DNA from: a virus
Taxonomy: Duplodnaviria > Heunggongvirae > Uroviricota > Caudoviricetes
Length of the DNA: 51,620 nt
Direction: 5' to 3' (one strand)
IMG/VR virus record: IMGVR_UViG_2541047950_000002
Location: 1 to 51,620 of that record
Shown here: piece after piece, positions 1-51,620 of the stretch
How positions within the stretch are numbered: position 1 is the first letter of the stretch
Layout: every line of letters begins with the position of its first letter
Notes under the pieces: model-generated
The model's database searches: none
Told to the model about the DNA's origin: nothing
The model's input: the letters and a program-made list of their open reading frames with translations, nothing else
Position numbers and translations under genes: made by a program

Positions 1-537
1 ATGATGCTTACCCTAGACGAGATAGGTCAATCTGTACGTAACAATATCCAGTTGATTATTGATCATGTCGGCTTACCTCTTGCTGTTGGTCCGCTCAGTG
101 ATGATGATTACAAGATTCTGTGTGGTGGCTATGGTGAGCTTGAATGGGACTATGCGTTAAGCACCTATGGCAACTCCAGAGAAAAGTATGAGTTCTGCAT
201 AAAACTTGTTCAGCAAGGTCGGGTTCAGGGAATACCATCAGGAGCAGCAATTTGTGTTTATGGGGTTGAAGAAAACATCTTTCGTATCCATATGATCGAA
301 AGGTTTTCTAGAGAAGATGAATCTCACCCATTGAAAGGGCGCATGGTTTTACTCACTCTTATGAGTGCTTTTATATTTTGTAAAGCTGTTGAATGTAAAG
401 TTGTCCACATTGTAGAGCCAGTACCAGAACTGGTGCAGTATTACGAGTCTTTTGGTTTCCGCATGGAACAGTGCGGTTATGTGATGTCTGCAGTCATTGA
501 TGAGCTGCAGGATATCTTTCTTAAATTTGCTCAGTAG
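1..537 (+). CDS. hypothetical protein, 178 aa; att-proximal AT-rich cargo (loosely acetyltransferase-like, unverified)
   Basis: Open frame from ATG at position 1 (may be truncated by the window edge); low GC versus neighbouring phage genes; C-terminal YYESFGF motif is only loosely GNAT-like. Confidence 0.4.
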   Translation: MMLTLDEIGQSVRNNIQLIIDHVGLPLAVGPLSDDDYKILCGGYGELEWDYALSTYGNSREKYEFCIKLVQQGRVQGIPSGAAICVYGVEENIFRIHMIERFSREDESHPLKGRMVLLTLMSAFIFCKAVECKVVHIVEPVPELVQYYESFGFRMEQCGYVMSAVIDELQDIFLKFAQ

Positions 538-733
538 GTATAGACGAGAAGGGTCTACAAATTGTAGGATACCCGTCCAGATTACCTTAAAGGTACATCT
601 ATGGCAGTCGTTTTGTGCTTAAACTACTAAGAAACGATGTCACCAATCGACATGATCGATTGGCATAAGTTAGCGAAACAAGCTAGCTTTAAAGAGAGGG
701 TTAGAGACGCCTTTACTGTCTCGGGAGTTTTCT

Positions 734-907
734 ATGAAAGATCAAAAAGCAACCAAGCCACAGGTTAAGTTCGACACAATGAAAGCATTCGCAGGTATGG
801 GTGCTGCTGTTGAAGTTCTGATGAAGGCTGCTCCTAATGCGTTCACTCACGCTACTGTCTCTGGTAAAGAGCAGCAGGGTAAGCTTCGTCGTCGCAAAGC
901 AGCATGA
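734..907 (+). CDS. small hypothetical protein, 57 aa, lysine/alanine-rich
   Basis: ATG at 734 preceded by GGGAG about 6 nt upstream; stop TGA 905-907; not in the ORF track because it is under 60 aa; followed directly by a terminator. Confidence 0.4.
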   Translation: MKDQKATKPQVKFDTMKAFAGMGAAVEVLMKAAPNAFTHATVSGKEQQGKLRRRKAA

Positions 908-926
908 TCATAGCTGGTGCTTTTTG

Positions 927-953
927 AAAACCCGCCTTTAGGCGGGTTTTTTC
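927..953. terminator. bidirectional rho-independent terminator between the rightward cargo genes and the leftward early operon
   Basis: Hairpin AAAACCCGCC-TTTA-GGCGGGTTTT followed by a T-run on the + strand; shorter T-run on the - strand. Confidence 0.6.
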
Positions 954-954
954 T

Positions 955-1263
955 TTAGTGATGTTCTTTGCCCTTCTGTTTGCTTGTTCTGACCTGTTCC
1001 CACTCGATACGTCCTTCTTCTCGTCTTTTGTCTATGTATTCCGCAAGATCCTGAATATTGATGCAACGTTTTGCTTTTTGTGATGTGCCGATGCGATATG
1101 TTGGAACGGGCAACTTACAAGCGTTTGCTTTTGCTTCTGCCGTGGCTGGACTCATGCCAAAGTACTTTTGGCTAACTGCTGAGAGTTCAATGTTAGGGGT
1201 ATTGAATTCAGCCATCAGTAAAAACAAGGTGTTCATAATTTTCTCCATCAAAACCGGCTGCAC
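955..1263 (-). CDS. PrtN/excisionase-like small DNA-binding protein (putative Xis)
   Basis: 102-aa ORF at the distal end of the leftward early operon; resembles the PrtN/phage excisionase family from memory; true start may be the internal Met (MEKIM). Confidence 0.45.
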   Translation of the reverse strand: MQPVLMEKIMNTLFLLMAEFNTPNIELSAVSQKYFGMSPATAEAKANACKLPVPTYRIGTSQKAKRCINIQDLAEYIDKRREEGRIEWEQVRTSKQKGKEHH

Positions 1264-1272
1264 CCGGGAAAA

Positions 1273-1848
1273 TCATAATTCTGTGCTGGTGGCAGGAATT
1301 AATTTCTGCCAGATAGCGGAAACATATTTTGCCTGATGACGGGCATCGGCCAGGGCGTTGTGCCGTTCGCCATCGAAAGGCATGTCCATTTTGGGGTCGA
1401 ATCCGATAGAACGCCCAAGCGTAACGATCGTGCGTACATCGTGGTCATTCCAGTATGCCCACGGGCAGATTTGTCCTGCTCGCTCATAAGCTCCACGTAA
1501 AATTACGTTGTCGAAGGTGGCCCCGTTACCCCAGACTTTTAAATATTTCGTATTGGCTGCGTGCCGGTTAATGAAATGATTTAGTTCTGAGAGAGCATCG
1601 CTGATCGACAAAGTATCATCAATACAGATTGCAGCTCGTGCTTCAGGGCTTTGTTTCAACCACCACAGGATGGTATCGCCGTCAGGTGTAGCTCCTTGCC
1701 CCATAGCACTTTCCAGGCTAACAACCGTATAGAATTCTTGTCCGATGTCTCCGGTTTCTGGAGTGAAGAACACCGCGCCAATGGAAACGATCGGTGCATC
1801 CTTATTTTTCCCCATCGTCTCAAGGTCGATCATTAAGTTGTTCATCAC
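1273..1848 (-). CDS. DEDDh-type 3'-5' exonuclease (DnaQ-like)
   Basis: 191 aa; D-x-E motif in MIDLETMG and H-x4-D motif in HNALADA typical of DEDDh exonucleases. Confidence 0.7.
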   Translation of the reverse strand: MMNNLMIDLETMGKNKDAPIVSIGAVFFTPETGDIGQEFYTVVSLESAMGQGATPDGDTILWWLKQSPEARAAICIDDTLSISDALSELNHFINRHAANTKYLKVWGNGATFDNVILRGAYERAGQICPWAYWNDHDVRTIVTLGRSIGFDPKMDMPFDGERHNALADARHQAKYVSAIWQKLIPATSTEL

Positions 1849-2579
1849 TTCACCTCCTGCGGCGGTTCCGGTAGCGGCATCCAGTGAGTTGCTTGCTCAA
1901 TACCATTACCCGGCTTAATCGTTGCATCTCCGCGCCGAAAGGTGCTTCCGGTATAGCGTGCGGAGCATATTAGCGGTTCAACCAGAGAGCTATCGAAATT
2001 CACCGAAATAAGCACGTTCTGGCCCTTTTCAGGCATTTGATCACTACAGCTTATCCAACTATCCGGAGTTCCCGGAGAGTTGCCATTTACATCGAAGTTT
2101 GGCTCTGCGTCCTGAACCAGGAGGATGTAACCATTCTTGGCTGTATCAAGTTCTAACGCCTCGGTGACGGTGCCGAAATAGCGATTACCTAAATCAGCAT
2201 CACAAGTGCTTACATCAATGGAAACTTCCATGCCTTCGATTAATTCTGGCAAGTTGTAAGTTTGGCTTACAGGTTGGCTACCCTGAAGCATGGCGGCGCG
2301 GTGACACCAGATAATCCAGCCAAGCGCCATATCCCATGCCATGTATTCTCTATCGCCATTTTTTGCCCTACGGCGATCTACAGATTCCCCGAAACGCTTC
2401 TCCATAAATAATTCATAGGCTGCTCGTTCATCCGATACTGCTGCCAGTGATGCCAGTGCAATTTTTAATGCGGTAAGCATGTTGTTTTGATCTTCATCGA
2501 GTCCGAACGGTATTTCATCCCGTGCTGACTCAATGCTGGTAATCGTGTTCTGTAACCATTCTTTGGTAAGAGTATTCAT
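1845..2579 (-). CDS. conserved phage early protein with DUF551-like C-terminus
   Basis: 244-aa ORF; start overlaps the downstream gene; C-terminal THWMPLPEPP resembles the DUF551 signature as recalled. Confidence 0.45.
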   Translation of the reverse strand: MNTLTKEWLQNTITSIESARDEIPFGLDEDQNNMLTALKIALASLAAVSDERAAYELFMEKRFGESVDRRRAKNGDREYMAWDMALGWIIWCHRAAMLQGSQPVSQTYNLPELIEGMEVSIDVSTCDADLGNRYFGTVTEALELDTAKNGYILLVQDAEPNFDVNGNSPGTPDSWISCSDQMPEKGQNVLISVNFDSSLVEPLICSARYTGSTFRRGDATIKPGNGIEQATHWMPLPEPPQEVK

Positions 2580-2581
2580 AA

Positions 2582-2773
2582 CTATTTCACTTTAATCTCA
2601 ATATTTCGCAGCTTTAGCTCTACTGGCAGGTCTGACTTTCCTGTTAATGCTAATGCGAGATTTTCAGGAGTAATGAGAGCAGTTATTGTTTTCCCCCTCG
2701 CCAGACGAATAATCATTCGTATCTCGCAATCGTCACATGCTCCCGGTCGAACAATTGAGATTTGTCCGTTCAT
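2582..2773 (-). CDS. hypothetical small phage protein, 63 aa
   Basis: ORF tightly packed in the leftward operon. Confidence 0.3.
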   Translation of the reverse strand: MNGQISIVRPGACDDCEIRMIIRLARGKTITALITPENLALALTGKSDLPVELKLRNIEIKVK

Positions 2774-2774
2774 C

Positions 2775-3329
2775 TCACTTCCCCTTCACACCAATGTTGG
2801 CGGCGGCGCGCTCGGCTTCACTTTGTTCCCAAAACCACTTGTGAAGCGCCATAAGCTTTTCGTCAATCGGTGCATATTTGCGATTAAAGTAGGCCTGAGC
2901 ATCTTTCTCAGATTCGTCCGGTAATTCGCCAGGGCCAAACAGTGTGTTATAAATCCATGCCAGTCCGCTCTTAGCGTCGCCAGTTGCCTGCCATTCGATA
3001 ATGGCAGCCTGCATGACCAGAATGTTTTTCCCGATTAATAGGTCCAGTTCTTTGTACCGGTTGCGGATGTATGCATTCTCGCTTTGTAATTTTGCGTTTC
3101 GCTTCTCTGCTGCTTCCAGCTCATCCAGCAGCGCCAAGACGGTGGCAGGATTGGCGGCGGCTATGAATCGTTTATTGGCGCGATTATCTGGTCCTGAGCA
3201 TGATGCTATGTAGTAATTGGCGTTCAGTCCGGCATCGGCAATTACTCCATGGTAGTCATCAGCACACCATTCGCCTGGTGTTGCATTTTCTGCCGCCAGT
3301 CGCAGAGCCTGATAGTTAATCTCGCTCAC
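2775..3329 (-). CDS. Ead/Ea22-like early protein
   Basis: 184-aa ORF; N-terminal MSEINYQALR..ATPGEW and coiled-coil middle recall the Ea22-like family. Confidence 0.45.
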   Translation of the reverse strand: MSEINYQALRLAAENATPGEWCADDYHGVIADAGLNANYYIASCSGPDNRANKRFIAAANPATVLALLDELEAAEKRNAKLQSENAYIRNRYKELDLLIGKNILVMQAAIIEWQATGDAKSGLAWIYNTLFGPGELPDESEKDAQAYFNRKYAPIDEKLMALHKWFWEQSEAERAAANIGVKGK

Positions 3330-3565
3330 TGGTTGCCTCCTTTACGGATCTGCGCTGCGATGCGCGAAAAAAAAGACTCCCGCGTATGACTGTTAAGAGC
3401 TGGCGCGAACGCTGCGTTAAGAACGGCAGCATCACAGCCGTCATCGATATAGAGCGCAATTTTTTTCTCCAGGCGCGCTTTGGCTTCCTGCAACTGCATA
3501 CCCCGGCACGCACGCGGGATATACTCAGCAATTTGAGCGATAGATTTTTCGTTCTGTTTAAACAT
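3326..3565 (-). CDS. hypothetical phage protein, 79 aa
   Basis: ORF with overlapping start/stop in the leftward operon. Confidence 0.35.
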   Translation of the reverse strand: MFKQNEKSIAQIAEYIPRACRGMQLQEAKARLEKKIALYIDDGCDAAVLNAAFAPALNSHTRESFFSRIAAQIRKGGNQ

Positions 3566-3761
3566 GCTTCACCTCGATAGGCTTGATGCTGTCGATCAGC
3601 AGTCGGCGGCGCGTATTTTCTGCAAAGTGGCGGCGTCCGGTTTCTTTGTGGTAAAACTCGTTTTTTCCGACGACCCACATCCGCTTTGTCTGGTGCAGTT
3701 TTTTTACCTGCGGACCGTCTCGGGTGATAACAATTCCTGTATGAGTTTTTATCACGCTCAT
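3558..3761 (-). CDS. hypothetical phage protein, 67 aa
   Basis: ORF with overlapping start/stop in the leftward operon. Confidence 0.35.
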   Translation of the reverse strand: MSVIKTHTGIVITRDGPQVKKLHQTKRMWVVGKNEFYHKETGRRHFAENTRRRLLIDSIKPIEVKHV

Positions 3762-4120
3762 TTCTTATTCTCCGGTGCTTTCGGCATTACTGCCCAGTGA
3801 GTGATATTGACGTTTTCAAGGTCCCCGACCTGAAATGTCCACTGCCATTCTCCGGTTTCTTTTTGTCCCCAGGTGTACCAGAGAGAACGCCAGCCAATTA
3901 GCCAGCCTTCTCCGTTAGCATCAAATAACAGAACACTTTCATTTGCTGGTGGCAGTTCAGCTGACACTGGTATTATTTTGTTTTCCAGTGCCGTACATTT
4001 AGCTTCAAGCGCATCGAATTTACGTACCAGGTACTCAGCATTTGTTTCGTTCACTTTCAGATCTCGCGGTACACATTTCCCGCGAAGAAACCCTTCCATT
4101 TCGAAAACATTCATGCGCAT
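3758..4120 (-). CDS. YfdS-like phage protein, 120 aa
   Basis: Size and position match the CPS-53 yfdS slot; C-terminal THWAVMP is DUF551-like. Confidence 0.45.
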   Translation of the reverse strand: MRMNVFEMEGFLRGKCVPRDLKVNETNAEYLVRKFDALEAKCTALENKIIPVSAELPPANESVLLFDANGEGWLIGWRSLWYTWGQKETGEWQWTFQVGDLENVNITHWAVMPKAPENKK

Positions 4121-4647
4121 TTGCGTAACTCCGATAACTCGTTAAAACGTTCCATAAACATCCCGTAGGCATGGCCTGGTGACAGTGGAATAACTTTGAA
4201 CATCTCTGTCGCCGGGATACCTTCCAGTACAGGCCAGAAAGACCCATCATCAAGCCCGAGATCGCGGCGTTCGGTTGCCAGCATAATGAGATCGGCATAT
4301 TTCACTGGCGTGCTCATAACAGGAGGTAACCCGTATTTCTCACGGATTACGGCGTCTATTTTTTCTTCCATCCGTTTATAGTCAGGAAGAAGGCGTTTCA
4401 GTGGTGCGGGGATGTCCTGGCAATATGCTTCTGTTGCATCATGCATTAACGCTTCAAAAGCAAATTCCTGCGGTACCAGCTGGCTGCAAAGCACCGCATG
4501 TTGGGCGACGCTGTAGAAGTGTGAAAGATGTCCTGCAAAGCGACAGATATTTGAAAGGGAAACCGCGATATCGTTAATAACGATGTCGTCTTTATTTATC
4601 CTGTCATAATAAAAATGCTTCCCGGAAAAAGTTTTAATAAATGACAT
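4111..4647 (-). CDS. yfdR: HD-domain phosphohydrolase (YfdR-like 5'-deoxynucleotidase family)
   Basis: H..HD..D motifs (AQHAVL, LMHDATEAY, KYADL); 178 aa from the internal Met MSFIKT; the ORF track extends the frame to 4674. Confidence 0.6.
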   Translation of the reverse strand: MSFIKTFSGKHFYYDRINKDDIVINDIAVSLSNICRFAGHLSHFYSVAQHAVLCSQLVPQEFAFEALMHDATEAYCQDIPAPLKRLLPDYKRMEEKIDAVIREKYGLPPVMSTPVKYADLIMLATERRDLGLDDGSFWPVLEGIPATEMFKVIPLSPGHAYGMFMERFNELSELRKCA

Positions 4648-4774
4648 TTTGTTCTCCACGTATATGCGCTGCACCGCGCTGAATTCTGGTAAAAGGAAGC
4701 CCTCACCATCCGGTGATTATTGAGTTAATTACGTTTCCATAAATGCCCCCGCAGGGGCATTTGCAGTAATGAAA

Positions 4775-5599
4775 TCAGGCGGTGAAAGTACCAATAAAGG
4801 TTTCTACTTTGCTGTCTTTGAATTTCTCAACAAGCAGATCACGAAATTCGTTAGCCATTTCTTCCTGCACCGCTTCCAGCTGAATAATGCGCAGAACCAG
4901 TACAGGACGATCGCCAGTGATAATGCTGAGGCGTAATTTAAACGGACGTTCTTTCAGACCTTCAAACGGAACGCATTTAAATTCAAATGCCACTGGCATA
5001 ATGTCTTTGGTCTTCGCTTCGACAGACTCCATCAGGGAGCGTTTGCCGCTGAAGTCATTGTCTTCAAAATCAGCGGTCTGGTTTGCTTCAATCGTGATTT
5101 TACGGACTGCCGCAGCCGCTTTTGTTGCCTGAATAGCGTCACCATTAGCATCAAAGCCCACAAGGTAGTCGGCCCAGTCTTCGATCCATTCTGCCAGTGA
5201 TTTCTGGGAGTTACGCTCGCCATTAACAGACAACAGAGCAGAGAACGGTGCTGTCTTTTTCAGTTTGAGAGTGGCGGTGTTATCTGCGTGACCTGGTTCA
5301 TCAATAGTACCCAGGTTAAGCACACTGACGGCACGCATATTATCAGCATCGATAAAGCAGCGGGTGCCTTCATCTGCAAGATCTTTAGAATAACGGGTAA
5401 AGTCATCGATGCTGGCAGTGGAAAGCGCACCACGGAAACGGAAGCGATTTAAATTAAATTTTTCCAGATCATGAATGCGGAAATTCTCAGGCAATGCCAC
5501 AGCATCGGCACCAATCTTACTGATAATTTCATTAACACCCTGAGCAGAAATAAGGGCATGGATTTGATTAATTGCGGTTGCGTCTAAGTTCTGAGACAT
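4775..5599 (-). CDS. yfdQ: YfdQ-like DUF2303 family protein
   Basis: 274-aa ORF; length and sequence recall CPS-53 YfdQ. Confidence 0.55.
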
Positions 5600-5664
5600 A
5601 ATAAGTCCTCACTATATAAAGATATTCAGTGATGAGATAAATAATCAGTTAATTAAGAACGATA

Positions 5665-6027
5665 TTAATGACCTGCTGCGCGGAGTTTTCCGTCAGGTTC
5701 ACCGGCAAGAGTCAGTAATTGTCCCTGGTCTTCCTGCAGAATAGTCAGGCGACCACCGCGATTGACATACATCGGAGTTTCGGTGGTGTCTTCTTCGGAA
5801 ATTTTCCCGCGGTTAGTCGGGCGAACATATGAGAGTTTGTGTTTGATTTTCACACGGTTCTCATCAAATGGTTCGATTTCCAGGTTGAGCGAGACCTTAC
5901 CTTTGGTTTTCGTATTCATCACACCGGAAGCGACTTCACTGAGAACAGCGCCGATTTTGGTTTCAAATACGCCGCCGTCCAGCTCCCCGATAAATGCCTG
6001 CACATCAGTACTGCGTTCGCTAGCCAT
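5665..6027 (-). CDS. first gene of the leftward early operon (YfdP-like hypothetical, 121 aa)
   Basis: Internal ATG at 6025-6027 (MASERST) has GAGGAG about 7 nt upstream; the longer track ORF to 6213 has no RBS and runs through a hairpin. Confidence 0.45.
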   Translation of the reverse strand: MASERSTDVQAFIGELDGGVFETKIGAVLSEVASGVMNTKTKGKVSLNLEIEPFDENRVKIKHKLSYVRPTNRGKISEEDTTETPMYVNRGGRLTILQEDQGQLLTLAGEPDGKLRAAGH

Positions 6028-6075
6028 TTTGTTGCTCCTCATCATATCGACCCTGCAAGGTCGGTTGGTTTCTCC

Positions 6076-6174
6076 ACAAAACAGAGAAGAACACCTGCGG
6101 TGGCAGCCGCCCGGATGGATTGGGTTATGAGCCCGTCGTCCGGTGATGCTCTTCTCTGTTTTGTAAAAAGAGCG
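6076..6174 (-). promoter_or_regulatory. boxA-like motif plus long stem-loop in the pL leader (candidate nut/put-like RNA element)
   Basis: On the - strand CGCTCTTTTTACAA (6161-6174) runs into an 18-bp inverted repeat, 6147-6164 pairing with 6076-6093 at 17 of 18 positions, 48 nt upstream of the first early gene. Confidence 0.4.
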
Positions 6175-6704
6175 GTACCAGCCGGAAGCAAGTGTACAAA
6201 CTGGTACTGCCAAAGCAGTGGCTGTTGTGGTGACCGGTGCTGATCTCCGGCTTGCGGTTATTTCAGACTCTCACGGGCGTTTGATTGCCCCGCCGAACAG
6301 CTCTTTTCCGCAATAGCTGCAATGTCTTTCGCGCATCAGCCTGCGCATTCACCACAACGCTGAGAGCATTGCCGGTGTCCGAATCGAACGGACCTTTTCC
6401 CTGCCCAACCCTCCCATCTGAATGGGACTGTCTGGAATTGAACCAGCACTTATGCCTTGCTCGTCAATGCTCTCATCGTTGCGTCCTGGTCTCTTCCCAG
6501 GCGTCAAACCGAATCGCCACGCTGGTTAGGCGTCTTATCAGCATCCTCATTGACTTGCACATTCCGGCTACCTGGTTTGTTTGCCCGAGCAAGGAGTGGA
6601 TTGTCCCCTTTAACGTCCCCAGACCGCTAACGACGCATGTGCCATACGCCGTGTTACAACCAAATTTTGTTAGGACCTTGTTTGTTGGTCTGGAAAGAAA
6701 GATA

Positions 6705-6760
6705 AAATGAAATTGCGCATTATACAAGTGTTTTGTTGCGAGATGCGCAATATGATGGGT
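6705..6760 (-). promoter_or_regulatory. leftward early promoter pL with oL operator repeats
   Basis: Perfect TATAAT on the - strand (6719-6724) flanked by TTGCGCA and TGCGCAA motifs matching those in the cI-cro intergenic region. Confidence 0.5.
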
Positions 6761-6784
6761 GATGAAAAGCCACCTTCTGGTGGC
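6761..6784 (-). terminator. terminator of the repressor transcript
   Basis: Hairpin GCCACC-TTCT-GGTGGC (6769-6784) followed on the - strand by a T-run; lies between the cI stop and pL. Confidence 0.5.
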
Positions 6785-6805
6785 TAATTGATGAGGAGGT
6801 CGGGG

Positions 6806-7498
6806 TTAATTGTGTCGCTTAAGGGTTTGTGACTGACTGATTAAGACCTTCCCAAAGACCATAAACCGGTGTTCATTTTCGCTGGTAATTCCCCATTCAC
6901 GGTAAATCTGGTTATCAGAAATTACCAGTAGTTTGTCAGGTATCATTTGCAGTCGTTTGACATAAATTTTATCATCAAAACCAAACACATAGATACCATC
7001 CCCATCAAACTGATTGATACTGATATCAACGAAGATGAGATCTCCTGGCTCAATGGTTGGACACATACTGTCCCCACGAACGTTGATAACTTTAATGTGA
7101 TTGGCTGGTCGTCCTCCAAACATCGATACAGCATTATCAGTTATGTATTCAATGGCATGAATCACATCAATGACATCACCGCCCTGGATAAGGCCATTTC
7201 CCGCACTGGCACTGACATCCAGCATTTCAATACGGAATACATCCTTCACCTGCGCAACATCCTCACCAGTACTGTTTTTACATACAGTATTACTTTTGAA
7301 GTCTGAGGTAAAGAGATCTGCAATATCAACACCTAAGCTCCTGGCAATATTACTCAGGGCTTGTTCAGTGAATTGTTTCTGCTTACCTGTTTCCAGGCGT
7401 GAGATATTCGCCGCATCCACTCCTATTGCTTCAGCGAGATCGGCGATTTTCATGTTCTTCGCCTGGCGAAGTTGTCTGACTCGATTTCCTATGTTCAT
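6806..7498 (-). CDS. CI-like prophage repressor (XRE HTH plus S24 LexA-like peptidase domain)
   Basis: 230 aa; N-terminal HTH (NIGNRVRQLRQAKNMKIADLAEAIGV); C-terminal S24-type domain (RGDSMCPTIEPGDLIFVD); divergent from the cro-like gene. Confidence 0.85.
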   Translation of the reverse strand: MNIGNRVRQLRQAKNMKIADLAEAIGVDAANISRLETGKQKQFTEQALSNIARSLGVDIADLFTSDFKSNTVCKNSTGEDVAQVKDVFRIEMLDVSASAGNGLIQGGDVIDVIHAIEYITDNAVSMFGGRPANHIKVINVRGDSMCPTIEPGDLIFVDISINQFDGDGIYVFGFDDKIYVKRLQMIPDKLLVISDNQIYREWGITSENEHRFMVFGKVLISQSQTLKRHN

Positions 7499-7595
7499 GC
7501 GTTTATTACATTTCTTTATTGCGCGTTAAGCAAATCAACTTGCGCAAAATATTTGCGTGAAATAATATGCTTATCACGCAATATGTGGAGGTTAT
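7499..7595. promoter_or_regulatory. oR region with divergent pR/pRM and TTGCGCAA-type operators
   Basis: pR candidate: -35 TTGCGC, 17-bp spacer, -10 TAATAT upstream of cro; palindromic TTGCGCAA and related half-sites are repeated. Confidence 0.55.
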
Positions 7596-7856
7596 ATGCA
7601 ATCACCATTACGAAATGTGCGTAAGGCGCACGGATTTACTTTGCAGCATGTTGCTGCGGGTGTTCAGGTTAATCCAGCGACGCTGAGTCGTATTGAGAGA
7701 CTGGAACAAATTCCATCTATCGATCTGGCAGAGCGTCTGGCCAATTTTTTTAAGGGAGAAATCAGCGAAATGCAGATTCTCTATCCTGCTCGCTTTCAAT
7801 CTAGTCAAAACCGGAATGAGTTAAAACCACAGGAAAAGGAGGTAAGCCGTGGGTAA
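7596..7856 (+). CDS. Cro-like HTH regulator
   Basis: 86 aa; HTH (HGFTLQHVAAGVQVNPATLSRIE); GGAGG RBS; divergent from cI. Confidence 0.65.
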   Translation: MQSPLRNVRKAHGFTLQHVAAGVQVNPATLSRIERLEQIPSIDLAERLANFFKGEISEMQILYPARFQSSQNRNELKPQEKEVSRG

Positions 7857-8400
7857 GCATCACTGGAAAGTGGAAAAACAGCCTGAGTGGTACGTGAAAG
7901 CGGTCAGAAAAACTATCGCGGCGTTGCCGGGTGGTTACGCTGAAGCAGCTGAGTGGCTGGATGTAACAGAGAACGCTTTATTCAATCGCCTTCGTGCCGA
8001 TGGCGATCAGATTTTCCCGCTGGGATGGGCAATGATTTTACAGCGCGCGGCTGGCACTCACTACATTGCGGATGCTGTCGCACAGTCTGCTGGTGGGGTG
8101 TTTGTATCGCTTCCTGACATTGAGGAAGTAGAGAACGCCGATATAAACCAGCGCCTGCTGGAAGTCATCGAACAGATCGGGAGTTACTCAAAGCAGATTC
8201 GTTCGGCAATCGAAGATGGGGTAGTGGAGCCACACGAGCAGACAGCAATGAATGATGAGTTGTATCTGTCAATTTCGAAGCTCCAGGAGCATGCGGCACT
8301 GGTCTACAAAATTTTCTGCGCTCCAGAAAAGAGTGACGCCCGCGAGTGTGCAGCTCCGGGCGTCGTGGCGTTTTGTGTCTGTGGAGAAACTAACGCATGA
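7849..8400 (+). CDS. CII-like regulatory protein (CP76-type)
   Basis: 183 aa with GTG start overlapping the cro end; position and recalled family similarity. Confidence 0.45.
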   Translation: MGKHHWKVEKQPEWYVKAVRKTIAALPGGYAEAAEWLDVTENALFNRLRADGDQIFPLGWAMILQRAAGTHYIADAVAQSAGGVFVSLPDIEEVENADINQRLLEVIEQIGSYSKQIRSAIEDGVVEPHEQTAMNDELYLSISKLQEHAALVYKIFCAPEKSDARECAAPGVVAFCVCGETNA

Positions 8401-9560
8401 ACAGTTTAACGGCAAATAACCGTTTGTCGCAACAGCTGGTGGTCAGTGTCGCTGCACACCTGTTGTTACGGCATGAATGCAGATTACCAAATCACCTGGC
8501 TGTAAGTAACCACAGAGAACTTTACCTGACTGTGGGGGGCGAGTTGTGCAGGAACTTAACCGCTGGTTTCGTGACGGAAGAGGACTTTATGTTCATGTTA
8601 TTCGTTGGGAGCCAGAAACACAGCGCGTTATCTATCTTCGCAAAGACTACCCGCATGAGTGCTTTAGTCCTTTGTGGAAATTCAGGCGTGATTTTGTTGA
8701 GTGTGAAGGACCACCAGCATATTGATTCTGCAATTCCGGGACGTTACACTGTACCGGCACCTTATAAAGCGGGTGCCGGGATTGGCGTCCTGAAATTGAT
8801 TACTGAGCATAACCGCGCTCATGCGGTTTTTTCGTGTCATGAGCATTGCTACGCCCAAATTATGGTGGGGCGTACAGGGCCGACTTCGGTCGGGCCGGGT
8901 TCGGTAGTCTCCGGTAACGCCAACCCTGTACGTCTCACCACCTCTGTGATTGGCGTCCCATGTGGTGAGTTTTCTAAAAAACTGACTACCGGGGCTGTCA
9001 CTATGACTACTCTCCCAACCCTCTCTCAACCTGAAATTGCCATCGTTGATGGTCAGGCTGTTACATCTTCTTTGGCTGTTGCTGACTTCTTCTCTAAACG
9101 TCATGACGATGTTCTGAAAAAGATCCGCATTTTGGATTGTTCTCCAGAGTTTTGTGCCCGCAATTTTGCGGAGACATCAATTTTGGTACGCCAGCCCAAC
9201 GGCGGTACTCGCAAACTTCCTTGCTATCAAATCACCCGCGACGGTTTTGCGTTTCTTGCCATGGGCTTCACTGGTAAACGTGCTGCCCGGTTCAAAGAGG
9301 CATACATCAACGCCTTTAACCTGATGGAGAAACAGCTTTCAAAGCCCGCTGTACCGAGCGACGTTGCACATAACGCCAGCGTTCTCTGTTCCTACATTTC
9401 ATCAATTCATCAGGTCTGGCTGCAGCAGCTTTATCCTATGTTGGCAAAAGCCGAATCTCCGCTGGCTGTTAGCTTATATGACTATATTAATGATGCTTCG
9501 GCGCTGGCCTGCCTCATAAATTTGTCGCTGAACCCTTCAGAGGCAAGGGGGCGCAAATGA
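8397..9560 (+). CDS. ORF with C-terminal Rha (pRha) domain; N-terminal 200 aa unassigned (alternative start 9003)
   Basis: ATG at 8397 overlaps the upstream stop (ATGA); residues from MTTLPTLSQ (nt 9003) onward resemble Rha regulatory proteins; a second frame is also open over 8507-8722. Confidence 0.45.
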   Translation: MNSLTANNRLSQQLVVSVAAHLLLRHECRLPNHLAVSNHRELYLTVGGELCRNLTAGFVTEEDFMFMLFVGSQKHSALSIFAKTTRMSALVLCGNSGVILLSVKDHQHIDSAIPGRYTVPAPYKAGAGIGVLKLITEHNRAHAVFSCHEHCYAQIMVGRTGPTSVGPGSVVSGNANPVRLTTSVIGVPCGEFSKKLTTGAVTMTTLPTLSQPEIAIVDGQAVTSSLAVADFFSKRHDDVLKKIRILDCSPEFCARNFAETSILVRQPNGGTRKLPCYQITRDGFAFLAMGFTGKRAARFKEAYINAFNLMEKQLSKPAVPSDVAHNASVLCSYISSIHQVWLQQLYPMLAKAESPLAVSLYDYINDASALACLINLSLNPSEARGRK

Positions 9561-9781
9561 TCCGGAATATTTTCAAACGTTTTACCAATCAGACTTTCCG
9601 TTGTCCTCGTCCGGGTCAGTGGTACACCACGCCTGCAGGGCATGTTCTACGTGTTAGCCTGGTTGACCGTGAATGTCAGAAGGTGATTTGTGAACCGCTG
9701 GGCCGTAATTACCGCGTCAGTATGCCGCTTATAGCCTTTCGCTCCGGAAAAAACATGAAGCATCTCGGAGGTGCAGCATGA
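9557..9781 (+). CDS. hypothetical small protein, 74 aa
   Basis: ATGA overlaps at both ends couple it to its neighbours. Confidence 0.4.
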   Translation: MIRNIFKRFTNQTFRCPRPGQWYTTPAGHVLRVSLVDRECQKVICEPLGRNYRVSMPLIAFRSGKNMKHLGGAA

Positions 9782-10596
9782 GTATGGAGCTGATGGTTAA
9801 AGCGATGAAAATTCGAGTGGGTAATCCATTGCGAAAACTGGTTCTGATCAAGCTGGCTGATAATGCCAGCGATCAGGGTGAGTGCTGGCCCAGCTACCAG
9901 CATATTGCTGACCAGTGCGAGATTAGCAAACGTTCTGTGATGAATCATATTGCGGCCCTTTGTGAGTCCGGGCTGGTAAAAAAAGTCACCCGGAAAGGTG
10001 AAAAAGGTAACTCAAGTAATATCTATCTCCTTCATCTTGATGGTGCAGGAGATTCACTAGGGAGTAGTGCAAATAATTCACTATCTGGTGCAGCAAATTC
10101 ACCAGGTAGTGCAGGAGTTGCACCAGGGGGTAGTGCAGGAGATTCACCCAGAACCAGTCACTCTTTTGAACCAGTCAAAGAACCAGTCAATGAACCAATA
10201 GCTGTTGGTGCATCTGCTGATGAGTCTGTGCGAGTTCGTTCAAACCGATCGGAATACTCTCCGGAGTTTGAGCAGGCATGGCTGGCATACCCCAAACGTG
10301 CTGGTGGCAATTCAAAATCTGCAGCCTTCAAAGCCTGGAAAGCCCGTTTGAATGAGGGGGTAAAACCCGAAACCATGCTGGCAGGTGTGAAACGCTACGC
10401 GGGCTGGGTATCTGCGATGGGTAACAGCGGCACACAATTTGTGAAACAGGCTGTCACGTTCTTTGGCCCGGATCGTCATTTCGAAGAATCCTGGGAAGTT
10501 CCTGCGGTATCTGCAGCCAGACGCGAGGACCCGTACTTCAAAGCCAGTTACGACAACGTGGACTACAGCCAGATCCCGGCAGGATTCAGGGGGTGA
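9778..10596 (+). CDS. replication initiator, O-like (N-terminal HTH, iteron-encoding linker, C-terminal domain)
   Basis: 272 aa; N-terminal winged-helix-like region; the central low-complexity linker is encoded by the 21-22 bp tandem repeats; same architecture as lambda O. Confidence 0.55.
   Translation: MSMELMVKAMKIRVGNPLRKLVLIKLADNASDQGECWPSYQHIADQCEISKRSVMNHIAALCESGLVKKVTRKGEKGNSSNIYLLHLDGAGDSLGSSANNSLSGAANSPGSAGVAPGGSAGDSPRTSHSFEPVKEPVNEPIAVGASADESVRVRSNRSEYSPEFEQAWLAYPKRAGGNSKSAAFKAWKARLNEGVKPETMLAGVKRYAGWVSAMGNSGTQFVKQAVTFFGPDRHFEESWEVPAVSAARREDPYFKASYDNVDYSQIPAGFRG
10041..10149. repeat. iteron-like tandem repeats (candidate origin of replication) inside the O-like gene
   Basis: About five imperfect 21-22 bp direct repeats (GGTAGTGCAGGAGATTCACC-like) followed by three GAACCAGTCA repeats. 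Confidence 0.5.
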
Positions 10597-11087
10597 GCAT
10601 GGGTCTTTTGAATGACGTTCAGAAATTCATTGAAGCCCATCCGGGCTGTACTTCCGGAGACATTGCGGATGCTTTTGCAGGTTACTCACGGCAGCGCGTT
10701 CTGCAGTCAGCAAGCAAGTTACGTCAGAGTGGGCGTGTGGCTCACCGTTGTGAAGGAGATACACGCAGACATTTCCCGCGCCTGACTGAGAGAGCGCAGG
10801 AGCCGGAACCACAACCAGTTCGTGAAACCAGACCTGTGCGCAATTTCTATGTCGGCACTAACGATCCACGGGTGATTTTGTGCCTGACCCGCCAGGCTGA
10901 AGAACTGGAGTCAAGGGGCTTATACCGTCGTGCTGCAACCGTGTGGATGGCGGCATTCCGTGAAAGCCACTCCCAGCAAGAACGAAACAATTTTCTGGCA
11001 CGTCGTGAGCGGTGCTTACGGAAAAGCAGCAAGCGCGCTGCATCGGGTGAAGAGTGGTATCTGTCAGGGAATTACGTGGGGGCTTAA
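10593..11087 (+). CDS. PerC-like regulator with N-terminal extension
   Basis: 164 aa; C-terminal GLYRRAATVW resembles the PerC/Pch signature as recalled; start GTG 10593 or ATG 10599. Confidence 0.4.
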   Translation: MSMGLLNDVQKFIEAHPGCTSGDIADAFAGYSRQRVLQSASKLRQSGRVAHRCEGDTRRHFPRLTERAQEPEPQPVRETRPVRNFYVGTNDPRVILCLTRQAEELESRGLYRRAATVWMAAFRESHSQQERNNFLARRERCLRKSSKRAASGEEWYLSGNYVGA

Positions 11088-11740
11088 TGAGTAATAAATA
11101 TTGCCAGGCGCTGGTGGAACTGCGGAACAAACCAGCCCATGAACTGAAGGAAGTGGGCGATCAGTGGCGCACGCCGGACAACATTTTCTGGGGAATTAAC
11201 ACCCTGTTTGGCCCGTTTGTTCTGGATCTGTTTACTGACGGTGATAACGCCAAATGTGCCGCGTATTACACGGCGGAAGACAATGCGCTGGCGCATGACT
11301 GGTCAGAACGTCTTGCGGAGCTTAAAGGTGCTGCCTTTGGTAATCCCCCATACAGCCGCGCCAGTCAGCATGAGGGGCAATACATCACCGGCATGCGTTA
11401 CATCATGAAGCATGCCAGTGCCATGCGTGATAAAGGCGGGCGCTATGTTTTCCTGATCAAAGCTGCCACCAGCGAAGTGTGGTGGCCGGAAGATGCAGAT
11501 CATATTGCTTTTATTCGCGGGCGTATTGGTTTTGAACTGCCTGCCTGGTTTATCCCGAAGGATGAGAAGCAGGTGCCGACAGGCGCTTTCTTCGCTGGAG
11601 CTATTGCTGTTTTCGACAAGACCTGGAAGGGACCGGCAATCAGCTACATCGGGCGCGATGAACTTGAGGCATGTGGTGAGGCCTTTCTGGCGCAGGTTCG
11701 CCAGCAGGCAGAAAAACTGGTCAGGGAGATGGCGGCATGA
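11087..11740 (+). CDS. phage N6-adenine DNA methyltransferase
   Basis: 217 aa from MSNKYCQ; NPPY catalytic motif (GNPPYS); TAATG overlap with the upstream gene. Confidence 0.7.
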   Translation: MSNKYCQALVELRNKPAHELKEVGDQWRTPDNIFWGINTLFGPFVLDLFTDGDNAKCAAYYTAEDNALAHDWSERLAELKGAAFGNPPYSRASQHEGQYITGMRYIMKHASAMRDKGGRYVFLIKAATSEVWWPEDADHIAFIRGRIGFELPAWFIPKDEKQVPTGAFFAGAIAVFDKTWKGPAISYIGRDELEACGEAFLAQVRQQAEKLVREMAA

Positions 11741-12063
11741 CGACGTTAACTCAATGCCAGCAGCAGGTGCTGGATATGCTGATTTCTTATCAGAAAGAGC
11801 GTGGCTTTCCGCCAACCAATCAGGAGGTGGCAACCATGCTGGGATACCGTTCAGTGAATGCAGCGGTAGAGCATCTTCGCGCACTGGAGAAAAAAGGCGT
11901 CATCACGATAAAGCGTGGCGTGGCCCGGGGGATAACGCTTCATACCGCGGTGAAGGACGACGACAGCGAGGCGGTCGGGATTATCCGCGCACTGCTTGCC
12001 GGTGAGGAAAACGCAAGGCTGCGTGCAACCCACTGGTTACATGAGAGGGACCTGAAAGTATGA
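11737..12063 (+). CDS. LexA DNA-binding-domain-only protein (no S24 peptidase domain)
   Basis: 108 aa; GYRSVNAAVEHLRALEKKGVI closely parallels the LexA N-terminal segment [21 protein letters not shown]; ends before any protease domain. Confidence 0.55.
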   Translation: MTTLTQCQQQVLDMLISYQKERGFPPTNQEVATMLGYRSVNAAVEHLRALEKKGVITIKRGVARGITLHTAVKDDDSEAVGIIRALLAGEENARLRATHWLHERDLKV

Positions 12064-12449
12064 AGCTGATCCTGCCTTTTCCGCCCAGCGTGAACACGTA
12101 CTGGCGACACCCCAACAAAGGGGCGTTTGCTGGTAAGAGCCTGATAAGCGCGGCGGGGCGAAAATTCCAGAGCGCGGCGTGCGCAGCAATAGTTGAGCAG
12201 TTACGTCGTCTGCCGAAACCAACGTCGGCACCTGCTTCAGTGGAGATCGTGTTGTTTCCTCCGGATAACCGGATCCGCGATCTGGACAACTATAACAAGG
12301 CGCTGTTTGACGCCCTGACCCACGCGGGGGTGTGGGAAGACGACAGTCAGGTGAAAAGAATGCTGGTGGAGTGGGGACCGGTTATCCCGGAAGGGAAGGT
12401 CGAGATCACTATCAGTAAGTACGAGAAAACGGCGGGTGCAGCTGCCTGA
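12060..12449 (+). CDS. rusA: RusA-family Holliday junction resolvase
   Basis: 129 aa; MKLILPFPPSVNTYWR N-terminus and acidic DLDNYNKALFDAL motif typical of RusA. Confidence 0.8.
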   Translation: MKLILPFPPSVNTYWRHPNKGAFAGKSLISAAGRKFQSAACAAIVEQLRRLPKPTSAPASVEIVLFPPDNRIRDLDNYNKALFDALTHAGVWEDDSQVKRMLVEWGPVIPEGKVEITISKYEKTAGAAA

Positions 12450-12468
12450 TCAAGAGGAGAAACGAAGT

Positions 12469-13278
12469 ATGAATAATCTGATGGTCATTGATGGTATTGA
12501 AGTTCGTCGTGATGCTTATGGGCGTTACAGCCTGAACGATCTGCATCGCGCAGCAGTAGCATCTGGTGCAAATGCCAGAACCAAGGAGCCAGGAAAGTTT
12601 CTTTCCAGCCAACAAACTGTTGAGCTTGTTCATGAATTAACCAACACCCAGAATTTGGGTGTTGACCCGGTGAGTGTGATTCATGGGGGAAATGAACGGG
12701 GAACGTATGTCTGTAAGGAACTGGTGTATGCCTATGCAATGTGGATCAGCCCGTCATTCCATCTGAAGGTGATCCGTACTTTCGATATGGTAACCAGCGC
12801 GCCGGAAAAGTTATCCGGACAGGCTGCTGACAAGATGCAGGCTGGCGTGATTCTGCTGGACTTTATGCGCCGGGAGTTAAATCTGTCTAACTCATCTGTG
12901 CTTGGGGCCTGTCAGAAACTCCAGGAGGCTGTTGGCTTACCGAATCTGGCACCGCGCTATGCCATTGATGCACCTGCTGACGCGCCTGATGGCTCAAGCC
13001 GCCCGACGCTGTCGCTGAGTGCACTGCTGAAGCAGTATGGTATCCGCCTGACGGCTAATCAGGCATATCACCAGATGGCGAAGCTGGGGATCGTCGAGCA
13101 GCGCGAACGATACAGCCGTACCGCGATTAACAACATCAAAAAATTCTGGTCGCTGACAGCGAAAGGTTGCATGTTCGGCAAGAACATCACCAGTCCCGCA
13201 AATCCGCGCGAGACGCAGCCGCATTTCTTCGAATCCCGATTTCCTGAGCTGTTAAAGCTGCTCGATACCGTTCATTGA
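12469..13278 (+). CDS. KilA-N domain protein
   Basis: ATG at 12469 with AAGAGGAG RBS; N-terminal KilA-N-like region (VIDGIEVRRDAYGRYSLNDLH). Confidence 0.55.
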   Translation: MNNLMVIDGIEVRRDAYGRYSLNDLHRAAVASGANARTKEPGKFLSSQQTVELVHELTNTQNLGVDPVSVIHGGNERGTYVCKELVYAYAMWISPSFHLKVIRTFDMVTSAPEKLSGQAADKMQAGVILLDFMRRELNLSNSSVLGACQKLQEAVGLPNLAPRYAIDAPADAPDGSSRPTLSLSALLKQYGIRLTANQAYHQMAKLGIVEQRERYSRTAINNIKKFWSLTAKGCMFGKNITSPANPRETQPHFFESRFPELLKLLDTVH

Positions 13279-13279
13279 G

Positions 13280-14275
13280 GTGGCCGTGAGAGCACTACTG
13301 ACCCCTGAAATTGCCCCGCGTATGGGGATCGTATTGTTCAGGCCAGGTTCAGATCTGATGCCCCTGTTTATGCAGGGGCGTGTCCTGCTGGAGCCTGAGC
13401 CGGAGCGTTATTCATCTTTCGCCAGTGGTGCCGTTCCGGCGGCATCACAACCGCTGGCGGATGATCCTGCCGTTCGGGCCGTGTTCCGCAATGAGGCAGT
13501 GATCCGTCGTGCTGGTGGCGTGGAATGTCTTGAAAGCTGGTTACTTCGTGAAAAAGGCTGCCAGTGGCCTCATTCCGACTGGCACAGCGAGAACATGACC
13601 ACAACGCGCCATGCGCCGGGCGCAATCCGTCTGTGCTGGCACTGCGATAACCAGTTGCGTGACCAGTTCACGGAACGGCTGGAATCAATGGCAACGGATA
13701 ACTGTGCCCGCTGGGTGTTGTCTGTTGTGCGTCGGGATCTCGGTTTTGATGACAGTCACGTTGTGACAATGCCGGAACTGTGCTGGTGGCTGATTCGTAA
13801 TGACCTGGCGGATGCCTTACCGGAAAGTGCAGCCCGTAAGGCACTGAGATTACCGAAGCCTGTTGTGCCGTCTGTCACCCGGGAAAGTGACCTTGTGCCT
13901 TCGGTTCCTGCCACCAGCATCATCCAGGATAAGGCGAAAAAGGTGCTGGCGCTGAAAGTGGATCCGGAGTCGCCGGAGTCTTTTATGTTACGCCCAAAAC
14001 GTCGCCGCTGGGTTAATGAAAAGTACACGCGCTGGGTTAAGACACAGCCGTGTGCATGTTGTGGAAAGCCCGCTGATGATCCCCACCACCTGATAGGTTA
14101 CGGTCAGGGTGGAATGGGAACAAAAGCGCATGACCTTTTTGTGTTGCCTTTGTGCAGAAAGCATCACGACGAGCTGCATGCGGATACCGTGGCATTTGAA
14201 GAAAAGTATGGCTCCCAGCTGGAGCTGATATTTCGTTTTATCGATCGCGCGCTGGCGATTGGTGTGCTGTCCTGA
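13280..14275 (+). CDS. DUF968/HNH-like nuclease-domain protein
   Basis: 331 aa, GTG start; C-terminal Cys/His cluster (CACCGKPADDPHH...CRKHHDELH). Confidence 0.5.
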   Translation: MAVRALLTPEIAPRMGIVLFRPGSDLMPLFMQGRVLLEPEPERYSSFASGAVPAASQPLADDPAVRAVFRNEAVIRRAGGVECLESWLLREKGCQWPHSDWHSENMTTTRHAPGAIRLCWHCDNQLRDQFTERLESMATDNCARWVLSVVRRDLGFDDSHVVTMPELCWWLIRNDLADALPESAARKALRLPKPVVPSVTRESDLVPSVPATSIIQDKAKKVLALKVDPESPESFMLRPKRRRWVNEKYTRWVKTQPCACCGKPADDPHHLIGYGQGGMGTKAHDLFVLPLCRKHHDELHADTVAFEEKYGSQLELIFRFIDRALAIGVLS

Positions 14276-14292
14276 TTTTGTGGAGAAAGTTG

Positions 14293-14673
14293 ATGCGTGA
14301 TATTCAGATGGTTCTTGAACGCTGGGGGGCATGGGCGGCAAGTGGTAACACCGGGGTGGACTATTCTCCGATCGCTGCCGGATTCAAAGGACTTTTACCA
14401 TCTGCCACTAAACCACGTCCGGCCTGCTGCGATGATGACGGACTTATCATTGAAAACTGTCTTGCTCGTCTGAAGCAGAAAAAACCTGAGGAGTATTCGC
14501 TTCTCATTGCTCATTATTTGTTGCGAATATCAAAAAGACAGATAGCCAGGACGAGAAAGAAAAGCGAAAAAGCAATACGAATTGAGATGCAGATAGCCGA
14601 AGGGTTTATTGACGGATGTTTGTCTGTGCTGGGGGTAAGACTGGAGATGGACGACTGGCTGCTAAAAAAGTAA
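14293..14673 (+). CDS. Q: late-gene antiterminator Q (phage 21/933W type)
   Basis: MRDIQMVLERWGAWAA N-terminus recalls Q of the 21/933W group; last gene of the coupled early operon, followed by a terminated short leader. Confidence 0.65.
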   Translation: MRDIQMVLERWGAWAASGNTGVDYSPIAAGFKGLLPSATKPRPACCDDDGLIIENCLARLKQKKPEEYSLLIAHYLLRISKRQIARTRKKSEKAIRIEMQIAEGFIDGCLSVLGVRLEMDDWLLKK

Positions 14674-14767
14674 AAAATGATTAGCGCGGTCCGCAAAAAG
14701 TATGTCAGTATGTTAAGAGTGGTTACTTCGCCACACAGCTTAAACCCGCCGCGAGCGGGTTTTTTTA
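14674..14767 (+). promoter_or_regulatory. late promoter/qut region with tR'-like terminator (hairpin at 14743-14767)
   Basis: Intergenic segment after Q ending in hairpin CCCGC-CGCGA-GCGGG and a T7 run. Confidence 0.5.
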
Positions 14768-14888
14768 TGGCTGAAATCGGTCCTGTACAGTAAACGCGCT
14801 GGTGGTGGTGAATACCGGTCTTTCAGCTTGCTGGCTTTTTTGACAAGAGTTATTGGTGTGTCACGTTAACCGGAAAAGGGAAAAAGAC

Positions 14889-15086
14889 ATGCTGAAACAG
14901 CAGGATATGACCGAAACCGCCAGAGTGGTGTTTAATGAATTAAGCGTCACTGAACCGGCGACAGTCGGGGAGATTGCGCAGAATACTTATCTTTCACGTG
15001 AACGCTGCCAGTTAATACTGACCCAGCTTGTTATGGCGGGTCTGGCAGACTATCAGTTCGGTTGTTACAGACGCCTTCAGTCATGA
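14889..15086 (+). CDS. hypothetical small protein, 65 aa
   Basis: ATG at 14889; ORF ends inside a terminator hairpin. Confidence 0.35.
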   Translation: MLKQQDMTETARVVFNELSVTEPATVGEIAQNTYLSRERCQLILTQLVMAGLADYQFGCYRRLQS

Positions 15087-15100
15087 AGGCTTTTTTATTT
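15073..15100 (+). terminator. rho-independent terminator
   Basis: GCCTTCA-GTCA-TGAAGGC hairpin followed by TTTTTTATTT. Confidence 0.5.
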
Positions 15101-15236
15101 GTGGTAAATGGGCGGCTGGTGGGTGTTAGGGGCACTCACCAGCCATCTGCTCATGCGTCCGGATCACAAGCAAACCTCAGGCCCACTGCTTTGCGCAAAA
15201 GCAGAATGAGCCTATCAGAGACAGGCTTAATGATCC

Positions 15237-16295
15237 ATGCTTAATACTGTAAAAATATCCAGTTGTGAGTTAATCAACGCCGACTGCCTGGAATTTATCC
15301 GGTCGTTACCCGAAAATTCTGTTGACCTGATAGTCACGGATCCGCCGTACTTTAAAGTGAAGCCTGAGGGCTGGGATAACCAGTGGAAGGGCGACGATGA
15401 TTACCTGAAGTGGCTGGACCAGTGTCTTGCGCAGTTCTGGCGGGTGCTGAAACCTGCCGGAAGTCTTTACCTGTTCTGTGGCCATCGCCTAGCATCTGAT
15501 ATCGAAATCATGATGCGTGAACGCTTCAGTGTGCTGAACCATATTATCTGGGCAAAGCCGTCCGGACGCTGGAACGGGTGCAACAAGGAAAGCCTGAGGG
15601 CGTATTTCCCCGCCACAGAGCGCATTCTGTTCGCGGAACATTATCAGGGGCCGTATCGTCCGAAAGATGCCGGGTATGAGGCGAAGGGCAGGGCACTGAA
15701 ACAGCATGTGATGGCTCCGCTGATTGCTTACTTTCGTGATGCGCGTGCTGCCCTAGGGATAACGGCAAAACAGATAGTGGATGCCACAGGAAAGAAAAAC
15801 ATGGTGTCGCACTGGTTCAGTGCCAGTCAGTGGCAACTGCCGAACGAAAGTGATTATCTGAAATTACAGGCGCTGTTTGCCCGGGTGGCAGAAGAGAAGC
15901 ATCAGCGGGGTGAACTGGAGAAGCCCCACCACCAGCTGCTGGAGACGTATACTTCACTGAACCGGCAGTATGCGGAACTGCAGAGTGAATATAAGCATCT
16001 GCGGCGGTATTTTGGCGTGACGGCGCAGGTGCCGTACACCGATGTGTGGACGCATAAACCGGTGCAGTACTATCCCGGGAAACATCCGTGCGAAAAACCG
16101 GCAGAAATGCTGCAGCAGATAATCAGCGCGAGCAGTCGTCCGGGGGACCTGGTTGCAGATTTTTTCATGGGGTCGGGTTCGACAGTCAAAGCCGCGATGG
16201 CACTGGGGCGTCGTGCAACTGGTGTTGAGCTGGAGACTGAACGTTTTGAGCAGACGGTCAGGGAAGTTCAGGATTTAGCCAGTCAGAACGGATGA
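15237..16295 (+). CDS. DNA methyltransferase (N4/N6 amino-MTase, DPPY motif)
   Basis: 352 aa; N-terminal VTDPPYF catalytic motif; C-terminal FFMGSGST AdoMet-binding motif. Confidence 0.7.
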   Translation: MLNTVKISSCELINADCLEFIRSLPENSVDLIVTDPPYFKVKPEGWDNQWKGDDDYLKWLDQCLAQFWRVLKPAGSLYLFCGHRLASDIEIMMRERFSVLNHIIWAKPSGRWNGCNKESLRAYFPATERILFAEHYQGPYRPKDAGYEAKGRALKQHVMAPLIAYFRDARAALGITAKQIVDATGKKNMVSHWFSASQWQLPNESDYLKLQALFARVAEEKHQRGELEKPHHQLLETYTSLNRQYAELQSEYKHLRRYFGVTAQVPYTDVWTHKPVQYYPGKHPCEKPAEMLQQIISASSRPGDLVADFFMGSGSTVKAAMALGRRATGVELETERFEQTVREVQDLASQNG

Positions 16296-16335
16296 TATTG
16301 CAGTATTAGTTACGTACCGTTATTATCCTGCACCC

Positions 16336-16411
16336 GGCCCTTTAGCTCAGTGGTGAGAGCGAGCGACTCATAATCGCCAGGTCGCTGGTTCAAATCCAGC
16401 AAGGGCCACCA
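16336..16411 (+). tRNA. tRNA with anticodon CAT (Met or Ile2-type)
   Basis: Manual cloverleaf: 7-bp acceptor GGCCCTT/AAGGGCC, anticodon loop CTCATAA, T-loop TTCAAAT, encoded 3' CCA. Confidence 0.8.
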
Positions 16412-16420
16412 TATCACATA

Positions 16421-16497
16421 CCGCCATTAGCTCATCGGGATAGAGCGTCAGCCTTCGAAGCTGGTTGCGCGGGGTTCGAGTCCTCGATGGCGGTCCA
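16421..16497 (+). tRNA. tRNA-Arg (anticodon TCG)
   Basis: Acceptor CCGCCAT/ATGGCGG, anticodon loop CTTCGAA, T-loop TTCGAGT, encoded CCA. Confidence 0.7.
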
Positions 16498-16510
16498 TTA
16501 TCGGTATTCA

Positions 16511-16587
16511 GCGTTGTTAGCTCAGCCGGACAGAGCAATTGCCTTCTAAGCAATCGGTCACTGGTTCGAATCCAGTACAACGCGCCA
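16511..16587 (+). tRNA. tRNA-Arg (anticodon TCT, reads AGA)
   Basis: Acceptor GCGTTGT/ACAACGC, anticodon stem ATTGC/GCAAT with loop CTTCTAA, T-loop TTCGAAT, encoded CCA. Confidence 0.8.
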
Positions 16588-16600
16588 TATTTATTTACCA

Positions 16601-16626
16601 GGCTCGCTTTTGCGGGCCTTTTTTGT
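16601..16626 (+). terminator. terminator-like hairpin after the tRNA cluster
   Basis: GGCTCGC-TTTT-GCGGGCC (one mismatch) followed by a T-run. Confidence 0.4.
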
Positions 16627-16756
16627 ATCCGCGCCACGCCCGGCGCATATCAACCACAGAGCCTTTCGGGGGTGAGCTTACGGAGTGGTCAGTGTGACTT
16701 TCTCTGTGGGCAGATCGCTCCCGGGCGTTGGCTCACCCACCTAAAGGAACGTCACG

Positions 16757-17188
16757 ATGTTTGGTATTTTCAAAAAGAAAACCCGCAGAGCAGCAGCGGA
16801 AATTAAAAAGTTTGAGAAACGTGATCTGGCACAGGCGGTTATTAATGCTGCCTACCTGGTAGCCTATGCAGATGGTGAATGTGAGGCTTCAGAGAAAGCG
16901 AAGATCGAGCAGGTCTTGCGTAACCAGCCAGCGTTGTCCGCGTTTACGTCAGAAATTAATGCTATCAGTGCCACGATCACAGGTCAGCTTGACACCAACT
17001 TTAAAATTGGTCGTCGAGCGGCGTTGCGTGAAATTGAAGATGTGAAACACGATACGCGTGAAGCGGAAGATGTGCTGGATGTGGCGGTGGCCATTGCTGA
17101 AGCAGATGGTGAAATTGAGCCGGAAGAGCGTAAGGTTCTGGAAGAGATTGCTGGTGTTCTTGGCCTGCGACTGGAGAACCACCTGTGA
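16757..17188 (+). CDS. TerB-like domain protein
   Basis: 143 aa; two ADG motifs (YADGECEASEKAKI and EADGEIEPEERKVL) typical of the TerB fold; sits where stx lies in Stx phages. Confidence 0.55.
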   Translation: MFGIFKKKTRRAAAEIKKFEKRDLAQAVINAAYLVAYADGECEASEKAKIEQVLRNQPALSAFTSEINAISATITGQLDTNFKIGRRAALREIEDVKHDTREAEDVLDVAVAIAEADGEIEPEERKVLEEIAGVLGLRLENHL

Positions 17189-17349
17189 CGGTAAAACTGC
17201 GTCTGGCCGCTGTGGCACTCCTGCTGTTTCTGGTGGTGATGGTGGATTTCACCAGCAGGATCATGTCGGTGCTGGCGGATGGAGTGCTGGTGGTCGGTAT
17301 TGTGGTGGTGCTTTTTCCTTTGGTGAAAAAGGACATGCCAGGTAGTTAG
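17185..17349 (+). CDS. small hydrophobic (membrane) protein, 54 aa
   Basis: GTG overlapping the TerB-like stop; predicted product VTVKLRLAAVALLLFLVVMV... is strongly hydrophobic; not in the ORF track. Confidence 0.3.
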   Translation: MTVKLRLAAVALLLFLVVMVDFTSRIMSVLADGVLVVGIVVVLFPLVKKDMPGS

Positions 17350-17596
17350 CCGGGTATCAGTCATGCCCCGAAAATTTTAAATGTCTCACAATTCAGACGG
17401 TTGACAGTTGTCTGTTTTGCGGGGAGTTTGTTAAAAGAAACAGGCATGGTGAATCCCCCTGAGCGGAGGGGCGACTGGTGCATTAGGTGTTATCTTTGAT
17501 ACCCAGGAAAGTAAACGCGCGGGTTTGGTGGCACCGGGCTGAACTCACCGGGAGGCACCCGGCATCATGCGCATGATGATACAGATACGCGGCTTT

Positions 17597-17622
17597 AGCC
17601 CCTCTCCGGAGGGGCTTTTATA
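17597..17622 (+). terminator. rho-independent terminator
   Basis: Perfect hairpin AGCCCCTC-TCCG-GAGGGGCT followed by TTTTATATGAATTTT. Confidence 0.6.
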
Positions 17623-17650
17623 TGAATTTTGTAAGATATGAGTAAACTAA

Positions 17651-17986
17651 TTATGGACACTGTTGTTTTAGTCCGTAAGGGCATATTTGCAGAATGCAAT
17701 GATTATTAAAGCATTCTTTCAATACGTTATCTGAATTTGCAGGACATTCCTGGCTGTTTTTGATTAAATCCCAGAATCTTTTATTGAATGGTACAACGTT
17801 GTAAATGGTTACAGGTAGCACTTTGTTATTAAGTACGATACCTGTGTGAGTCAACGTAAATATACTTTCAGGAGGTAAGAAAACATCCGATTGATACCAG
17901 ATTATTAATTTTATTTTACTCCATATGGCTGAAAAAGATATTCCGCATGATGGCTGGATAACTGTATCAATCACAATCCACTTCAT
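17651..17986 (-). CDS. orphan AT-rich protein, 111 aa, Cys-rich C-terminus; convergent to the late operon
   Basis: ATG at 17984-17986 with consensus AAGGAGG RBS on the - strand; very low GC; very AT-rich upstream region. Confidence 0.55.
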
Positions 17987-18247
17987 TTAGCCTCCTTATT
18001 TATGCTGTGCTGGTGATGTTCTGAAAAGTATAAATGATAATTTTGAATGTAAACCATAGAGCAGAATTATTTTTCTGATGTTGTTTATTGTTTATTTAAA
18101 TACAGGTTTTTTATATCCCGTCTTGTAGTTTATCCATGCATACCTGCTTTATGATGAGGTTTTCATTTAAGGTATGGTTTTGTGTTTTTTTTCTGTATTT
18201 CATGTCAGGTATTTTAAAGAATTGTTTTTAATATGGTGGAAAGAACC

Positions 18248-20215
18248 ATGGCATTTAAACACTACGATGTGGTCAGGGCGGCGTCGCCGTCAGACCTTGC
18301 GGAGCGACTGACTCAAAAACTGAAGGAGGGGTGGCAGCCATTTGGCAGCCCTGTCGCCATCACGCCTTATACCCTGATGCAGGCCATTGCGGCGGAAGGT
18401 GATGTCACCACACCTGTGGTGGTGAAGCCGTCGGATGGAGAAGGCACAGTAATCAGCGCCACCAGCGACCCGGAGTATTACTTTGTTGTGGTTCTGGCAG
18501 GGCAGTCAAATGGCATGTCGTATGGTGAAGGTCTTCCGCTGCCGGAGACATATGACCGTCCGGACCCGCGTATTAAGCAGCTGGCGCGCCGCAGTACGGT
18601 GACACCGGGCGGTGCCGCCTGTAAGTATAACGACATTATTCCGGCGGACCATTGTCTGCATGATGTGCAGGACATGAGCCGTCTTAACCATCCGAAAGCG
18701 GACCTGTCAAAGGGGCAGTACGGAACCGTGGGGCAGGGGCTGCATATCGCCAAAAAACTGCTGCCGTTTATACCGGCGAATGCGGGCATTCTGCTGGTTC
18801 CGTGCTGCCGTGGTGCTTCGGCATTCACAACGGGGGCAGACGGCACATACAGCGAATCAGCCGGTGCATCGGAAAATTCACTGCGCTGGGGTGTGGGTAA
18901 GCCGCTGTATCAGGATTTGGTGAGCCGGACTAAAGCCGCACTGGCGAAGAACCCGAAAAACCGTCTGCTTGCGGTGGTGTGGATGCAGGGAGAAGGTGAT
19001 GCGGCAGTGGGGACGCATGCGCAGCATCCGGGGCTGTTTAGTGCGATGGTGAATCAGTTCAGAACGGAGCTTGCCGGTCTGGCATCACAGAGCACAGGAG
19101 GCAGCGCATCAGCGGTACCGTGGATTTGCGGGGACACAACGTATTTCTGGAAGCAGCGTCATGCGGAAGGGTATGCATCAGTATACGGAGGGTATAAGGG
19201 GAAGGAGTCGCAGAACATTTTCTTTGTACCGTTAATGACGGATGAGAATGGTGCGAATGTGCAGACCAATAACCCGGCAGAAGACCCGGACCTGGAAACC
19301 GTCGGTTATTACGGTTCAAAGTGGCGTAATGACCAGAAGACCTGGACATCAGCAGACAGGGCCAGCCATTTCAGTTCATGGGCTCGCCGTGGGATTATTT
19401 CCGACCGTCTGGCAACGGCGATTCTGTTGCACGCCGGGAGAACCGCTGAATTCATTACCGGAAAACAGCCTGATACGGTGAAGCCCACCGGACCTTCCGG
19501 TGAAGGTCCGGAGAGAGAGGCGGAAGCCCCGGCCAGTAAGCGTACCCTGATGAGTCTGCTGGCATCCGGCGAAGACCTGGCATCACAGGGCTGGCGCTAT
19601 TATCACAAACCGGCGAGCGGAGACAGTATTGATAAAAACATCGCTGAGGCTGTGGTCAGTGATGAGGGTGCCACCGGTGGTAAGGCCCTGCAACTGAACA
19701 AACCGGAAAGCCACATCTGGTTTCTGGAGCATGATGCAGCCGGGCAGGGGGCAGAGTTACTGAAGAAAGGCGGACGTGTGAGCGTGCGGTTTAAGGTGCC
19801 GGGCTCACTGGTACAGAACCGGTTTGCCCTGGGTATTTACTGGCAGTTGTCGTCCCTGCCGGAGGGTGTGTCGCTGGCGGAGGAAGGCAACGACATGCTG
19901 ATGTCCTTCTTCCTGCAGACGGATGCGACGAACCTGAACGCGATGTACCACAAGACGCAGAATGCGAAGCTGGATACGTTCGGGGCATTTGATAACGAAT
20001 GGCACACACTGTCTTTTGAGTTTGCCGGAAACAACAGTATTCAGGTGACGCCGGTACTTGATGAGAAGCGGGGCACGCCATTCACGCTGGTGAAATCTCA
20101 GGCAACAGGGGTGGCGGATAAACTTCTGCTGACTGATATCACGAAGGTAGCAACGTATACGCTGCTGATTGACAGCGTGAAGGTGGAAGTGAACAACGCG
20201 GACGCCGCGGCATGA
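18248..20215 (+). CDS. NanS-p-like sialate O-acetylesterase (N-terminal DUF1737-like, C-terminal carbohydrate esterase)
   Basis: About 655 aa; N-terminus MAFKHYDVVRAASPSDLAERL recalls the Stx-phage NanS-p/YjhS family; same position relative to Q and S as in Stx phages. Confidence 0.65.
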   Translation: MAFKHYDVVRAASPSDLAERLTQKLKEGWQPFGSPVAITPYTLMQAIAAEGDVTTPVVVKPSDGEGTVISATSDPEYYFVVVLAGQSNGMSYGEGLPLPETYDRPDPRIKQLARRSTVTPGGAACKYNDIIPADHCLHDVQDMSRLNHPKADLSKGQYGTVGQGLHIAKKLLPFIPANAGILLVPCCRGASAFTTGADGTYSESAGASENSLRWGVGKPLYQDLVSRTKAALAKNPKNRLLAVVWMQGEGDAAVGTHAQHPGLFSAMVNQFRTELAGLASQSTGGSASAVPWICGDTTYFWKQRHAEGYASVYGGYKGKESQNIFFVPLMTDENGANVQTNNPAEDPDLETVGYYGSKWRNDQKTWTSADRASHFSSWARRGIISDRLATAILLHAGRTAEFITGKQPDTVKPTGPSGEGPEREAEAPASKRTLMSLLASGEDLASQGWRYYHKPASGDSIDKNIAEAVVSDEGATGGKALQLNKPESHIWFLEHDAAGQGAELLKKGGRVSVRFKVPGSLVQNRFALGIYWQLSSLPEGVSLAEEGNDMLMSFFLQTDATNLNAMYHKTQNAKLDTFGAFDNEWHTLSFEFAGNNSIQVTPVLDEKRGTPFTLVKSQATGVADKLLLTDITKVATYTLLIDSVKVEVNNADAAA

Positions 20216-20365
20216 TGAAAAAGGCCGCCAGCAATGAAGGAAAGGGATGAACTTTTGTCCACTACATGAATGCTGGCGGCTGGTAAAACGATCATGATGA
20301 CAGCGAAGTCTGGGTGTTTTTCTACAAAAATAAGTAAATTATGTCAACTATAACGGTGAGAAAAC

Positions 20366-20545
20366 ATGACATTTCTGAACCAGTTAATGCTGTACTTCTG
20401 TACGGCGGTCTGTGTGCTGTATCTTCTTTCGGGTGGGTACAGGGCTGTGCGCGATTTCTGGCGCAGACAGATTGATAAAAGGGCCGCTGAGAAAATCAGC
20501 GCCAGTCAGTCAGCCGGAACCAGACCCGAAGAGCCGCTCATTTAG
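20366..20545 (+). CDS. small membrane protein, 59 aa
   Basis: ATG with upstream GGTGAG; hydrophobic N-terminus; not in the ORF track. Confidence 0.3.
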   Translation: MTFLNQLMLYFCTAVCVLYLLSGGYRAVRDFWRRQIDKRAAEKISASQSAGTRPEEPLI

Positions 20546-20585
20546 TTGCAATCTTCTTTACAACACCTTTCAACGAGAAAATCCC

Positions 20586-20870
20586 ATGTCAGAAATAAAA
20601 CCCCTGGTCACTGCTGAGGCAGTGAAAGACGCGCTGCGCTCAGAAGATGTGCGTGGAGCACTGAAACAGAAAGTCCGCCAGACATTTGAAGCGCAGATAG
20701 AAGCGGAGGTGGATGCGATTCTGGATACGCTACTGGGCGAGCAGCCAGGCGAACAGCCAGAGCCGGAACCGCAACCGGAAGATATCACCTCAGAAAACGG
20801 CGATATTCAGCCCGAATCACCGGTGGTTGATGCGACTGAAGCACAACCCGAACCGGGCACAATGCTGTAA
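20586..20870 (+). CDS. hypothetical acidic protein, 94 aa
   Basis: ATG at 20586 within the longer track ORF 20412-20870; acidic Pro/Glu-rich C-terminus. Confidence 0.4.
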
Positions 20871-20946
20871 AGGTGAGTCAGGGCCATCAGTAAAGTACTG
20901 CTGGCCTTTTTCATGTTGTGAGCTTCCGGATTGCGGGAGACGGGGT

Positions 20947-21162
20947 ATGTACCAGATGGAAAAAATAACAACAGGTGTGTCATACACCACGTCAGCGGTG
21001 GGAACGGGCTACTGGTTCCTGCAGCTGCTGGACAGGGTTTCCCCGTCTCAGTGGGCGGCAATAGGCGTGCTGGGGAGTCTGCTGTTTGGTCTGCTGACGT
21101 ACCTGACGAACCTGTATTTCAAAATCAGAGAGGACCGTCGTAAGGCGGCACGGGGAGAGTAG
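20947..21162 (+). CDS. S: pinholin (S21-type class II holin) with dual-start motif
   Basis: [71 protein letters not shown] closely matches phage 21 S as recalled; Met1/Met4 dual start; GGAG RBS. Confidence 0.75.
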
Positions 21163-21165
21163 GTG

Positions 21166-21723
21166 ATGAACCATGAAGAAATGAATCAGCGCTTCAGTCG
21201 TCTGGAAAATGAAATTGCTGAACTGAATAAAAAACTGTCGGCGCTGATGCCTTCTGAAGATGAAAAAAAACGCCGCGATGAGCAGTTTGCTGCGTTTGAC
21301 GATTATTGTCGGAAAGTGATGAGCAGAAATCTCGCAGAGTGTTTCAGTATTCATAATGATAATTTCAGTGAGCTGGAATGGGAGTGTAACCGGCCATCCT
21401 TTGTTGTATCCGGTGATGCTGGGAAAATAACCATCTCAGAAAATGGGAAAGTAACACCTCCATCGCACCAGCACAGTGAGGAGCTCATTGAATTTGCCAT
21501 TGATTACCTGAAGAACAATAAAAAACAGGGGCTGATGCAGCGCATTGGTCGTTGCATGGGGTATCTGCAGGTAGCCGCTGAGATTGAAGCGCTGGCCAGT
21601 GGTGCTGATAAGGATGCAGTTGTGCGGGAGACCGTTCTTCGTGATTTCAATACTCCACCCTTTAAGACTGAGCCTGATAACTGGATCCAGCCGGGGCTGA
21701 CTTATCTTAAAGTGCGTATTTAG
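21166..21723 (+). CDS. hypothetical protein, about 185 aa, inserted between holin and endolysin
   Basis: Starts immediately after the holin stop (GTG 21163 or ATG 21166); no recognisable lysis-protein features. Confidence 0.45.
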   Translation: MNHEEMNQRFSRLENEIAELNKKLSALMPSEDEKKRRDEQFAAFDDYCRKVMSRNLAECFSIHNDNFSELEWECNRPSFVVSGDAGKITISENGKVTPPSHQHSEELIEFAIDYLKNNKKQGLMQRIGRCMGYLQVAAEIEALASGADKDAVVRETVLRDFNTPPFKTEPDNWIQPGLTYLKVRI

Positions 21724-21759
21724 TGGGCCAGGGACAGCGGCTGAATATTTAATATATCC

Positions 21760-22293
21760 ATGAACGCAAAAATCAAATACGGCCTGTCAGCTGCTGTTCT
21801 GGCGCTGATTGCCGCAGGGGCTTCTGCGCCTGAAATCCTCGACCAGTTTCTGGATGAAAAAGAAGGTAACCACACCACGGCATACCGTGATGGTGTGGGT
21901 ATCTGGACCATCTGCCGTGGAGCCACCCGGGTGGATGGTAATCCTGTGATTCCTGGCATGAAGCTGTCGAAGGGGAAATGCGACCGGGTTAACGCCATTG
22001 AGCGTGATAAGGCGCTGGCATGGGTGGAGAAAAACATCAAAGTGCCACTGACTGAACCCCAGAAAGCGGGAATTGCGTCATTCTGTCCTTACAACATTGG
22101 CCCCGGTAAGTGTTTCCCGTCGACGTTTTATAAACGAATTAATGCAGGCGATCGAAAAGGTGCCTGCGAAGCGATTCGCTGGTGGATTAAGGACGGTGGC
22201 AGAGACTGCCGTATTCGCTCAAATAATTGCTACGGTCAGGTATCCCGTCGCGACCAGGAGAGTGCGCTGGCATGCTGGGGTATCGACAGGTAG
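21760..22293 (+). CDS. R: SAR endolysin (R21-type lysozyme)
   Basis: N-terminal signal-anchor-release segment (GLSAAVLALIAAGASAPE); lysozyme-like core; paired with the pinholin as in phage 21. Confidence 0.75.
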   Translation: MNAKIKYGLSAAVLALIAAGASAPEILDQFLDEKEGNHTTAYRDGVGIWTICRGATRVDGNPVIPGMKLSKGKCDRVNAIERDKALAWVEKNIKVPLTEPQKAGIASFCPYNIGPGKCFPSTFYKRINAGDRKGACEAIRWWIKDGGRDCRIRSNNCYGQVSRRDQESALACWGIDR

Positions 22294-22566
22294 CAGAATA
22301 TTTTGCTGAAAAATGACGTTGACCAACGCGGACGGATAACACGAAATCCTGCGAACTGGCAAAACCTAAGTGAATAAAGTCAGGAACATTGTTTCACGCA
22401 GAGGCACCGTAATGGTGCCTTTGGCATTTCTGCGCTTCGCACAAGCGTAAATAAACCAAAGAACCTTTCAGGATGAGCCCTGGTGGATAACCGGCAGTGG
22501 TCTGGTTAACCCTCTTTGGGCTGGTTATTCCTGTGCGCAGGGTTCATCACTAAAAGGAAATAACCG

Positions 22567-23136
22567 ATGAATATGATAACCGTGCCGTTTCACGGCGATT
22601 CTCTTTATGTGGTTAACCATAACGGCGAACCATACGTTCCCATGAAACCTGTCGTTGCGGGGATGGGGCTGGCCTGGCAATCACAGTTGGCTAAGTTAAG
22701 ACAGCGTTTTGCGTCAACTATAACGGAAATCGTTATGGTTGCTGAGGACGGGAAACGACGCAATATGGTGTCCCTGCCACTTCGAAAACTTGCAGGCTGG
22801 TTACAAACCATCAATCCCAACAAAGTAAAACCCGGAATCCGCGACAAGGTTATCCAGTATCAGGAAGAGTGCGACGATGTTCTCTATGAATACTGGACGA
22901 AGGGTTTTGTCGTTAATCCTCGTCAAATGAGCGTGATGGAAGAACTCAACCAGGCATGCGCTGACATGAAACGGGATAAAAACATTGCCAGTCTGTTTGG
23001 TACAGGGTTAAACGAATGGAAACTGGTTAAAGCCGCGCATGTATCAAAAATTCGCACGTTGATAAACGAAGCGAATCTGCTGATTGGTTTTGTCCTGGCT
23101 GATACAGGCAAAGGAAAAATCACAAAGACGGATTGA
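22567..23136 (+). CDS. AntA/AntB-type antirepressor-like protein
   Basis: 189 aa; N-terminal FHGDSLYVVNHNGEPYVPMKPVVAGMGL resembles the AntA domain as recalled; has its own upstream intergenic region. Confidence 0.5.
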   Translation: MNMITVPFHGDSLYVVNHNGEPYVPMKPVVAGMGLAWQSQLAKLRQRFASTITEIVMVAEDGKRRNMVSLPLRKLAGWLQTINPNKVKPGIRDKVIQYQEECDDVLYEYWTKGFVVNPRQMSVMEELNQACADMKRDKNIASLFGTGLNEWKLVKAAHVSKIRTLINEANLLIGFVLADTGKGKITKTD

Positions 23137-23150
23137 TGGAGTGGCGTCTA

Positions 23151-23285
23151 ATGATATCAGGCAAACTCATAACGCTGGCGAAGACCATCTGTGTGATTGT
23201 CGGCGTTTCATTTTCGCTAATGATGGTTGCTCTTTTTCTTTCCATAGCCTGGATGGCGTTGACTTCGGCAGGGCTGGTGGGGTGA
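23151..23285 (+). CDS. small hydrophobic protein, 44 aa
   Basis: ATG with GGAG 9 nt upstream; predicted single membrane helix; under 60 aa. Confidence 0.25.
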   Translation: MISGKLITLAKTICVIVGVSFSLMMVALFLSIAWMALTSAGLVG

Positions 23286-23405
23286 CAGTGACTGATGACG
23301 ACAATTTATTTAAACAGATGAGTACTGAATTTATTCGGGCAACGGCATTTGCCATTCGCATTGTGGCAATTGCGGTTCTAATCCGGGAAATCCGCTGGTG
23401 GTGAA

Positions 23406-24173
23406 ATGAATAATAACTCTGCAAAACCGTTTCTCCCGTGGTTAGGAGGGAAGCGTCGTCTGGCAAAACATATTCTGCCGTTATTTCCTGAGCACACTCT
23501 GTATGTGGAACCGTTCTGTGGCGGTGCGGCACTGTTCTTTATGAAAAAACCGAGCTGCGCTGAAATCATCAACGATATAAACAGTGATATCGTTAATCTC
23601 TACCGTGTGGTGAAGTACCACCAGGAGGAATTTTCCCGCCAGTTTCAGTGGATGCTCGCCAGTCGTGAGATGTGGAATGAGGTGATAAATCAGCACACGG
23701 AGTACATGACGGATATCCAGCGGGCTGTCCGTTTCTTTTTTATCCAGAAGTGCGCGTATGGCGGAAGAGCATACAGTCGGGCATTTGGAGTTAAAACTCA
23801 CAGACCGCAGATAATCCCCGGGAATACAGAGCAGTTATTGCAGGAAGCCCGTGATCGGCTGGCGCGGGCAACTATTGAACACCTTGACTGGGAGGTCTGT
23901 ATCGCACGGTATGACCGCCCGACAACGCTGTTTTACTGCGATCCTCCGTATTGGTTGGATGGTGGTTACGGCATTGATTTTTCATTCTGCAATTATGAGC
24001 GCATGGCAGAACTTGCCCGCACAATAAAAGGCAAAATGATTATATCCCTGAACGATACGCAGGAAATGAGACGATTGTTTGAGGGGATGAATATTCATCA
24101 TGTTGCTCATCGTTATACTGTACCACGTGGTAAGACAAGCAGTGTCAGCGAGCTGATAATCTGCAATTTCTGA
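23406..24173 (+). CDS. Dam-family N6-adenine DNA methyltransferase
   Basis: 255 aa; N-terminal PWLGGKRRL AdoMet motif and DPPY catalytic motif. Confidence 0.75.
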   Translation: MNNNSAKPFLPWLGGKRRLAKHILPLFPEHTLYVEPFCGGAALFFMKKPSCAEIINDINSDIVNLYRVVKYHQEEFSRQFQWMLASREMWNEVINQHTEYMTDIQRAVRFFFIQKCAYGGRAYSRAFGVKTHRPQIIPGNTEQLLQEARDRLARATIEHLDWEVCIARYDRPTTLFYCDPPYWLDGGYGIDFSFCNYERMAELARTIKGKMIISLNDTQEMRRLFEGMNIHHVAHRYTVPRGKTSSVSELIICNF

Positions 24174-24181
24174 CAGGGGGC

Positions 24182-24685
24182 ATGGTGAGCATAAACCGAA
24201 TTCTTTCCGCGTTTACTGTTATTCTGCTGGTGGTCTGTGGTGCGCTTAGTCTGGGGCTGAATCATTACCGCGATAACGCCATCACCTACAAAGCGCAGCG
24301 CGATAAAAAAGCCAGAGAGCTGGAACAGGCGAATGCCACCATTACTGACATGCAGGTGCGCCAGCGTGATGTTGCTGCGCTCGATGCAAAATACTCGAGG
24401 GAATTAGCCGATGCGAGAGCTGAAAATGAAACTCTGCGTGCTGATATTGCCGCTGGTCGTAAGCGCCTGCGGCTCAACGCCACCTGCCCCGGTACCGTGC
24501 GTGAAGCCACCGGCACCTCCGGCGTGGATAATGCAACCGGCCCCCGACTGGCAGACACCGCTGAACGGGATTATTTCAACCTCAGAGAACGGTTGATGAC
24601 AATGCAGAAGCAGCTGGAAGGGGCGCAGGAATATATACGCACTCAGTGCACTAAGCTGGCTTTTTATTATCCGGAGGATACATGA
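24182..24685 (+). CDS. Rz: i-spanin Rz
   Basis: 167 aa; strong similarity to lambda Rz as recalled (NHYRDNAITYKAQRDK..., VDNA..PRLADTAERDYF). Confidence 0.8.
   Translation: MVSINRILSAFTVILLVVCGALSLGLNHYRDNAITYKAQRDKKARELEQANATITDMQVRQRDVAALDAKYSRELADARAENETLRADIAAGRKRLRLNATCPGTVREATGTSGVDNATGPRLADTAERDYFNLRERLMTMQKQLEGAQEYIRTQCTKLAFYYPEDT
24411..24596 (+). CDS. Rz1: o-spanin Rz1 (lipoprotein) embedded in Rz in the +1 frame
   Basis: 61 aa; lipobox LVVSAC and proline-rich CVKPPAPPAWIMQPAPDWQTPLNGII match lambda Rz1. Confidence 0.7.
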   Translation: MRELKMKLCVLILPLVVSACGSTPPAPVPCVKPPAPPAWIMQPAPDWQTPLNGIISTSENG

Positions 24686-24906
24686 AGAAATTACGGGTAA
24701 CCGTAGAACCTTTTCAGGGAACAATTCCGTTCCGTATTTTGCAGCGTGGTCGTGTTCTTGTTGAAGGTTCGTTCAGTGGTAAATGTACGCAATTACACAC
24801 CCGGACCTTTCAGGTGAATGCCACGAATGAAGAGCTAACCGTTGAGTGTACGATGAATGCCGCTAAATGCCGCATGGTATCCGCTGCATTACAGCCAGTG
24901 TGTTGA
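24682..24906 (+). CDS. hypothetical protein, 74 aa
   Basis: ATGA overlap with the Rz stop. Confidence 0.35.
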   Translation: MKKLRVTVEPFQGTIPFRILQRGRVLVEGSFSGKCTQLHTRTFQVNATNEELTVECTMNAAKCRMVSAALQPVC

Positions 24907-25166
24907 GCGACCTTATTATCCATGGCGCGGTATTGTCGCCGTATTCCCGTATTAACAGAGACCGCAGCCCGACAGGGAGACTCCTCTGCGCGAGTGTGCG
25001 GGGATAATCAAAAACGATACACACCGGGGTTTACCGCGTTAACGGAGCGCGGCGTTGTCCCCTCATGGTCGCCTGTCCGGTGCGATGGTGGAAGAAACTG
25101 GATTTTGTTGCAACTGATAACCATTATCATTTTCGCGGGTCCTTTCCGGCGATCCGGGCCGTTACG

Positions 25167-25178
25167 GGGCGGCGACCT
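25167..25178. other. cosN cohesive-end site, identical to the lambda 12-nt overhang
   Basis: GGGCGGCGACCT present and followed by CGCGGGTTTTC.CTATTTATGAAAATTTTCCGG, which matches the lambda left end as recalled. Confidence 0.7.
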
Positions 25179-25215
25179 CGCGGGTTTTCACTATTTATGA
25201 AAATTTTCCGGGATC

Positions 25216-25314
25216 CATGTCCGGTTTCTCTGCAAGTTAACTATATGAAAAATATAAAAACAGGTCTTCTGTGAACCGGACATGCGCAAAAAATGGGCAT
25301 GTGAACCGGACATG
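25216..25314. promoter_or_regulatory. cosB-like terminase small-subunit binding repeats
   Basis: Three copies of AACCGGACATG (one inverted at 25216-25226, direct at 25271-25284 and 25301-25314) around an AT-rich IHF-like segment, between cosN and nu1. Confidence 0.45.
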
Positions 25315-25361
25315 ACCTGTTTTGTTGTGATTGTGAGGTGAGAGTTTTTGCGAGGTGAGGA

Positions 25362-25871
25362 GTGGCTACGCAGACTGAAGTTGCCAGGCATTTAAGTCTG
25401 ACCGATCGCCAGCTTCGCAGATTGCAGAAATTGCCGGGTGCTCCGATATCGAATAAGCGAGGGCAACTGGATCTGGATGCCTGGCGCGATTTTTACATAT
25501 CGTATCTGAGGAGAAGTAAAAACGATGTGCCTGATGGCGATAGCGAAGACGACTATGAGGAGAAATTGCTTATTGCCAGATGGGAACTGACAGCGGAACA
25601 GGCTGTTACACAGCAGTTAAAAAATGAGGTGTCAAAAGGAAAACTTATTGACACCGGGTTCTGTATTTTTGCCCTCAGTAAGCTGGCAATGGCGTTATCC
25701 AGTACGCTTGATTCCATCCCTTTATCCATGCAGCGACAGTTTCCTGATTTAACACCGCGCCATCTTGACCATCTGAAAACCCTTATTGCGAAGGGGGCAA
25801 ATCAGTGTGCGCGGGCGGGGGATAAATTACCGGATTTACTCGATGAATATATCAGAGCAACAACTGAATAA
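25362..25871 (+). CDS. nu1: terminase small subunit (Nu1-like)
   Basis: 169 aa, GTG start; C-terminal half aligns with lambda Nu1 as recalled (ALSKLA..S.LD.IPLS.QR.FP.L..RH.D.LK). Confidence 0.8.
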   Translation: MATQTEVARHLSLTDRQLRRLQKLPGAPISNKRGQLDLDAWRDFYISYLRRSKNDVPDGDSEDDYEEKLLIARWELTAEQAVTQQLKNEVSKGKLIDTGFCIFALSKLAMALSSTLDSIPLSMQRQFPDLTPRHLDHLKTLIAKGANQCARAGDKLPDLLDEYIRATTE

Positions 25872-27771
25872 TATGATGAGCGCTGTCACAACAGCATTAC
25901 AGCCCCTGATAAGGGCATTGCCGGTGACGCCAGTTGAATGGGCTGATCAAAATTATTATCTGCCTAAAGAATCTTCATATGGTGAGGGAGAATGGAAAAC
26001 GCTGCCGTTCCAGATCGCCATCATGAACAGTATGGGGAATGATCAGATCCGCACTGTTAATCTGATTAAATCTGCCCGTGTTGGCTATACAAAGATGTTG
26101 CTGGGGGTGGTCGGGTATTTTATTGAGCATAAATCCCGAAACAGTCTGCTTTTTCAGCCCACGGATTCTGCCGCTGAAGATTTTATGAAGTCTCACGTGG
26201 AGGCGACGATTCGCGATGTTCCCTGCCTGAAAAAACTTTCTCCCTGGCTGGGACGTAAACATCGTGATAATACCCTCACGCTGAAACGCTTTTCATCGGG
26301 TGTGGGTTTCTGGTGCCTGGGCGGCGCTGCCGCCAAAAACTACCGTGAAAAATCCGTGGATGTGGTCTGCTATGACGAACTTTCCTCGTTCGAACCGGAT
26401 GTTGAAAAAGAGGGTTCGCCAACCCTGCTGGGGGATAAGCGTATTGAGGGCTCTGTATGGCCAAAATCCATTCGCGGCTCGACGCCTAAAATAAAAGGTT
26501 CCTGCCAGATCGAAAAAGCGGCCAACGAGTCGGCGCATTTCATGCGTTTTTATGTGCCCTGCCCGCACTGTGGGGAGGAGCAGTATCTGAAATTTGGCGA
26601 TGAGTCCACGCCTTTTGGCCTTAAATGGGAGAAGGACAGCCCCGAAAGCGTTTTCTACCTCTGTGAACATCATGGCTGCGTGATCCATCAGTCTGAGCTT
26701 GACCAGAGCAACGGGCGGTGGATCTGTGAAAACACGGGGATGTGGACCCGTGACGGTCTGACGTTTTTCAGCGCTGCGGGTAATGAAATTCCACCGCCGC
26801 GCTCCATCACATTCCATATCTGGACGGCGTACAGTCCGTTCACCACCTGGGTACAGATAGTCTATGACTGGCTGGATGCACTGAAAGATCCCAACGGCCT
26901 GAAAACTTTTGTGAACACCACGCTGGGCGAGACCTGGGAAGAGGCCGTGGGCGAAAAACTCGATCACCAGGTACTGATGGATAAGGTTGTGCGTTACACG
27001 GCGGCGGTGCCTGCCCGGGTGGTTTATCTGACGGCGGGCATTGACTCGCAGCGAAACCGTTTTGAGATGTATGTCTGGGGATGGGCTCCGGGAGAGGAAG
27101 CCTTTCTGGTGGATAAAATCATCATTATGGGACGTCCAGATGAGGAAGAGACGCTGTTACGTGTGGATGCGGCGATCAACAAAAAATATCGCCATGCGGA
27201 TGGCACCGAAATGACCATTTCCCGTGTCTGCTGGGACACCGGGGGGATCGATGGCGAAATCGTTTATCAGAGATCAAAAAAACACGGTGTTTTCCGTGTG
27301 CTGCCGGTAAAAGGCGCGTCTGTCTATGGCAAGCCGGTGATCACCATGCCAAAAACCCGCAATCAGCGGGGCGTGTATCTGTGTGAAGTGGGGACGGACA
27401 CCGCAAAAGAAATTCTCTATGCCCGTATGAAAGCCGATCCCACGCCTGCGGATGAAGCCACGTCGTATGCCATCCGTTTTCCTGATGATCCGGAGGTTTT
27501 TTCGCAGACAGAGGCGCAGCAACTGGTGGCGGAAGAGCTGGTGGAGAAGTGGGAAAAAGGAAAGATGCGTCTGCTGTGGGATAACAAAAAGCGGCGTAAC
27601 GAAGCGCTGGACTGCCTGGTGTATGCCTACGCGGCATTACGTGTGTCCGTGCAACGCTGGCAGCTTGATCTGGCTGTACTGGCAAAATCCCGGGAAGAAG
27701 AGACGACCCGGCCAACCCTGAAAGAACTGGCAGCGAAGCTGTCCGGAGGAGTGAATGGTTACAGTCGCTGA
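25843..27771 (+). CDS. A: terminase large subunit (gpA-like)
   Basis: Start MNISEQQ overlaps the nu1 end as in lambda; extensive similarity to lambda gpA as recalled (VEWADQNYYLPKES, KNYREKSVDV, HCGEEQYLKFGD). Confidence 0.9.
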   Translation: MNISEQQLNNMMSAVTTALQPLIRALPVTPVEWADQNYYLPKESSYGEGEWKTLPFQIAIMNSMGNDQIRTVNLIKSARVGYTKMLLGVVGYFIEHKSRNSLLFQPTDSAAEDFMKSHVEATIRDVPCLKKLSPWLGRKHRDNTLTLKRFSSGVGFWCLGGAAAKNYREKSVDVVCYDELSSFEPDVEKEGSPTLLGDKRIEGSVWPKSIRGSTPKIKGSCQIEKAANESAHFMRFYVPCPHCGEEQYLKFGDESTPFGLKWEKDSPESVFYLCEHHGCVIHQSELDQSNGRWICENTGMWTRDGLTFFSAAGNEIPPPRSITFHIWTAYSPFTTWVQIVYDWLDALKDPNGLKTFVNTTLGETWEEAVGEKLDHQVLMDKVVRYTAAVPARVVYLTAGIDSQRNRFEMYVWGWAPGEEAFLVDKIIIMGRPDEEETLLRVDAAINKKYRHADGTEMTISRVCWDTGGIDGEIVYQRSKKHGVFRVLPVKGASVYGKPVITMPKTRNQRGVYLCEVGTDTAKEILYARMKADPTPADEATSYAIRFPDDPEVFSQTEAQQLVAEELVEKWEKGKMRLLWDNKKRRNEALDCLVYAYAALRVSVQRWQLDLAVLAKSREEETTRPTLKELAAKLSGGVNGYSR

Positions 27772-27961
27772 ACTGCAGGCGCTGCGTCAGGCGCGCCTTG
27801 ATTTATTAACCGGTAAACGGGTGGTGTCTGTCCAGAAAGATGGTCGCAGAATTGAATATACGGCGGCTTCTCTGGATGAGCTTAACCGTGCGATCAATGA
27901 TGCGGAGTCGGTACTGGGGACAACCCGACGTCGCCGTCGTCCGCTGGGAGTGAGGTTATGA
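27755..27961 (+). CDS. W: head-tail joining protein W
   Basis: 68 aa; LTGKRVVSVQKDGRRIEYTAAS matches lambda gpW. Confidence 0.8.
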   Translation: MVTVAELQALRQARLDLLTGKRVVSVQKDGRRIEYTAASLDELNRAINDAESVLGTTRRRRRPLGVRL

Positions 27962-29550
27962 AACGAACGCCTGTCCTGATTGATGTGAACGGCGTTCCGC
28001 TTCGGGAGAGCCTCAGCTACCATGGGGGCGGTGCAGGATTTGGCGGGCAAATGGCGGAGTGGTTGCCACCGGCGCAGAGTGCCGATGCGGCCCTGCTGCC
28101 CGCGTTGCGTCTGGGGAATGCCCGTGCAGATGATCTGGTGCGCAATAACGGGATAGCGGCTAATGCGGTGGCCCTGCATAAGGATCATATTGTCGGGCAT
28201 ATGTTTCTGATCAGCTACCGTCCGAACTGGCGCTGGCTGGGGATGCGGGAGACTGCGGCAAAAAGTTTTGTCGATGAGGTGGAGGCGGCCTGGTCGGAAT
28301 ACGCCGAAGGGATATTTGGCGAGATCGATGTGGAAGGGAAACGCACGTTTACGGAATTTATCCGTGAAGGTGTGGGCGTTCATGCGTTTAACGGCGAAAT
28401 CTTTGTGCAGCCGGTCTGGGATACGGAGAGCACGCAACTGTTTCGTACGCGTTTTAAAGCCGTGAGTCCGAAACGGGTGGACACGCCAGAACACGGTATG
28501 GGGAACCGTTTTCTGCGGGCCGGTGTGGAGGTTGATCGATATGGTCGTGCCGTTGCGTACCATATCTGTGAGGATGATTTTCCGTTCTCCGGGAGTGGAC
28601 GATGGGAACGGATCCCGCGTGAACTTCCCACCGGGCGTCCGGCCATGCTGCATATTTTCGAGCCGGTGGAGGACGGGCAGACCCGTGGGGCCAATCAGTT
28701 TTACAGCGTCATGGAACGGCTGAAGATGCTCGATTCCCTGCAGGCAACACAGCTTCAGTCGGCCATAGTGAAGGCGATGTATGCAGCGACGATTGAAAGT
28801 GAACTTGATACCGAAAAGGCCTTTGAATATATCGCGGGGGCACCACAGGGTCAGCAGGATAATCCGCTCATTAATATTCTGGAGAAGTTCTCCAGCTGGT
28901 ATGACACGAATCACGTGACGCTGGGTGGTGTCAAAATTCCGCACCTTTTCCCCGGTGATGATCTGAAACTGCAGACCGCGCAGGATTCAGACAATGGATT
29001 TTCGGCGCTTGAACAGGCTCTGCTGCGGTATATCGCCGCCGGTCTTGGCGTTTCCTACGAACAGTTGTCCCGTGATTACTCGAAGGTCAGTTATTCAAGT
29101 GCCCGCGCCTCTGCCAATGAGTCGTGGCGCTATTTTATGGGACGACGAAAATTTATTGCGGCCCGGCTGGCCACGCAGATGTTTTCCTGCTGGCTGGAAG
29201 AGGCACTTCTTCGGGGGATTATCCGTCCGCCACGGGCACGTTTTGATTTTTATCAGGCGCGATCAGCCTGGTCACGGGCAGAGTGGATTGGTGCCGGAAG
29301 AATGGCCATTGACGGGCTCAAGGAGGTCCAGGAATCGGTGATGCGTATTGATTCCGGACTGAGCACGTATGAGAAAGAGCTGGCGCTGATGGGTGAGGAT
29401 TATCAGGACATTTTCCGCCAGCAGGTCAGGGAATCCGCAGAGCGGGAAAAGGCCGGACTCTCACGTCCGGTGTGGATAGCGCAGGCGTATCAGCAGCAGA
29501 TAGCGGAGAGCCGCAGGCCGGAAGAGGAGACAACACCACGTGAGACGTAA
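27958..29550 (+). CDS. B: portal protein (gpB-like)
   Basis: 530 aa; position after W and recalled similarity to lambda gpB. Confidence 0.85.
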   Translation: MKRTPVLIDVNGVPLRESLSYHGGGAGFGGQMAEWLPPAQSADAALLPALRLGNARADDLVRNNGIAANAVALHKDHIVGHMFLISYRPNWRWLGMRETAAKSFVDEVEAAWSEYAEGIFGEIDVEGKRTFTEFIREGVGVHAFNGEIFVQPVWDTESTQLFRTRFKAVSPKRVDTPEHGMGNRFLRAGVEVDRYGRAVAYHICEDDFPFSGSGRWERIPRELPTGRPAMLHIFEPVEDGQTRGANQFYSVMERLKMLDSLQATQLQSAIVKAMYAATIESELDTEKAFEYIAGAPQGQQDNPLINILEKFSSWYDTNHVTLGGVKIPHLFPGDDLKLQTAQDSDNGFSALEQALLRYIAAGLGVSYEQLSRDYSKVSYSSARASANESWRYFMGRRKFIAARLATQMFSCWLEEALLRGIIRPPRARFDFYQARSAWSRAEWIGAGRMAIDGLKEVQESVMRIDSGLSTYEKELALMGEDYQDIFRQQVRESAEREKAGLSRPVWIAQAYQQQIAESRRPEEETTPRET

Positions 29551-31045
29551 TCTTTCACACATTATTGCCGCAGCGTTCAATGAACCGCTGCTTCTGGAGC
29601 CCGCCTATGCGCGGGTTTTCTTTTGCGCGCTCGGACGCGAGATGGGGGCTGCAAGTCTTTCGGTACCACAACAGCAGGTACAGCTTGATGCTCCCGGAAT
29701 GCTGGCTGAAACGGACGAGTACATGGCCGGAGGTAAACGACCGGCCCGTGTTTACCGGGTGGTGAACGGTATTGCGGTACTGCCGGTGACCGGCACGCTG
29801 GTGCACCGGCTGGGTGGCATGCGGCCATTTTCCGGAATGACAGGCTATGACGGCATTGTCGCCTGTCTTCAGCAGGCAATGGCGGATAGCCAGGTGCGGG
29901 GCGTACTGCTGGACATTGACAGTCCGGGCGGGCAGGCCGCAGGCGCGTTTGACTGCGCTGACATGATTTACCGCCTCCGGCAGCAGAAGCCTGTCTGGGC
30001 ACTGTGCAATGACACGGCCTGTTCTGCAGCCATGCTGCTGGCGTCGGCCTGCTCCCGACGGCTGGTTACCCAGACATCCCGTATCGGCTCCATTGGCGTG
30101 ATGATGAGCCATGTCAGCTATGCCGGTCATCTGGCGCAGGCCGGGGTGGATATCACGCTGATTTATGCCGGGGCGCATAAGGTGGATGGCAATCAGTTTG
30201 AAGCGTTACCGTCAGAGGTGCGTCAGGACATGCAGCAGCGCATTGATGCGGCGCACCGGATGTTTGCCGAAAAAGTGGCGATGTATACGGGGCTGTCTGT
30301 GGACGCTGTCACGGGGACAGAGGCTGCCGTTTTTGAAGGTCAGTCCGGCCTTAATACCGGACTGGCGGATGAATTAATCAATGCGTCGGATGCCATCAGC
30401 GTGATGGCTGCGGCGCTGAACACACATGATACAGGAGGCACTATGCCGCAATTAACTGCAACGGAAGCTGCCGCGCAGGAGAACCAGCGAGTGATGGGGA
30501 TCCTGACGTGTCAGGAAGCGAAAGGACGTGAACACCTTGCCACGATGCTGGCAGGACAACAGGGCATGAGCGTTGAACAGGCCCGGGCGATTCTGACCGC
30601 GGCAGCACCACAGCAGCCGGTGGCATCCGCGCAGAGTGAAGCCGATCGCATTATGGCGTGTGAAGAGGCTAAAGGTCGTGAACAACTGGCGGCAACGCTG
30701 GCGGCGATGCCGGAGATGACGGTGGAAAAAGCCCGCCTGATCCTGGCGGCTGCACCACTGGCGGATGCCGGGCCCTCACTCCGTGATCAGATCATGGCCC
30801 TGGATGAGGCAAAAGGGGCAGAAGCGCAGGCTGAACAGCTGGCGGCCTGCCCGGGAATGACAGTGGAGAACGCCTGGGCTGTGCTGGCTGCGGGATCAGG
30901 TAAGGCCGAACCGGTCTCTGCATCCACAACCGCCCTGTTTGAACATTTCATGGCGAATCATTCACCGGCAGCGGTGCGGGGTGGCGTGTCACAGACGTCA
31001 GCAGACGGTGATGCGGACGTGAAAATGCTCATGGCCATGCCATGA
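29540..31045 (+). CDS. C: head maturation protease/scaffold (gpC with nested Nu3-like region), S49 family
   Basis: 501 aa; S49 protease core similar to lambda gpC; the C-terminal region carries a triplicated EAKGRE...ARxILAAAP motif. Confidence 0.85.
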   Translation: MRRNLSHIIAAAFNEPLLLEPAYARVFFCALGREMGAASLSVPQQQVQLDAPGMLAETDEYMAGGKRPARVYRVVNGIAVLPVTGTLVHRLGGMRPFSGMTGYDGIVACLQQAMADSQVRGVLLDIDSPGGQAAGAFDCADMIYRLRQQKPVWALCNDTACSAAMLLASACSRRLVTQTSRIGSIGVMMSHVSYAGHLAQAGVDITLIYAGAHKVDGNQFEALPSEVRQDMQQRIDAAHRMFAEKVAMYTGLSVDAVTGTEAAVFEGQSGLNTGLADELINASDAISVMAAALNTHDTGGTMPQLTATEAAAQENQRVMGILTCQEAKGREHLATMLAGQQGMSVEQARAILTAAAPQQPVASAQSEADRIMACEEAKGREQLAATLAAMPEMTVEKARLILAAAPLADAGPSLRDQIMALDEAKGAEAQAEQLAACPGMTVENAWAVLAAGSGKAEPVSASTTALFEHFMANHSPAAVRGGVSQTSADGDADVKMLMAMP

Positions 31046-31081
31046 AGTCAGTGCTGACCATCAATATGAGGTTTTAACAAA

Positions 31082-31429
31082 ATGGTGACGAAAACCATCA
31101 CTGAACAGCGTGCGGAAGTACGTATTTTTGCCGGTAATGATCCGGCTCATACCGCCACAGGCAGCAGCGGGATTTCTTCTGCAACACCGGCTCTGACGCC
31201 CCTGATGCTGGATGAAGCTACCGGGAAACTGGTGGTCTGGGATGGACAGAAAGCCGGTAGTGCGGTTGGCATACTGGTACTGCCGCTTGAAGGCACAGAG
31301 ACGGTGCTGACCTATTACAAGTCGGGGACCTTTGCGACGGAGGCTGTCCGCTGGCCTGAAAGTGTGGATGAACACAAAAAGGCCAACGCCTTTGTCGGCA
31401 CAGCCCTGAGTCACGCGGCGCTGCCGTAA
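31082..31429 (+). CDS. D: head decoration protein D
   Basis: 115 aa; GNDPAHTAT...TPLMLD...YKSGTF matches lambda gpD. Confidence 0.85.
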   Translation: MVTKTITEQRAEVRIFAGNDPAHTATGSSGISSATPALTPLMLDEATGKLVVWDGQKAGSAVGILVLPLEGTETVLTYYKSGTFATEAVRWPESVDEHKKANAFVGTALSHAALP

Positions 31430-31486
31430 CACGTTATCAGGCCACCGCGTTGGCCTGACTGATTTCTGAATGAAAGGAACTGATTT

Positions 31487-32515
31487 ATGGGATTGTTTAC
31501 GACCCGCCAGTTACTCGGTTATACCGAACAAAAAGTGAAATTTCGTGCGCTGTTTCTGGAGCTGTTTTTCCGCCGTACGGTGAATTTCCACACCGAAGAG
31601 GTGATGCTGGATAAAATTACCGGAAAAACGCCGGTGGCAGCCTATGTCTCCCCGGTTGTTGAAGGAAAAGTGCTGCGTCATCGTGGTGGTGAAACCCGCG
31701 TGTTGCGTCCGGGCTACGTCAAGCCGAAACACGAATTTAATTACCAGCAGGCGGTGGAGCGCCTTCCCGGTGAAGATCCGGCGCAGCTGAACGACCCGGC
31801 CTACCGTCGTCTGCGTATCATCACCGATAACCTCAAACAGGAAGAGCACGCCATTGTCCAGGTGGAAGAAATGCAGGCGGTGAATGCCGTTCTGTATGGT
31901 AAATACACCATGGAAGGGGAGCAGTTTGATACTGTCGAGGTTGATTTCGGGCGCTCTGAAGGAAATAACATTGAGCAGGCTGACGGTAAAAAATGGTCTG
32001 AGCAGGACCGTGATACGTTTGATCCGACGCATGATATTGACCTCTACTGCGATCAGGCCAGCGGTCTTGTGAATATCGCCATTATGGACGGTACGGTCTG
32101 GCGTCTGCTGAATGGCTTTAAGCTGTTCCGCGAAAAACTGGATACCCGTCGCGGCTCAAATTCACAACTCGAAACGGCAGTGAAAGATCTGGGCGCAGTG
32201 GTGTCCTTCAAGGGGTATTACGGCGATCTGGCCATTGTGGTGGCGAAAACGTCTTATGTGGCAGAGGACGGTACTGAAAAACGTTATCTGCCGGAGGGCA
32301 CGCTGGTCCTGGGAAATACGGCTGCTGATGGCATCCGTTGCTATGGTGCCATTCAGGATGCGCAGGCGTTGTCCGAAGGTGTGGTGGCCTCTTCCCGTTA
32401 TCCGAAACACTGGCTGACCGTTGGCGATCCGGCCCGTGAATTCACCATGACGCAGTCCGCTCCGCTGATGGTGCTGCCGGATCCGGATGAGTTTGTGGTG
32501 GTACAGGTGAAATAA
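31487..32515 (+). CDS. E: major capsid protein E
   Basis: 342 aa; extensive similarity to lambda gpE as recalled (PGYVKPKHE, LDTRRGSNS.LETAVKDLG, TGDPAREFTM.QSAPLM). Confidence 0.9.
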   Translation: MGLFTTRQLLGYTEQKVKFRALFLELFFRRTVNFHTEEVMLDKITGKTPVAAYVSPVVEGKVLRHRGGETRVLRPGYVKPKHEFNYQQAVERLPGEDPAQLNDPAYRRLRIITDNLKQEEHAIVQVEEMQAVNAVLYGKYTMEGEQFDTVEVDFGRSEGNNIEQADGKKWSEQDRDTFDPTHDIDLYCDQASGLVNIAIMDGTVWRLLNGFKLFREKLDTRRGSNSQLETAVKDLGAVVSFKGYYGDLAIVVAKTSYVAEDGTEKRYLPEGTLVLGNTAADGIRCYGAIQDAQALSEGVVASSRYPKHWLTVGDPAREFTMTQSAPLMVLPDPDEFVVVQVK

Positions 32516-32566
32516 TCCGTGAGTGGGGGCGATATGCCCCCGTGTCTTTTTTCACAGAGGGCTGAG

Positions 32567-32950
32567 ATGGCAACAAAAGAAGAAAATCAGAAACGTCTTC
32601 GTGAACTGGCTGGCCTGCTGGGGCGCGAGGCGGATATGTCGGGGAGTGCAGCGGATATTGCTCAACGTGTGTCTGAGTGGGAAGAGGAGCTTGCTGTTTC
32701 CCCGGAAGGCATTATGCACTCTGATGAGAGCGGGTCTGATCAAAATTACACAGACGATGGTGAGCAGTTGAACAACACGGATTCTCCGGATGATGTTAAA
32801 GCCGTCCGGGTACGGAAGTGCCTGCAAGTAATGGGGTATTGCCCGGAGACAGGTCGTCCCGTTGAGCTGGCGTTACGGGGTATGCGTGTTCTGGTGCCAT
32901 CATCACTGGCAACGGCCATGATACAGCACGGAACGGCTGAATATGCGTGA
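32567..32950 (+). CDS. FI: DNA-packaging protein FI-like
   Basis: ATG at 32567 with upstream RBS inside the track ORF 32519-32950; position between E and FII. Confidence 0.6.
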   Translation: MATKEENQKRLRELAGLLGREADMSGSAADIAQRVSEWEEELAVSPEGIMHSDESGSDQNYTDDGEQLNNTDSPDDVKAVRVRKCLQVMGYCPETGRPVELALRGMRVLVPSSLATAMIQHGTAEYA

Positions 32951-33296
32951 TTTTCAGAATGCCTTTGATGCTGCCCTCGCCGGGGTGGACAGTACGATCG
33001 TTGAAGTGATGGGGATCCGTGCGCAGTTCACCTCCGGTGCACAGCGTGGCGGCGAAGTTCAGGGGGTTTTTGACGATCCGGAGTCGCTGGGTTTTGCCGG
33101 TGGCGGGGTCCGTATTGAAGGAAGCAGCCCGTCATTATTTGTGCGGACGGATACGGTGCGTGCCGTGCGGCGTGGTGACACGCTGACCATTAACGGCGAG
33201 ATGTTCTGGGTGGATCGTGTTTCTCCGGATGACGGGGGAAGCTGTTATCTCTGGCTCAACCGTGGGCAACCACCCGCTGTTAACCGGCGACGATAA
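32943..33296 (+). CDS. FII: head completion protein FII
   Basis: 117 aa; RGDTLTI...FWVDRVSPDDGGSC.LWL.RG.PPAVNRRR matches lambda FII. Confidence 0.8.
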   Translation: MRDFQNAFDAALAGVDSTIVEVMGIRAQFTSGAQRGGEVQGVFDDPESLGFAGGGVRIEGSSPSLFVRTDTVRAVRRGDTLTINGEMFWVDRVSPDDGGSCYLWLNRGQPPAVNRRR

Positions 33297-33311
33297 ACGC
33301 AGGGTGAAATT

Positions 33312-33887
33312 ATGGCGATAAAAGGGCTTGATCAGGCGATTGAAAATCTGAGCCGGGTTCGTAAAAACGCCATTCCGGCGGCTTCAGCAATGACGATTAA
33401 CCGCGTGGCCACAACGGCGATTAATCAGTCTTCATCACAGGTTGCCCGGGAGACAAAGGTACGCCGGAAACTGGTTAAGGAACGCTCCAGACTGAAACGG
33501 GCCACGGTCAGAAATCCGAATGCAAAAATTATCGTTAACCGCGGTGATCTCCCAGTGATTAAGCTGGGGATCAGAATGCTGGGGCGTCGTCCGAACAGCA
33601 TACTCAAAGCCGGTCAGCATCGTTATCAGCGGGCATTTATCCAGCGATTAAATAATGGGCGCTGGCATGTTATGCAACGTCTTCCCCAGGCCAGATATGA
33701 GGAGGGCAATGACGACAAGGGCAGGAAAAAGCGTAATCGCCTTCCCATTCAGGTGGTGAAAATCCCGATGGCGGCCCCACTGAAACAGGCGTTTGATGAG
33801 AATGTTGACCGTATCCGGCGTGAACGCCTGCCAGAAGAACTGGCATACGCGCTGAAACAACAACTGAGGATTGCGATAAAACGATGA
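33312..33887 (+). CDS. Z: tail completion protein Z
   Basis: 191 aa; MAIKGL.QA.ENLSR and C-terminal RRERLP.EL.YAL..QLR match lambda gpZ. Confidence 0.8.
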   Translation: MAIKGLDQAIENLSRVRKNAIPAASAMTINRVATTAINQSSSQVARETKVRRKLVKERSRLKRATVRNPNAKIIVNRGDLPVIKLGIRMLGRRPNSILKAGQHRYQRAFIQRLNNGRWHVMQRLPQARYEEGNDDKGRKKRNRLPIQVVKIPMAAPLKQAFDENVDRIRRERLPEELAYALKQQLRIAIKR

Positions 33888-34279
33888 AACATACTGATAT
33901 CCGTGCAGCCGTACTGGATGCACTGGAGAAGCATGACACCGGGGCGACGCTGTTTGATGGTCGCCCCGCTGTTTTTGAGGAGGCGGATTTTCCGGCGGTC
34001 GCGGTTTATCTGACGGATGCAGAGTATACCGGTGAAGAGCTGGATGCTGATACCTGGCGGGCCACACTGCATATTGAGGTGTTTTTACCGGCACAGGTAC
34101 CGGATTCAGAGCTTGATCAGTGGATGGAAAGCCGGATTTACCCGGCGATGGCGGCGATCCCTGCACTGGCAGGCATGATTACCACGATGGTTACGCAGGG
34201 CTATGAGTATCATCGTGATGACGATATGGCATTGTGGAGCTCTGCAGATCTGACTTATTCCATTACATACGAGATGTGA
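33884..34279 (+). CDS. U: tail terminator protein U
   Basis: 131 aa; near-identical to lambda gpU as recalled ([20 protein letters not shown]). Confidence 0.85.
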
Positions 34280-34286
34280 GGATGAT

Positions 34287-35036
34287 ATGGCAACACCAAA
34301 TCCCCTGGCGCCGGTAAAAGGTTCCGGCACCACGCTCTGGGTTTACACCGGTAAGGGCGATGCTTATGCAAACCCGCTGTCAGATGATGAGTGGACGCGT
34401 CTGGCAAAAATAAAGGATCTGACCCCCGGCGAGATGACGGCGGAATCCTACGACGATAACTATCTGGATGATGAGGATGCTGACTGGGTATCCACCGGGC
34501 AGGGGCAGAAATCTGCCGGTGACACCAGTTTTACGCTGGCCTGGAAGCCCGGCGAGAAAGGGCAGCGTGATTTGATTGCCTGGTTTGACAGCAGTGAGAC
34601 CCGGGCCTACAAAATCCGCTTCCCGAACGGTACGGTGGATGTGTTCCGTGGCTGGGTGAGCGCCATTGGTAAAGCGGTGACTGCCAAAGAAGTGATTACC
34701 CGTACGGTAAAAATCACCAATATTGGTCGTCCGTCGCTGGCGGAGGATCGGGGAGAAATCACACCGGTCACCGGTATTACCGTGACGCCACTAACGGGGA
34801 ATGTGGCAAAAGGTCAGAGCACCACCCTGACTGTGGCCGTTCAGCCGGAAGGCGCAACGGATAAAACATTCCGCGCAACGTCGGCAAATCAGAATTTCGC
34901 CACCATTACCGTGAAAGGGAACACGATCACCGTGAAAGGTGTTGCGGCAGGTAAAGCGCAGATCCCTGTTGTCACCGGCAACGGTGAGTTTGCGGCGGTG
35001 GCGGAGATCACCGTCACGGATGGCGCTGCGGGCTGA
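34287..35036 (+). CDS. V: major tail tube protein V with C-terminal Ig-like domain
   Basis: 249 aa; strong similarity to lambda gpV as recalled. Confidence 0.85.
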
Positions 35037-35052
35037 GGGGAGGAGATCAAGC

Positions 35053-35475
35053 ATGTTCCTGAAAACAGAACAATTTGAATATAACGGTGTGTCCGTCACG
35101 CTGTCGGAGCTGTCCGCGCTGCAGCGGTTTGATTATATGAAGTTTGTTTCAGACGCAGAACAACAGGGGACAACGAAGCATGATGTCGTGCACATTAACC
35201 AGCGATATCTGGAAACGGCATCCCTGCTTGTGGCGATGTCGCTATGGCATTCCCATTCCCTCAAAGGCACTCTGGCCTCTCCGGAGACAGAGATGCAGCA
35301 GATCCGCCGTGAAGTGATGCTGGGATGGCCTGCTGATGCACTGAATCAGGCAACGAACCGGGTGCTTTATCTTTCAGGTATGCTGGATAACCGGCACGAT
35401 GCCGATCCTGAACAAACCGGGAAAGCAGAAGCGACTGAGCCGGTAACATCAAAAAAGCATTCGAAGGCGAGCTGA
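35053..35475 (+). CDS. G: tail assembly chaperone G
   Basis: 140 aa; MFLKTE.FE.NGV.VTLSELSALQR matches lambda gpG; stop TGA 35473-35475. Confidence 0.8.
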   Translation: MFLKTEQFEYNGVSVTLSELSALQRFDYMKFVSDAEQQGTTKHDVVHINQRYLETASLLVAMSLWHSHSLKGTLASPETEMQQIRREVMLGWPADALNQATNRVLYLSGMLDNRHDADPEQTGKAEATEPVTSKKHSKAS

Positions 35476-35915
35476 ACTTTGTCCTGAAACTGGCGCGAGA
35501 GATGGGGAGACCCGACTGGCGCGCCATGCTTGCCGGGATGACATCCACCGAATATGCCGACTGGCGACGTTTTTACTGCACGCATTATTTTCAGGATACC
35601 CAACTGGACGCTCATTTTTCCGGGCTGATGTACGCCGTACTCAGCCTGTTTTTTGGCGATCCGGATATGCATCCGGCGGATTTCAGTCTGCTTGCGCCAG
35701 CGTGTGAGGAAGAGCAGACGGAGATGCCGGACGAGGAAGACATGCTGATGCAGAAAGCGGCAGGAGTTGCCGGAGGCGTCCGGTTCTGTGGGGTGGGTGG
35801 GGGCGATATTTCACCTTCTGCGGATGTGGTGGATGTCAGCGAAGATGATGTTGCATTAATGATGGCTTCAGCGGGGATTTCCGGAGGTGTGAGATATGTC
35901 CCAGCCAGCGGGTGA
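35053..35915 (+). CDS. tail assembly chaperone G-T fusion via programmed -1 frameshift at A AAA AAG (35451-35457)
   Basis: Slippery heptamer in G-frame phasing X XXY YYZ; the -1 frame is open from 35439 to 35915 and overlaps the H start; conserved G/GT arrangement of lambda-like tails. Confidence 0.6.
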
Positions 35916-38508
35916 TCTTGTTATTGATTTGAGTCTGGATGCGGCCCGGTTTGATGAACAGATGGCTCGGGTACGCCGCCATTTTTCCAGTCTGGAGGCG
36001 GATGCCAGAAAAACCGCCAGTACTGTTGAACAGGGGCTGAGCCGACAGGCGCTGGCTGCACAAAAAGCCGGGATATCAGTCGGACAGTATAAGGCTGCCA
36101 TGCGCACACTGCCCGCACAGTTCACGGATATTGTCACTCAGCTTGCCGGTGGTCAGAATCCCTTCCTTATCATGCTGCAGCAGGGGGGGCAGATCAGCGA
36201 TTCATTCGGTGGACCGCTCAGCCTGCTTACCCTGCTGAAGGAGGAACTTCTCGGGATCAGGGATGCCTCTGAATCATCAGAGGATTCGCTGTCAGATACG
36301 GCAAATGCACTGGCTGAAAATGCCCGGAATGCCGGTGAACTGGGACGATTTATGTCGGTGGCCCGTGTGGCGGCAGGTGGCGGGGTTGCCGTACTGGCCG
36401 CGCTTGCTGCTGCCGCCTGGCAGGCAGAGCAGGCTGACCGGGCCTTATTGCGTTCACTGACCCTGACCGGAGGGGCGGCTGCCACCACAACGGCAGAATT
36501 GTGGAAAATGGCCGGGGTGATCAGCGATGAAGCCGGTGGTGGTATCAGACAGGCGGCAGAAAATCTGGCCCGTCTGGCAGAAAGCGGGAAATATACCGCC
36601 GGGCAGCTACGGATCATGGGGGAAACCTCTCAGAGATGGCTGCAGACGGTGGGGGACGATGCCGGGAAGGTGGAAAAAGCCTTTGAAGGGATTGCAGCAG
36701 ATCCGGTGAAGGCGCTGGCCTCCCTGAATCAGCAGTATAACTTCCTGAGCGTTTCCCAGTTACGCCATATTGATGAGCTTGAGCGCACGAAAGGTAAACA
36801 GGCTGCGGTAACGGAGGCGATGTCCCTGTTTGCGGATGTCATGAATGCACGTCTGGAGCAACTTGATAAAGCGGCCACGCCGGTGGAAAAAATCTGGGAC
36901 GATGTTAAAACCTGGACTTCTGACGCATGGGCATGGATAGGTGATCATACTCTGGGGGCACTCAGTCTGATCACTGACGTGGTGGCCGGAACCGTTGAAC
37001 AGGTGAAGCTGCTGCTTGTGCAGGGGGATCTGGCGCTGGCTGAATTTATTCAGTCAGCTTGGGAAACGACAAAGAATGTGCCCGGCGTTGGTGCGTTGTT
37101 TGGTGAACTGGCAGAAGAGAACCGCGTATTTATTGAGAAAACAAAACGCGATGAACTGGCGCTGAGAAAATCCATTGCGGAACGGGATGCGCGTATACGC
37201 CAGGGGGAAATGGGGTACATCAACCGTTCGCGTGCAACAGGCGTCAGCAAAGGTCCGGGGCAGCAGGAAGCCGTCAGCCGTCTGGCTGAAGAGCTGACAG
37301 GTAAAAAGCATACATCACCGAAAACGCGCTCTGCCGGGGAGAGGGAAGAGGAGCAGGCAAGAGAGGCTCTGCTTGCCCTTGAAGCTGAGCTCAGGACGCT
37401 GGAAAAACACAGCGGTGCGAATGAGAAAATCAGCCGGCAGCGCCGTGATTTATGGAAGGCAGAAAGTCAGTATGCGGTCCTGAAAGAGGCTGCCACGAAA
37501 CGACAGTTATCCGGGCAGGAAAAATCCCTGCTGGCCCATGAGAAAGAGACGCTGGAGTACAAACGCCAGCTGGCTGAGCTGGGCGACAAGGTTGAATACC
37601 AGAAACGCCTGAATGAGCTGGCACAGCAGGCGGCACGGTTTGAAGAGCAGCAGAGCGCGAAGCAGGCCGCCATCAGCGCAAAAGCCCGTGGTCTCACTGA
37701 CCGTCAGGCTCAGCGGGAGTCTGAAGCGCAGCGTCTTCGTGACGTGTATGGCGATAATCCGCAGGCGCTGGCACAGGTCACCGGGGCACTTAAACAGACA
37801 TGGACGGATGAAGACATGCTGCGCGGTGACTGGCTGGCCGGGCTGAAGTCCGGCTGGGGGGAGTGGGCGGAAAGTGCGACGGACAGTTTTTCGCAGGTTA
37901 AAAGTGCTGCCACGCAGACCTTTGACGGTATTGCACAGAATATGGCGGCGATGCTGACCGGTGCAGAGGCAGACTGGCGGGGATTCACCCGTTCGGTGCT
38001 GTCCATGATGACAGAAATCCTGCTTAAACAGGCCATGGTGGGAATTGTCGGGCGTATCGGCAGCGCCATTGGTGGTGCTTTCGGTGGTGGCGCATCCGCT
38101 TCCACGGGAACGGCCATTGAGGCTGCGGCGGCGAACTTTCATTTCGCGACCGGCGGATTTACGGGCACGGGCGGCAAATATGAGCCTGCGGGGATAGTTC
38201 ACCGCGGGGAGTTTGTTTTCACGAAAGAGGCAACCAGCCGGATAGGTGTGGGGAATCTTTACCGTCTGATGCGCGGCTATGCGGAAGGTGGTTATGTGGG
38301 TGGTGCCGGAAGTCCGGCGCAGATGCGGCGGGCGGAAGGTATTAATTTTAATCAGAACAATCACGTAGTGATTCAGAACGACGGTATCAACGGACAGGCG
38401 GGGCCGCAGCTGATGAAGGCGGTGTATGACATGGCCCGTAAGGGGGCGCAGGATGAACTCCGGCTGCAGTTGCGTGATGGCGGTATGTTATCAGGGAGCG
38501 GGCGATGA
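35896..38508 (+). CDS. H: tail tape measure protein H
   Basis: 870 aa, helix-rich; position and similarity to lambda gpH. Confidence 0.85.
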   Translation: MSQPAGDLVIDLSLDAARFDEQMARVRRHFSSLEADARKTASTVEQGLSRQALAAQKAGISVGQYKAAMRTLPAQFTDIVTQLAGGQNPFLIMLQQGGQISDSFGGPLSLLTLLKEELLGIRDASESSEDSLSDTANALAENARNAGELGRFMSVARVAAGGGVAVLAALAAAAWQAEQADRALLRSLTLTGGAAATTTAELWKMAGVISDEAGGGIRQAAENLARLAESGKYTAGQLRIMGETSQRWLQTVGDDAGKVEKAFEGIAADPVKALASLNQQYNFLSVSQLRHIDELERTKGKQAAVTEAMSLFADVMNARLEQLDKAATPVEKIWDDVKTWTSDAWAWIGDHTLGALSLITDVVAGTVEQVKLLLVQGDLALAEFIQSAWETTKNVPGVGALFGELAEENRVFIEKTKRDELALRKSIAERDARIRQGEMGYINRSRATGVSKGPGQQEAVSRLAEELTGKKHTSPKTRSAGEREEEQAREALLALEAELRTLEKHSGANEKISRQRRDLWKAESQYAVLKEAATKRQLSGQEKSLLAHEKETLEYKRQLAELGDKVEYQKRLNELAQQAARFEEQQSAKQAAISAKARGLTDRQAQRESEAQRLRDVYGDNPQALAQVTGALKQTWTDEDMLRGDWLAGLKSGWGEWAESATDSFSQVKSAATQTFDGIAQNMAAMLTGAEADWRGFTRSVLSMMTEILLKQAMVGIVGRIGSAIGGAFGGGASASTGTAIEAAAANFHFATGGFTGTGGKYEPAGIVHRGEFVFTKEATSRIGVGNLYRLMRGYAEGGYVGGAGSPAQMRRAEGINFNQNNHVVIQNDGINGQAGPQLMKAVYDMARKGAQDELRLQLRDGGMLSGSGR

Positions 38509-38834
38509 AAACCTTTCGCTGGAAAGTGAAGCCGGATATGGAGGTGAACTCGCAGCCATCGGTGCGTGAAGTGCGTTTTGGTGACGGGTACTCACAGCGT
38601 ATGGCGGCAGGGCTGAATGCTGACCTGAAAACATACCGGGTGATGCTTTCCGTGACCCGGGAGGAGGCCCGGCATCTGGAAGCGTTCCTGGCAGAGCACG
38701 GGGGCTGGAAGGCATTTTTGTGGAAGCCACCCTATGCATACCGGCAGATAAAGGTGACCTGTGCTGCGTGGTCATCACGGGTTCGCATGCTGCGGGTGGA
38801 ATTCAGTGCCGAGTTTAAGCAGGTGGTGAACTGA
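38505..38834 (+). CDS. M: minor tail protein M
   Basis: 109 aa; near-identical to lambda gpM as recalled. Confidence 0.85.
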   Translation: MKTFRWKVKPDMEVNSQPSVREVRFGDGYSQRMAAGLNADLKTYRVMLSVTREEARHLEAFLAEHGGWKAFLWKPPYAYRQIKVTCAAWSSRVRMLRVEFSAEFKQVVN

Positions 38835-39532
38835 TGCAGGATATTCACGAAGAAAGTCTGAACGAGTCGGTTAAATCAGAGCAGTCACCGCGGGTGGTAC
38901 TCTGGGAAATCGACCTGACGGTACAGGGCGGTGAGCGGTATTTTTTCTGTAATGAGCTGAATGAAAAAGGGGAGCCGGTGACCTGGCAGGGGCGGAAGTA
39001 TGAGGCGTACCCGATTGAGGGCAGCGGCTTTGAGATGAACGGAAAGGGCAGCAGTGCCCGCCCGTCGCTGACAGTGTCCAATCTTTTCGGGCTGGTCACC
39101 GGGATGGCGGAGGATTTGCAGAGCCTGGTGGGTGCCACGGTGGTCCGTCGCCGGGTGTATGCGCGTTTTCTGGATGCGGTGAATTTTGTGGCAGGCAATC
39201 CTGAGGCAGACCCGGAGCAGGAGCTGACGGACCGGTGGGTGGTGGAGCAGTTATCAGAGCTGACGGCCATGACGGCCTCGTTTGTGCTGGCGACACCGAC
39301 GGAGACGGACGGGGCGCTGTTTCCCGGTCGCATCATGCTGGCGAACACCTGTATGTGGGATTACCGGGGCGATGAGTGCGGGTATAACGGTCCGGCAGTG
39401 GCGGATGAGTTCGACAACCCCACCACGGATATCCGGAAGGACAGATGCAGTAAATGTATGCGCGGGTGTGAGATGCGCGGCATGGCGGTCAATTTTGGCG
39501 GTTTCCTTTCCATCAATAAACTTTCGCAGTAA
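38834..39532 (+). CDS. L: minor tail protein L
   Basis: 232 aa; Cys cluster CSKCMRGCEMRG; similarity to lambda gpL. Confidence 0.85.
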   Translation: MQDIHEESLNESVKSEQSPRVVLWEIDLTVQGGERYFFCNELNEKGEPVTWQGRKYEAYPIEGSGFEMNGKGSSARPSLTVSNLFGLVTGMAEDLQSLVGATVVRRRVYARFLDAVNFVAGNPEADPEQELTDRWVVEQLSELTAMTASFVLATPTETDGALFPGRIMLANTCMWDYRGDECGYNGPAVADEFDNPTTDIRKDRCSKCMRGCEMRGMAVNFGGFLSINKLSQ

Positions 39533-39542
39533 ATCCCGTTTT

Positions 39543-40286
39543 ATGACACAGACTGAATCAGCGATTCTGGTGCATGCCCGGCGGTGTGCGCCAGCGGAGT
39601 CGTGCGGCTTCGTGATAAGCACCCCGGAGGGCGAACGGTACCAGCCCTGCGTGAATATCTCCGCAGAGCCGGAGGCGTATTTTCGTATTACACCGGAAGA
39701 CTGGCTGCAGGCACAGATGCAGGGGGAGATTGTGGCGCTGGTCCACAGTCATCCCGGTGGTCTGCCCTGGCTGAGCGAGGCGGACCGGCGGCTGCAGATA
39801 AAGAGTGCCCTGCCCTGGTGGCTGGTCTGCCGGGGTGAAATTCACCGGTTCCGCTGTGTGCCGCACCTGACCGGACGGCGCTTTGAACACGGTGTGACGG
39901 ACTGTTACACCCTGTTCCGGGATGCATACCATCTGGCGGGGATAACGCTGCCGGATTTTGTGCGTGAGGATGACTGGTGGCGCAACGGCCAGAACCTGTA
40001 CCTGGACAACCTGGCGGAAAACGGCTTTTACCGGGTGTCTCCGTCCTGTGCACAGGCAGGCGATATCCTGCTGTGCTGCTTTGGTTCATCGGTGCCGAAT
40101 CATGCCGCCATTTACTGTGGCAACGGTGAACTGCTTCACCATATACCTGAACAACTGAGTAAACGGGAGAGGTATTCTGAAAAATGGCAACGACGAACGC
40201 ATTCTGTCTGGCGTCACCGCCACTGGTCCGCATCTGCCTTCACGGGGATTTACAACGATTTGGTCGCCGCATCAGCCTGTATGTGA
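39543..40286 (+). CDS. K: tail tip assembly protein K (MPN/NlpC-P60 type)
   Basis: Start MTQTESAIL inside the track ORF 39282-40286; JAMM-like HSHPGG motif; 3' end overlaps I. Confidence 0.8.
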   Translation: MTQTESAILVHARRCAPAESCGFVISTPEGERYQPCVNISAEPEAYFRITPEDWLQAQMQGEIVALVHSHPGGLPWLSEADRRLQIKSALPWWLVCRGEIHRFRCVPHLTGRRFEHGVTDCYTLFRDAYHLAGITLPDFVREDDWWRNGQNLYLDNLAENGFYRVSPSCAQAGDILLCCFGSSVPNHAAIYCGNGELLHHIPEQLSKRERYSEKWQRRTHSVWRHRHWSASAFTGIYNDLVAASACM

Positions 40287-40831
40287 ACACGGCAGCAGAG
40301 GCCATCCGTGCCCTGTCGCTGCAGCTGCCGGGATTCCGCCGTCAGATGAACGAAGGCTGGTACCGGGTACGTATTGCCGGTGAGGATACTGCGCCGGACC
40401 AGATATCGACCCGACTGCATGAGCCACTGAGCCCGGGGGATGTCATTCATCTGGTACCCCGGACTGAAGGAGCCAAAAGTGGCGGTGTGTTTCAGACTGT
40501 GCTGGGCGTTGCGCTGGTTGCAGCTGCTATCTGGATGCCGGGTATCGGTATTGCAGCCAGCAATATTATGTTTTCCATGGGTTCTGCAATGGCGCTGGGT
40601 GGTGTGGCTCAGATGCTGGCCCCGAAGGCAAAAACACCGGAGTACAGGGCGACGGATAACGGTAAACAGAACACGTATTTTTCCTCACTGGATAACATGA
40701 TTGCCCAGGGGAACCCGATGCCGGTGCCTTACGGTGAAATGCTGGTTGGCTCCCGGCGAATCTCCCAGGACATCAGCACCCGTGATGAAGGTGGTGGCGG
40801 GAAGGTGGTGGTTATCGGGCGGCAGGGGTAA
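40184..40831 (+). CDS. I: tail tip assembly protein I
   Basis: 215 aa; ARICL.GDLQRFGRRI and NGKQNTYFSSLDNM.AQGN match lambda gpI. Confidence 0.8.
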   Translation: MATTNAFCLASPPLVRICLHGDLQRFGRRISLYVNTAAEAIRALSLQLPGFRRQMNEGWYRVRIAGEDTAPDQISTRLHEPLSPGDVIHLVPRTEGAKSGGVFQTVLGVALVAAAIWMPGIGIAASNIMFSMGSAMALGGVAQMLAPKAKTPEYRATDNGKQNTYFSSLDNMIAQGNPMPVPYGEMLVGSRRISQDISTRDEGGGGKVVVIGRQG

Positions 40832-41000
40832 AGCATAAAAAAAAAGTCCCGCAGTGTTGCGGAGCTGCGGGAGAGAACGATGAAGATTAACGTTATGGAG
40901 TTATTTTTCAGGCACTAAAAAGTAACGCAGCGTATTTATCAGCGCAACAGTCTTTTTTTTCAGAATGTGAAGAAATTCAGAATTTTTATTCAGTCATGAT

Positions 41001-41034
41001 ACAGGCATCCTCCGGGATGCCTGTTGTTTTTGTG
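41001..41034 (+). terminator. strong hairpin terminator-like element in the I-J spacer
   Basis: Perfect 10-bp stem ACAGGCATCC-TCCG-GGATGCCTGT followed by TGTTTTTGTG. Confidence 0.5.
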
Positions 41035-41065
41035 CGTAACAGTTATCGCAGTAAAGGGTGAGACA

Positions 41066-44000
41066 ATGGGCAAAGGTGGCGGCAAGGGGCACACGCCGGT
41101 TGAGGCAAAGGACAATCTCAAATCCACGCAGATGATGAGCGTGATTGATGCGATTGGTGAGGGACCGATAGAAGGCCCGGTGAAGGGGCTGCAGAGTATT
41201 CTGGTGAACAAAACCCCGCTGACGGACACGGACGGTAATCCCGTGATACACGGTGTGACCGCGGTCTGGCGTGCCGGGGAGCAGGAGCAGACACCACCCG
41301 AAGGCTTTGAGTCCTCCGGAGCTGAAACCGCACTGGGCGTGGAAGTGACGAAGGCAAAGCCGGTGACGCGCACCATTACGTCCGCGAACATTGACCGCCT
41401 GCGGGTCACCTTCGGGGTGCAGTCACTGGTGCAGACCACGTCAGAGGGTGACCGAAACCCGGCATCCGTCCGCCTGCTGATTCAGTTACAGCGTAACGGT
41501 AACTGGGTGACGGAAAAGGATGTCACCATTAATGGCAAGACCACCTCGCAGTTTCTGGCGTCGGTGATTCTGGATAACCTGCCTGAGCGTCCTTTTAACA
41601 TCCGGATGGTCCGGGAGACGGCGGACAGCACCACGGACCAGCTGCAGAACAGAACGCTGTGGTCGTCATACACCGAAATCATCGATGTGAAACAGTGCTA
41701 CCCGAACACGGCGATTGTGGGCCTGCAGGTGGATGCGGAGCAGTTTGGCGGTCAGCAGATGACGGTGAACTACCATATCCGCGGTCGCATCATCCAGGTG
41801 CCGTCAAACTATGACCCGGAAAAACGCACTTACAGCGGCATCTGGGACGGCAGCCTGAAACCGGCATACAGCAACAACCCGGCCTGGTGCCTGTGGGACA
41901 TGCTGACTCACCCGCGTTACGGAATGGGAAAACGCCTGGGGGCGGCGGATGTGGACAAATGGGCGCTGTATGCCATCGGGCAGTACTGCGACCAGATGGT
42001 CCCGGATGGTTTCGGGGGCACAGAGCCGCGGATGACCTTTAATGCATACCTGTCACAACAGCGTAAGGCGTGGGACGTTCTCAGTGATTTCTGCTCGGCG
42101 ATGCGCTGTATGCCGGTATGGAACGGCCAGACGCTGACGTTCGTTCAGGACCGCTCGTCGGATGTGGTGTGGCCGTACACCAACAGCGATGTGGTGGTGG
42201 ATGATAACGGCGTGGGGTTCCGCTACAGCTTCAGTGCCCTGAAGGACCGTCACACGGCGGTGGAGGTGAATTACACCGACCCGCAGAACGGCTGGCAGAC
42301 CTCCACGGAACTGGTGGAAGACCCGGACGCCATACTGCGCTACGGACGCAACCTGCTGAAGATGGATGCGTTCGGCTGCACCAGTCGCGGTCAGGCCCAC
42401 CGTGCCGGGCTGTGGGTGATAAAGACCGAACTGCTGGAAACGCAGACGGTGGATTTCACGCTCGGGTCACAGGGGCTGCGTCACACACCCGGTGACATTA
42501 TTGAAATCTGTGATAACGACTATGCCGGGACCCTGACCGGCGGACGCATCCTGTCCATTGATGCCGCCAGCCGCACCCTGACACTGGACCGTGAGGTGAC
42601 CCTGCCGGAGACAGGTACTTCGACGGTGAACCTGATTAACGGCAGCGGTAAGCCGGTGAGCGTGGACATCACTGCACACCCCGCGCCGGACCGGATACAG
42701 GTCAGTACCCTGCCGGATGGTGTGGAGACATACGGGGTGTGGGGACTCTCCCTGCCGTCACTGCGTCGTCGCCTGTTCCGCTGTGTCTCCATCCGGGAAA
42801 ACACGGACGGCACCTTTGCCATCACGGCAGTGCAGCATGTGCCGGAAAAAGAAGCCATCGTGGATAACGGGGCCAGCTTTGAGCCGCAGTCAGGCACCCT
42901 GAACAGCGTTATCCCACCGGCAGTGCAGCACCTCACGGTGGAGGTGAGCGCGGCTGACGGCCAGTATCTGGCACAGGCGAAATGGGACACGCCGCGGGTG
43001 GTGAAGGGGGTGCGCTTCAGTCTGCGACTGACCAGCGGAAGCGGAGAAGACAGCCGTCTGGTGACCACCGCCATCACTGCGGATACAGAGCATCGTTTCA
43101 GTGGTCTGCCGCTCGGGGAATACACCCTGACGGTCAGGGCGATTAACAGCTATGGCCAGCAGGGCGAACCGGCCACCACCACCTTCCGGATTAACGCGCC
43201 AGCAAAACCCGCCACCATTGAACTGACGCCGGGGTATTTTCAGATAACGGCGGTCCCGCGTCTTGCGGTGTATGACCCGACGGTACAGTTTGAATTCTGG
43301 TTTTCGGAGGCAAAAATCGCAGACACCGCACAGGTGGAAACCGCTGCCCGTTATCTGGGGACCGGCAGCCAGTGGAGCGTCTCCGGCAGCCGGATTAAGC
43401 CGGGGACGGATTTCTGGTTTTATGTGCGCAGCGTCAACCTGGTGGGCAAGTCTGCGTTTGTGGAAGCCGGCGGGCAGGCCAGCAATGATGCGGAAGGTTA
43501 TCTGGACTTTTTCAGAGGAGAAATAGGGAAAACGCATCTGGCTCAGGGGCTGTGGGAGCTGATAGATAACAGCCAGCTTGCGGATGATATGGCGGAAATG
43601 CAGACCACCATCACCGAAACCCGCAATGAAATCACACAGACGGTCAGTAAAACGCTGGAGAGCCAGAGCGCCACCATACAGCAGATACAGCGCGTGCAGA
43701 CGGGCACAAATGATGACCTGGCTGCACTCTACATGCTGAAGGTACAGAAAACGAAAGACGGCATTCCCTATGTGGCCGGGATAGGTGCGGGGATTGAGGA
43801 TACTGATGGTCAGACGCTGAGCAACATACTGCTGCAGGCTGACCGTATAGCGATGATTAACCCGCAGGACGGCAACACCACGCCGTTATTTGTGGCGCAG
43901 GGGAATCAGTTGTTCCTGAATGATGTTCTGATGAAATCGCTGATTGTTGATTTTGCCAGTATTACAGGTGAGATCCAGTCTGATGGTTTTAAATCCGGAT

Positions 44001-44140
44001 CACCCGGCTGGCGTTTTTCACGTAACGGAAAACTGGAAATTAACAGCAGTAATGACGGTGGGCGCATGACTTTTAACGGCGATCGTATCGATGTGTATGA
44101 TCAGAATGGTGTGCTGCGTGTCCGGATGGGGAAACTCTGA
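41066..44140 (+). CDS. J: host-specificity tip attachment protein J
   Basis: About 1024 aa from MGKGGGKGHTP; N-terminal two thirds closely match lambda gpJ as recalled; C-terminal receptor-binding part diverges. Confidence 0.85.
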   Translation: MGKGGGKGHTPVEAKDNLKSTQMMSVIDAIGEGPIEGPVKGLQSILVNKTPLTDTDGNPVIHGVTAVWRAGEQEQTPPEGFESSGAETALGVEVTKAKPVTRTITSANIDRLRVTFGVQSLVQTTSEGDRNPASVRLLIQLQRNGNWVTEKDVTINGKTTSQFLASVILDNLPERPFNIRMVRETADSTTDQLQNRTLWSSYTEIIDVKQCYPNTAIVGLQVDAEQFGGQQMTVNYHIRGRIIQVPSNYDPEKRTYSGIWDGSLKPAYSNNPAWCLWDMLTHPRYGMGKRLGAADVDKWALYAIGQYCDQMVPDGFGGTEPRMTFNAYLSQQRKAWDVLSDFCSAMRCMPVWNGQTLTFVQDRSSDVVWPYTNSDVVVDDNGVGFRYSFSALKDRHTAVEVNYTDPQNGWQTSTELVEDPDAILRYGRNLLKMDAFGCTSRGQAHRAGLWVIKTELLETQTVDFTLGSQGLRHTPGDIIEICDNDYAGTLTGGRILSIDAASRTLTLDREVTLPETGTSTVNLINGSGKPVSVDITAHPAPDRIQVSTLPDGVETYGVWGLSLPSLRRRLFRCVSIRENTDGTFAITAVQHVPEKEAIVDNGASFEPQSGTLNSVIPPAVQHLTVEVSAADGQYLAQAKWDTPRVVKGVRFSLRLTSGSGEDSRLVTTAITADTEHRFSGLPLGEYTLTVRAINSYGQQGEPATTTFRINAPAKPATIELTPGYFQITAVPRLAVYDPTVQFEFWFSEAKIADTAQVETAARYLGTGSQWSVSGSRIKPGTDFWFYVRSVNLVGKSAFVEAGGQASNDAEGYLDFFRGEIGKTHLAQGLWELIDNSQLADDMAEMQTTITETRNEITQTVSKTLESQSATIQQIQRVQTGTNDDLAALYMLKVQKTKDGIPYVAGIGAGIEDTDGQTLSNILLQADRIAMINPQDGNTTPLFVAQGNQLFLNDVLMKSLIVDFASITGEIQSDGFKSGSPGWRFSRNGKLEINSSNDGGRMTFNGDRIDVYDQNGVLRVRMGKL

Positions 44141-44164
44141 TGTTCATTCTTCAGGAGCAGTGAT

Positions 44165-44446
44165 ATGGGATACGGTTATTCTGTTTATGATGGCAAAGGA
44201 AGGGATATCAGCGGGTTTCTCACTCCGATATTTTTTCTTGACAGATTCACGGCATCGTCAGGCTCAAAAACATACGCAGATCCACCACGGGGAAAGTCAT
44301 TGTGTGCTGTATGTTCATTAATGCCTTTGAATAATGATAATCATATAAATATTCCGTCTCCTCAGATTGTTATTGAAGGTAACACGGTTCGCTGGTCAAA
44401 CCTGTATCAGGGATTAGGTTCATATATTTATACATTCTGGAGGTGA
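44165..44446 (+). CDS. hypothetical protein, 93 aa, AT-rich post-J cargo
   Basis: ATG with AGGAG RBS 8 nt upstream; about 40 percent GC against a GC-rich tail module. Confidence 0.45.
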   Translation: MGYGYSVYDGKGRDISGFLTPIFFLDRFTASSGSKTYADPPRGKSLCAVCSLMPLNNDNHINIPSPQIVIEGNTVRWSNLYQGLGSYIYTFWR

Positions 44447-45060
44447 GCATGCATGGAATGAGTATTACACAGCCGGATGGAAGTGTATGGCTGAGCCCGG
44501 AATTTACCCCTGCCTGTTTAATTAATAAGGGGAATCTGGCAGCCTCAAAGGGCGCGCTATACAGAACATCAATACCTTCCTGGAAGTCGTGTTTTTTCTT
44601 TATAAAAAGCACCGCCAGGGCAAATATGATGTTTTTACATGAACAGTCTGGTGGTGTGCATACATTAAAACTCCATCAGTTATCAGGTAACCCAGGAACA
44701 ATTACTGTTTATGCGTTTTCCGATATGGTGTTACCGCATTCTGGTTATGGTATTGCCATGTATAATAAAAACGGAGAGATGATTTATCATGGCGAGATGA
44801 TGCCGCTTGATGCAAAACTGGTTAATGTTGATGTCCAGTTTTCAATTAACATGGGGTATCCGTGTGCAATAATGCCTGCAATGGTTGGCGTATATAATTA
44901 CAGACGAACAGATTATGACAGGCCTGTATATGTCACCATGACGGGGGCAACGGGAAATCAGATATATAACGGGGAATGGTATTCGAGTAATGTCACCTGG
45001 GATGTGCGTAAATCCTATACCAGACAGGTTCTTGTTATTGATACATCAAAATATGATTAA
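44443..45060 (+). CDS. hypothetical protein, 205 aa, AT-rich post-J cargo
   Basis: GTG start overlapping the upstream stop (GTGA); AT-rich; no recognisable family. Confidence 0.45.
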   Translation: MSMHGMSITQPDGSVWLSPEFTPACLINKGNLAASKGALYRTSIPSWKSCFFFIKSTARANMMFLHEQSGGVHTLKLHQLSGNPGTITVYAFSDMVLPHSGYGIAMYNKNGEMIYHGEMMPLDAKLVNVDVQFSINMGYPCAIMPAMVGVYNYRRTDYDRPVYVTMTGATGNQIYNGEWYSSNVTWDVRKSYTRQVLVIDTSKYD

Positions 45061-45164
45061 ATCACTGTGCAGATAGTTTATTTTGATGGTCAGTTAATTT
45101 TATGCGTAAACAGCATGTGATGCATTATCGAATCTGTTCTGTTTAATTATGGCTGGGTATTAAA

Positions 45165-45896
45165 ATGAAAATATCAGGTTTTATTGCCGGGTTTTATTTT
45201 ACTGGCATGAGTTTCTTTCCCGTGATGTCGTGGGCTGCAAAGGGGGAGCATACGTTGTCGCAGGGGTATGTCTGGCTTCATGTGTCCGGTCTGAAAAATT
45301 TTGTGAAAAACAGGTCTGATTATAACAGAATGGCACTTGAACAGGTTGTAAATGACGGTTTTCATTCCCGGGAAAATGATAATGGTGGTTTCAGCAATTA
45401 TGTGGGAAACGATAAGCCACTGCAGGGGATAAACGTCAGGTATCGTTATGAAATAACGGATAAGCTGGGTGTGATGAGTTCTTTTACCTGGGTACACTCA
45501 AAAACCAGTGCAAAATCCATAGCTGATATTCATCCCGCCGGGGCAGGAGAGGCAACATCCCATGTATCAGCCAGGACTGATATCATTGCCAGTTACCGGA
45601 GTTTCCTGGCAGGGCCGGTATGGCGGGTTAATGAGTATGCCAGTCTCTATGCAATGGCTGGTGCTGGCATGACAAAATTTTCTGCGGATTTGAAAATCAG
45701 TAAAAATATCAAAGGCAGTAAATGTGAACCATTGGGGGATAAACGTTACAGCAAAAGTAAAATATCTTTCGCCGGGGCGGTGGGAGGGCAGTTTAACCTG
45801 AACGAAACCGTTGTTATTGATGTGACATACGAATATTCAGGTTATGGTCAGTGGCATGCCAGTGGCTTTGGTGCAGGCATCGGTTTTAAATTCTGA
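45165..45896 (+). CDS. lom: Ail/Lom-family outer-membrane beta-barrel protein
   Basis: 243 aa; C-terminal VIDVTYEYSGYGQWHASGFGAGIGFKF and alternating beta-strand pattern typical of Lom/Ail/PagC; N-terminal signal-like segment. Confidence 0.6.
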   Translation: MKISGFIAGFYFTGMSFFPVMSWAAKGEHTLSQGYVWLHVSGLKNFVKNRSDYNRMALEQVVNDGFHSRENDNGGFSNYVGNDKPLQGINVRYRYEITDKLGVMSSFTWVHSKTSAKSIADIHPAGAGEATSHVSARTDIIASYRSFLAGPVWRVNEYASLYAMAGAGMTKFSADLKISKNIKGSKCEPLGDKRYSKSKISFAGAVGGQFNLNETVVIDVTYEYSGYGQWHASGFGAGIGFKF

Positions 45897-45922
45897 CGGC
45901 CAAAATACGACGGTTTTAGTCT

Positions 45923-45953
45923 GCCCGTAGCATCATTGCTGCGGGCTTTTTTT
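45923..45953 (+). terminator. rho-independent terminator after the lom-like gene
   Basis: GCCCGTAGCA...TGCTGCGGGC stem followed by TTTTTTT. Confidence 0.6.
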
Positions 45954-45970
45954 ATTATTGGTGGAAGAGT

Positions 45971-51620: not shown

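Follow-up and report, generated by a model that had tools for sequence, protein, structure and literature searches.

The first 951 positions of the window (the whole stretch of phage DNA analysed here, 51,620 nt) are a self-contained, horizontally mobile two-gene prophage moron. The cassette comprises a putative promoter region immediately to the left of the window, a gene for a GNAT-fold protein, a promoter-like element (P2), a structured leader, the gene for a small protein (S57), and a terminator (Table 1). Among known arrangements it most resembles a toxin-antitoxin (TA) or phage-defence module, a reading that we favour only tentatively.

Table 1. Features of the two-gene cassette at the left end of the window
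Feature	Position	Strand	Basis
GNAT-fold acyltransferase-like protein gene	1..537	+	ORF, 178 aa from first ATG
Promoter-like element P2	541..570	+	conserved motif; predicted function
Structured leader / intergenic RNA, five hairpins	577..733	+	folding, covariance
43-aa ORF	637..768	+	ORF list
Palindrome, identical to hairpin HP3	643..663	+	perfect 8-bp arms
Recombination breakpoint	721..724	.	start of similarity in other genomes
S57 gene, 57 aa	734..907	+	ORF, homologues, dN/dS
Rho-independent terminator	926..951	+	terminator scan, inverted repeat

The window is an mEp460-type prophage with dusA of Escherichia coli as its integration site; int, the restored dusA, and pspG make up its right end. 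Leftward extension into a 100 % identical genome (NZ_CP027449.1) showed that the displaced 5' dusA fragment stops 146 bp upstream of position 1, and attL and this dusA' fragment are the upstream neighbours of the GNAT gene. The preliminary description of this DNA had proposed an att-proximal location, two ORFs of 178 and 57 aa, and a low GC content, and all three were borne out, both ORFs being on the plus strand and the GC content being 0.40-0.45 across positions 1-900 versus 0.47-0.52 in the following 2 kb. It had also placed transcription of the pair away from the early operon, which proved incorrect: the cassette lies on the plus strand and converges with xis/exo (minus strand), the two meeting at the terminator. 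In this prophage the dusA' fragment points into the cassette, and transcripts from the host dusA may therefore extend into it.

Morons are autonomous promoter-gene-terminator insertions in lambdoid phages and were defined for HK97 and HK022. Like them, the cassette is flanked by promoter-like elements and a strong terminator of its own, has a GC content below that of its neighbours, interrupts a pair of genes that lie side by side in related phages, and occurs at unrelated phage positions. It differs in having two genes and two promoter-like elements, and the term moron describes an architecture and is silent on function. We found the pair between attL and xis of dusA prophages (E. coli and Salmonella), beside int (Morganella), at the prophage edge (Pseudescherichia and Shewanella), upstream of lysis genes (Enterobacter and Edwardsiella), and inside tail modules (Photorhabdus and Pantoea). 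The cassette occupies at least six different prophage positions and so behaves as a mobile moron. It was phage- or prophage-borne at every locus examined; the pair is widespread in Salmonella and Enterobacter prophages, and the E. coli carriers include O157:H7, O145:H28, and O111:H8 strains, the cassette of EHEC strains being 99 % identical.

Homologues of the 178-aa protein begin at its second ATG (position 4), and the conserved product is therefore 177 aa long. A confident structure model of the 178-aa protein showed a mixed alpha/beta GNAT fold, with a central sheet beta2-beta3-beta4 together with alpha3, beta5, alpha4, and beta6, in agreement with the acetyltransferase-like character suggested earlier. 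Its structural matches included TacT3, TacT2, AtaT, and KacT, and a search of the viral folds in BFVD returned generic GNATs only. Pfam and NCBIfam gave no match at E <= 1, and a profile search against PDB sequences gave no GNAT match at E <= 10, only spurious coiled-coil and armadillo repeat proteins, with no sequence-level similarity to solved GNAT toxins. The PADLOC-DB v2 defence models matched neither the GNAT protein nor S57 at E <= 1. The GNAT protein corresponds to phrog_4350, a PHROG of unknown function, and an exhaustive HMM search with the family recovered 94 cluster representatives and no more. Ten of these, among the more distant, had no GNAT match in Pfam, with one weak, sub-threshold match to Clavanin, so no bridge to any named GNAT family was found. 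The protein belongs to a small orphan family whose members are full-length and conserved (171-187 aa, with one 204-aa form), and we therefore rejected the idea of a metabolic-enzyme fragment.

Residues Y148, G152, F153, and E100 were invariant among 28 homologues, and the model places alpha4 at residues 142-149 and beta4 at 93-101, which fits the positions of Y148 and E100. The protein carries a putative catalytic tyrosine (general acid) in alpha4 (Y-x-x-x-G-F, motif B) and a putative carboxylate base on beta4, both assigned by motif and not by superposition; Y148 lies at the position of the catalytic tyrosine of TacT, Y140 (PMC4942678). The loop before alpha3 is an invariant H109-P110-L111-x-G113-(R/K)-M115 that is longer than usual and non-canonical. 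In this pyrophosphate loop HPLKGRM replaces the usual Q/R-x-x-G-x-G/A, and use of acyl-CoA by the protein is for this reason only putative. The protein is acidic, with a pI of 4.8 (4.4-4.9 across the 16 homologues computed).

S57 is basic, as the preliminary description had stated, with a pI of 10.5 (9.6-10.8 in all 19 cassettes computed), and the charge complementarity between an acidic GNAT and a basic S57 is conserved between cassettes. S57 corresponds to phrog_2741, again a PHROG of unknown function, and had no match in Pfam or NCBIfam; homologues occur in many Enterobacterales and also in Shewanella. They share the motif F/Y..hG.A...L..AAP ... E..G(K/R) ... (A)AA, the last element being at the C-terminus. 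The AF2 model was of low confidence (pLDDT 61) and contained a single helix at residues 15-32, the rest being disordered; no recognisable DNA-binding domain appeared in either the Pfam scan or this model. A Shine-Dalgarno sequence, GGGAG, precedes the gene at 723-727, and the dN/dS of 0.07-0.25 indicates purifying selection; on these grounds we rejected an untranslated ORF. S57 ends in ...RRRKAA, and its C-terminus bears a resemblance, and only a resemblance, to the ClpX degrons of ssrA (...LAA) and MuA (...RRKKAI) (PMC12723719), which suggests that S57 may turn over quickly. We rejected a RiPP precursor with a modifying enzyme, since conservation extends over the whole peptide instead of sparing a variable core, and neither a protease nor an exporter accompanies it.

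At more than 130 loci in about 15 genera, the GNAT gene was always followed by an S57 gene (54-61 aa, 78-196 nt downstream) and then by a terminator. S57 lay downstream at 122 of the 122 GNAT loci, and a GNAT homologue lay directly upstream of S57 at every GNAT-linked locus. Distant S57 homologues with 30-40 % identity (an E. coli variant, Pantoea, and Morganella) keep an upstream GNAT homologue as well (HMM E-values of 1e-64 to 1e-75). Among 5426 complete E. coli genomes, 358 carry the GNAT gene, all with S57 in cis, and 562 carry S57, about 204 of them without GNAT. Both genes are this common, yet we found no curated family or paper describing them: they are annotated as "hypothetical", and literature searches for GNAT with prophage and TA, dusA cargo, the protein accessions, and GNAT anti-phage defence returned no paper on the cassette. 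The asymmetry in pairing is what one would expect of a toxin and its antidote, judging from gene content; it would also result if a harmless enzyme simply required S57 as its cofactor or substrate.

In about 200 E. coli genomes and in the phages Lys8385Vzw and SKA5, similarity to the window starts at the breakpoint listed in Table 1, upstream of which a Panacea-domain gene and a 128- or 139-aa gene replace the GNAT gene and leader. The alternative alleles of the attL-xis slot are Panacea plus a 139-aa gene (with or without S57), Panacea plus a 182-aa gene, and a 179-aa gene plus a YafO-family toxin gene; by this gene content the attL-xis slot of dusA prophages is a TA hotspot. The Panacea (SocA/PanA) pairs of sister prophages share the slot, orientation, size class, and two-gene organisation of our cassette, and one Panacea version still holds the S57 gene. 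However, the GNAT protein shares no homology with the Panacea protein or its partner, and the leader RNA is missing from the Panacea alleles as judged with covariance model R1 (described below).

Directly 3' of the GNAT stop codon we found the motif TAGAC(G/A)-N16-18-TAnnAT, which in the window is P2 (-35 TAGACG at 541-546, an 18-nt spacer, and -10 TAGGAT at 565-570). It is present in Escherichia, Salmonella, Pseudescherichia, Enterobacter, Franconibacter, Photorhabdus clade 2, Xenorhabdus, Brenneria, Pantoea, and one MAG. P2 may act as a promoter for the S57 gene, with a predicted transcription start near 577. Some 37 nt before the GNAT start, a -10-like TAYAAT is conserved in the different genomic contexts. 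A consensus promoter scan called neither this element nor P2, the latter being too weak.

The terminator, GAAAACCCGCC-TTTA-GGCGGGTTTTT, has a stem of 11 bp, followed on the plus strand by a T-run, and is common to the cassette and the convergent xis/exo operon, which meet head-to-head. A terminator at the end of the ORFs had been proposed as bidirectional; its position was correct, and bidirectionality received only partial support, because the terminator scan called the plus strand only and the minus-strand reading gives the stem, then UUUUC, then A's. Each of the 15 cassettes inspected, irrespective of genus and genomic context, has a GC-rich stem-loop 15-40 nt past the S57 stop codon; in 14 of them a T-run follows it (the exception is Photorhabdus L006).

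The leader folds into five hairpins (HP1, 577-600; HP2, 602-642; HP3, 643-663; HP4, 667-689; and HP5, 704-722), the last of which adjoins the Shine-Dalgarno sequence of S57. Its minimum free energy was -47.9 kcal/mol (z = -3.66; 0 of 200 shuffles were as stable), and the antisense strand was less stable (z = -1.85). RNAfold gave the same hairpin architecture in eight further enteric loci. A covariance model spanning HP3-HP5 (R1) matched once per enteric-type cassette, always on the plus strand, and had no other match in 402 kb. In its alignment 88.8 % of cells pair, versus 22-41 % with slid partners, and six pairs show compensatory changes. An Rfam scan of positions 1-1400 returned nothing at 538-733 and only sub-threshold terminator-like matches at 856-959; the conserved leader is thus a candidate new cis-regulatory RNA missing from Rfam. 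A type III RNA antitoxin was rejected, the leader having no tandem repeats.

The preliminary description had read the palindrome within this leader as an operator. The 8-bp arms, CCAATCGA at 643-650 and TCGATTGG at 656-663, and the CATGA spacer of 5 nt were as described, although the coordinates (about 645-665) were off by 2 nt. Perfect repeats with 8-bp arms are expected by chance about 0.13 times per 950 nt, and the palindrome by itself is not beyond chance; what significance it has derives from its conservation in other genera. The 3' arm of HP3 with the following bases (CGAUUGGYA) is the most conserved sequence of the leader, and in Salmonella a compensatory change converts A:T to G:C. Perfect arms that are conserved in several genera and altered symmetrically in Salmonella are what a dimer-binding site would also show, and S57, a host protein, or a phage protein might be the dimeric repressor. 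However, type-2 leaders (L110 and L116-L121) change three positions of the 5' arm and keep the HP3 helix only through three G·U wobbles, which in DNA are mismatches that abolish the dyad symmetry. The alignment as a whole holds 51 G·U cells versus 29 A·C cells, with 79 % Watson-Crick versus 89 % RNA pairing. Moreover, some 70 nt separate the site from the conserved promoter-like motif upstream of it, and it has four other hairpins around it, of which the two tested (HP4 and HP5) keep their pairing; S57 has no DNA-binding fold. Since pairing is kept through compensatory and G·U changes, and the sense strand folds more stably than the antisense strand, an RNA hairpin appears to fit better than an operator, which we regard as improbable. 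A Dam-methylation switch at the GATC of the palindrome was also rejected, because this GATC is missing in Salmonella and other genera.

The 43-aa ORF begins within the leader and runs across the S57 start in another frame. The start corresponding to 637 gives, in most other genera, a uORF of 9-10 codons ending in (D/N)-W-stop; the ORF varies in length (9, 19, or 43 codons, or an in-frame fusion to S57 in Salmonella). No clear Shine-Dalgarno sequence was seen for the start at 637, and scans of the 43-aa ORF against Pfam, NCBIfam, and PADLOC gave no match. The RNA structure probably gives rise to this ORF as a by-product, but a leader peptide starting at 637 is possible.

Comparison with known systems supported in part the TA or defence resemblance noted in the preliminary description and did not place the cassette in the known GNAT/DUF1778 family. 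It shares with that family (TacAT, AtaRT, KacAT, and ItaRT) a mobile two-gene module, a GNAT-fold protein of about 175 aa with an invariant tyrosine at the catalytic position, and an obligately linked small partner. However, no RHH (DUF1778) antitoxin lies directly upstream of the GNAT gene; S57, which lies downstream, does not belong to the RHH/DUF1778 proteins and matches nothing in Pfam, and the spacer between the genes is long and contains a promoter-like motif and a structured leader. These differences and the acidity of the GNAT protein indicate, as far as sequence goes, that the cassette is not a member of this family. TacT requires positively charged surface patches for tRNA binding (PMC4942678), whereas the cassette GNAT is acidic, with whole-protein pI taken as a proxy for surface charge; acetylation of aminoacyl-tRNA by it is therefore unlikely by analogy. 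With no DNA-binding domain in S57 and the genes 78-196 nt apart, classical type II autoregulation is inapplicable.

In some toxin-first TA systems, among them higBA, mqsRA, and hicAB, the antitoxin gene has an extra promoter; these antitoxins contain HTH DNA-binding domains, and the two genes lie close together. The cassette likewise has the larger putative effector first and the small partner second with its own conserved promoter-like element, and the position of P2 after the GNAT stop codon appears to parallel the extra antitoxin promoters of mqsRA and higBA. It differs in that S57 is disordered, is 57 aa long, and follows a leader of about 160 nt. In TopAI-YjhQ of E. coli, a small toxin is combined with a GNAT antitoxin and a regulatory leader peptide, ToiL. 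Our cassette similarly combines a GNAT with a small protein and has a leader with a possible short uORF before the small gene. However, GNATs of the YjhQ type are ordinary Pfam acetyltransferases, whereas the cassette GNAT matches none; the gene order is opposite, S57 tolerates the absence of GNAT, and the length of the uORF is not conserved.

We tentatively favour, short of even confidence, a toxin-first, TA-like module that aids the lysogen or prophage through abortive-infection defence, addiction, or both. In such a module the acidic GNAT would be the effector, potentially toxic, and with acyl-CoA as the donor would acylate a basic target of the cell or of a phage. S57 would bind the GNAT and keep it inactive, thereby neutralising it, probably by inserting its conserved helix and its basic C-terminal tail into the acidic groove for the substrate; S57 might itself be acetylated. 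P2 plus upstream read-through would produce S57 in excess, the hairpin-rich leader would tune its synthesis, and its degron-like C-terminus might make its turnover fast. When S57 synthesis stopped, for example upon phage-induced shut-off, the GNAT would be released. Should the cassette prove to be a TA or defence module, the known effectors would gain a GNAT whose target is not tRNA, and the known antidotes a micro-protein of a new kind; the attL-xis slot of dusA prophages would then count as a hotspot of these modules. A more specific version, in which the cassette represents a new class of prophage immunity or addiction system with an acidic GNAT, a disordered and degron-tagged S57, leader-gated synthesis, an RNA sensor, and a basic protein target in place of tRNA, is quite unlikely. 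There the leader RNA would link translational or transcriptional perturbation by a phage to release of the enzyme, and the gate might be the 9-codon "...D-W-stop" leader peptide or autoregulation by S57 at the conserved CGAUUGGUA hairpin.

The cassette might instead be a non-toxic enzyme-partner pair for lysogenic conversion, in which the GNAT acetylates S57 or uses it as an adaptor or activator and some host or phage process is altered, with neither growth arrest nor antidote logic. We consider this rather unlikely: S57 is intact without GNAT in about 200 E. coli genomes, GNAT is never alone, although the gene of a harmless enzyme would be expected solo at least occasionally, and the allelic cassettes of the attL-xis slot are TA modules. 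Even a harmless enzyme-substrate pair would be a clean case of a two-gene moron moving among unrelated phage positions.

AcrVA5 is a GNAT anti-CRISPR that inactivates a host defence protein by acetylation, and the cassette GNAT could similarly benefit the phage by acetylating and inactivating a host defence protein with the help of S57. The confirmed GNAT fold, the invariably phage- or prophage-borne loci, and an acidic surface suited to a basic protein substrate are consistent with such counter-defence. However, the cassette brings promoter-like elements and a terminator of its own to each position, whether early, late, att-proximal, or inside a tail module; its expression thus appears uncoupled from the infection programme, as is typical of lysogen-expressed genes, and the need for an obligate small partner is left unexplained. 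Counter-defence is accordingly a doubtful reading.

Least probable is a reversed, type VII-like TA in which S57 is the toxin, a basic nucleic-acid binder, and GNAT the antitoxin acting by acetylation, as in TopAI-YjhQ, where a GNAT counteracts a small toxin: the order would then be the usual antitoxin-first, as in the alternative alleles of the slot, and the charges are complementary, but the second promoter-like element would lift the supposed toxin above its antidote, and the roughly 204 complete E. coli genomes with an intact S57 gene and no GNAT should not tolerate a toxin that depends on GNAT for its control.

Both ORFs of the preliminary description were present at the left end of the window, encoding a large protein of 178 aa (hereafter GNAT) and a basic partner of 57 aa (S57), and the GC content was indeed low (0.40-0.45 over positions 1-900 versus 0.47-0.52 in the adjacent early genes). 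The cassette had been described as transcribed away from the early operon; in fact, it converges with the early-left operon, with xis on the opposite strand. A terminator follows S57, although its canonical form occurs on the + strand only and not on both strands as had been claimed.

Features of the cassette and of the prophage ends (window coordinates unless stated)
Feature	Position	Strand	Remark
GNAT gene	1-537	+	178 aa
Promoter-like motif (P2)	541-546 / 565-570		directly 3' of GNAT stop codon
HP1	577-600
HP2	602-642		sequence differs between genera
HP3	643-663		reported palindrome; arms 643-650 / 656-663
HP4	667-689
HP5	704-722		adjoins SD
S57 gene	734-907	+	57 aa
Terminator	926-951	+	11-bp stem then T-run
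xis	ends at 955	-	PrtN-family excisionase-like (PF11112); RefSeq 93 aa, longest ORF 102 aa
Rv2179c-like 3'-5' exoribonuclease-fold protein (PF16473)	within 955-1848		convergent neighbour of cassette
Right prophage end	48711-51620
dinI	48711-48959	-
Tyrosine integrase gene	49021-50118	-
Complete dusA	50207-51244	+	5' end phage-supplied
attR core	near 50294-50310
pspG	right end of window		beyond dusA
Displaced dusA 5' fragment	3753-3857 of L042		L042, compared locus NZ_CP027449.1; points into cassette

Positions 1-1300 shared 98.7-98.9% identity with the lambdoid phage mEp460 and matched chromosomes such as that of E. coli 2014C-3097 at 100%. Leftward extension in an identical genome located attL, with a displaced dusA 5' fragment that lies 146 bp left of position 1 and shares the strand of both ORFs. 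Since this fragment lies on the left and int and a complete dusA lie on the right, the element is a prophage integrated in dusA, of a kind that PMC4482086 describes, and the cassette lies directly inside attL. The gene order in the free phage is tail fibre, dinI, int, attP, the 178-aa gene, the 57-aa gene, xis and the 3'-5' exonuclease gene. A terminator scan of L042 revealed none between the displaced fragment and the cassette, and the host dusA promoter may additionally transcribe the cassette in lysogens.

GNAT had been called possibly acetyltransferase-like, and structure prediction bore this out. Pfam, NCBIfam and PADLOC gave no match for the protein, which was assigned to a PHROG of the function-unknown class. 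Its AlphaFold2 model, built from an alignment of 28 homologues, was confident (pLDDT 89.2, pTM 0.86), and a Foldseek search of the PDB returned GNAT acetyltransferases only (3eo4, SpeG, AtaT, Gcn5, TacT3 and KacT; E about 1e-6, TM 0.55-0.58), while a BFVD fold search returned generic viral GNATs. The modelled fold is thus that of a GNAT, distant from all solved or curated members. The invariant residues comprise E100 and H97 on strand beta-4, the loop H109-P110-L111-x-G113 before helix alpha-3, and Y148-x-x-x-G152-F153 in alpha-4, at the usual place of the GNAT catalytic tyrosine, which is Y140 in TacT (PMC4942678). Catalytic competence is plausible, although the pyrophosphate loop is non-canonical. 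The family is small: when 1.84 billion cluster representatives were searched exhaustively by HMM, 94 proteins were found at E <= 1e-3, and none of ten scanned from among its more distant members had a GNAT Pfam match. All homologues computed (16/16) were acidic, with whole-protein pI values of 4.4-4.9.

S57 has a pI of 10.5, as expected from the description of a small basic partner, and its dN/dS of 0.07-0.25 across genera identifies a real coding gene. AlphaFold2 predicted a single helix (residues 15-32; pLDDT 61), flanked by low-confidence basic tails that are probably disordered. The motif F/Y..hG.A...L..AAP, then E..G(K/R), was kept in all clades.

The two genes travel together. An S57 homologue lay downstream of GNAT in all 122 GNAT loci, which came from Escherichia, Salmonella, Pseudescherichia, Franconibacter, Enterobacter, Edwardsiella, two Photorhabdus clades, Xenorhabdus, Brenneria, Shewanella and IMG/VR contigs, with a spacer of 93-196 nt in the reliably measured loci. 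An automated value of 412 nt for locus L041 was rejected because the GNAT end had been mis-set. The reverse search, with an S57 profile, found a GNAT homologue (HMM E 1e-64 to 1e-75) directly upstream even of S57 homologues of 30-40% identity, in a second E. coli variant with a 78-nt spacer, Pantoea and Morganella. A GC-rich terminator-like stem-loop lay just 3' of S57 in 15/15 cassettes inspected, with a T-run after it in 14/15 (the exception being Photorhabdus L006), and in differing contexts the GNAT start was preceded, at ~37 nt, by a -10-like TAYAAT. Because the unit was found in at least six kinds of position, it behaves as a moron: between attL and xis of dusA prophages (E. coli, Salmonella), adjoining int of a dusA prophage (Morganella), at prophage edges (Pseudescherichia, Shewanella), immediately upstream of lysis genes (Edwardsiella, Enterobacter), within a myovirus baseplate/tail module (Photorhabdus) and between tail genes on the opposite strand (Pantoea). 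The second E. coli version (contigs L124-L127), whose S57 is 30% identical and whose spacer carries an extended -10 TGgTAGAAT, is flanked by phage-like genes (ProQ/PerC-like) on one side and by genes for type III secretion (SpaO, FliP, secretin) on the other, at a locus distinct from the dusA prophage.

The pairing is asymmetric. GNAT was detected in 358 of 5426 complete E. coli genomes, and a match covering >= 80% of GNAT, S57 and xis likewise in 358; S57 was detected in 562, ~204 of them without GNAT. A large gene that is never alone and a small gene that is tolerated alone form the pattern expected of a toxin and its antidote. The similarity in S57-only genomes begins at 721-724, the S57 ribosome-binding site, and upstream lie a Panacea/SocA-domain gene (PF13274) and a 128/139-aa gene. 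Among the sister dusA prophages compared (loci L123, L134-L136, L002 and L137-L141), the attL-xis interval held GNAT and S57; Panacea (190 aa), a 139-aa gene and S57; or, with S57 absent, Panacea (157 aa) and a 182-aa gene or a 179-aa gene and a YafO-family toxin. Since the alternative alleles are Panacea and YafO-family pairs, this interval is a hotspot for TA-type pairs and looks like one for TA or defence cargo. Panacea-context S57 alleles carried substitutions at otherwise invariant positions (e.g., AAP to ASP, terminal A to V), which, with limited sampling, hints at relaxed constraint. In L140 and L141, a CoiA-nuclease-like gene lies between S57 and xis.

The spacer contains TAGAC(G/A)-N16-18-TA(G/C)(G/C/A)AT, whose position is kept across clades even where the flanking sequence differs. 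It was too weak to be called by a consensus promoter scan; we infer that it is an internal sigma-70-type promoter (P2) for S57. A GC-rich palindrome, CGGGATCCCG (a BamHI site), lies inside the spacer of putative P2 immediately 3' of the GNAT stop in many genera (L003, L020, L025, L026, L109-L121) and is absent from E. coli and Salmonella.

Downstream of P2, enteric-type spacers fold into a common hairpin series, HP1-HP5. The E. coli leader folded at -47.9 kcal/mol (z = -3.66; 0/200 shuffles as stable) versus z = -1.85 for the antisense strand. Across 22 distinct leaders, pairs formed in 88.8% of cells versus 22-41% with slid partners, a difference in which a shared-ancestry effect partly remains; six pairs showed compensatory double changes, and 51 cells were G·U. 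The palindrome at HP3 (CCAATCGA / TCGATTGG, perfect 8-bp arms, 5-nt spacer) had been taken for an operator. Because ~0.13 such repeats are expected by chance per 950 nt, it is meaningful solely through conservation elsewhere. The sense strand exceeded the antisense strand only modestly in pair counts (89% versus 85%), which leaves a protein-binding DNA site a slim chance; however, type-2 leaders carry three substitutions in the 5' arm, all of which replace a Watson-Crick pair by G·U, so that the helix is retained in RNA while dyad symmetry disappears from the DNA. The palindrome is clearly better read as an RNA hairpin of the S57 leader. An HP3-HP5 covariance model gave a single match in each enteric-type cassette, on the + strand in every case, with no other match in 402 kb and none in Panacea-type alleles. 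No Rfam family matched this candidate new leader RNA.

The E. coli palindrome contains a Dam site (GATC, 654-657) that is not shared by Salmonella or other genera and is therefore probably incidental. HP3 with the following GAUUGGUAA coincides with a 9-codon uORF, M-x-P-I-x-x-x-(D/N)-W-stop, in window 637-768 and in the leaders of L003, L020, L025, L026, L028, L110, L115 and L116-L121; the type-2 form is (TTG/GTG)-I-I/V-L-I-G-I-P-(D/N)-W-stop. The uORF spans 43 aa in E. coli and 19 aa in some loci; in Salmonella, where it is joined in frame to S57, the combined form has 89 aa. The uORF may encode a leader peptide or be a simple by-product of RNA structure.

We tentatively propose, with somewhat less than even confidence, that the cassette is a toxin-first, TA-like module. 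GNAT would be the effector and S57 its neutralising partner, made in excess from P2 and by read-through, possibly unstable, and tuned in its synthesis by the structured leader; the module would serve abortive-infection defence and/or prophage stabilisation. A harmless enzyme-substrate or adaptor pair seems unlikely, and a counter-defence enzyme improbable. The S57-only genomes contradict a reversed, type VII-like TA, which is very improbable.

As a TA-like module, the cassette would work most like GNAT-type toxin-antitoxin systems, but it departs from their defining features: it lacks a DUF1778/RHH partner, its gene order is reversed, its spacer is long, and its GNAT is acidic rather than basic and has no sequence match. 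Positive patches are needed by toxins that acetylate tRNA, such as TacT (PMC4942678); by analogy, because this GNAT is acidic, a toxin would probably target a basic molecule and not tRNA. PADLOC defence models gave no match for the cassette, and literature searches on its proteins found nothing, marking it as a widespread, uncharacterised GNAT and micro-protein moron. The basic S57 C-terminus ends in AA, AAA or AVA in all clades, and its tail (...RRRKAA) looks like the C-terminal degrons that ClpX recognises in ssrA (...YALAA) and MuA (...NRRKKAI) (PMC12723719), a resemblance only, which offers a lead to a possible ClpX degron.

What the first reader, a model, noticed from the sequence alone, without database searches (positions are those of the whole stretch)
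6030..6710. 680-nt ORF-poor pL leader carrying a boxA-like motif and an 18-bp inverted repeat
Between the leftward promoter (TATAAT at 6719-6724 on the - strand) and the first convincing early gene (ATG 6027) there are about 680 nt with no convincing ORF; the only candidates are peptides of 30 aa or less without RBS. Just upstream of that gene the transcript carries CGCTCTTTTTACAA (like rrn/lambda boxA) running into an 18-bp stem (6076-6093 with 6147-6164, 17 of 18 paired) around a GC-rich 53-nt insert, plus T-loop-like GGTTCAATTCC and GTTCGATTC motifs further 5'. Lambda has nutL followed by N at this position and no N-like protein is evident here, so this may be an RNA-based antitermination element or an unrecognised ncRNA in the rexAB-equivalent hotspot.
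Basis: partly seen in the sequence, partly recalled or inferred. Interest (0 to 1): 0.62.

Follow-up and report, generated by a model that had tools for sequence, protein, structure and literature searches.

The report
Structured RNA cassette array in pL leader
The 680-base "empty" stretch after the phage's leftward promoter is a chain of at least four conserved folded RNA modules missing from Rfam 15, including tRNA-shaped cassettes and a hairpin that copies the initiator-tRNA anticodon arm just before the first early gene.

Summary
Window 6651..6042 (minus strand) is non-coding and consists of structured-RNA modules, three of them with compensatory base changes.

- **M1:** a pseudoknotted RNA of about 170 nt.
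- **M2:** an invariant clamp helix around a hypervariable insert, here with two T-arm hairpins.
- **M3:** a cloverleaf-shaped cassette closed by GUUGUGG/CCACAAC. This slot holds real tRNAs in other phages.
- **T:** an intrinsic-terminator-like hairpin with a U5 run.
- **M4:** a three-way junction on a 20-25 bp stem. One arm is capped by GGG-CUCAUAA-CCC, identical to the E. coli tRNA-fMet anticodon arm over 14 nt.

The 18-bp repeat is M4's long stem. Rfam 15 matches none of the modules.

M3+T+M4 is the constant leader in about 100 distinct prophage contexts across roughly 20 Enterobacterales genera. M1/M2 are optional cargo shared with P1-like and epsilon15-like phages, where they sit next to tRNA genes. 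The M4 cap also precedes holin genes of four families.

Function is inferred only. The likeliest model is a tRNA-operon-like immediate-early RNA unit ending at T, plus a cis-acting leader for read-through transcripts. Put-like antitermination remains possible but unproven.

The parts
6765..6784 (-). Hairpin GCCACCAGAAGGUGGC plus UUUU, directly after the cI stop; the likely cI terminator
   Evidence: Read from the sequence. Too few T for the simple scanner.
6719..6726 (-). Extended -10 TGTATAAT of the putative pL, flanked by TTGCGCA-type words at 6743-6750 and 6713-6720
   Evidence: Relatives with other immunity regions become homologous only from about 6671 onward. The promoter assignment is inferred, not shown.
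6485..6651 (-). M1, a pseudoknotted structured RNA of about 170 nt. P1 is 6651-6644/6638-6631 with loop GGCAC. Candidate PK1 is 6642-6639 with 6560-6557. P2 is 6626-6624/6567-6565 plus 6622-6619/6575-6572. P4 is 6533-6530/6522-6519. PK2 is 6527-6524 with 6510-6507. P5 is 6501-6497/6489-6485 with loop GAAGAGA.
   Evidence: Alignment A3 of 19 non-redundant sequences. Covariation: 97.8% paired, 12 compensatory pairs. In P1 and D6 it starts right after tRNA-Ile.
6352..6481 (-). M2, a clamp helix CAACG-AU-GAGAGCAUU / AAUGCUCUC-AG-CGUUG (6481-6466 with 6370-6355). It encloses a variable insert, here T-arm-like hairpin 1 (6446-6432), a variable hairpin (6428-6411) and T-arm-like hairpin 2 (6393-6377).
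   Evidence: At least 10 unrelated insert types of 37-100 nt sit between identical clamps. A5 gives 35 pairs, 9 compensatory. In 31 of 131 copies tRNA-Arg(UCU) follows at 0 nt.
6224..6358 (-). M3, a cloverleaf-shaped cassette closed by GUUGUGGU (6358-6351) and ACCACAAC (6231-6224). It has a D-position hairpin GCGCA-GGCUGA-UGCGC and a T-position hairpin CCGG..CCGG that abuts the 3' strand. It contains a 25-codon ORF (6348..6271) that is not conserved.
   Evidence: In 85 of 104 M4-selected contexts a cassette with this closure is present, and 40 of 41 distinct cassettes close in the MFE fold. The same slot holds a gene above Rfam's tRNA threshold in L060 and tRNA-Arg in epsilon15-like phages. 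Window-type copies are 96-100% identical, so covariation is not testable for this type.
6165..6211 (-). T, an intrinsic-terminator-like hairpin GGCAGUACCAG[18-nt loop]CUGGUACCGC (6211-6172) followed by a U5 run (6169-6165)
   Evidence: Of 87 distinct contexts, 84 have a U5-6 run. The hairpin ends 0-2 nt before it in 79 of 84. Median hairpin dG is -19.9 kcal/mol. Arms covary by eye. Termination itself is not shown.
6161..6174 (-).
6071..6169 (-). M4, a three-way junction. The long stem S1 is 6164-6145 with 6095-6076, extended by U-run 6169-6165 with GGAGA 6075-6071. Arm S2 is 6143-6139/6115-6111. The variable arm S3 is 6110-6107/6100-6097.
   Evidence: A4 has 15 sequences. Covariation gives 10 compensatory pairs. 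U.G pairs (88-165 in 11 of 15) fix the strand. Fold z is -7.5. Not coding.
6117..6137 (-). The cap GAC-GGG-CUCAUAA-CCC-AAUCC. CGGGCUCAUAACCC is identical over 14 nt to the anticodon arm of E. coli initiator tRNA-fMet.
   Evidence: verifies the tRNA-fMet sequence (100% in 5426 of 5426 genomes). The cap recurs on unrelated paired stems in other 3-way junctions.
6048..6063 (-). H3, hairpin CGACC-UUGCAG-GGUCG between M4 and the RBS. Relatives have GGCGG-UGGCAG-CCGCC.
   Evidence: Compensatory by eye, but the alignment was out of register and it was not counted.
6025..6040 (-). RBS GAGGAG and ATG of yfdP, the first early-left gene

Best explanation
The stretch is a non-coding, multi-module structured RNA, most likely transcribed from the repressor-controlled leftward promoter. 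Two layers can be separated.

**1. The constant unit of this group of N-less lambdoid phages.** It consists of a tRNA-shaped cassette (M3), an intrinsic-terminator-like hairpin (T), and a very stable three-way junction (M4). One arm of M4 copies the initiator-tRNA anticodon arm. A small hairpin and the ribosome-binding site of whatever gene opens the early-left operon follow.

I read M3+T as a tRNA-gene-like unit with its own terminator. On this reading the immediate-early product of pL is stable RNA, and most transcripts stop at T. M4 is then a cis-acting leader on the transcripts that read through. Its 20-25 bp stem is a likely RNase III processing and 5'-protection site. It would separate the RNA cassettes from the mRNA and set the stability and translation of the first cistron. 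The invariant CAU hairpin would be a recognition element for something that normally reads the initiator tRNA.

**2. Optional cargo in the same slot.** M1 (pseudoknotted) and M2 (clamp with a hypervariable tRNA-like insert) also travel with real tRNA genes in P1-like and epsilon15-like phages. They are probably processed, tRNA-operon-type stable RNAs of unknown function.

**Shown:** the modules, their folds, the transcribed strand, the non-coding status, the distribution and the contexts.

**Inferred:** the promoter, termination at T, processing, and every functional role.
For: - **Structure and strand.** Covariation supports M1, M2 and M4. G.U pairs fit only the minus strand.
- **Non-coding.** No frame is open across relatives and there is no Pfam match. 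The closest relative annotates nothing in the gap.
- **Constant unit.** In loci selected only on the M4 cap there are 104-105 distinct canonical contexts. Of these, 93 have T, 85 have an M3-type cassette, and only about 24% have M1/M2.
- **T looks like a terminator.** A U5-6 run is present in 84 of 87 contexts. The hairpin abuts it in 79 of 84. Median dG is -19.9 kcal/mol.
- **tRNA link.** The M3 slot holds tRNA-Arg(UCU) in 31 of 131 copies and a gene above Rfam's tRNA cutoff in L060. All M3 types fold as cloverleaves. M1 starts at the 3' end of tRNA-Ile in P1 and D6.
- **M4 precedes whichever gene opens the operon.** It sits before unrelated first genes, YfdP or RdgC. The capped junction also precedes holins of four Pfam families.
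- **Cap identity.** It matches tRNA-fMet over 14 nt.
- **Mosaic breakpoints** fall at module edges.
Against: - No expression, 5'/3'-end or processing data were available.
- The promoter and operator assignment rests on position and a few shared words. TTGCGCAA-like words are not enriched window-wide.
- T has an 18-nt loop here and was missed by the simple terminator scan.
- A plain stabiliser or processing role does not explain why the 21-nt cap is invariant.
- Cap variants with C33 or U37/C37 depart from strict tRNA rules.
- M3 of the window type has no diverged relatives, so its fold is unsupported by covariation.
- In a subfamily the T loop carries AGGAGG plus AUG/GUG. That points to a different, translation-coupled logic which the window lacks.
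Confidence: 0.55

Rival explanations
1. M4, or M1, is a put-like processive antiterminator RNA. The nascent RNA binds the transcribing polymerase and makes it resistant to downstream terminators, replacing the missing N protein.
For: - No N gene is present.
- The same speculation has been published for this phage group (PMC12315714).
- The element sits at the start of the early-left operon, as putL does (PMC9378689).
- In a Mixta prophage M4 begins about 35 nt after a promoter.
- The capped junction also sits at the head of late (holin) operons. Those are long operons that classically need antitermination.
Against: - There is no similarity to putL or putR, and the size and fold differ.
- M4 lies downstream of T, so it cannot act on T.
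- There is no second copy in the rightward operon.
- M1/M2 are missing from about 76% of leaders that still have T.
- Few terminator-like sites exist inside the early-left operon.
- M1 also occurs far from promoters, for example after tRNA-Ile in P1.
Confidence: 0.2
2. The tRNA-like parts are decoys or sponges for host factors that target tRNAs. These parts are the M4 cap, the M2 T-arm insert and the M3 cassettes. Candidate targets include VapC-type PIN toxins that cut the tRNA-fMet anticodon loop, anticodon nucleases and tRNA-modifying enzymes. Made at the start of early and late transcription, they would protect translation during infection.
For: - The cap matches the tRNA-fMet anticodon arm, and VapC toxins of Salmonella and Shigella cleave tRNA-fMet (PMC7180214).
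- Many unrelated inserts sit between invariant clamps, which looks like arms-race diversification.
- The T-arm hairpins have canonical UUCGAUU/UUCAAUU loops.
- The elements are placed in the first-transcribed part of early and late operons.
Against: - A single cis copy per transcript is a weak sponge.
- The variable hairpins lack anticodon-loop features.
- The cap sits on a 3-bp stem only, not a full 5-bp anticodon stem.
- No tRNA-targeting system is known to be linked to these phages.
Confidence: 0.12
3. This is boxA/Nus-factor (nut-like or rrn-like) antitermination. CGCUCUUUUUACAA would recruit NusB/NusE to the elongation complex.
For: In the window the sequence resembles the boxA consensus. 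This rests on my own knowledge of the consensus CGCUCUUUAACAA.
Against: - Only 32 of 98 distinct relatives keep GCUCUU. The rest read GUCCUU or GCCCUU, because these bases are the covarying 3' arm of hairpin T.
- No boxB-like hairpin and no N gene are present.
- The motif would be buried in T or in the extended S1 helix.
Confidence: 0.04
4. The region is decayed tRNA genes and recombination scars with no present function, or DNA-level module-boundary sequences.
For: - The mosaic breakpoints lie at module edges.
- The region is tRNA-related.
- The short junction motif (6359..6329) is 100% identical in very different phages.
Against: - Compensatory changes maintain helices across genera.
- G.U pairs are strand-specific.
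- Invariant single-stranded blocks are present.
- The family is found in about 20 genera and at least 120 metagenome contigs.
Confidence: 0.05
5. The region encodes small proteins, such as the 141-aa plus-strand ORF annotated in mEp460, the 25-aa CxxC peptide in M3, or the 49-aa ORF across M4.
For: - mEp460 and other records annotate hypothetical CDSs here.
- Most M4 lengths keep the same value mod 3, and one frame is open in 9-11 of 15 sequences.
- A subfamily has AGGAGG plus a start codon in the T loop.
Against: - No frame is open in all members, and two members have stops in all three frames.
- M1 lengths vary by non-multiples of 3, and at most 7 of 19 sequences are open in any frame.
- There are no Pfam matches.
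- The M3 ORF stops after 6 codons in a relative that keeps the hairpin.
- RefSeq annotates nothing here in the nearest relatives.
Confidence: 0.04

Closest known systems
GOLLD and ROOL RNAs (large ornate phage/prophage RNAs)
   Same: They are encoded in phages and prophages, often next to tRNA islands. GOLLD has a conserved part and a variable linker that sometimes holds tRNAs. They are pseudoknotted and their function is unknown (PMC12286853). M1-M2-M3 share the phage setting, tRNA adjacency, pseudoknots and a variable slot that can hold a tRNA.
   Different: There is no Rfam match even at E<=10. The modules are much smaller (170 + 130 + 135 nt), occur in Enterobacterales, and are separable and recombine independently. 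No evidence of multimer cages exists.
HK022 put RNAs (cis-acting antiterminator RNA)
   Same: Both are non-coding RNA at the start of the early-left operon of a lambdoid phage that lacks N.
   Different: Put is about 70 nt with two stem-loops. It has no sequence similarity and comes as two copies (putL and putR), whereas the window has one. M4 follows a terminator-like hairpin, and its cap recurs before holin genes.
Lambda nutL / N-leader with its RNase III site
   Same: This rests on my own knowledge. Both are a long leader between pL and the first gene, with a boxA-like word followed by a long duplex upstream of the RBS. In lambda the duplex is cut by RNase III and modulates N translation.
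   Different: There is no N and no boxB. BoxA is not conserved. The duplex is the base of a three-way junction with a tRNA-fMet-like cap.
tRNA genes and tRNA-like RNAs (tmRNA, bacterial Y RNA YrlA, viral tRNA-like structures)
   Same: Shared features are T-arm hairpins with UUCGAUU/UUCAAUU loops, an acceptor-like closing stem stacked on a T-position hairpin, an anticodon-arm copy, and a slot interchangeable with real tRNAs.
   Different: ARAGORN and the Rfam tRNA, tmRNA and YrlA models do not match the window copies. There is no CCA end; the 3' end reads ACCACAAC. M2 has two T-arms and no acceptor stem.
Dicistrovirus intergenic IRES (anticodon-arm mimicry in a viral leader)
   Same: A viral untranslated RNA carries a mimic of a tRNA anticodon stem-loop just upstream of a coding region (PMC10516663, listed; otherwise my own knowledge).
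   Different: That system is eukaryotic and mimics a codon-anticodon duplex through a pseudoknot. Here no pairing partner for CAU is established and an ordinary Shine-Dalgarno site is present.

Membership tests
HK022 put antiterminator RNA | Sequence and fold similarity to putL/putR (about 70 nt, two stem-loops) | tested here: not met
   putL and putR were read from HK022. BLAST of the leader against the HK022 immunity region, and of put against the whole window, gave only chance-level hits with E>=0.17.
HK022 put antiterminator RNA | Copies downstream of both early promoters | tested here: not met
   No second copy of any module exists in the window.
HK022 put antiterminator RNA | Suppresses downstream terminators in cis, depending on the RNA polymerase beta' zinc-binding domain | not testable with these tools
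   Needs read-through reporters and rpoC mutants.
Lambda-type nut site / rrn boxA antitermination | Conserved boxA (GCUCUU core) | tested here: not met
   The core is kept in 32 of 98 distinct relatives and replaced by GUCCUU, GCCCUU or GCACUU in the others. These bases belong to hairpin T.
Lambda-type nut site / rrn boxA antitermination | boxB hairpin and an N protein | tested here: not met
   The boxA-like word runs straight into the 20-25 bp stem S1. No N is annotated in the near-identical phage.
tRNA | Recognised by ARAGORN or the Rfam tRNA model | tested here: not met
   None is found in 6030-6710 at default settings. Only spurious calls appear at relaxed thresholds. However, the homologous slot holds tRNA-Arg and a 126-nt gene scoring 40 bits against a cutoff of 29.
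GOLLD / ROOL / other Rfam large RNAs, YrlA, tmRNA, known ribozymes | Match to the family covariance model | tested here: not met
   cmscan at gathering thresholds on the whole window and on 10 relatives found nothing here. With E<=10 on 5900-6900 there were only three chance hits.
Intrinsic (Rho-independent) terminator (element T) | GC-rich hairpin immediately followed by a U-run | tested here: met
   Of 87 distinct contexts, 84 have a U5-6 run. The hairpin ends 0-2 nt before it in 79 of 84. Median dG is -19.9 kcal/mol. The window hairpin is -15 kcal/mol with an 18-nt loop.
Intrinsic (Rho-independent) terminator (element T) | Actually releases RNA polymerase | not testable with these tools
   Needs in vitro transcription or Term-seq.
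Initiator tRNA anticodon-arm mimic (M4 cap) | Three consecutive G-C pairs closing a 7-nt loop CUCAUAA | tested here: met
   The 14 nt are identical to E. coli tRNA-fMet. GGG/CCC and CAU are invariant in 15 BLAST-selected relatives, while positions 32, 33 and 37 vary in a minority.
Initiator tRNA anticodon-arm mimic (M4 cap) | Bound or processed by a factor that reads tRNA-fMet (30S P site/IF3, MetRS, VapC) | not testable with these tools
   Needs binding, toeprint and cleavage assays.

The most novel reading that the evidence does not exclude
The invariant M4 cap is a working mimic of the initiator-tRNA anticodon arm. It would engage the 30S P site or initiation factors, or another tRNA-fMet reader, to control initiation on the first cistron of long phage operons, both early-left and late/holin. 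That would be a natural bacterial-virus counterpart of IRES-type tRNA mimicry. In parallel, the clamp-flanked M2/M3 slots would be an RNA-level hypervariable locus of tRNA-like decoys, and the immediate-early product of these N-less lambdoid phages would be RNA rather than a protein.
Probability: 0.1. Interest if true: 0.92.

Novelty: new variant of a known kind. Interest (0 to 1): 0.78.

Why it matters
These modules sit in some of the best-studied phages, including P1, Stx-converting phages, SfV, epsilon15-like phages and the CPS-53 relatives of E. coli. Yet Rfam 15 matches none of them, and the records checked annotate the region as empty or as hypothetical ORFs. I could not exclude that they are among the unnamed candidates of large phage RNA catalogues.

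They give concrete, testable candidates for an open question. It is not known how lambdoid phages without N control their early-left operon (raised in PMC12315714).

They also add three things to phage RNA biology:
- An Enterobacterales counterpart to the tRNA-associated phage RNAs GOLLD and ROOL, in a genetically tractable host.
- A portable 21-nt initiator-tRNA-like cap found ahead of early genes and ahead of four holin families.
- A cassette-like slot where real tRNAs, tRNA-like RNAs and unrelated folds replace each other between invariant clamps.

Practically, several 'hypothetical protein' annotations in these gaps are probably wrong. Examples are mEp460 gp36/gp37 and possibly P1 plp/upl.

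Tried and rejected
- **Rfam.** Gathering thresholds on the whole window and on 10 relatives, and E<=10 on 5900-6900, found nothing in the region.
- **ARAGORN.** Default settings found nothing. Thresholds relaxed to 60-80% gave only implausible intron-containing or permuted-tmRNA calls.
- **Put homology.** Rejected. A 9-nt identity (CAUGCGUCG) between M1 and putL is not significant.
- **Protein-coding readings.** Rejected for the 141-aa plus-strand ORF, the 84-aa and 49-aa minus-strand ORFs, the 25-aa CxxC peptide and the in-frame upstream extension of yfdP.
- **Resemblances considered from memory and dropped.**
  - Hammerhead (GAUGAG) and C/D-box-like words in the clamp: no Rfam support and the core is incomplete.
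  - Integron attC (CAAC/GTTG): poor fit, no integrase, and G.U pairs point to RNA.
  - ERIC/REP repeats: no similarity.
  - Y RNA (YrlA): no model match.
  - Retron msr/msd: no reverse transcriptase.
- **Literature.** String searches for the invariant sequences found nothing relevant. Prophage Pas sRNAs are late-region sRNAs related to STnc100, not these modules. The supplement of the 10,000-candidate phage RNA catalogue is not held, so I could not check whether unnamed candidates overlap.
- **Alternative pairings.** I looked for a pairing that would make T a riboswitch-like attenuator, using the linker upstream of T against the S1 5' arm. No consistent covariation appeared. I also looked for covariation between the cap loop and the start-codon context. 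None was found.
Full report
**Setting.** The window is a lambdoid, Stx-type prophage of E. coli.
- On the minus strand an S24-type cI repressor (7498..6806) is followed by a hairpin with a U-run (6784..6765).
- Next comes an extended -10 TGTATAAT (6726..6719), flanked by TTGCGCA-type words that also occur between cI and cro.
- The next annotated gene is yfdP (ATG 6027), followed by yfdQ and yfdR.
- The almost identical phages Stx2a_WGPS2/1447 and 1720a-02 annotate nothing in the gap. They have no N gene, although a Q-like gene is present.
- Relatives with other immunity regions become homologous only from about 6671. This fits a promoter/operator that belongs to the immunity module and a shared transcribed leader.
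- The promoter assignment is an inference.

**Checking the observation.**
- The inverted repeat is longer than described. It is 20 bp, or 25 bp with the flanking U-run/GGAGA pairing.
- Mechanical ORFs longer than 30 aa do exist (84, 52 and 49 aa on the minus strand; 141 aa on the plus strand).
- These ORFs have no Pfam match. No frame is kept open across relatives on either strand, and homologues differ in length by non-multiples of three.
- The leader folds far better than shuffled controls, with z = -4.25 overall, -7.5 for the M4 part and -3.7 for M2.

**A mosaic of modules.** BLAST against phage, plasmid and E. coli collections shows that relatives share different sub-segments, with sharp breakpoints near 6671, 6358, 6240, 6212 and 6046.
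- The sub-segments turn up in ORF-free gaps of unrelated temperate phages, on the same strand as neighbouring tRNA genes.
- In P1, D6 and P1-like plasmids the first segment starts immediately after tRNA-Ile and precedes ban.
- In epsilon15-like phages (phiV10, SPC32H, Tyrion) the first two segments end exactly at the first base of tRNA-Arg(UCU).
- A third segment lies after tRNA-Thr in P1-like plasmids and also occurs in the Shuimuvirus phage IME207.

**M1 (6651..6485).** A 19-sequence non-redundant alignment (A3) shows long invariant blocks: GGCAC, GGAAUGUGCAAG, GGCGAUUCGGUGUGAC and GAAGAGA. Variable hairpins lie between them.
- A seven-helix model has 32 pairs that are 97.8% paired, against 26-39% when the partners are slid.
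- Twelve pairs show compensatory change, and 0 of 500 shuffles reach the observed score.
- One pseudoknot is supported by an A-U to C-G switch in four sequences. It joins the loop of P4 (AACC/CACC) to GGUU/GGUG downstream.
- A second pseudoknot (GCAC with GUGC) is invariant and therefore untestable.
- G.U pairs fix the transcribed strand as the window's minus strand.

**M2 (6481..6352).** A scan of viral contigs for the 5' clamp word returned at least 120 loci.
- In these, CAACG-AU-GAGAGCAUU and AGUGCUCUC-AG-CGUUG enclose at least ten unrelated inserts of 37-100 nt.
- The 5' word was the search key, but the 3' clamp was not, and it is nearly invariant.
- The window's insert type has two hairpins with canonical T-loop sequences and a freely covarying third hairpin. 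The 11-sequence alignment gives 35 pairs, 9 of them compensatory.
- Another insert type (L077) resembles a whole tRNA.
- In 31 of 131 copies tRNA-Arg(UCU) follows at zero distance, and its G1-G4 are the GUGG of the clamp's 3' flank.

**M3 (6358..6224).** Whatever follows the clamp begins GUUGUGG(U) and ends (A)CCACAAC, forming an 8-9 bp closing stem.
- At least six unrelated contents share a cloverleaf-like layout. Each has a hairpin in the D position and a hairpin in the T position that abuts the 3' strand.
- In four loci the slot holds a 126-nt tRNA-like gene that passes Rfam's tRNA threshold (40 bits against a cutoff of 29).
- The window's version is 96-100% identical wherever found, so its internal fold cannot be tested by covariation.
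- Its 25-codon ORF is cut to 6 codons in a relative that keeps the hairpin.
- CACAAC also precedes M2. The shared GUUGUG can therefore pair upstream, closing M2, or downstream, closing M3. I could not test this possible switch.

**T and M4 (6211..6042).**
- Across 87 distinct related contexts, 84 have a U5-6 run, and the hairpin ends 0-2 nt before it in 79. Median hairpin energy is -19.9 kcal/mol.
- The 'boxA' bases change with the stem: CCGCUC in 32, CCGUCC in 21 and CCGCCC in 20.
- Directly after T comes a three-way junction (A4). It has 32 pairs that are 92.7% paired, against 35-50% when slid, with 10 compensatory pairs and frequent U.G pairs.
- Its base is the 20-25 bp stem S1. One arm is variable.
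- The other arm ends in the invariant 21-nt cap GAC-GGG-CUCAUAA-CCC-AAUCC.
- Fourteen nucleotides of the cap (CGGGCUCAUAACCC) are identical to the anticodon arm of E. coli initiator tRNA. I verified that sequence at 100% identity in all 5426 complete genomes.
- In relatives found by BLAST rather than by the cap, GGG/CCC and CAU never vary, while loop positions 32, 33 and 37 vary in a minority.
- A conserved GGAGA, a small hairpin with a GCAG loop and the RBS follow.
- The first gene can be YfdP, RdgC or others.
- No reading frame is open in all members.

**What is constant and what is cargo.** Scans for the cap found it in about 24 Enterobacterales species genomes. About 5 further hits are consistent with chance (about 6 expected). 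At least 120 metagenome contigs also carry it.
- These loci are unbiased with respect to the upstream sequence. Among 104-105 distinct canonical contexts, 93 have T and 85 have an M3-type cassette just upstream of T.
- 40 of the 41 distinct cassettes close in the MFE fold.
- Only about 24% have M1 and/or M2, and about 12% have another 5' module, M0.
- In SfV the same slot carries protein-coding morons instead.
- So M3+T+M4 is the constant leader, and M1/M2 are optional RNA cargo in the slot downstream of cI.

**The cap is portable.** The same 21 nt sit on unrelated but base-paired stems, inside other three-way junctions, in at least six further contexts.
- Several lie just upstream of holin genes of four different Pfam families: Phage_holin_8, 2_1, 3_3 and 2_3.
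- One type follows a tRNA by about 6 nt, and one follows a strong terminator.
- One instance is in an Acidobacteriaceae MAG, with a perfect 8-bp flanking stem.
- The capped junction therefore marks the start of long phage operons, both early-left and late.

**Interpretation.** The shown facts are the folds, the strand, the non-coding nature, the modularity, the tRNA association and the contexts. From these I infer three things.
- M3+T is organised like a tRNA gene with its terminator. The immediate-early product of pL would then be RNA, and T would limit entry into the early-left genes.
- M4 is a cis-acting leader on read-through transcripts. Its long duplex is the kind of substrate RNase III cuts in the lambda N leader and T7 early RNAs (own knowledge). 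Cleavage would free the mRNA from the cassette array and leave a structured 5' end.
- The invariant CAU hairpin implies recognition by something that reads the initiator tRNA. I cannot tell whether that is the 30S P site/IF3, MetRS, or a tRNA-fMet-cleaving toxin such as VapC (PMC7180214).

M1 and M2 look like stable, processed RNAs of tRNA operons. Their nearest analogues are GOLLD and ROOL, phage RNAs near tRNA islands with tRNAs sometimes inside a variable linker (PMC12286853). They do not match those models.

**The antitermination idea.** The absence of N makes RNA-based antitermination attractive, and others have speculated the same for this group (PMC12315714). Four points count against a simple put-like model.
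- There is no similarity to put.
- There is no rightward copy.
- M4 lies after T.
- The upstream modules are not universal.

It remains a live minority hypothesis for M4 acting on terminators further downstream. The boxA/Nus reading is essentially refuted by the lack of conservation.

**Novelty.** Rfam 15 has no family for any module. String searches of the literature found nothing. Large catalogues of unnamed candidate phage RNAs exist (PMC10690425), but I could not check for overlap.

I rate the modules as new families within known general kinds, namely phage structured ncRNAs next to tRNAs and cis-acting operon leaders. The initiator-tRNA-like cap and the clamp-flanked interchangeable cassette slots have no described bacterial counterpart that I could find.

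Noticed in passing
window 8757-8833 and 8858-8945 (+): Rfam matches to isrK (59 bits) and C4 antisense RNA (82 bits) lie inside a mechanical 387-aa ORF (8397..9560), downstream of the cII-like gene. This suggests a P1/P22-type antirepressor immunity region whose 5' part is RNA, not protein.
   Followed up: no
window 16336-16587 and 17415-17627 (+): A tRNA trio, Met(CAT)-Arg(TCG)-Arg(TCT), is followed by STnc100 (139 bits). This is the late-leader RNA region typical of Stx phages. A recent preprint relates STnc100 to PasD sRNAs.
   Followed up: partly
L005 (phage P1 NC_005856) about 1992-2724; L002/L003 2378-3083 and 4001-4706: The P1 trnT-tciA gap is annotated with plp and upl on the opposite strand. 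It contains two copies of the clamp-3'/M3-start motif in P1 itself (L005), and in P1-like plasmids two such copies plus a complete window-type M3. The ORF annotations there may be spurious, and the ban operon may carry several of these RNAs.
   Followed up: partly
L151, L169, L183, L162, L174, L103 (14533-14780), L224, L239, L257, L150: The 21-nt initiator-tRNA-like cap sits on unrelated stems in three-way junctions just upstream of holin genes of four Pfam families. It also occurs once in an Acidobacteriaceae MAG before a small unknown ORF.
   Followed up: partly
L021, L034, L094, L124, L137, L140, L144, L145, L148, L154, L160 (loop of hairpin T): In one subfamily the loop of the terminator-like hairpin carries AGGAGG or GGGGGA plus AUG/GUG. 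The resulting reading frame runs through the 3' arm and U-run, which could give pyrBI-style translation-coupled attenuation. The window's T loop lacks this.
   Followed up: no
window 6359-6329 (-); hits H118-H120: The 31-nt junction between the M2 3' clamp and the M3 5' end is 100% identical in roughly 160-kb Klebsiella phages (K751, cp21, KP6). It is about 90% identical in many Klebsiella, Erwinia, Salmonella and Cronobacter phages. The clamp/cassette system is therefore not confined to temperate lambdoid phages.
   Followed up: no
L060 1800-1925; also L088, L091, L126: A 126-nt tRNA-like gene (Rfam tRNA 40 bits) has a roughly 50-nt insertion in the variable region and an odd anticodon loop (UUAUGUG). 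It sits between two clamp elements, giving a tandem clamp-tRNA-clamp array.
   Followed up: no
L006, L034, L094, L082, L134 (about 1585-1620): Another recurring 5' module, M0, reads CCACCGAGCCUGAUGUGGUGAAAAGACAGGCAC. It lies at or near the start of the leftward transcript in phages with other immunity regions.
   Followed up: no
window 926-951: A strong bidirectional terminator-like hairpin, GAAAACCCGCC-TTTA-GGCGGGTTTT, sits near the distal end of the early-left operon, in a position like lambda sib/tI. A boxA-like word lies at 873 on the minus strand.
   Followed up: no

What the first reader, a model, noticed from the sequence alone, without database searches (positions are those of the whole stretch)
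8397..9003. Ambiguous coding between the CII-like and Rha-domain genes: two overlapping open frames
An ATG at 8397 overlaps the cII-like stop (ATGA), the same coupling seen at nearly every junction of this operon, and stays open for 387 codons into the Rha-like domain, which would then be C-terminal (atypical). A second frame is also open over 8507-8722 and encodes a Trp/Arg-rich segment (RWFRDGRGLYVHVIRWEPETQRVIYLRKDYPHECFSPLWKF) with no ATG start. This could be a gene fusion, an overlapping gene or a frameshifted product.
Basis: seen in the sequence. Interest (0 to 1): 0.4.

Follow-up and report, generated by a model that had tools for sequence, protein, structure and literature searches.

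The report
Immunity RNAs embedded in antirepressor reading frame
The "ambiguous" stretch is a known type of phage switch: two small regulatory RNAs and a small overlapping gene lie inside a long reading frame that leads into an antirepressor gene, as in satellite phage P4, so it is a tidy example rather than a new kind of system.

Summary
ATG 8397 overlaps the cII/YmfL-like stop and stays open for 387 codons. A second frame is open over 8510-8722.

The stretch is not one ordinary gene. It contains:
- a YmfM-like N-terminal peptide (8397 to about 8516);
- a real overlapping DUF4222 gene in the second frame (GTG 8546-8725, pN/pS 0.10);
- a promoter aligned with Gifsy-1 PisrK;
- an isrK/seqA-like sRNA with terminator (8757-8833);
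- a C4/CI-like antisense RNA (8858-8945), whose loops pair with sites at 8950-8956 and 8984-8991 over the ribosome-binding site of the Rha gene (ATG 9003).

Protein-level constraint starts only at about 9003. From 8757 to 8996 amino acids are unconstrained (pN/pS about 1). Yet the frame has no stop in 64 of 66 relatives, all indels are multiples of three, and the same frame is open in 14 of 18 diverged cassette lineages.

This matches P4 eta/kil, a long ORF coupled to the upstream gene that spans seqA and CI, with a nested shorter gene. I infer that translation from pR transcripts overrides RNA immunity.

It is a new member of a known kind. The frameshift idea has no support.

The parts
7849..8400 (+). 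cII-like / YmfL gene. Its TGA overlaps ATG 8397 (ATGA).
   Evidence: PF06892 at E = 2.6e-14. PGAP names it ymfL in the 100%-identical genome.
8397..9560 (+). Long frame-0 ORF of 387 codons, the eta-like read-through frame. It is translationally coupled to ymfL, spans everything listed below, and ends in the Rha domain.
   Evidence: ORF listed. Open in 64 of 66 unique relatives. All indels are multiples of 3. The equivalent frame has 0 stops in 14 of 18 cassette lineages. Phage_ASH matches aa 117-212 and Rha matches aa 223-312.
8397..8516 (+). YmfM-like N-terminal peptide segment (MNSLTAN...), with weak protein-level constraint.
   Evidence: Within-family pN/pS is 0.32-0.44. Homologous ORFs start at the ymfL stop in K-12 e14, Mangrovibacter, Erwinia, Scandinavium and Limnobaculum, with frame-specific pN/pS of 0.32-0.38.
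8546..8725 (+). DUF4222 small protein gene (59 aa) in the second frame, with a GTG start and Shine-Dalgarno GGGGGG at 8534-8539.
   Evidence: PF13973 at E = 9.4e-14 and full-length phrog_1343. pN/pS is 0.10 against 1.5 for frame 0. Variable sites by its codon position 1/2/3 are 10/6/24. GTG is conserved in 26 of 26.
8722..8750 (+). Internal promoter (PisrK / P4 PLE equivalent): -35 TTGATT at 8722-8727, 17-nt spacer, -10 TACACT at 8745-8750. The -35 overlaps the DUF4222 stop codon.
   Evidence: It aligns position for position with the hexamers TTGACA-17-TATATT that I read upstream of the Rfam isrK start in Gifsy-1, and with the other cassettes. PMC4825925 shows functionally that a PisrK promoter exists in that region. 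It falls below the threshold of the generic scan (8 of 12 matches).
8757..8833 (+). isrK / seqA-like sRNA. It carries C4 target copies a1 (TTGGCGT, 8782-8788) and b1 (GATTACTG, 8798-8805, two G.U pairs) and an intrinsic terminator (stem 8811-8828, T run to 8832).
   Evidence: Rfam RF01394 at 59.3 bits (gathering score 50). Terminator found. a1 complementarity found; b1 read from the sequence.
8858..8945 (+). C4 / CI-like antisense RNA. It contains the conserved ATG 8862 (first AUG of Gifsy-1 orf45, here in frame 0), loop b' (CGGTAGTC, 8902-8909) and a' (ACGCCAA, 8917-8923).
   Evidence: Rfam RF01695 at 82.3 bits (gathering score 45). 12 of 27 stem pairs show compensatory changes across 18 lineages. 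ATG 8862 is conserved in 26 of 26.
8950..8994 (+). Downstream target region: a2 (TTGGCGT, 8950-8956), anti-stem copy (GTGGTGAG, 8962-8969), and b2 (GACTACCG, 8984-8991) overlapping the G-rich Shine-Dalgarno at 8991-8994 of the Rha gene.
   Evidence: Exact complementarity to the C4 loops at fixed offsets (+93 and +124 to +127). The loop and target sequences change together across the 18 lineages. The P1 record annotates a2 and b2 in the same layout.
9003..9560 (+). Nested Rha-type (Bro-network) antirepressor or regulator gene, 185 aa.
   Evidence: ATG is conserved in 25 of 26, and pN/pS falls to 0.04-0.45 from about 9057 onward. TIGR02681 positions 5-106 match aa 12-114. The start peptide MTTLPTLSQPEI aligns with the P4 Kil start MATTLTPSHPEF.

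Best explanation
The stretch 8397-9003 is a P4/P1-type RNA immunity cassette sitting inside a long read-through reading frame of the pR operon of a lambdoid (e14/SfV/ST64B-like) prophage.

Shown here:
- An internal promoter drives an isrK/seqA-like sRNA that ends at its own terminator.
- Downstream lies a C4/CI-like RNA. Its two single-stranded segments are complementary to two sites in isrK and two sites just upstream of ATG 9003, one of which overlaps the ribosome-binding site of the Rha gene.
- A separate 59-aa DUF4222 gene is encoded in the second frame.
- Frame 0 starts with a YmfM-like peptide coupled to the cII-like gene by ATGA. It is kept free of stops across DUF4222, the promoter and both RNAs into the Rha gene, although its amino acids are unconstrained between about 8517 and 8996.

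Inferred, by analogy with P4 eta/kil, P1 c4-icd-ant and Gifsy-1 isrK-orf45-anrP:
- In the lysogen only the internal promoter fires. Most transcripts stop at the isrK terminator. Read-through is processed to the C4-like RNA, which occludes the Rha ribosome-binding site and probably provokes termination, so the antirepressor stays off.
- When pR is derepressed, ribosomes pass from ymfL into frame 0. They translate through the terminator and the C4 target sites and so prevent hairpin formation and antisense pairing. The result is an immunity-insensitive 387-aa product carrying the Rha domain, plus continued transcription into the replication genes.
- Shorter in-frame products from ATG 8862 (232 aa) and ATG 9003 (185 aa) would come from internal-promoter read-through.
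For: RNA genes:
- Rfam isrK scores 59.3 bits and C4 82.3 bits, both above their gathering scores.
- An intrinsic terminator lies at 8811-8828.
- The promoter hexamers align with hexamers I read upstream of the Rfam isrK start in Gifsy-1. PMC4825925 shows functionally that a PisrK promoter exists in that region.
- 12 of 27 C4 stem pairs are compensatory.
- Loop and target complementarity is kept at fixed positions while the sequences differ across the 18 lineages.
- The fold of 8757-9010 has z = -4.0.

Coding tests:
- The DUF4222 frame has pN/pS 0.10 with a third-position excess.
- Frame-0 pN/pS is 0.3-0.44 at 8397-8516, 0.74 or higher at 8517-8636, undefined at 8637-8696 (pS = 0), 0.8-1.15 at 8757-8996, and 0.04-0.45 inside Rha.

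Frame maintenance:
- 64 of 66 relatives (80-99% identity) have no frame-0 stop over 640 nt. The other two frames carry more than 20 different polymorphic stop positions between them.
- All indels are 3 or 6 nt.
- In 14 of 18 lineages the frame of the conserved ATG has 0 stops over 246 nt, against means of 2.2 and 3.3 in the other frames and 3.1 in shuffles.
- In those lineages the frame is open for at least 58 codons upstream, so it starts before the internal promoter.
- In 12 of 18 its first ATG abuts the stop of an upstream ORF.

P4 precedent, checked here:
- The eta ORF (L223 8767-8168) is joined by ATGA to ORF88 and contains the Rfam isrK and C4 hits.
- Pfam Phage_ASH covers exactly that part of Eta (82 bits) and the corresponding part of the window ORF (42 bits).
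- The Kil start aligns with ATG 9003.

Literature:
- The P4 mechanism is summarised in PMC10111431, citing Forti et al. 1999.
- Translation of the leader ORF from the conserved AUG, and coupling to anrP, were shown in Gifsy-1 (PMC4825925).
- The P1 record annotates a1, b1, c4, a2, b2, icd and ant in the same order.
Against: - There are no expression data for this element. Translation of frame 0 from 8397 and its anti-termination effect are inferred only.
- The internal promoter is a weak consensus match (8 of 12) and was not called by the generic scan.
- Frame 0 would have to be translated across an actively translated DUF4222 gene in another frame, which is unusual.
- Openness of frame 0 over 8546-8725 is partly inherited with the conserved DUF4222 sequence, so it is weak evidence on its own.
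- The N-terminal segment in the window family is only mildly constrained. Frame 0 gives pN/pS 0.44 and frame 2 gives 0.50. It is too diverged from the clearly coding type A/B peptides to compare.
- Four of 18 lineages, including the only experimentally studied lambdoid case (Gifsy-1), lack the long frame. The cassette therefore works without it.
- The 18 lineages are not fully independent.
- A phage N-type antiterminator could also carry pR transcription through the terminator without any need for translation.
Confidence: 0.65

Rival explanations
1. Annotation artefact. The only real features are DUF4222, the two RNAs and a Rha gene that starts at 9003. The long frame is open only because conserved, G+C-rich structured RNA happens to lack stops in one frame, and it is never translated.
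For: pN/pS is about 1 and there is no codon periodicity over 8757-8996. Gifsy-1 and three other lineages have stops in that frame, and in Gifsy-1 the region is annotated as intergenic. PGAP and GenBank submitters disagree on the start: 8397, 8595 or 8697.
Against: The same sequences carry 2-3 stops per 246 nt in each of the other two frames, at many polymorphic positions, and none in frame 0. Indels are all multiples of 3. The frame extends upstream of the RNAs and abuts an upstream gene's stop in 12 of 18 lineages. P4 eta has the same layout and is reported to be translated (PMC10111431, citing Forti 1999). The leader ORF from the conserved AUG is translated in Gifsy-1 (PMC4825925).
Confidence: 0.2
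2. True multidomain protein. The 387-aa product is a YmfM-Ash-Rha fusion whose Ash segment is a functional protein domain that happens to overlap RNA genes.
For: Pfam Phage_ASH and PHROG 821/995 model this segment as protein. Rha/Ash two-domain proteins are described in Stx phages (PMC8951638). The frame is conserved.
Against: Variable sites are spread evenly over codon positions: 15/15/12, 17/16/19 and 12/15/13. pN/pS is 0.8-1.15 at 20-30% divergence. Conservation follows RNA stems with compensatory changes that alter codons and follows the loop and target pairs. The Ash HMM maps exactly onto seqA-CI-seqC in P4.
Confidence: 0.1
3. Programmed ribosomal frameshift joining the DUF4222 frame to the Rha frame, or the reverse.
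For: Two overlapping open frames exist over 8546-8722.
Against: DUF4222 has its own conserved GTG and Shine-Dalgarno sequence, its own stop, and a constant length of about 59 aa in homologues from several genera. I made no search for slippery sequences, so none is known. Frame 0 is already continuous from 8397, so no shift is needed.
Confidence: 0.02

Closest known systems
Satellite phage P4 immunity region: eta/kil nested genes containing seqA, CI RNA and seqC (Forti et al. 1999, as summarised in PMC10111431)
   Same: A long ORF is coupled by ATGA to the upstream gene. It begins upstream of an internal promoter and contains an isrK/seqA-like and a C4/CI-like RNA. A shorter nested gene starts just after the downstream target sites, and the nested start peptides align. 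Pfam Phage_ASH covers the RNA-bearing part in both.
   Different: The host element is a lambdoid prophage and the upstream promoter is pR after cro and cII-like genes, not P4 PLL after an AlpA homologue. The nested gene is a 185-aa Rha regulator, not the 65-aa Icd-like Kil. The window ORF also begins with a YmfM-like peptide and overlaps a DUF4222 gene. The isrK part carries an obvious intrinsic terminator.
Phage P1/P7 immI operon: P51-a1b1-c4-a2b2-icd-ant1/ant2
   Same: The order of target copies, antisense RNA and targets is the same, and b2 lies 11-19 nt upstream of the first translated gene. The cargo is an antirepressor, and in-frame nested antirepressor isoforms exist (P1 record). That C4 blocks translation and thereby causes termination is my own knowledge of Citron and Schuster 1990 and Biere et al. 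1992.
   Different: P1 has no upstream gene and no long frame. The conserved ATG is in frame with icd but is closed by a stop. P1 has icd between c4 and ant. The P1 promoters are under C1 control.
Salmonella Gifsy-1 isrK-orf45-anrP locus (Hershko-Shalev et al. 2016, PMC4825925)
   Same: Both share isrK with a promoter and terminator, a processed RNA of about 80 nt (STnc1160, which is the Rfam C4 hit), and a leader ORF that starts at the same conserved AUG and must be translated for the downstream antirepressor to be made.
   Different: In Gifsy-1 the leader ORF has 45 codons, is out of frame and is coupled by AUGA, and the frame is closed immediately upstream. The locus follows antQ in the late region. 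AnrP is an ORF6N protein unrelated to the window Rha protein.
Phage N15 anti-immunity locus (CA RNA-icd-antABC; Ravin et al. 1999; own knowledge, not checked here)
   Same: A lambdoid-type phage in which a small processed RNA controls an antirepressor operon by premature termination.
E. coli K-12 e14 ymfL-ymfM
   Same: The ATGA junction is the same and the first residues (MNSLT...) are homologous. The frame likewise runs across a DUF4222 ORF.
   Different: e14 lacks isrK, C4 and Rha. The frame ends after 112 codons, just before the next gene. YmfM is reported as an SOS-inducible division inhibitor.

Membership tests
Rfam RF01695 C4 antisense RNA (clan CL00128; P1 C4 / P4 CI) | Covariance-model score at or above the gathering score, full length | tested here: met
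   82.3 bits against 45, model positions 1-87 of 87, at 8858-8945.
Rfam RF01695 C4 antisense RNA (clan CL00128; P1 C4 / P4 CI) | Stem structure supported by compensatory changes | tested here: met
   12 of 27 pairs have double changes and almost none are broken, across 18 lineages.
Rfam RF01695 C4 antisense RNA (clan CL00128; P1 C4 / P4 CI) | Two single-stranded segments (a', b') complementary to target pairs upstream (a1, b1) and downstream (a2, b2), with the downstream pair at the ribosome-binding site of the first gene | tested here: met
   a' 8917-8923 pairs with 8782-8788 and 8950-8956. b' 8902-8909 pairs with 8984-8991 exactly and with 8798-8805 through two G.U pairs. The pairs change together across the 18 lineages. 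The P1 record shows the same layout.
Rfam RF01695 C4 antisense RNA (clan CL00128; P1 C4 / P4 CI) | The RNA is processed from the leader transcript and represses the downstream gene | not testable with these tools
   Needs a Northern blot and reporter assays. This was shown for P1, P4 and Gifsy-1 only.
Rfam RF01394 isrK (P4 seqA-like) | Covariance-model score at or above the gathering score | tested here: met
   59.3 bits against 50, model positions 1-77 of 77, at 8757-8833.
Rfam RF01394 isrK (P4 seqA-like) | Own promoter and Rho-independent terminator | tested here: inconclusive
   The terminator is found. The promoter hexamers TTGATT-17-TACACT align with hexamers I read upstream of isrK in Gifsy-1, but the match is below the consensus-scan threshold.
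P4 eta/kil-type nested read-through ORF | A long ORF begins upstream of the internal promoter and spans the seqA-like and CI-like RNAs | tested here: met
   ORF 8397-9560 contains the promoter at 8722-8750, isrK and C4. P4 eta contains the Rfam isrK and C4 hits.
P4 eta/kil-type nested read-through ORF | Translational coupling to the upstream gene | tested here: met
   The ATGA overlap with ymfL is conserved in 26 of 26. P4 eta overlaps ORF88 by ATGA. The same holds in 12 of 18 lineages. This is sequence-level evidence only.
P4 eta/kil-type nested read-through ORF | A nested shorter gene in the same frame starts after the downstream targets | tested here: met
   ATG 9003 is conserved in 25 of 26 and protein constraint begins there. 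It aligns with the Kil start.
P4 eta/kil-type nested read-through ORF | Translation of the long ORF prevents immunity-dependent termination | not testable with these tools
   Indirect support only: the frame is kept open without amino-acid constraint.
Pfam PF10554 Phage_ASH | HMM score above the gathering score | tested here: met
   41.9 bits against 26, at aa 117-212. P4 Eta scores 82.4 bits.
Pfam PF10554 Phage_ASH | Behaves as a protein domain, with purifying selection on amino acids | tested here: not met
   pN/pS is 0.8-1.15 and there is no codon periodicity over 8757-8996.
Pfam PF09669 / TIGR02681 Rha regulatory protein | HMM score above the cut-off; protein-level constraint | tested here: met
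   PF09669 gives 90.9 bits against 29.9. TIGR02681 gives 91.4 bits against 45.95. pN/pS is 0.04-0.45. Antirepressor activity was not tested.
Pfam PF13973 DUF4222 | HMM score above the cut-off; coding signature in that frame | tested here: met
   51.1 bits against 27. pN/pS is 0.10. 33 homologues, typically about 59 aa, were found.
YmfM (e14 division inhibitor) family | A homologous N-terminal peptide starting at the ymfL stop | tested here: inconclusive
   The first 13 or so residues and the junction are shared, and phrog_1170 hits aa 48-98. The window peptide lacks the YCYAV...HSFTEWAVGDF motif of K-12, Erwinia and Scandinavium. Comparison with type A is saturated.

The most novel reading that the evidence does not exclude
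Across lambdoid prophages, Stx phages, P2-like phages and satellites, the Pfam 'Ash domain' is not a protein domain. It is the translated footprint of the seqA/isrK-CI/C4 immunity cassette, and its reading frame is kept open purely so that ribosomes arriving from an upstream, induction-dependent promoter can override RNA immunity. This would be a general translation-versus-antisense switch. In the e14/SfV/ST64B group it would additionally thread through a DUF4222 gene and start with a YmfM-like peptide related to a division inhibitor.
Probability: 0.45. Interest if true: 0.5.

Novelty: new member of a known kind. Interest (0 to 1): 0.35.

Why it matters
It settles an annotation problem that recurs widely. 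A megablast of 8300-9100 matched 3,074 of 5,426 complete E. coli genomes, and 635 of those cover at least 80% of the query. The other matches are mostly partial and many hit only the ymfL end. GenBank and PGAP call this stretch in at least four incompatible ways.

It places control of a Rha-type antirepressor in these prophages, which include Stx-converting phages, under a P4/P1-type RNA immunity cassette. Published work on Stx-phage regulatory regions treats the Ash part as a protein domain of unknown function (PMC8951638).

It also shows that the P4 eta principle, an open but unconstrained frame across immunity RNAs, is conserved in 14 of 18 diverged cassette lineages. That conservation gives a testable prediction about how induction bypasses RNA immunity.

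Tried and rejected
- The generic sigma-70 scan did not call the internal promoter. I relied on alignment to hexamers I read upstream of isrK in Gifsy-1 instead.
- The C4-core DNA pattern scan of viral contigs returned many chance hits. I filtered them with an nhmmer profile.
- BLASTP of the whole ORF against P4 Eta is not significant (E = 0.4). Homology rests on Pfam, Rfam and layout.
- AnrP of Gifsy-1 is not homologous to the window Rha protein, so 'AnrP orthologue' was dropped.
- An ungapped type A peptide comparison was misaligned by a one-codon indel and was redone. Window versus type A is saturated and uninformative.
- The 74-aa ORF at 9557-9781 looked DUF4222-like by eye but has no Pfam hit.
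- The DUF4222 fold search gave only weak SH3/KOW/Tudor matches (best E = 0.048), so I make no functional claim.
- Forti 1999 and Sabbattini 1995 are not held in the library. The P4 mechanism is cited through PMC10111431 and my own recollection.
- Frameshifting was considered and rejected.
Full report
OBSERVATION

The window carries the immunity region of a lambdoid prophage of the e14/SfV/ST64B/mEp460 type:
- an S24 repressor at 6806-7498 (-);
- a cro-like gene at 7596-7856;
- a cII/YmfL-like gene at 7849-8400 (PF06892);
- an ORF at 8397-9560 (387 aa) whose ATG overlaps the ymfL TGA.

Frame 0 has no stop from 8391 to 9560. The second frame is open over 8510-8722. For this composition, 202 open codons have P = 6e-5, and 1 of 20,000 shuffles was open.

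The sequence is 100% identical to a prophage of E. coli RM14516 and 99.9% identical to phage 1720a-02. Annotators disagree on what is here:
- Stx2a_1447, mEp460 and ST64B call the long ORF.
- 1720a-02 calls the 59-aa ORF plus a 287-aa antirepressor.
- PGAP calls a truncated DUF4222 pseudogene plus a 321-aa Rha protein.
- Ayreon labels its long ORF 'immunity region'.

WHAT IS INSIDE

Rfam finds two RNA families above their gathering scores within the finding: isrK (8757-8833, 59.3 bits) and C4 antisense RNA (8858-8945, 82.3 bits).

Pfam gives three relevant hits:
- Rha at aa 223-312 of the long ORF.
- Phage_ASH at aa 117-212, which corresponds to nt 8745-9032. This lies exactly over isrK, C4 and the sequence up to the Rha start.
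- DUF4222 (E = 9e-14) for the second-frame ORF 8546-8725. That ORF has a GTG start preceded by GGGGGG.

An intrinsic terminator (8811-8828 plus a T run) ends isrK. TTGATT-17-TACACT at 8722-8750 aligns position for position with hexamers I read upstream of the Rfam isrK start in Gifsy-1. PMC4825925 shows functionally that a PisrK promoter exists in that region.

The C4 loop CGGTAGTC (8902-8909) and the single-stranded ACGCCAA (8917-8923) are complementary to:
- GACTACCG (8984-8991, overlapping the G-rich Shine-Dalgarno of ATG 9003) and TTGGCGT (8950-8956) downstream;
- TTGGCGT (8782-8788) and GATTACTG (8798-8805, two G.U pairs) inside isrK.

This is the a1-b1 / a'-b' / a2-b2 layout annotated in the P1 record.

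In 18 lineages of the cassette (no more than 85% identical to one another), the loop sequences differ but their targets change with them, at the same offsets. 12 of 27 C4 stem pairs show compensatory changes.

CODING TESTS

I aligned 66 unique relatives (80-99% identity) of 8397-9036.

- DUF4222 frame: variable sites by its codon position 1/2/3 are 10/6/24, and pN/pS is 0.10. Frame 0 over the same stretch gives 1.5. The second frame is therefore a real gene.
- isrK, C4 and target segments: variable sites fall evenly on the three positions (15/15/12, 17/16/19, 12/15/13). pN/pS is 0.8-1.2 in every frame at 20-30% divergence.
- Sliding frame-0 pN/pS:
  - 0.3-0.44 at 8397-8516
  - 0.74 or higher at 8517-8636
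  - undefined at 8637-8696 (pS = 0)
  - 0.20 at 8697-8756 (few changes; this is the promoter region)
  - 0.8-1.15 at 8757-8996
  - 0.04-0.45 from 9057 onward
- ATG 9003 is conserved in 25 of 26 relatives. The TIGR02681 Rha model starts at residue 12 of the protein that begins at 9003. The functional Rha protein therefore begins at about 9003.

THE FRAME IS NEVERTHELESS MAINTAINED

- Frame 0 has no stop over 640 nt in 64 of 66 relatives. Frames 1 and 2 between them carry more than 20 different polymorphic stop positions downstream of 8757.
- Every indel is 3 or 6 nt: at 8447, 8717, 8835, 8951 and 8976.
- All C4 copies contain a conserved ATG (8862 here), which is the first AUG of Gifsy-1 orf45.
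- In 14 of 18 lineages the frame of that ATG has 0 stops over -101 to +145. The other frames average 2.2 and 3.3 stops, and shuffles average 3.1.
- In those lineages the frame is open for at least 58 codons upstream, which puts its start before the internal promoter. It runs at least 88 codons downstream into the cargo gene.
- In 12 of 18 lineages its first ATG abuts the stop codon of an upstream ORF.
- The exceptions are Gifsy-1 and three other lineages. They have a short leader ORF of 30-50 codons that starts at the same ATG.

THE START OF THE FRAME

ORFs beginning MNSLT/MSNLT/MISLT at the ymfL stop occur in K-12 e14 (YmfM), Citrobacter, Mangrovibacter, Scandinavium, Erwinia and Limnobaculum. 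There are two peptide types:
- Type A: FRYERMVSGRWV.CNHSRA.
- Type B (YmfM-like): YCYAV.VPG...HSFTEWAVGDF.

Both show frame-specific constraint, with pN/pS 0.38 and 0.32 against about 1.0-1.6 in the other frames. The ATG at the ymfL stop is therefore a real translation start in this gene family. The window's version is a diverged relative with only mild constraint.

In K-12 and Mangrovibacter this frame also runs across the DUF4222 ORF. It stops next to the start of the following gene.

COMPARISON WITH KNOWN SYSTEMS

In P4 (L223), the 199-codon eta ORF (8767-8168, minus strand) overlaps the ORF88 stop by ATGA. It contains the Rfam isrK hit (8692-8615) and the C4 hit (8507-8420).

Pfam Phage_ASH matches Eta at aa 22-146 (82 bits). 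That is the RNA-bearing part.

The Kil start (MATTLTPSHPEF) aligns with the window's MTTLPTLSQPEI. Kil itself is Icd-like.

PMC10111431, citing Forti et al. 1999, summarises the mechanism as follows:
- An internal constitutive promoter gives a transcript that terminates through the CI/seqA interactions and is processed to CI.
- Kil is translated only on read-through.
- Full-length Eta is translated only from the upstream promoter and is coupled to the alpA homologue.
- Eta translation prevents termination.

Barquist et al. (PMC3632133) equate isrK with seqA and C4 with CI, and they note such cassettes in lambdoid prophages.

Hershko-Shalev et al. (PMC4825925) showed in Gifsy-1 that orf45 is translated, that its nucleotide sequence but not its peptide is conserved, and that it couples to anrP. 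They also showed that an RNA of about 80 nt is processed from it. They remarked that in Shigella dysenteriae orf45 seems fused to anrP (287 aa). A 287-aa ORF of the same length, from TTG 8697, is what the 1720a-02 record annotates here.

MECHANISM (INFERRED)

- Lysogen: only the internal promoter is active. It makes IsrK-like RNA and, by read-through and processing, C4-like RNA. The C4-like RNA masks the Rha ribosome-binding site.
- Induction: pR transcripts are translated continuously from ymfL into frame 0. Ribosomes then prevent formation of the isrK terminator and C4 pairing. This gives immunity-insensitive expression of a Rha-domain protein and read-through into the replication genes.

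I put 0.65 on this overall. The anatomy alone I put at about 0.9.

Rivals:
- Pure annotation artefact: 0.2.
- A true Ash protein domain: 0.1.
- Frameshifting: 0.02.

NOVELTY

The kind of system is known from P4, P1/P7, N15 and Gifsy-1. That CI and seqA homologues lie inside Bro-network genes has also been noted (PMC10111431).

What I found here and did not see stated in the papers I read:
- The Ash 'domain' of Rha/Ash proteins coincides with the RNA cassette and shows no amino-acid constraint. Stx-phage literature calls it a domain of unknown function.
- The open frame is conserved in 14 of 18 lineages.
- In this phage group the frame starts with a YmfM-like peptide and overlaps a DUF4222 gene.

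I file it as a new member of a known kind, with interest 0.35.

SIDE RESULT

The DUF4222 AlphaFold model (pLDDT 85) is a small five-stranded barrel with a short helix. It gives only weak SH3/KOW/Tudor matches.

Noticed in passing
L011 2102-2460 (E. coli K-12 e14): K-12 ymfM (112 aa, 2102-2440) is the homologue of the window's frame-0 start. Its C-terminal half overlaps a DUF4222 ORF (2281-2460, TTG start), which PGAP now annotates in place of ymfM. The ymfM clone reported to cause SOS-type filamentation also carries all but the last 20 nt of the DUF4222 ORF (six sense codons and the stop). My term searches of the preprint found no mention of a frameshift or stop-codon control. Which product is SfiC therefore remains open to a simple test.
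   Followed up: partly
L223 8168-8767 (-) (phage P4); window 8745-9032: Pfam PF10554 (Phage_ASH) matches P4 Eta over the seqA-CI-seqC region. It does not match P4 epsilon, which is PF25738. One survey of P4-like satellites nevertheless used PF10554 as its epsilon marker (PMC8628076).
   Followed up: partly
window 8546-8725: The AlphaFold model of DUF4222 (pLDDT 85) is a small five-stranded beta-barrel with a short helix. The best PDB matches are Spt5/NusG KOW, Tudor and SH3 domains, and none is significant (best E = 0.048). A KOW-like fold in an operon governed by termination is suggestive, but this is only a speculation.
   Followed up: partly
window 16336-16584 and 17415-17627: Rfam finds three tRNA genes and a full-length STnc100 sRNA (139 bits) further along the prophage.
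   Followed up: no
window 9557-9781: A 74-aa ORF, coupled by ATGA to the end of the Rha gene, sits immediately upstream of the replication gene. In the Scandinavium and Erwinia loci a DUF4222 gene occupies that position. The window ORF has no Pfam match.
   Followed up: partly
L007 2232-2795 (Gifsy-1), L008 1611-2059 (P88), L010 2559-2934: The isrK-C4 cassette precedes unrelated cargo genes: an ORF6N protein (AnrP) in Gifsy-1, short proteins without a Pfam domain in P88-like and Ayreon-like phages, and Rha in the window. In P88 the annotated 'derepression protein' (1755-1985) is in a different frame from the conserved long ORF. A minus-strand 'hypothetical protein' (1506-1694) lies over the RNAs and is probably spurious.
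   Followed up: partly
window about 6030-6805: About 780 nt between the yfdP-like gene and the repressor gene has no annotated gene in the identical and near-identical records. Only low-quality ORFs are listed there.
   Followed up: no
L146 and L222 (viral contigs): These are the only two of 66 relatives with a stop in frame 0. One follows a 1-nt indel near 8533 and the other has a stop near 8724. They may be decaying copies or sequencing errors.
   Followed up: no

Follow-up and report, generated by a model that had tools for sequence, protein, structure and literature searches.

A predicted iteron-type replication origin within the initiator gene of a lambdoid prophage, and a DnaT-like tail as its candidate link to the host helicase

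Introduction

Where does replication begin, and how is a helicase brought to that site, in a lambdoid prophage whose O-like initiator gene is followed by a regulator and a methylase instead of a P-like helicase loader? This question is raised by a locus in a 51,620-nucleotide stretch of DNA, referred to here as the window. The same replication module is found in, among others, Shiga-toxin phages and common prophages of E. coli, Shigella and Salmonella, and in the former the dosage of toxin genes after induction is driven by replication. A preliminary description of the window proposed that an iteron-type origin lies inside the initiator gene and left helicase loading to host factors or the initiator's C-terminal domain. 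Here we examine both parts of this proposal by comparison with homologous loci and with other replication systems.

Results

The initiator gene occupies positions 9778-10596 on the plus strand and encodes a protein of 272 amino acids comprising a winged-helix HTH_36 domain, a disordered linker, a helical C-terminal domain and a DnaT-like tail. HTH_36 is the sole Pfam family assigned to this protein (1.8e-11; 44.1 bits, with the cut-off at 25). Its PHROG match is family 270 ('replication initiation protein', 8e-89), and its gene shares 98-99.9% DNA identity with the replication-protein gene of 1720a-02, Stx2a_1447, phiSTEC1575-Stx2k and mEp460. An AlphaFold model built from an alignment of 94 sequences gives a confident winged helix for residues 1-85, disorder for residues 91-157 (pLDDT <50) and a C-terminal domain with helices at residues 162-170, 180-192, 197-217 and 225-229 (pLDDT 70-87). 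The winged-helix DNA-binding domain (amino acids 1-86; 9778-10035, plus strand) carries the recognition helix SKRSVMNHI at approximately residues 50-58, while the helical domain, which we refer to as type A (amino acids ~160-230; 10255-10467, plus strand), is characterized by the motif F..W..YP.R.G...K..A.KAW. The linker peptide is rich in Gly, Ser, Ala and Pro.

The C-terminal domain has no sequence match in Pfam, NCBIfam or the PDB, and PDB profile searches with the full initiator and with this domain separately returned nothing significant. Profile comparisons of the initiator with lambda O (hhalign probability 0.8%) and with the DnaT core (no PF17948 match; hhalign probability 0.5%) were likewise not significant and we consequently file it under neither family; neither the DnaD N-terminal domain nor the DnaD/DnaB C-terminal domain was recognized in it. 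Although the N-terminus of lambda O has been reported to resemble HTH_36 by HHpred (PMC5509034), the relation of the HTH_36 initiator to lambda O is at most a remote one. By Pfam the protein, earlier designated O-like, is a member of HTH_36 and not of Phage_rep_O (PF04492). Judged by its sequence, the protein is an HTH_36-type phage replication initiator, belonging with PHROG 270 and its relatives and encoded in the early-right operon. A role in replication initiation is supported by a sample of 80 homologous loci from Gammaproteobacteria, one genome per species, since in nearly all loci the homologue is followed by partner genes encoding DnaC-like and DnaB-like proteins, a DnaC-like protein, a lambda-P-like protein or other conserved proteins.

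Among relatives with a type A C-terminal domain, DnaC-like and DnaB-like genes lie directly downstream in 22 of 24 informative cases, and initiators of types B and D are followed by conserved partner proteins that have no Pfam or NCBIfam match. In the window, a PerC-family, YfdN-like gene (10599-11087, plus strand; Pfam PerC 2.2e-9, PHROG 'transcriptional activator') sits where relatives have the DnaC-like loader, and a phage Dam methyltransferase gene (11087-11740, plus strand; Pfam Dam 1.1e-45) sits where they have the DnaB-like helicase, matching the PerC-like regulator and methylase named previously. A loader of the P type (PF06992) or DnaC type was not found directly downstream of the initiator, and homologues of P, DnaC and DnaB were absent both from Pfam searches of the early genes and from tblastn searches of the whole window with four classes of partner protein, in keeping with the earlier statement that the neighbouring genes include no P-like or DnaC homologue. 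A lambdoid module possessing an O-like gene alone has been noted independently in published work (PMC12315714). Immediately upstream, a 74-aa ORF (PHROG 1153; 9557-9781, plus strand) is translationally coupled to the initiator gene.

Within the initiator gene, five 15-bp dyad-symmetric sites of the form GTGCA-N5-T(T/G)CAC span positions 10043-10147. These are iteron 1, GTGCAGGAGATTCAC (10043-10057), iteron 2, GTGCAAATAATTCAC (10067-10081), iteron 3, GTGCAGCAAATTCAC (10088-10102), iteron 4, GTGCAGGAGTTGCAC (10109-10123), which is a perfect 5+5 palindrome (GTGCA-GGAGT-TGCAC), and iteron 5 (10133-10147), which has the same sequence as iteron 1. Five imperfect repeats had been described, and their number stands; their period of 21-22 bp does not, as the start-to-start spacings are 24, 21, 21 and 24 bp. 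The pattern GTG[CA]A-N5-[TG][TG]CAC has five matches in the 51.6-kb window, all of which are the iterons. With up to three mismatches allowed, the 15-mer matches nine times against 1.4 expected, a count reached in 0 of 100 shuffles, and four of the nine cluster at the array, which is also detected by repeat finders. Three exact copies of GAACCAGTCA start at 10151, 10168 and 10180, adjacent to the array as had been reported and just past the end originally drawn for it, whereas further matches in the window each contain one mismatch. Iterons and GAACCAGTCA copies all fall within the initiator ORF at residues ~89-140, the iterons in residues 89-124, and this region is disordered in the AlphaFold model, which agrees with their placement in the linker-coding part of the gene.

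Exactly the same five iterons are present in five sequenced phage genomes, including that of the isolated phage mEp460. Among E. coli homologues, the iteron copy number ranges from ~1 to ~9. Two-iteron and possibly one-iteron variants are common in E. coli assemblies, where some few-iteron prophages are visibly decayed, and the natural two-iteron variants correspond to a deletion between iterons 1 and 5. The existence of few-iteron variants means either that few iterons suffice or that the prophages bearing them are defective.

The 80 homologous loci possess 3-7 repeats, always at approximately nucleotides 262-380 of the gene, with spacings of 21 bp (69 cases), 22 bp (28), 23 bp (18) and 24 bp (61). 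In 29 of 79 loci some of these spacings are not a multiple of three and as a result one DNA motif is translated in differing frames, yielding peptides as different as SAGDS and VVQEIHQ. The motif also changes together with the protein, as at least six classes of recognition helix and iteron covary over the 80 loci; among them, SKRSVMNHI pairs with GTGCA..TKCAC, SKRSVMRHI with GTGACACAGAGTCAC, xRSTVKxHI with GGGGC...CCC, DRSTVRKHI with TGTAGGCC... and SKSAVRNHI with TGTGCC..GGCA. By this comparison, the repeats appear to be specific to their cognate initiator.

The array is followed by an element that is conserved across the family, AGAACCAGTCACTCTTTTGAACCAGTCAA.GAACC (10150-10197), which contains the three GAACCAGTCA repeats and encodes RTSHSFEPVKEPVNEP. 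Its nucleotide identity in aligned loci is 90-99%, GC-rich Pseudomonas included, and its codons are frozen, with AGA for Arg, AGT/TCT for Ser and GAA for Glu each at 100%. By contrast, at equally conserved residues of the N-terminal domain every synonymous codon occurs, and the top codon has a mean share of 0.60. This comparison indicates that the element is under nucleotide-level selection family-wide. A recent recombination joint was considered as its origin and rejected, given that the flanks are 40-70% identical across genera against 90-99% for the element itself. When duplex stability is averaged over the family, the profile is lowest at these ~45 nucleotides. On the other side of the array, a low-stability segment at 10000-10040 is the weakest 30-bp window within +/-400 bp, and the weakest window starts in bins -150 to -91 at 20 of the 80 loci. 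AT-richness is modest on both sides (30-33% GC in the left flank and 37-40% in the right, compared to ~50% in the phage and the surroundings), and either may melt; we regard 10150-10197 as a candidate unwinding or helicase-entry element. No DnaA box (TTWTNCACA) occurs within the early region, inspection by eye near the site found no fit to the IHF consensus, and an Rfam search at the site returned one sub-threshold miRNA chance match.

The conserved position of the repeats, their independence of reading frame, their covariation with the recognition helix and the frozen element beside them together argue for an iteron origin over a low-complexity linker, and we conclude that positions 10000-10200, within the linker-coding DNA of the initiator, very probably serve this lambdoid prophage as its replication origin. 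At the level of sequence comparison, the proposal of an iteron-type origin in the initiator gene is thereby upheld. The opposing case that it had named, in which the repeats are nothing but a low-complexity, slippage-prone peptide linker with no DNA function, can appeal to the Gly/Ser/Ala/Pro-rich disordered peptide that they encode and to their tandem-repeat-like variation in copy number, yet it is strongly disfavoured by the comparative tests and hardly credible, because the motif is out of frame at many loci and encodes differing peptides there, its dyad-symmetric sequence changes along with the recognition helix, its 21-24 bp spacing is held and synonymous sites are frozen in the adjoining element.

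A second possibility is that the repeats are initiator binding sites used for control, through autorepression, titration or handcuffing, and that replication starts elsewhere. Plasmid iterons also function in copy control, initiator binding within a transcribed gene could stop rightward transcription, and the modest AT-richness of the site would suit such a role. However, there is no second cluster of the motif in the window, a purely repressive system offers no obvious role for the conserved element, and the layout seen throughout the family, in which iterons and an invariant weak element go together with a partner gene for a helicase or loader, mirrors the lambda ori. We therefore consider a purely regulatory function very unlikely.

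As to the means by which the predicted origin acquires a helicase, the C-terminus of the initiator provides a lead. Its tail, NVDYSQIPAGFRG (10555-10593, plus strand), ends in nine residues that agree with those at the C-terminus of DnaT from E. coli: the initiator terminates in ...DNVDYSQIPAGFRG, with SQIPAGFRG as its last residues, and DnaT in ...RDVNTVSEPDSQIPPGFRG, with SQIPPGFRG. Eight of the nine residues are identical, both stretches are C-terminal, and BLASTP similarity is confined to them; other initiators match the DnaT tail over 19 aa (E 5e-6 and 7e-5). Few parts of DnaT are as well conserved as this tail, in which the residues I, P, G, F, R and G are at least 98% conserved in 104 DnaT clusters, and at least four unrelated types of initiator C-terminal domain bear a DnaT-like tail. 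We examined the genes downstream of 91 tail-bearing phage proteins, each followed by 2.5 kb or more of DNA and drawn from redundant enterobacterial prophages such that the counts are not independent events, and found DnaB-like genes in none, a DnaC-like gene alone in 27 and neither in 64. Conversely, same-domain relatives that possess DnaC and DnaB have other tails in 22 of 22 cases. DNA homology to an E. coli relative bearing DnaC and DnaB stops at ~10496, and the tail accordingly belongs to a different module. In many viral contigs, though not all, the PerC-like gene accompanies the DnaT-like tail, and the tail and the downstream PerC/Dam genes form one recombination module whose parts could co-occur through linkage and not function.

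These comparisons allow the earlier choice between host factors and the C-terminal domain to be sharpened, in that the candidate narrows to the DnaT-like C-terminal tail. Recruitment of the helicase through this tail is a reasonable possibility that falls somewhat short of being probable; the latest structural work favours the N-terminal domain of DnaT for DnaB/DnaC recruitment (PMC13377028, PMC4132743). More tentatively still, the tail may mimic DnaT, with an origin-bound initiator oligomer replacing DnaT or docking to its partners and so bringing host DnaB-DnaC to the 45-nt element.

Alternatively, the true loader could be a neighbour that escapes recognition, namely the PerC/YfdN-like gene, the 74-aa ORF or another early gene. 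The PerC-like gene stands at the loader's position and accompanies the tail in many contigs, the N-terminal half of its product has no assigned function, and the conserved partners that follow other initiator types also lack Pfam matches. Nevertheless, both the PerC domain and the annotation in PHROG speak for a transcription regulator, and downstream of at least ~25 tail-bearing initiators PerC-like and DnaC-like genes are both absent, making a hidden loader quite improbable. The 74-aa ORF was rejected for this role: a 74-aa ORF, matched by position and length alone, also precedes the initiator gene in the DnaC- and DnaB-bearing relative from E. coli, and an ORF at this place is thus not peculiar to loader-less modules.

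A stronger challenge is that the helicase is loaded by host recombination and PriA at D-loops or R-loops, by way of RecBCD and Chi followed by PriA-PriB-DnaT-DnaC, and not by the initiator, which would then supply an opened structure at most. The window contains 22 Chi sites against 2.5 expected, 17 of them on one strand, and no recognizable recombination module, and a class with no Rec module and high Chi content has been described along with the loader-less phage LLS module (PMC12315714). Moreover, a DnaT-like tail could equally dock to PriA or PriB in place of DnaB-DnaC. On the other hand, the same paper finds no convincing correlation between the type of Rec module and the type of replication protein (PMC12315714), and the intact iterons and initiator in five sequenced phage genomes point to origin-dependent initiation, at least early. 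We hold loading by the host alone to be unlikely, as we do the reduction of the initiator to a supplier of opened DNA, and note that this route and tail-based recruitment overlap and are not mutually exclusive.

Discussion

Our preferred explanation combines an origin at this locus with tail-based helicase recruitment and, taken as a whole, we consider it probable. The initiator would be produced by rightward transcription, and its N-terminal domains, probably as dimers, would occupy the five iterons, which are two helical turns apart, along a single face of the DNA helix. The nucleoprotein complex so formed would melt a weak flank, with 10150-10197 favoured and 10000-10040 as the alternative. 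The DnaC-like and DnaB-like genes that usually follow this type of initiator would have been lost from the phage, a loss from which we propose that host DnaB is recruited via the C-terminal part of the initiator. The terminal SQIPAGFRG-COOH would then connect the complex at the origin with DnaB-DnaC and the restart primosome of the host.

The analysis yields a predicted origin with base-pair coordinates, a specificity code between recognition helix and iteron that can be tested by swapping, and a universally conserved 45-nt element as the candidate helicase-entry site for a gammaproteobacterial phage family. The DnaT-like tail offers an experimental handle on how DnaB is acquired without a loader and on the role of the DnaT tail in restart. 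Mimicry, if true, would explain 'O-only' modules, give the DnaT tail a function and suggest a shared ancestry of the dnaT-dnaC operon and phage initiator-dnaC modules. Should the idea about the tail fail, what is left is an ordinary lambda-style origin that was previously undescribed.

The closest parallel in overall design is phage lambda. In both, ori, which for the window is a prediction, is internal to the initiator gene and falls where the inter-domain linker is encoded, four to five dyad-symmetric iterons are spaced about two helical turns apart, and next to the last iteron lies an easily melted segment in lambda and a candidate for one in the window; lambda has four annotated iterons at nucleotides 349-433 of O, with spacings of 20, 24 and 23 bp. 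Both genes lie in the rightward early operon after cII and encode an N-terminal winged helix and a C-terminal part that recruits a partner. Unlike lambda O, the initiator in the window is of the HTH_36 and not the Phage_rep_O family, has a different C-terminal domain and is not accompanied by a P gene, and its DnaT-like tail contrasts with the ...DWIYGVDL terminus of O. Furthermore, lambda has a generic AT-rich stretch where this family has a sequence-invariant 45-nt element.

Iteron plasmids resemble the proposed mechanism in another respect. The initiators RepA of pSC101, TrfA of RK2 and pi of R6K recruit host DnaB without a plasmid-encoded loader; in these plasmids direct repeats adjoin the melting region, and since no helicase or loader of their own is encoded, the initiator must contact DnaB or DnaC. 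However, the iteron-plasmid Rep families are absent from the Pfam matches of the window initiator at E <=0.01, and iteron-plasmid origins lie outside the rep gene, usually with DnaA boxes, none of which were found near the origin in the window. The Bacillus phage SPP1, with G38P and oriL, differs in encoding its own loader and helicase. Likeness to DnaD-type organisers is at the level of the fold and below threshold, and the C-terminal domain in the window is not a DnaD/DnaB C-domain.

By gene arrangement, the module resembles the O-only replication modules described (Genome Res 2025, PMC12315714) for phage LLS and for 34 of 314 lambdoid phages of Enterobacterales, as well as the Rha/HTH-type 'Eru' regions of Stx phages (PMC8951638), each having one O-like gene without a helicase or loader. 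Like the LLS class, the window is rich in Chi and without a Rec module, and its replication module is common to mEp460 and Stx2 phages. Both papers treat gene content only and call the replication of such modules not understood, and in the passages covered here neither iterons nor a conserved element nor a tail like that of DnaT is described (PMC12315714, PMC8951638). No description of the three features was found in the literature covered by our search, which took in the smaller share of subscription journals. DopC, which in Cellvibrionales and Oceanospirillales is a domesticated O-like protein partnering DopE (PMC5509034), likewise combines an HTH_36 N-terminal domain with a DnaT-related C-terminal motif and lies upstream of a helicase-handling gene. 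Yet DopC is reported without iterons and not as an origin (PMC5509034), whereas the iterons in the window are intact and reside in a phage, and its reported relation to DnaT is to the three-helix core (PDB 2ru8), that in the window being to the tail.

DnaT itself, whose core joins an N-terminal domain to a three-helix, ssDNA-binding C-terminal domain, is an adaptor proposed to deliver DnaB-DnaC to the restart primosome. It has no sequence-specific DNA-binding domain and works at forks with PriA and PriB and not at an origin, and its similarity to the initiator is limited to the tail. Within that tail the likeness is close, the window initiator having (S)QIPxGFRG-COOH and other initiators RD(V/I)N..S.PD..IPxGFRG, and it extends to gene order: dnaT lies directly upstream of dnaC, just as tail-bearing initiators lie upstream of DnaC-like genes.

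An iteron array inside the initiator gene

Within the initiator ORF we found five copies of GTGCA-N5-T(T/G)CAC, starting at 10043, 10067, 10088, 10109 and 10133, with three exact copies of GAACCAGTCA at 10151, 10168 and 10180. Each of the five sites has dyad symmetry, the fourth being a perfect 5+5 palindrome, and a degenerate form of the pattern is confined to these sites across the 51.6 kb. The residues encoded by the repeats (approximately 89-140) are disordered in the AlphaFold model, which has a confident winged helix (1-85) on one side of them and a helical C-terminal domain (approximately 160-230) on the other. Sequence and modelled disorder thus agree with a preliminary description that had placed five repeats and adjacent repeats in the linker-coding part of the gene, except that its 21-22 bp period does not hold: the spacing is 24, 21, 21 and 24 bp.

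We compared 80 loci encoding initiator relatives from a one-genome-per-species collection, in genera including Pseudomonas, Enterobacter, Erwinia, Aeromonas, Shewanella, Marinomonas and Xenorhabdus. Nearly every locus carries three to seven direct repeats at gene nucleotides ~262-380, spaced by 21 (n=69), 22 (n=28), 23 (n=18) or 24 bp (n=61), which corresponds to two helical turns. In 29 of 79 loci the array includes spacings not divisible by three, and a single DNA motif can occur in different frames, GTGCAGGAAATTCAC encoding VVQEIHQ in one copy and SAG.S in the next, so a peptide repeat cannot account for the array. Across loci the iteron sequence also co-varies with the recognition helix of the initiator: SKRSVMNHI or SRRSVINHI is paired with GTGCA-N5-TKCAC, SKRSVMRHI with GTGACACAGAGTCAC, [GAS]RSTVK[LV]HI with GGGGCrG.AG.TrmCCC, DRSTVRKHI with TGTAGGCCCAGAAAGCAC, SKSAVRNHI with TGTGCCr.C.G.TGGCA and GKRTVISHI with GTGCAAATGYTGCAC.

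These same five iterons recur unaltered in the sequenced genomes of five phages that carry this module. Copy number ranges from ~1 to ~9 among E. coli homologues, which is a caveat on the origin reading. An initiator variant of 250 aa, seen in E. coli assemblies (L085-L087), retains just two iterons and corresponds to a deletion of 90 bp between iterons 1 and 5, whose sequences are identical. The assembly collection indexes it in 90 blocks, from which 24 contigs were read, and this common form sits in prophages, some visibly decayed by IS insertion, truncated cI or split genes.

A conserved 45-nt element adjoins the iterons

Directly 3' of the last repeat, AGAACCAGTCACTCTTYTGAACCAGTCAA.GAACC shows 90-99% nucleotide identity in all loci aligned, independent of iteron class, C-terminal domain and host GC content. 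The codons at its conserved residues are fixed (Arg AGA, Ser AGT, Ser TCT and Glu GAA at 100%, Val GTC at 96%), whereas 31 equally conserved N-domain residues use all synonymous codons, the commonest having a mean share of 0.60. Averaged over the family, duplex stability is lowest at this element (deltaG over 30 bp of approximately -39 versus -44 to -46 kcal/mol; GC 0.40 versus 0.55-0.60), and a weaker second minimum lies directly left of the iterons; in the window itself, the weakest segment is the left flank (10000-10040). The element is also the junction where N-domain/iteron classes meet C-domain classes, in a modular family that combines the former with at least eight classes of C-terminal domain. 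As far as our literature search reached, this family-wide element is new.

Collectively, these data are as expected of a lambda-style iteron origin, located inside the initiator gene. That the iterons serve only in control, with replication starting elsewhere, is unlikely given that the window holds no other iteron cluster and that the architecture matches that of lambda. A purely peptide linker is excluded in practice, as repeat position, out-of-frame repeats, helix co-variation and frozen codons together make a low-complexity linker untenable.

No recognisable helicase-loading gene in the window

The genes 3' of the initiator encode, in order, PerC-family, Dam, LexA-DNA-binding-domain, RusA, KilA-N and DUF968 proteins and antiterminator Q. 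A domain search detected no helicase or loader domain in the early genes on either side of the initiator, and tblastn of the whole window gave no match to DnaC-like, DnaB-like or lambda-P-like queries, or to queries from two partner classes of unknown function. The earlier observation that a PerC-like regulator and a methylase come next, rather than a P or DnaC homologue, stands. This loader-less state has already been noted: according to one study, an O homologue occurs alone in 34 of 314 Enterobacterales lambdoid phages, whose replication "is not yet understood" (PMC12315714), and the "Eru" papers on Stx phages likewise treat non-O/P regions as not understood, with no mention of iterons in the passages searched (PMC8951638).

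Across the family, the downstream gene tracks the class of C-terminal domain. In type A, to which the window belongs, 22 of 24 informative loci have an IstB/DnaC-like AAA+ gene and a DnaB-like helicase, one has a DnaC-like gene only and one a lambda-P homologue. The 15 type C loci have lambda-P homologues (7), DnaC-like genes with or without DnaB-like ones (6) or none detected (2). Types B and D (L005-L030 from Pseudomonas, Vreelandella and Zymobacter; L063-L081 from Aeromonas) invariably precede conserved proteins of ~246-273 and ~170 aa without a Pfam match, which are candidate unrecognised helicase loaders or adaptors.

An E. coli relative with 82% identity has a 74-aa ORF at the equivalent upstream position, five iterons spaced as in the window, and DnaC-like and DnaB-like genes downstream. 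Its DNA homology to the window ends at ~10496 (residue 240), and the last ~30 initiator codons, PerC and Dam stand in place of the relative's tail, DnaC and DnaB. This relative and the break in homology indicate that the loader-less state is, on sequence grounds, derived.

The initiator ends in a DnaT-like tail

The initiator terminates in ...DNVDYSQIPAGFRG and E. coli DnaT in ...RDVNTVSEPDSQIPPGFRG; eight of nine terminal residues are identical and both motifs are C-terminal. Two other initiators, with a lambda-O-like C-domain (L016 and L046), have 19-residue matches to the DnaT tail (E 7e-5 and 5e-6). Across 104 DnaT clusters of 71-99% identity, the tail ranks among the best-conserved segments; I, P, G, F, R and G each reach 98% conservation or more, and the third position of the motif varies. 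A scan of viral contigs for genes that end in IP[AP]GFRG-stop yielded ~155 proteins of 140 aa or more. They span at least four classes of C-domain unrelated to one another and more than one class of N-domain, and the majority have the longer DnaT-like form R(D/C)(V/I)N..S.PD..IPxGFRG. Downstream DNA of at least 2.5 kb was available for 91; none of these is followed by a DnaB-like gene, 27 by a DnaC-like gene only and 64 by neither, and all 22 type-A relatives with DnaC and DnaB have other tails (...SDCNW, ...GRANF, ...SDNLTF). These counts suggest that the tail marks initiators dependent on host helicase.

DnaT is the adaptor proposed to carry DnaB-DnaC to the restart primosome, and its residues 154-179 are unresolved (PMC4132743, PMC13377028). 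The tail would couple the origin complex to host DnaB-DnaC and the primosome machinery, and its partner could be DnaB, DnaC, PriA or PriB. We propose this coupling as a lead, since the prophages behind these counts are redundant and PerC and Dam lie in physical linkage with the tail. The tail is new as far as our literature search reached.

A serious partial alternative, which overlaps with coupling through the tail, is recombination- or PriA-dependent helicase loading. The window holds 22 Chi sites (GCTGGTGG), where shuffling predicts 2.5; the plus strand carries 17, and all 22 lie in the left half (1285-27537). It has no recognisable Rec module, and so corresponds to the "no Rec module, high Chi" class reported for lambdoid phages together with phage LLS (PMC12315714). 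A hidden loader in the form of the PerC/YfdN-like protein is less likely, and some tail-bearing lineages do without it.

In E. coli K-12, dnaT lies directly 5' of dnaC, and the tail-bearing initiators of L016 and L046 lie directly 5' of DnaC-like genes; the host operon may descend from a phage initiator module, or the reverse. The Q antiterminator (14278-14673) holds GVDYSPIAAGFKG at residues ~25-36, similar to NVDYSQIPAGFRG of the initiator tail (10555-10593). Q genes of L085-L087 and L046 show an equivalent resemblance, which may be coincidental or reflect a short motif common to both proteins.

Prophage setting

The window is a lambdoid prophage, with a cI-type repressor gene (6806-7498, minus strand), cro (7596-7856), a cII-like gene (7849-8400), a Rha/Ash regulator gene (8397-9560) and a 74-aa ORF (9557-9781) preceding the 272-aa initiator ORF (9778-10596). 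The 1.6 kb spanning the origin region shares 98-99.9% identity with phages 1720a-02, Stx2a_1447, phiSTEC1575-Stx2k, mEp460 and the PhiR phages, and 96-98% with many Stx2c phages. At 16336-16587 and 16757-20215, the tRNA-Met/Arg(tcg)/Arg(tct) cluster that Stx phages typically carry is followed first by a TerB-domain gene, in place of stx, and then by a NanS-p-like esterase gene (DUF1737 + SASA + DUF6645); the window looks like an stx-less relative of Stx2 phages. AGA, frozen in the 45-nt element, is the codon read by the phage tRNA-Arg(tct).

Two DNA methyltransferases, Dam-family and N6_N4_Mtase, are encoded in the early-right operon (11087-11740, 15237-16295); inspection of the sequence by eye found no GATC cluster at the origin. 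Homologues of CPS-53 genes lie on the minus strand at 4111-6213, namely yfdR (HD/YfbR-like, 4111-4674), yfdQ (DUF2303, 4775-5599) and yfdP. According to a published study (PMC4776307), YfdR binds DnaA and inhibits the interactions of DnaA with DnaB and with DiaA; the YfdR homologue might divert helicase from oriC in a phage needing host DnaB. A phage integrase gene (minus strand) adjoins a Dus-family dihydrouridine synthase gene at 49021-51244; the right prophage end is probably at dus, which would then be a host gene.

Relation to known origins

The initiator is HTH_36 rather than Phage_rep_O in Pfam and a replication initiation protein in PHROGs, and profile comparison with lambda O was not significant, so "O-like" labels an architecture and not family membership. 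The HTH_36 initiator genes of Marinomonas posidonica and M. aquiplantarum (L029, L040) contain the conserved 45-nt element together with five iterons that are clearly recognisable (GTGCAAATGYTGCAC), and adjoin a short lambda-P-like ORF; a study of the domesticated dopC/dopE of related bacteria reported that dopC has no iterons (PMC5509034).

Overall, the repeats are real, and comparison of 80 homologous loci supports their reading as an iteron origin. We found no earlier description of this family's origin in the literature, and the 45-nt element and DnaT-like tail make the question of helicase loading directly testable. The comparative evidence supports the origin as a well-defined new member of the kind represented by lambda, in which four annotated iterons occupy nt 349-433 of gene O at spacings of 20, 24 and 23 bp.

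Follow-up and report, generated by a model that had tools for sequence, protein, structure and literature searches.

The window, by which we mean the whole stretch of 51,620 nucleotides that was analyzed, is a stx-negative, Stx-phage-like lambdoid E. coli prophage integrated at dusA. An initial annotation had proposed three amino-methyltransferases in this prophage, and we found all three (here MT1, MT2 and MT3) as full-length open reading frames (ORFs) on the plus strand, each belonging to a different family. All three were intact, with lengths equal to those of annotated homologues. The genes and features of the locus are as follows.

10593..11087, plus strand: yfdN-like PerC-family gene (Pfam PF06069; annotation of identical loci)
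11087..11740, plus strand: MT1, phage N6-adenine methyltransferase, 217 aa (PF05869/TIGR01712, NPPY)
11737..12063, plus strand: ORF with a LexA DNA-binding domain only (Pfam PF01726)
14278..14673, plus strand: antiterminator Q (Pfam PF06530, 1.6e-52)
14742..14762, plus strand: terminator-like hairpin with T-run right after Q, at the tR' position
15073..15090, plus strand: second terminator-like hairpin with T-run, upstream of MT2
15237..16295, plus strand: MT2, M.EcoGI/GII-type adenine methyltransferase (beta class), 352 aa
16336..16587, plus strand: tRNA trio (CAT, Arg-TCG, Arg-TCT; annotation of homologous loci)
21760..22293, plus strand: endolysin R (ORF list; "lysozyme" in homologous loci)
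22567..23136, plus strand: Ant-type antirepressor (P22_AR_N; Pfam)
23136..23285, plus strand: 49-aa ORF, also in VT2-Sakai; the last gene ahead of the insertion
23292..24189, plus strand: insertion of ~0.9 kb relative to VT2-Sakai, with a short ORF remnant and MT3 (pairwise alignment)
23406..24173, plus strand: MT3, Dam-like D12-class adenine methyltransferase, 255 aa
24182..24685, plus strand: Rz spanin (Pfam PF03245, 6.6e-50)
49021..50118, minus strand: further listed feature

The MT1 protein matched PF05869 (9.7e-46, 156 bits; cutoff 28.1) and, over profile positions 1-165 of 165, TIGR01712 (255.6 bits; cutoff 97.05). Other phage Dam enzymes of PF05869 presumably include T1 Dam and HP1 Dam. 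The catalytic (D/N)PPY motif was present in the translation as FGNPPYS, and the gene was located in the early-right (nin-like) operon in the order yfdN-MT1-LexA_N-rusA...Q, which bore out the proposal of an NPPY N6-adenine methyltransferase in the early operon. In particular, the TAA stop codon of the yfdN-like gene shared one base with the ATG of MT1 (TAATG), and the MT1 stop codon was overlapped by the ATG of the LexA_N ORF (ATGA), an arrangement from which MT1 is predicted to be translationally coupled in a conserved early-right operon. MT1 was 99% identical to AGR48376 of phage 1720a-02, and near-identical MT1 DNA was found in 2120 of the 5426 complete E. coli genomes.

We compared MT1 with M.EcoVT2Dam (VT2-Sakai orf32) and found that the two shared the Pfam/TIGR family, the NPPY motif, a small size, orphan status and a position in a lambdoid nin region, although there were considerable differences. 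MT1 was only 31% identical over 144 residues and comprised 217 aa compared with 175 aa, and its neighbors were yfdN and LexA_N instead of ninB and ninE. The attempt to anchor MT1 to this characterized enzyme failed at that level of identity, and a search for a PDB relative of MT1 found none. The family represented by M.EcoVT2Dam is GATC-specific where tested (PMC6602927); because of the 31% identity, GATC specificity of MT1 is a family-level guess.

The structure of MT2 was that of a compact beta-class enzyme, with a single match to PF01555 (5.8e-44) at residues 29-340. DPPY was located N-terminally at residues 34-37, followed by a central target recognition domain and a C-terminal FxGxG motif (FFMGSGS) near residue 309, and extra domains were absent. 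Since Q occupied positions 14278-14673, the proposed DPPY beta-class methyltransferase after Q was likewise confirmed. Downstream of Q, the late transcript has MT2 as its first long gene, and late-only expression of MT2 would fit the two terminator-like hairpins between Q and this gene. Near-identical MT2 DNA was present in 2043 of the 5426 complete E. coli genomes.

Alignment of MT2 with M.EcoGII revealed 329 identical residues of 348 (~95%), where the M.EcoGII sequence was read from supplement 5 of PMC11551740, a PDF, and some of the differences may be reading errors. Both enzymes are prophage-borne and have the motif order DPPY, target recognition domain and FxGxG in common, and the ~5% of residues that differed fell mainly within residues 181-272, the central recognition region. 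MT2 was also identical to the methyltransferase of phage 1720a-02 in 348 of 352 residues (99%), which Murray et al. 2018 cited as a close M.EcoGII homologue (PMC5778455). M.EcoGI and M.EcoGII, identical to each other at 333 of 349 residues, come from the prophage of E. coli O104:H4 C227-11 (PMC5778455). M.EcoGII methylates adenine in any context; its constitutive expression is deleterious or toxic, and the gene stays off in the lysogen and presumably turns on when the prophage is induced (PMC5778455). By homology, MT2 is predicted to be a non-specific adenine methylase.

MT3 matched PF02086 (4.4e-27, 95.9 bits; cutoff 22) and, with 115.2 bits, was barely above the cutoff of TIGR00571 (114.85), while it reached 72 bits against the E. 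coli Dam equivalog NF008152 (cutoff 441). The order of motifs was that of the alpha class, with FCGGA (motif I) in the N-terminal and DPPY (motif IV) in the C-terminal region, both conserved. E. coli Dam (EcoDam), T4 Dam and DpnM are D12-class GATC methylases with solved structures; MT3 showed the same alpha-class order and the same AdoMet and DPPY motifs but was only 26-27% identical to them, with direct matches to DpnM (1e-17) and EcoDam (3e-15). A GATC specificity is found in M.EcoGV, a prophage "Dam homolog". The roles of the EcoDam residues that contact GATC were reportedly described by Horton et al. in 2006. Upon alignment with phmmer and MAFFT, we found that MT3 does not share these contacts: K9 was replaced by P, L122 by R, R124 by a gap or Y, and P134 by K or a gap. 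Additionally, the recognition hairpin was ~3 residues shorter than in EcoDam, and these differences were seen throughout the MT3 clade. The earlier designation of MT3 as a Dam-family enzyme was thus correct for the PF02086/TIGR00571 fold but did not extend to the residues that read GATC, and the specificity of MT3 probably does not depend on a Dam-type GATC readout.

As had been proposed, MT3 was located in the lysis region; it occupied the late lysis cassette between the endolysin and ant genes and Rz. The right-hand edge of the insertion that carries it was fuzzy. MT3 DNA was present in five of the 5426 complete E. coli genomes, and loci were inspected in four of these five (all except 2013C-3033; for two genomes, the first of two places). 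Among the inspected loci, the cassette R-Ant-49aa-MT3-Rz was constant across different phage backbones, with Ant upstream of MT3 each time. The MT3 DNA was 99.7-100% conserved across the backbones. The MT3 homologue in IBS28 was frameshifted, which suggests weak selection on this gene.

The nearest relatives of MT3 beyond its own two clusters were 52-58% identical over the full length, with ~58% in Mu-like prophages. These relatives, from Enterobacterales Mu-like prophages, Klebsiella phage KP12, VP882, phiHAP-1 and Burkholderia phiE125 (gp27), are, like MT3, orphan phage-borne Dam-like methyltransferases. Whereas MT3 sits in a lambdoid phage between ant and Rz, the Mu-like and telomere-phage relatives are found in transposable phages, beside the repressor or lysis genes. 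A literature search for a published specificity of the relatives in VP882 and phiE125 found nothing usable, and none of the relatives found had a defined specificity. Hia5 and Hin1523 of Mu-like prophages have a concept in common with MT3, namely an orphan alpha-class prophage methyltransferase that has a broad anti-restriction role and is not expressed in the lysogenic state. MT3 matches Dam directly, whereas the relationship of the Hia5 family to Dam is remote (PSI-BLAST iteration 3, ~15% identity; PMC3299994), and the text of Drozdz et al. 2012 implies that this family is the more distant one (PMC3299994).

The initial annotation had described all three genes as orphans with no evident cognate endonuclease, and as far as can be seen from sequence this held. 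Searches of the neighbors and the unannotated ORFs with Pfam, PHROGs and PADLOC found no restriction nuclease, and none was present in the PGAP annotation of near-identical prophages. The neighbors were PerC, LexA_N, RusA, Q, tRNAs, Ant and Rz, and none of the three methylases had the adjacent cognate endonuclease of a type II restriction-modification system. Restriction nucleases are often invisible to sequence methods, and a hidden restriction-modification or defense system would pair a methylase with an unrecognized nuclease, such as the DUF968/HNHc-like protein encoded at 13280-14275 or the 186-aa ORF at 21163-21723. The DUF968 protein matched HNHc_6 with a borderline score of 26.6 bits, equal to the cutoff, and three ORFs were without a Pfam family. 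However, none of these candidates had a PADLOC match; the DUF968 gene is 1.5 kb from MT1 and is present in related prophages that lack MT1; STEC1585 has the 186-aa ORF between holin and endolysin but no MT3; and MT3 is mobile as a single-gene insertion. We consider such a system highly improbable.

The prophage was evidently a mosaic. Prophages of W24 and RM14516 matched its left 10.6 kb at 100% identity, and the late region from window position ~14740 on showed ~98% identity with FHI_NMBU_10 and IBS28 (the match starts at position 4241 of a query begun at window position 10500). The junction between the parental types fell directly past Q, at the first terminator-like hairpin. Prophages with MT1 and MT2 and prophages with MT2 and MT3 were both found; MT1, MT2 and MT3 together were not found in any complete genome searched. 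The three methylases are of known kinds and their combination is new, and the set appears to have come together by modular recombination rather than as a designed unit.

We next to this consider what the three enzymes may do; their timing, specificity and biological role are what we infer from homology and position. With a probability of about 0.7, the three independent orphan N6-adenine methylases, gathered by modular recombination, act during lytic growth to methylate phage DNA, both replicating and packaged, and are silent in the lysogen. MT1 would be made during early replication. MT2 would be transcribed only upon Q antitermination, because it lies downstream of Q and behind two terminator-like hairpins, and would methylate adenine in any context. 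MT3, carried on a ~0.9 kb moron inserted between ant and Rz, would be made from the late lysis cassette. Progeny DNA may in this way survive type I, II and III restriction that is sensitive to adenine methylation in the next host. By position, the suggestion of early and late expression was supported, with one gene belonging to the early-right operon and the other two to the late transcript that depends on Q. The suggestion of layered anti-restriction was supported in part: anti-restriction is the most plausible role, but the specificities would be nested or redundant rather than layered, because MT2, ~95% identical to M.EcoGII, should methylate any adenine. The three genes would thereby come close to sharing one specificity, as the predicted target set of MT2 contains the targets of MT1 and MT3.

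If MT2 is truly non-specific, it would leave little protection for MT1 and MT3 to add, which argues for redundancy or historical accident over layered design. The three genes may be independent passengers joined by recombination of lambdoid modules, of which only MT2 is functionally relevant, with MT1 and MT3 redundant and weakly selected. MT1 and MT2 are standard module genes, each present in ~38-39% of complete E. coli genomes, and the known two-methylase prophages, the junction right past Q and the frameshift in IBS28 all point in this direction. On the other hand, MT1, MT2 and MT3 are all intact in the present prophage, MT1 is tightly coupled in its operon, and MT3 is nearly invariant over different backbones. 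We regard accidental accumulation as possible but somewhat unlikely; it overlaps the shielding of progeny DNA and does not exclude it.

The epigenetic control put forward initially was not borne out. It would require at least one methylase to be expressed in lysogens or soon after induction and to regulate phage or host genes, for example through GATC switches, stable lysogeny or MutH/SeqA avoidance on replicating phage DNA. In favor of it, MT1 lies in the early operon and has relatives in its family that proved GATC-specific when tested (PMC6602927), and stable 933W lysogeny reportedly requires host Dam, according to a citation of Murphy et al. 2008 in PMC3893438. However, lysogen methylomes with M.EcoGI/GII-type and prophage Dam-type genes showed no extra motif, and these genes were transcriptionally silent (PMC6602927; PMC4659465). 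Simple consensus scans, which were used for both promoters and terminators, revealed no promoter-like site ahead of MT1, MT2 or MT3, and we rejected the idea that they are morons expressed in the lysogen. A Dam-type GATC switch in regulatory regions was also rejected, as no GATC clusters were found in the cI-cro, Q-MT2 and R-ant intergenic regions; the GATC count (169 observed, ~199 expected) was near expectation, and Dam is already supplied by the host. Epigenetic control is, in our view, quite improbable.

Beyond the shielding of progeny DNA by an M.EcoGII-type enzyme alone, MT3 may contribute something of its own. MT3 and its ~58% identical Mu-like and telomere-phage relatives would then form an uncharacterized Dam-like clade that lacks the canonical GATC-reading residues and possibly has a new or relaxed specificity. 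Staged with an early GATC-type and a late non-specific enzyme, it could add protection, for instance where MT2 leaves particular sites or DNA states poorly methylated ahead of packaging. We put this forward as a speculative and unlikely extension.

Prophage orphan methylases shape which hosts are open to a phage and to any toxin or resistance genes on it, and the present prophage is closely related to Stx2-converting phages. As an M.EcoGII-type enzyme, MT2 is predicted to cause near-total adenine methylation of progeny DNA, which would mean broad escape from restriction; such heavy m6A could also sensitize the phage to methyl-adenine-dependent nucleases. The finding is real yet largely ordinary; beyond the specificity of the MT3 clade and the benefit of three methylases over one non-specific enzyme, it mainly illustrates modular phage mosaicism. 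The tRNA trio at 16336..16587 is also of the kind that Stx phages carry upstream of stx.

Three adenine methyltransferase genes, numbered here in order of position, were found in the window. All were intact and of full length, and their family models and motifs agreed with the initial annotation.

11087-11740: MT1, 217 aa; PF05869 (9.7e-46) and TIGR01712 'phage N-6-adenine-methyltransferase' (255.6 bits, cutoff 97); NPPY motif
15237-16295: MT2, 352 aa; PF01555; N-terminal DPPY and C-terminal FxGxG, beta class
23406-24173: MT3, 255 aa; PF02086, with TIGR00571 barely over cutoff; FxGxG then DPPY, alpha class

Pfam identified PerC, a LexA DNA-binding domain, RusA, KilA-N, DUF968, Q, a P22-type antirepressor and Rz as neighbours of these genes. 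Pfam, PHROGs and PADLOC revealed no nuclease or defence-system match in the remaining unannotated ORFs, and the PGAP annotation of near-identical prophages contained no restriction enzyme, which at the sequence level bore out the earlier view that no cognate endonuclease accompanies the genes. The sole borderline nuclease-like item was the DUF968 protein, with an HNHc_6 match at threshold; its gene was also found in relatives without MT1. A 186-aa ORF in the holin-endolysin interval (21163-21723) had no Pfam or PADLOC match and matched only PHROG families without assigned function, with phrog_1085 the best.

MT2 was identical to the methyltransferase of phage 1720a-02 at 348 of 352 residues, and Murray et al. 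called the latter 'very similar' to M.EcoGII (PMC5778455). Comparison with the M.EcoGII sequence as printed in the supplement of the SUPREM paper (PMC11551740) revealed 329 identical residues of 348, with some mismatches resembling PDF reading errors; M.EcoGI and M.EcoGII share 333 of 349 (PMC5778455). On these alignments, MT2 is an M.EcoGII-type enzyme. M.EcoGII was shown to be non-specific, methylating adenine in any context; it is harmful to cells if constitutive, is unexpressed in the lysogen and is presumed to be turned on upon prophage induction (PMC5778455). M.EcoGI was likewise described as non-specific (PMC4659465). MT2 lies 564 bp downstream of the antiterminator gene Q, and this interval contained no promoter-like site and two hairpin-plus-T-run sites:

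14742-14762: hairpin-plus-T-run site 1
15073-15090: hairpin-plus-T-run site 2

The layout would fit expression of MT2 solely via Q antitermination. Near-identical MT2 DNA was present in 2043 of 5426 complete E. coli genomes, at up to seven copies per genome.

The start of MT1 overlaps the upstream stop codon (TAATG) and its stop overlaps the next start (ATGA), so that MT1 is predicted to be translationally coupled to both neighbours. The surrounding yfdN-MT1-LexA_N-rusA block was conserved; near-identical MT1 DNA occurred in 2120 of the 5426 genomes, and 38 phage records carried MT1 at 99% protein identity or more. M.EcoVT2Dam (orf32 of phage VT2-Sakai), the characterised lambdoid member of the same Pfam family, targets GATC (PMC6602927). 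MT1 may share this specificity, as a family-level assignment that is not established because the two proteins are only 31% identical. The ORF overlapping the MT1 stop codon (11737-12063), a constant companion of yfdN and MT1, encodes a 108-aa protein with a LexA DNA-binding domain alone, without the peptidase domain, and could be an SOS-box decoy or a regulator.

MT3 was far rarer, being found by megablast in only 5 of the 5426 genomes, and no protein at least 60% identical to it was encoded among 50,697 phage genomes. Compared with VT2-Sakai, which has the order R (endolysin)-ant-49aa-Rz (spanin), the window contained a clean insertion of approximately 0.9 kb (about 23292-24189) comprising MT3 and a short ORF remnant. 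The R-Ant-49aa-MT3-Rz cassette was constant at every MT3 locus inspected, and the phage backbones differed, one being a podovirus-type Stx1c prophage. In another reading frame, a putative coding ORF (23084-23404; phrog_3246, 4.9e-39) overlaps the annotated 49-aa gene (23136-23285) and stops a single base short of the MT3 start codon. The homologue in E. coli IBS28 (L002 14625-15393) was annotated as frameshifted within an otherwise 98% identical late region, which indicates that the gene can decay.

The close relatives of MT3 fell into two clusters, one at 100% identity and one at 87%. Outside these, identity dropped to only ~58%, in orphan methylases carried by Mu-like transposable prophages in various Enterobacterales, and still more distant ones were found in KP12, VP882, phiHAP-1 and Burkholderia phiE125. 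In the ~58% loci (L018-L021), the gene had the lysis genes on one side and the repressor on the other, which recalls where Mu-like phages have mom and Hin1523. E. coli Dam contacts GATC through K9, L122, R124 and P134. Alignment with E. coli Dam and DpnM revealed that MT3 and its clade kept the AdoMet and DPPY motifs, whereas K9 was replaced by P and L122 by R/K, R124 had no equivalent, P134 was not conserved and the recognition hairpin was shorter. Because these contacts are not kept and the hairpin is shorter, membership of the Dam family, which MT3 has by predicted fold, is no ground for calling it a GATC methylase.

The initial annotation had read the three genes as layered anti-restriction or epigenetic control. 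The best-supported role is self-protection of phage DNA in the lytic cycle, in which MT1 would be active at an early stage and MT2 and MT3 once the late transcript is made. Progeny DNA rich in methyl-adenine would then withstand adenine-sensitive restriction on entering a new host. This is consistent with published work on M.EcoGII (PMC5778455), Hia5-type enzymes (PMC3299994) and prophage methylases generally (PMC4659465). The anti-restriction part was thus sustained, but not the layering; if MT2 is non-specific, MT1 and MT3 are largely redundant and the three specificities are nested. Epigenetic control in the lysogen was not supported, as methylomes of lysogens with homologous genes had no additional motifs and those genes were transcriptionally silent (PMC6602927, PMC4659465). 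In addition, no promoter-like sites were found upstream of MT1, MT2 or MT3, nor GATC clustering in regulatory intergenic regions. The observation was correct and its interpretation half right.

The window is a lambdoid E. coli prophage integrated at dusA, starting just inside the left attachment site, and a member of a mosaic family that includes Stx2-converting phages.

16336-16587: tRNA trio
16757-17188: TerB
17651-17986, minus strand: IraM
44443-45060: membrane protein (phrog_425)
45165-45896: Lom/Ail-type outer-membrane protein
49021-50118: integrase
50207-51244: dusA

The prophages of E. coli W24 and RM14516 were 100% identical to its left 10.6 kb, and a search with window 10.5-25 kb revealed Stx2 genes in their matching regions. 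The central 14.5 kb matched 520 phage records, the majority named E. coli or Stx-converting phages. The window copy lacks stx and is an stx-negative sibling of these Stx2 prophages. At the stx site of related phages, 3' of the tRNA trio, the window (16336-17986) carries TerB, a DUF3927 ORF and IraM instead.

MT1 and MT2 were paired in E. coli STEC1585 and phage 1720a-02, and MT2 and MT3 in E. coli FHI_NMBU_10 and, with MT3 broken, in IBS28. MT1 shared a prophage with MT3 in none of the four MT3-carrying genomes inspected (four of five, leaving out 2013C-3033). Similarity to the FHI_NMBU_10/IBS28-type late region began at about 14740, directly 3' of Q and exactly at the first hairpin, which points to the early/late boundary as the site of a recombination joint; the part upstream was of W24 type. 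Given the two-gene relatives, the late similarity starting after Q and the W24-type upstream part, the trio is best explained by standard modules recombined at this boundary. Two of the genes are among the commonest E. coli prophage genes, and one of these two is closely related to an enzyme that is well studied and sold commercially. Modest interest attaches to the third gene, which is rare and belongs to an uncharacterised Dam-like clade, and to the combination of all three, so far unseen, but both are of a kind already known.

Two low-GC patches (~43%, compared with 55-58% in the tail genes) were also observed, at 44000-46000, which contains the membrane and Lom/Ail-type proteins, and at 48000-50000, with the integrase inside.
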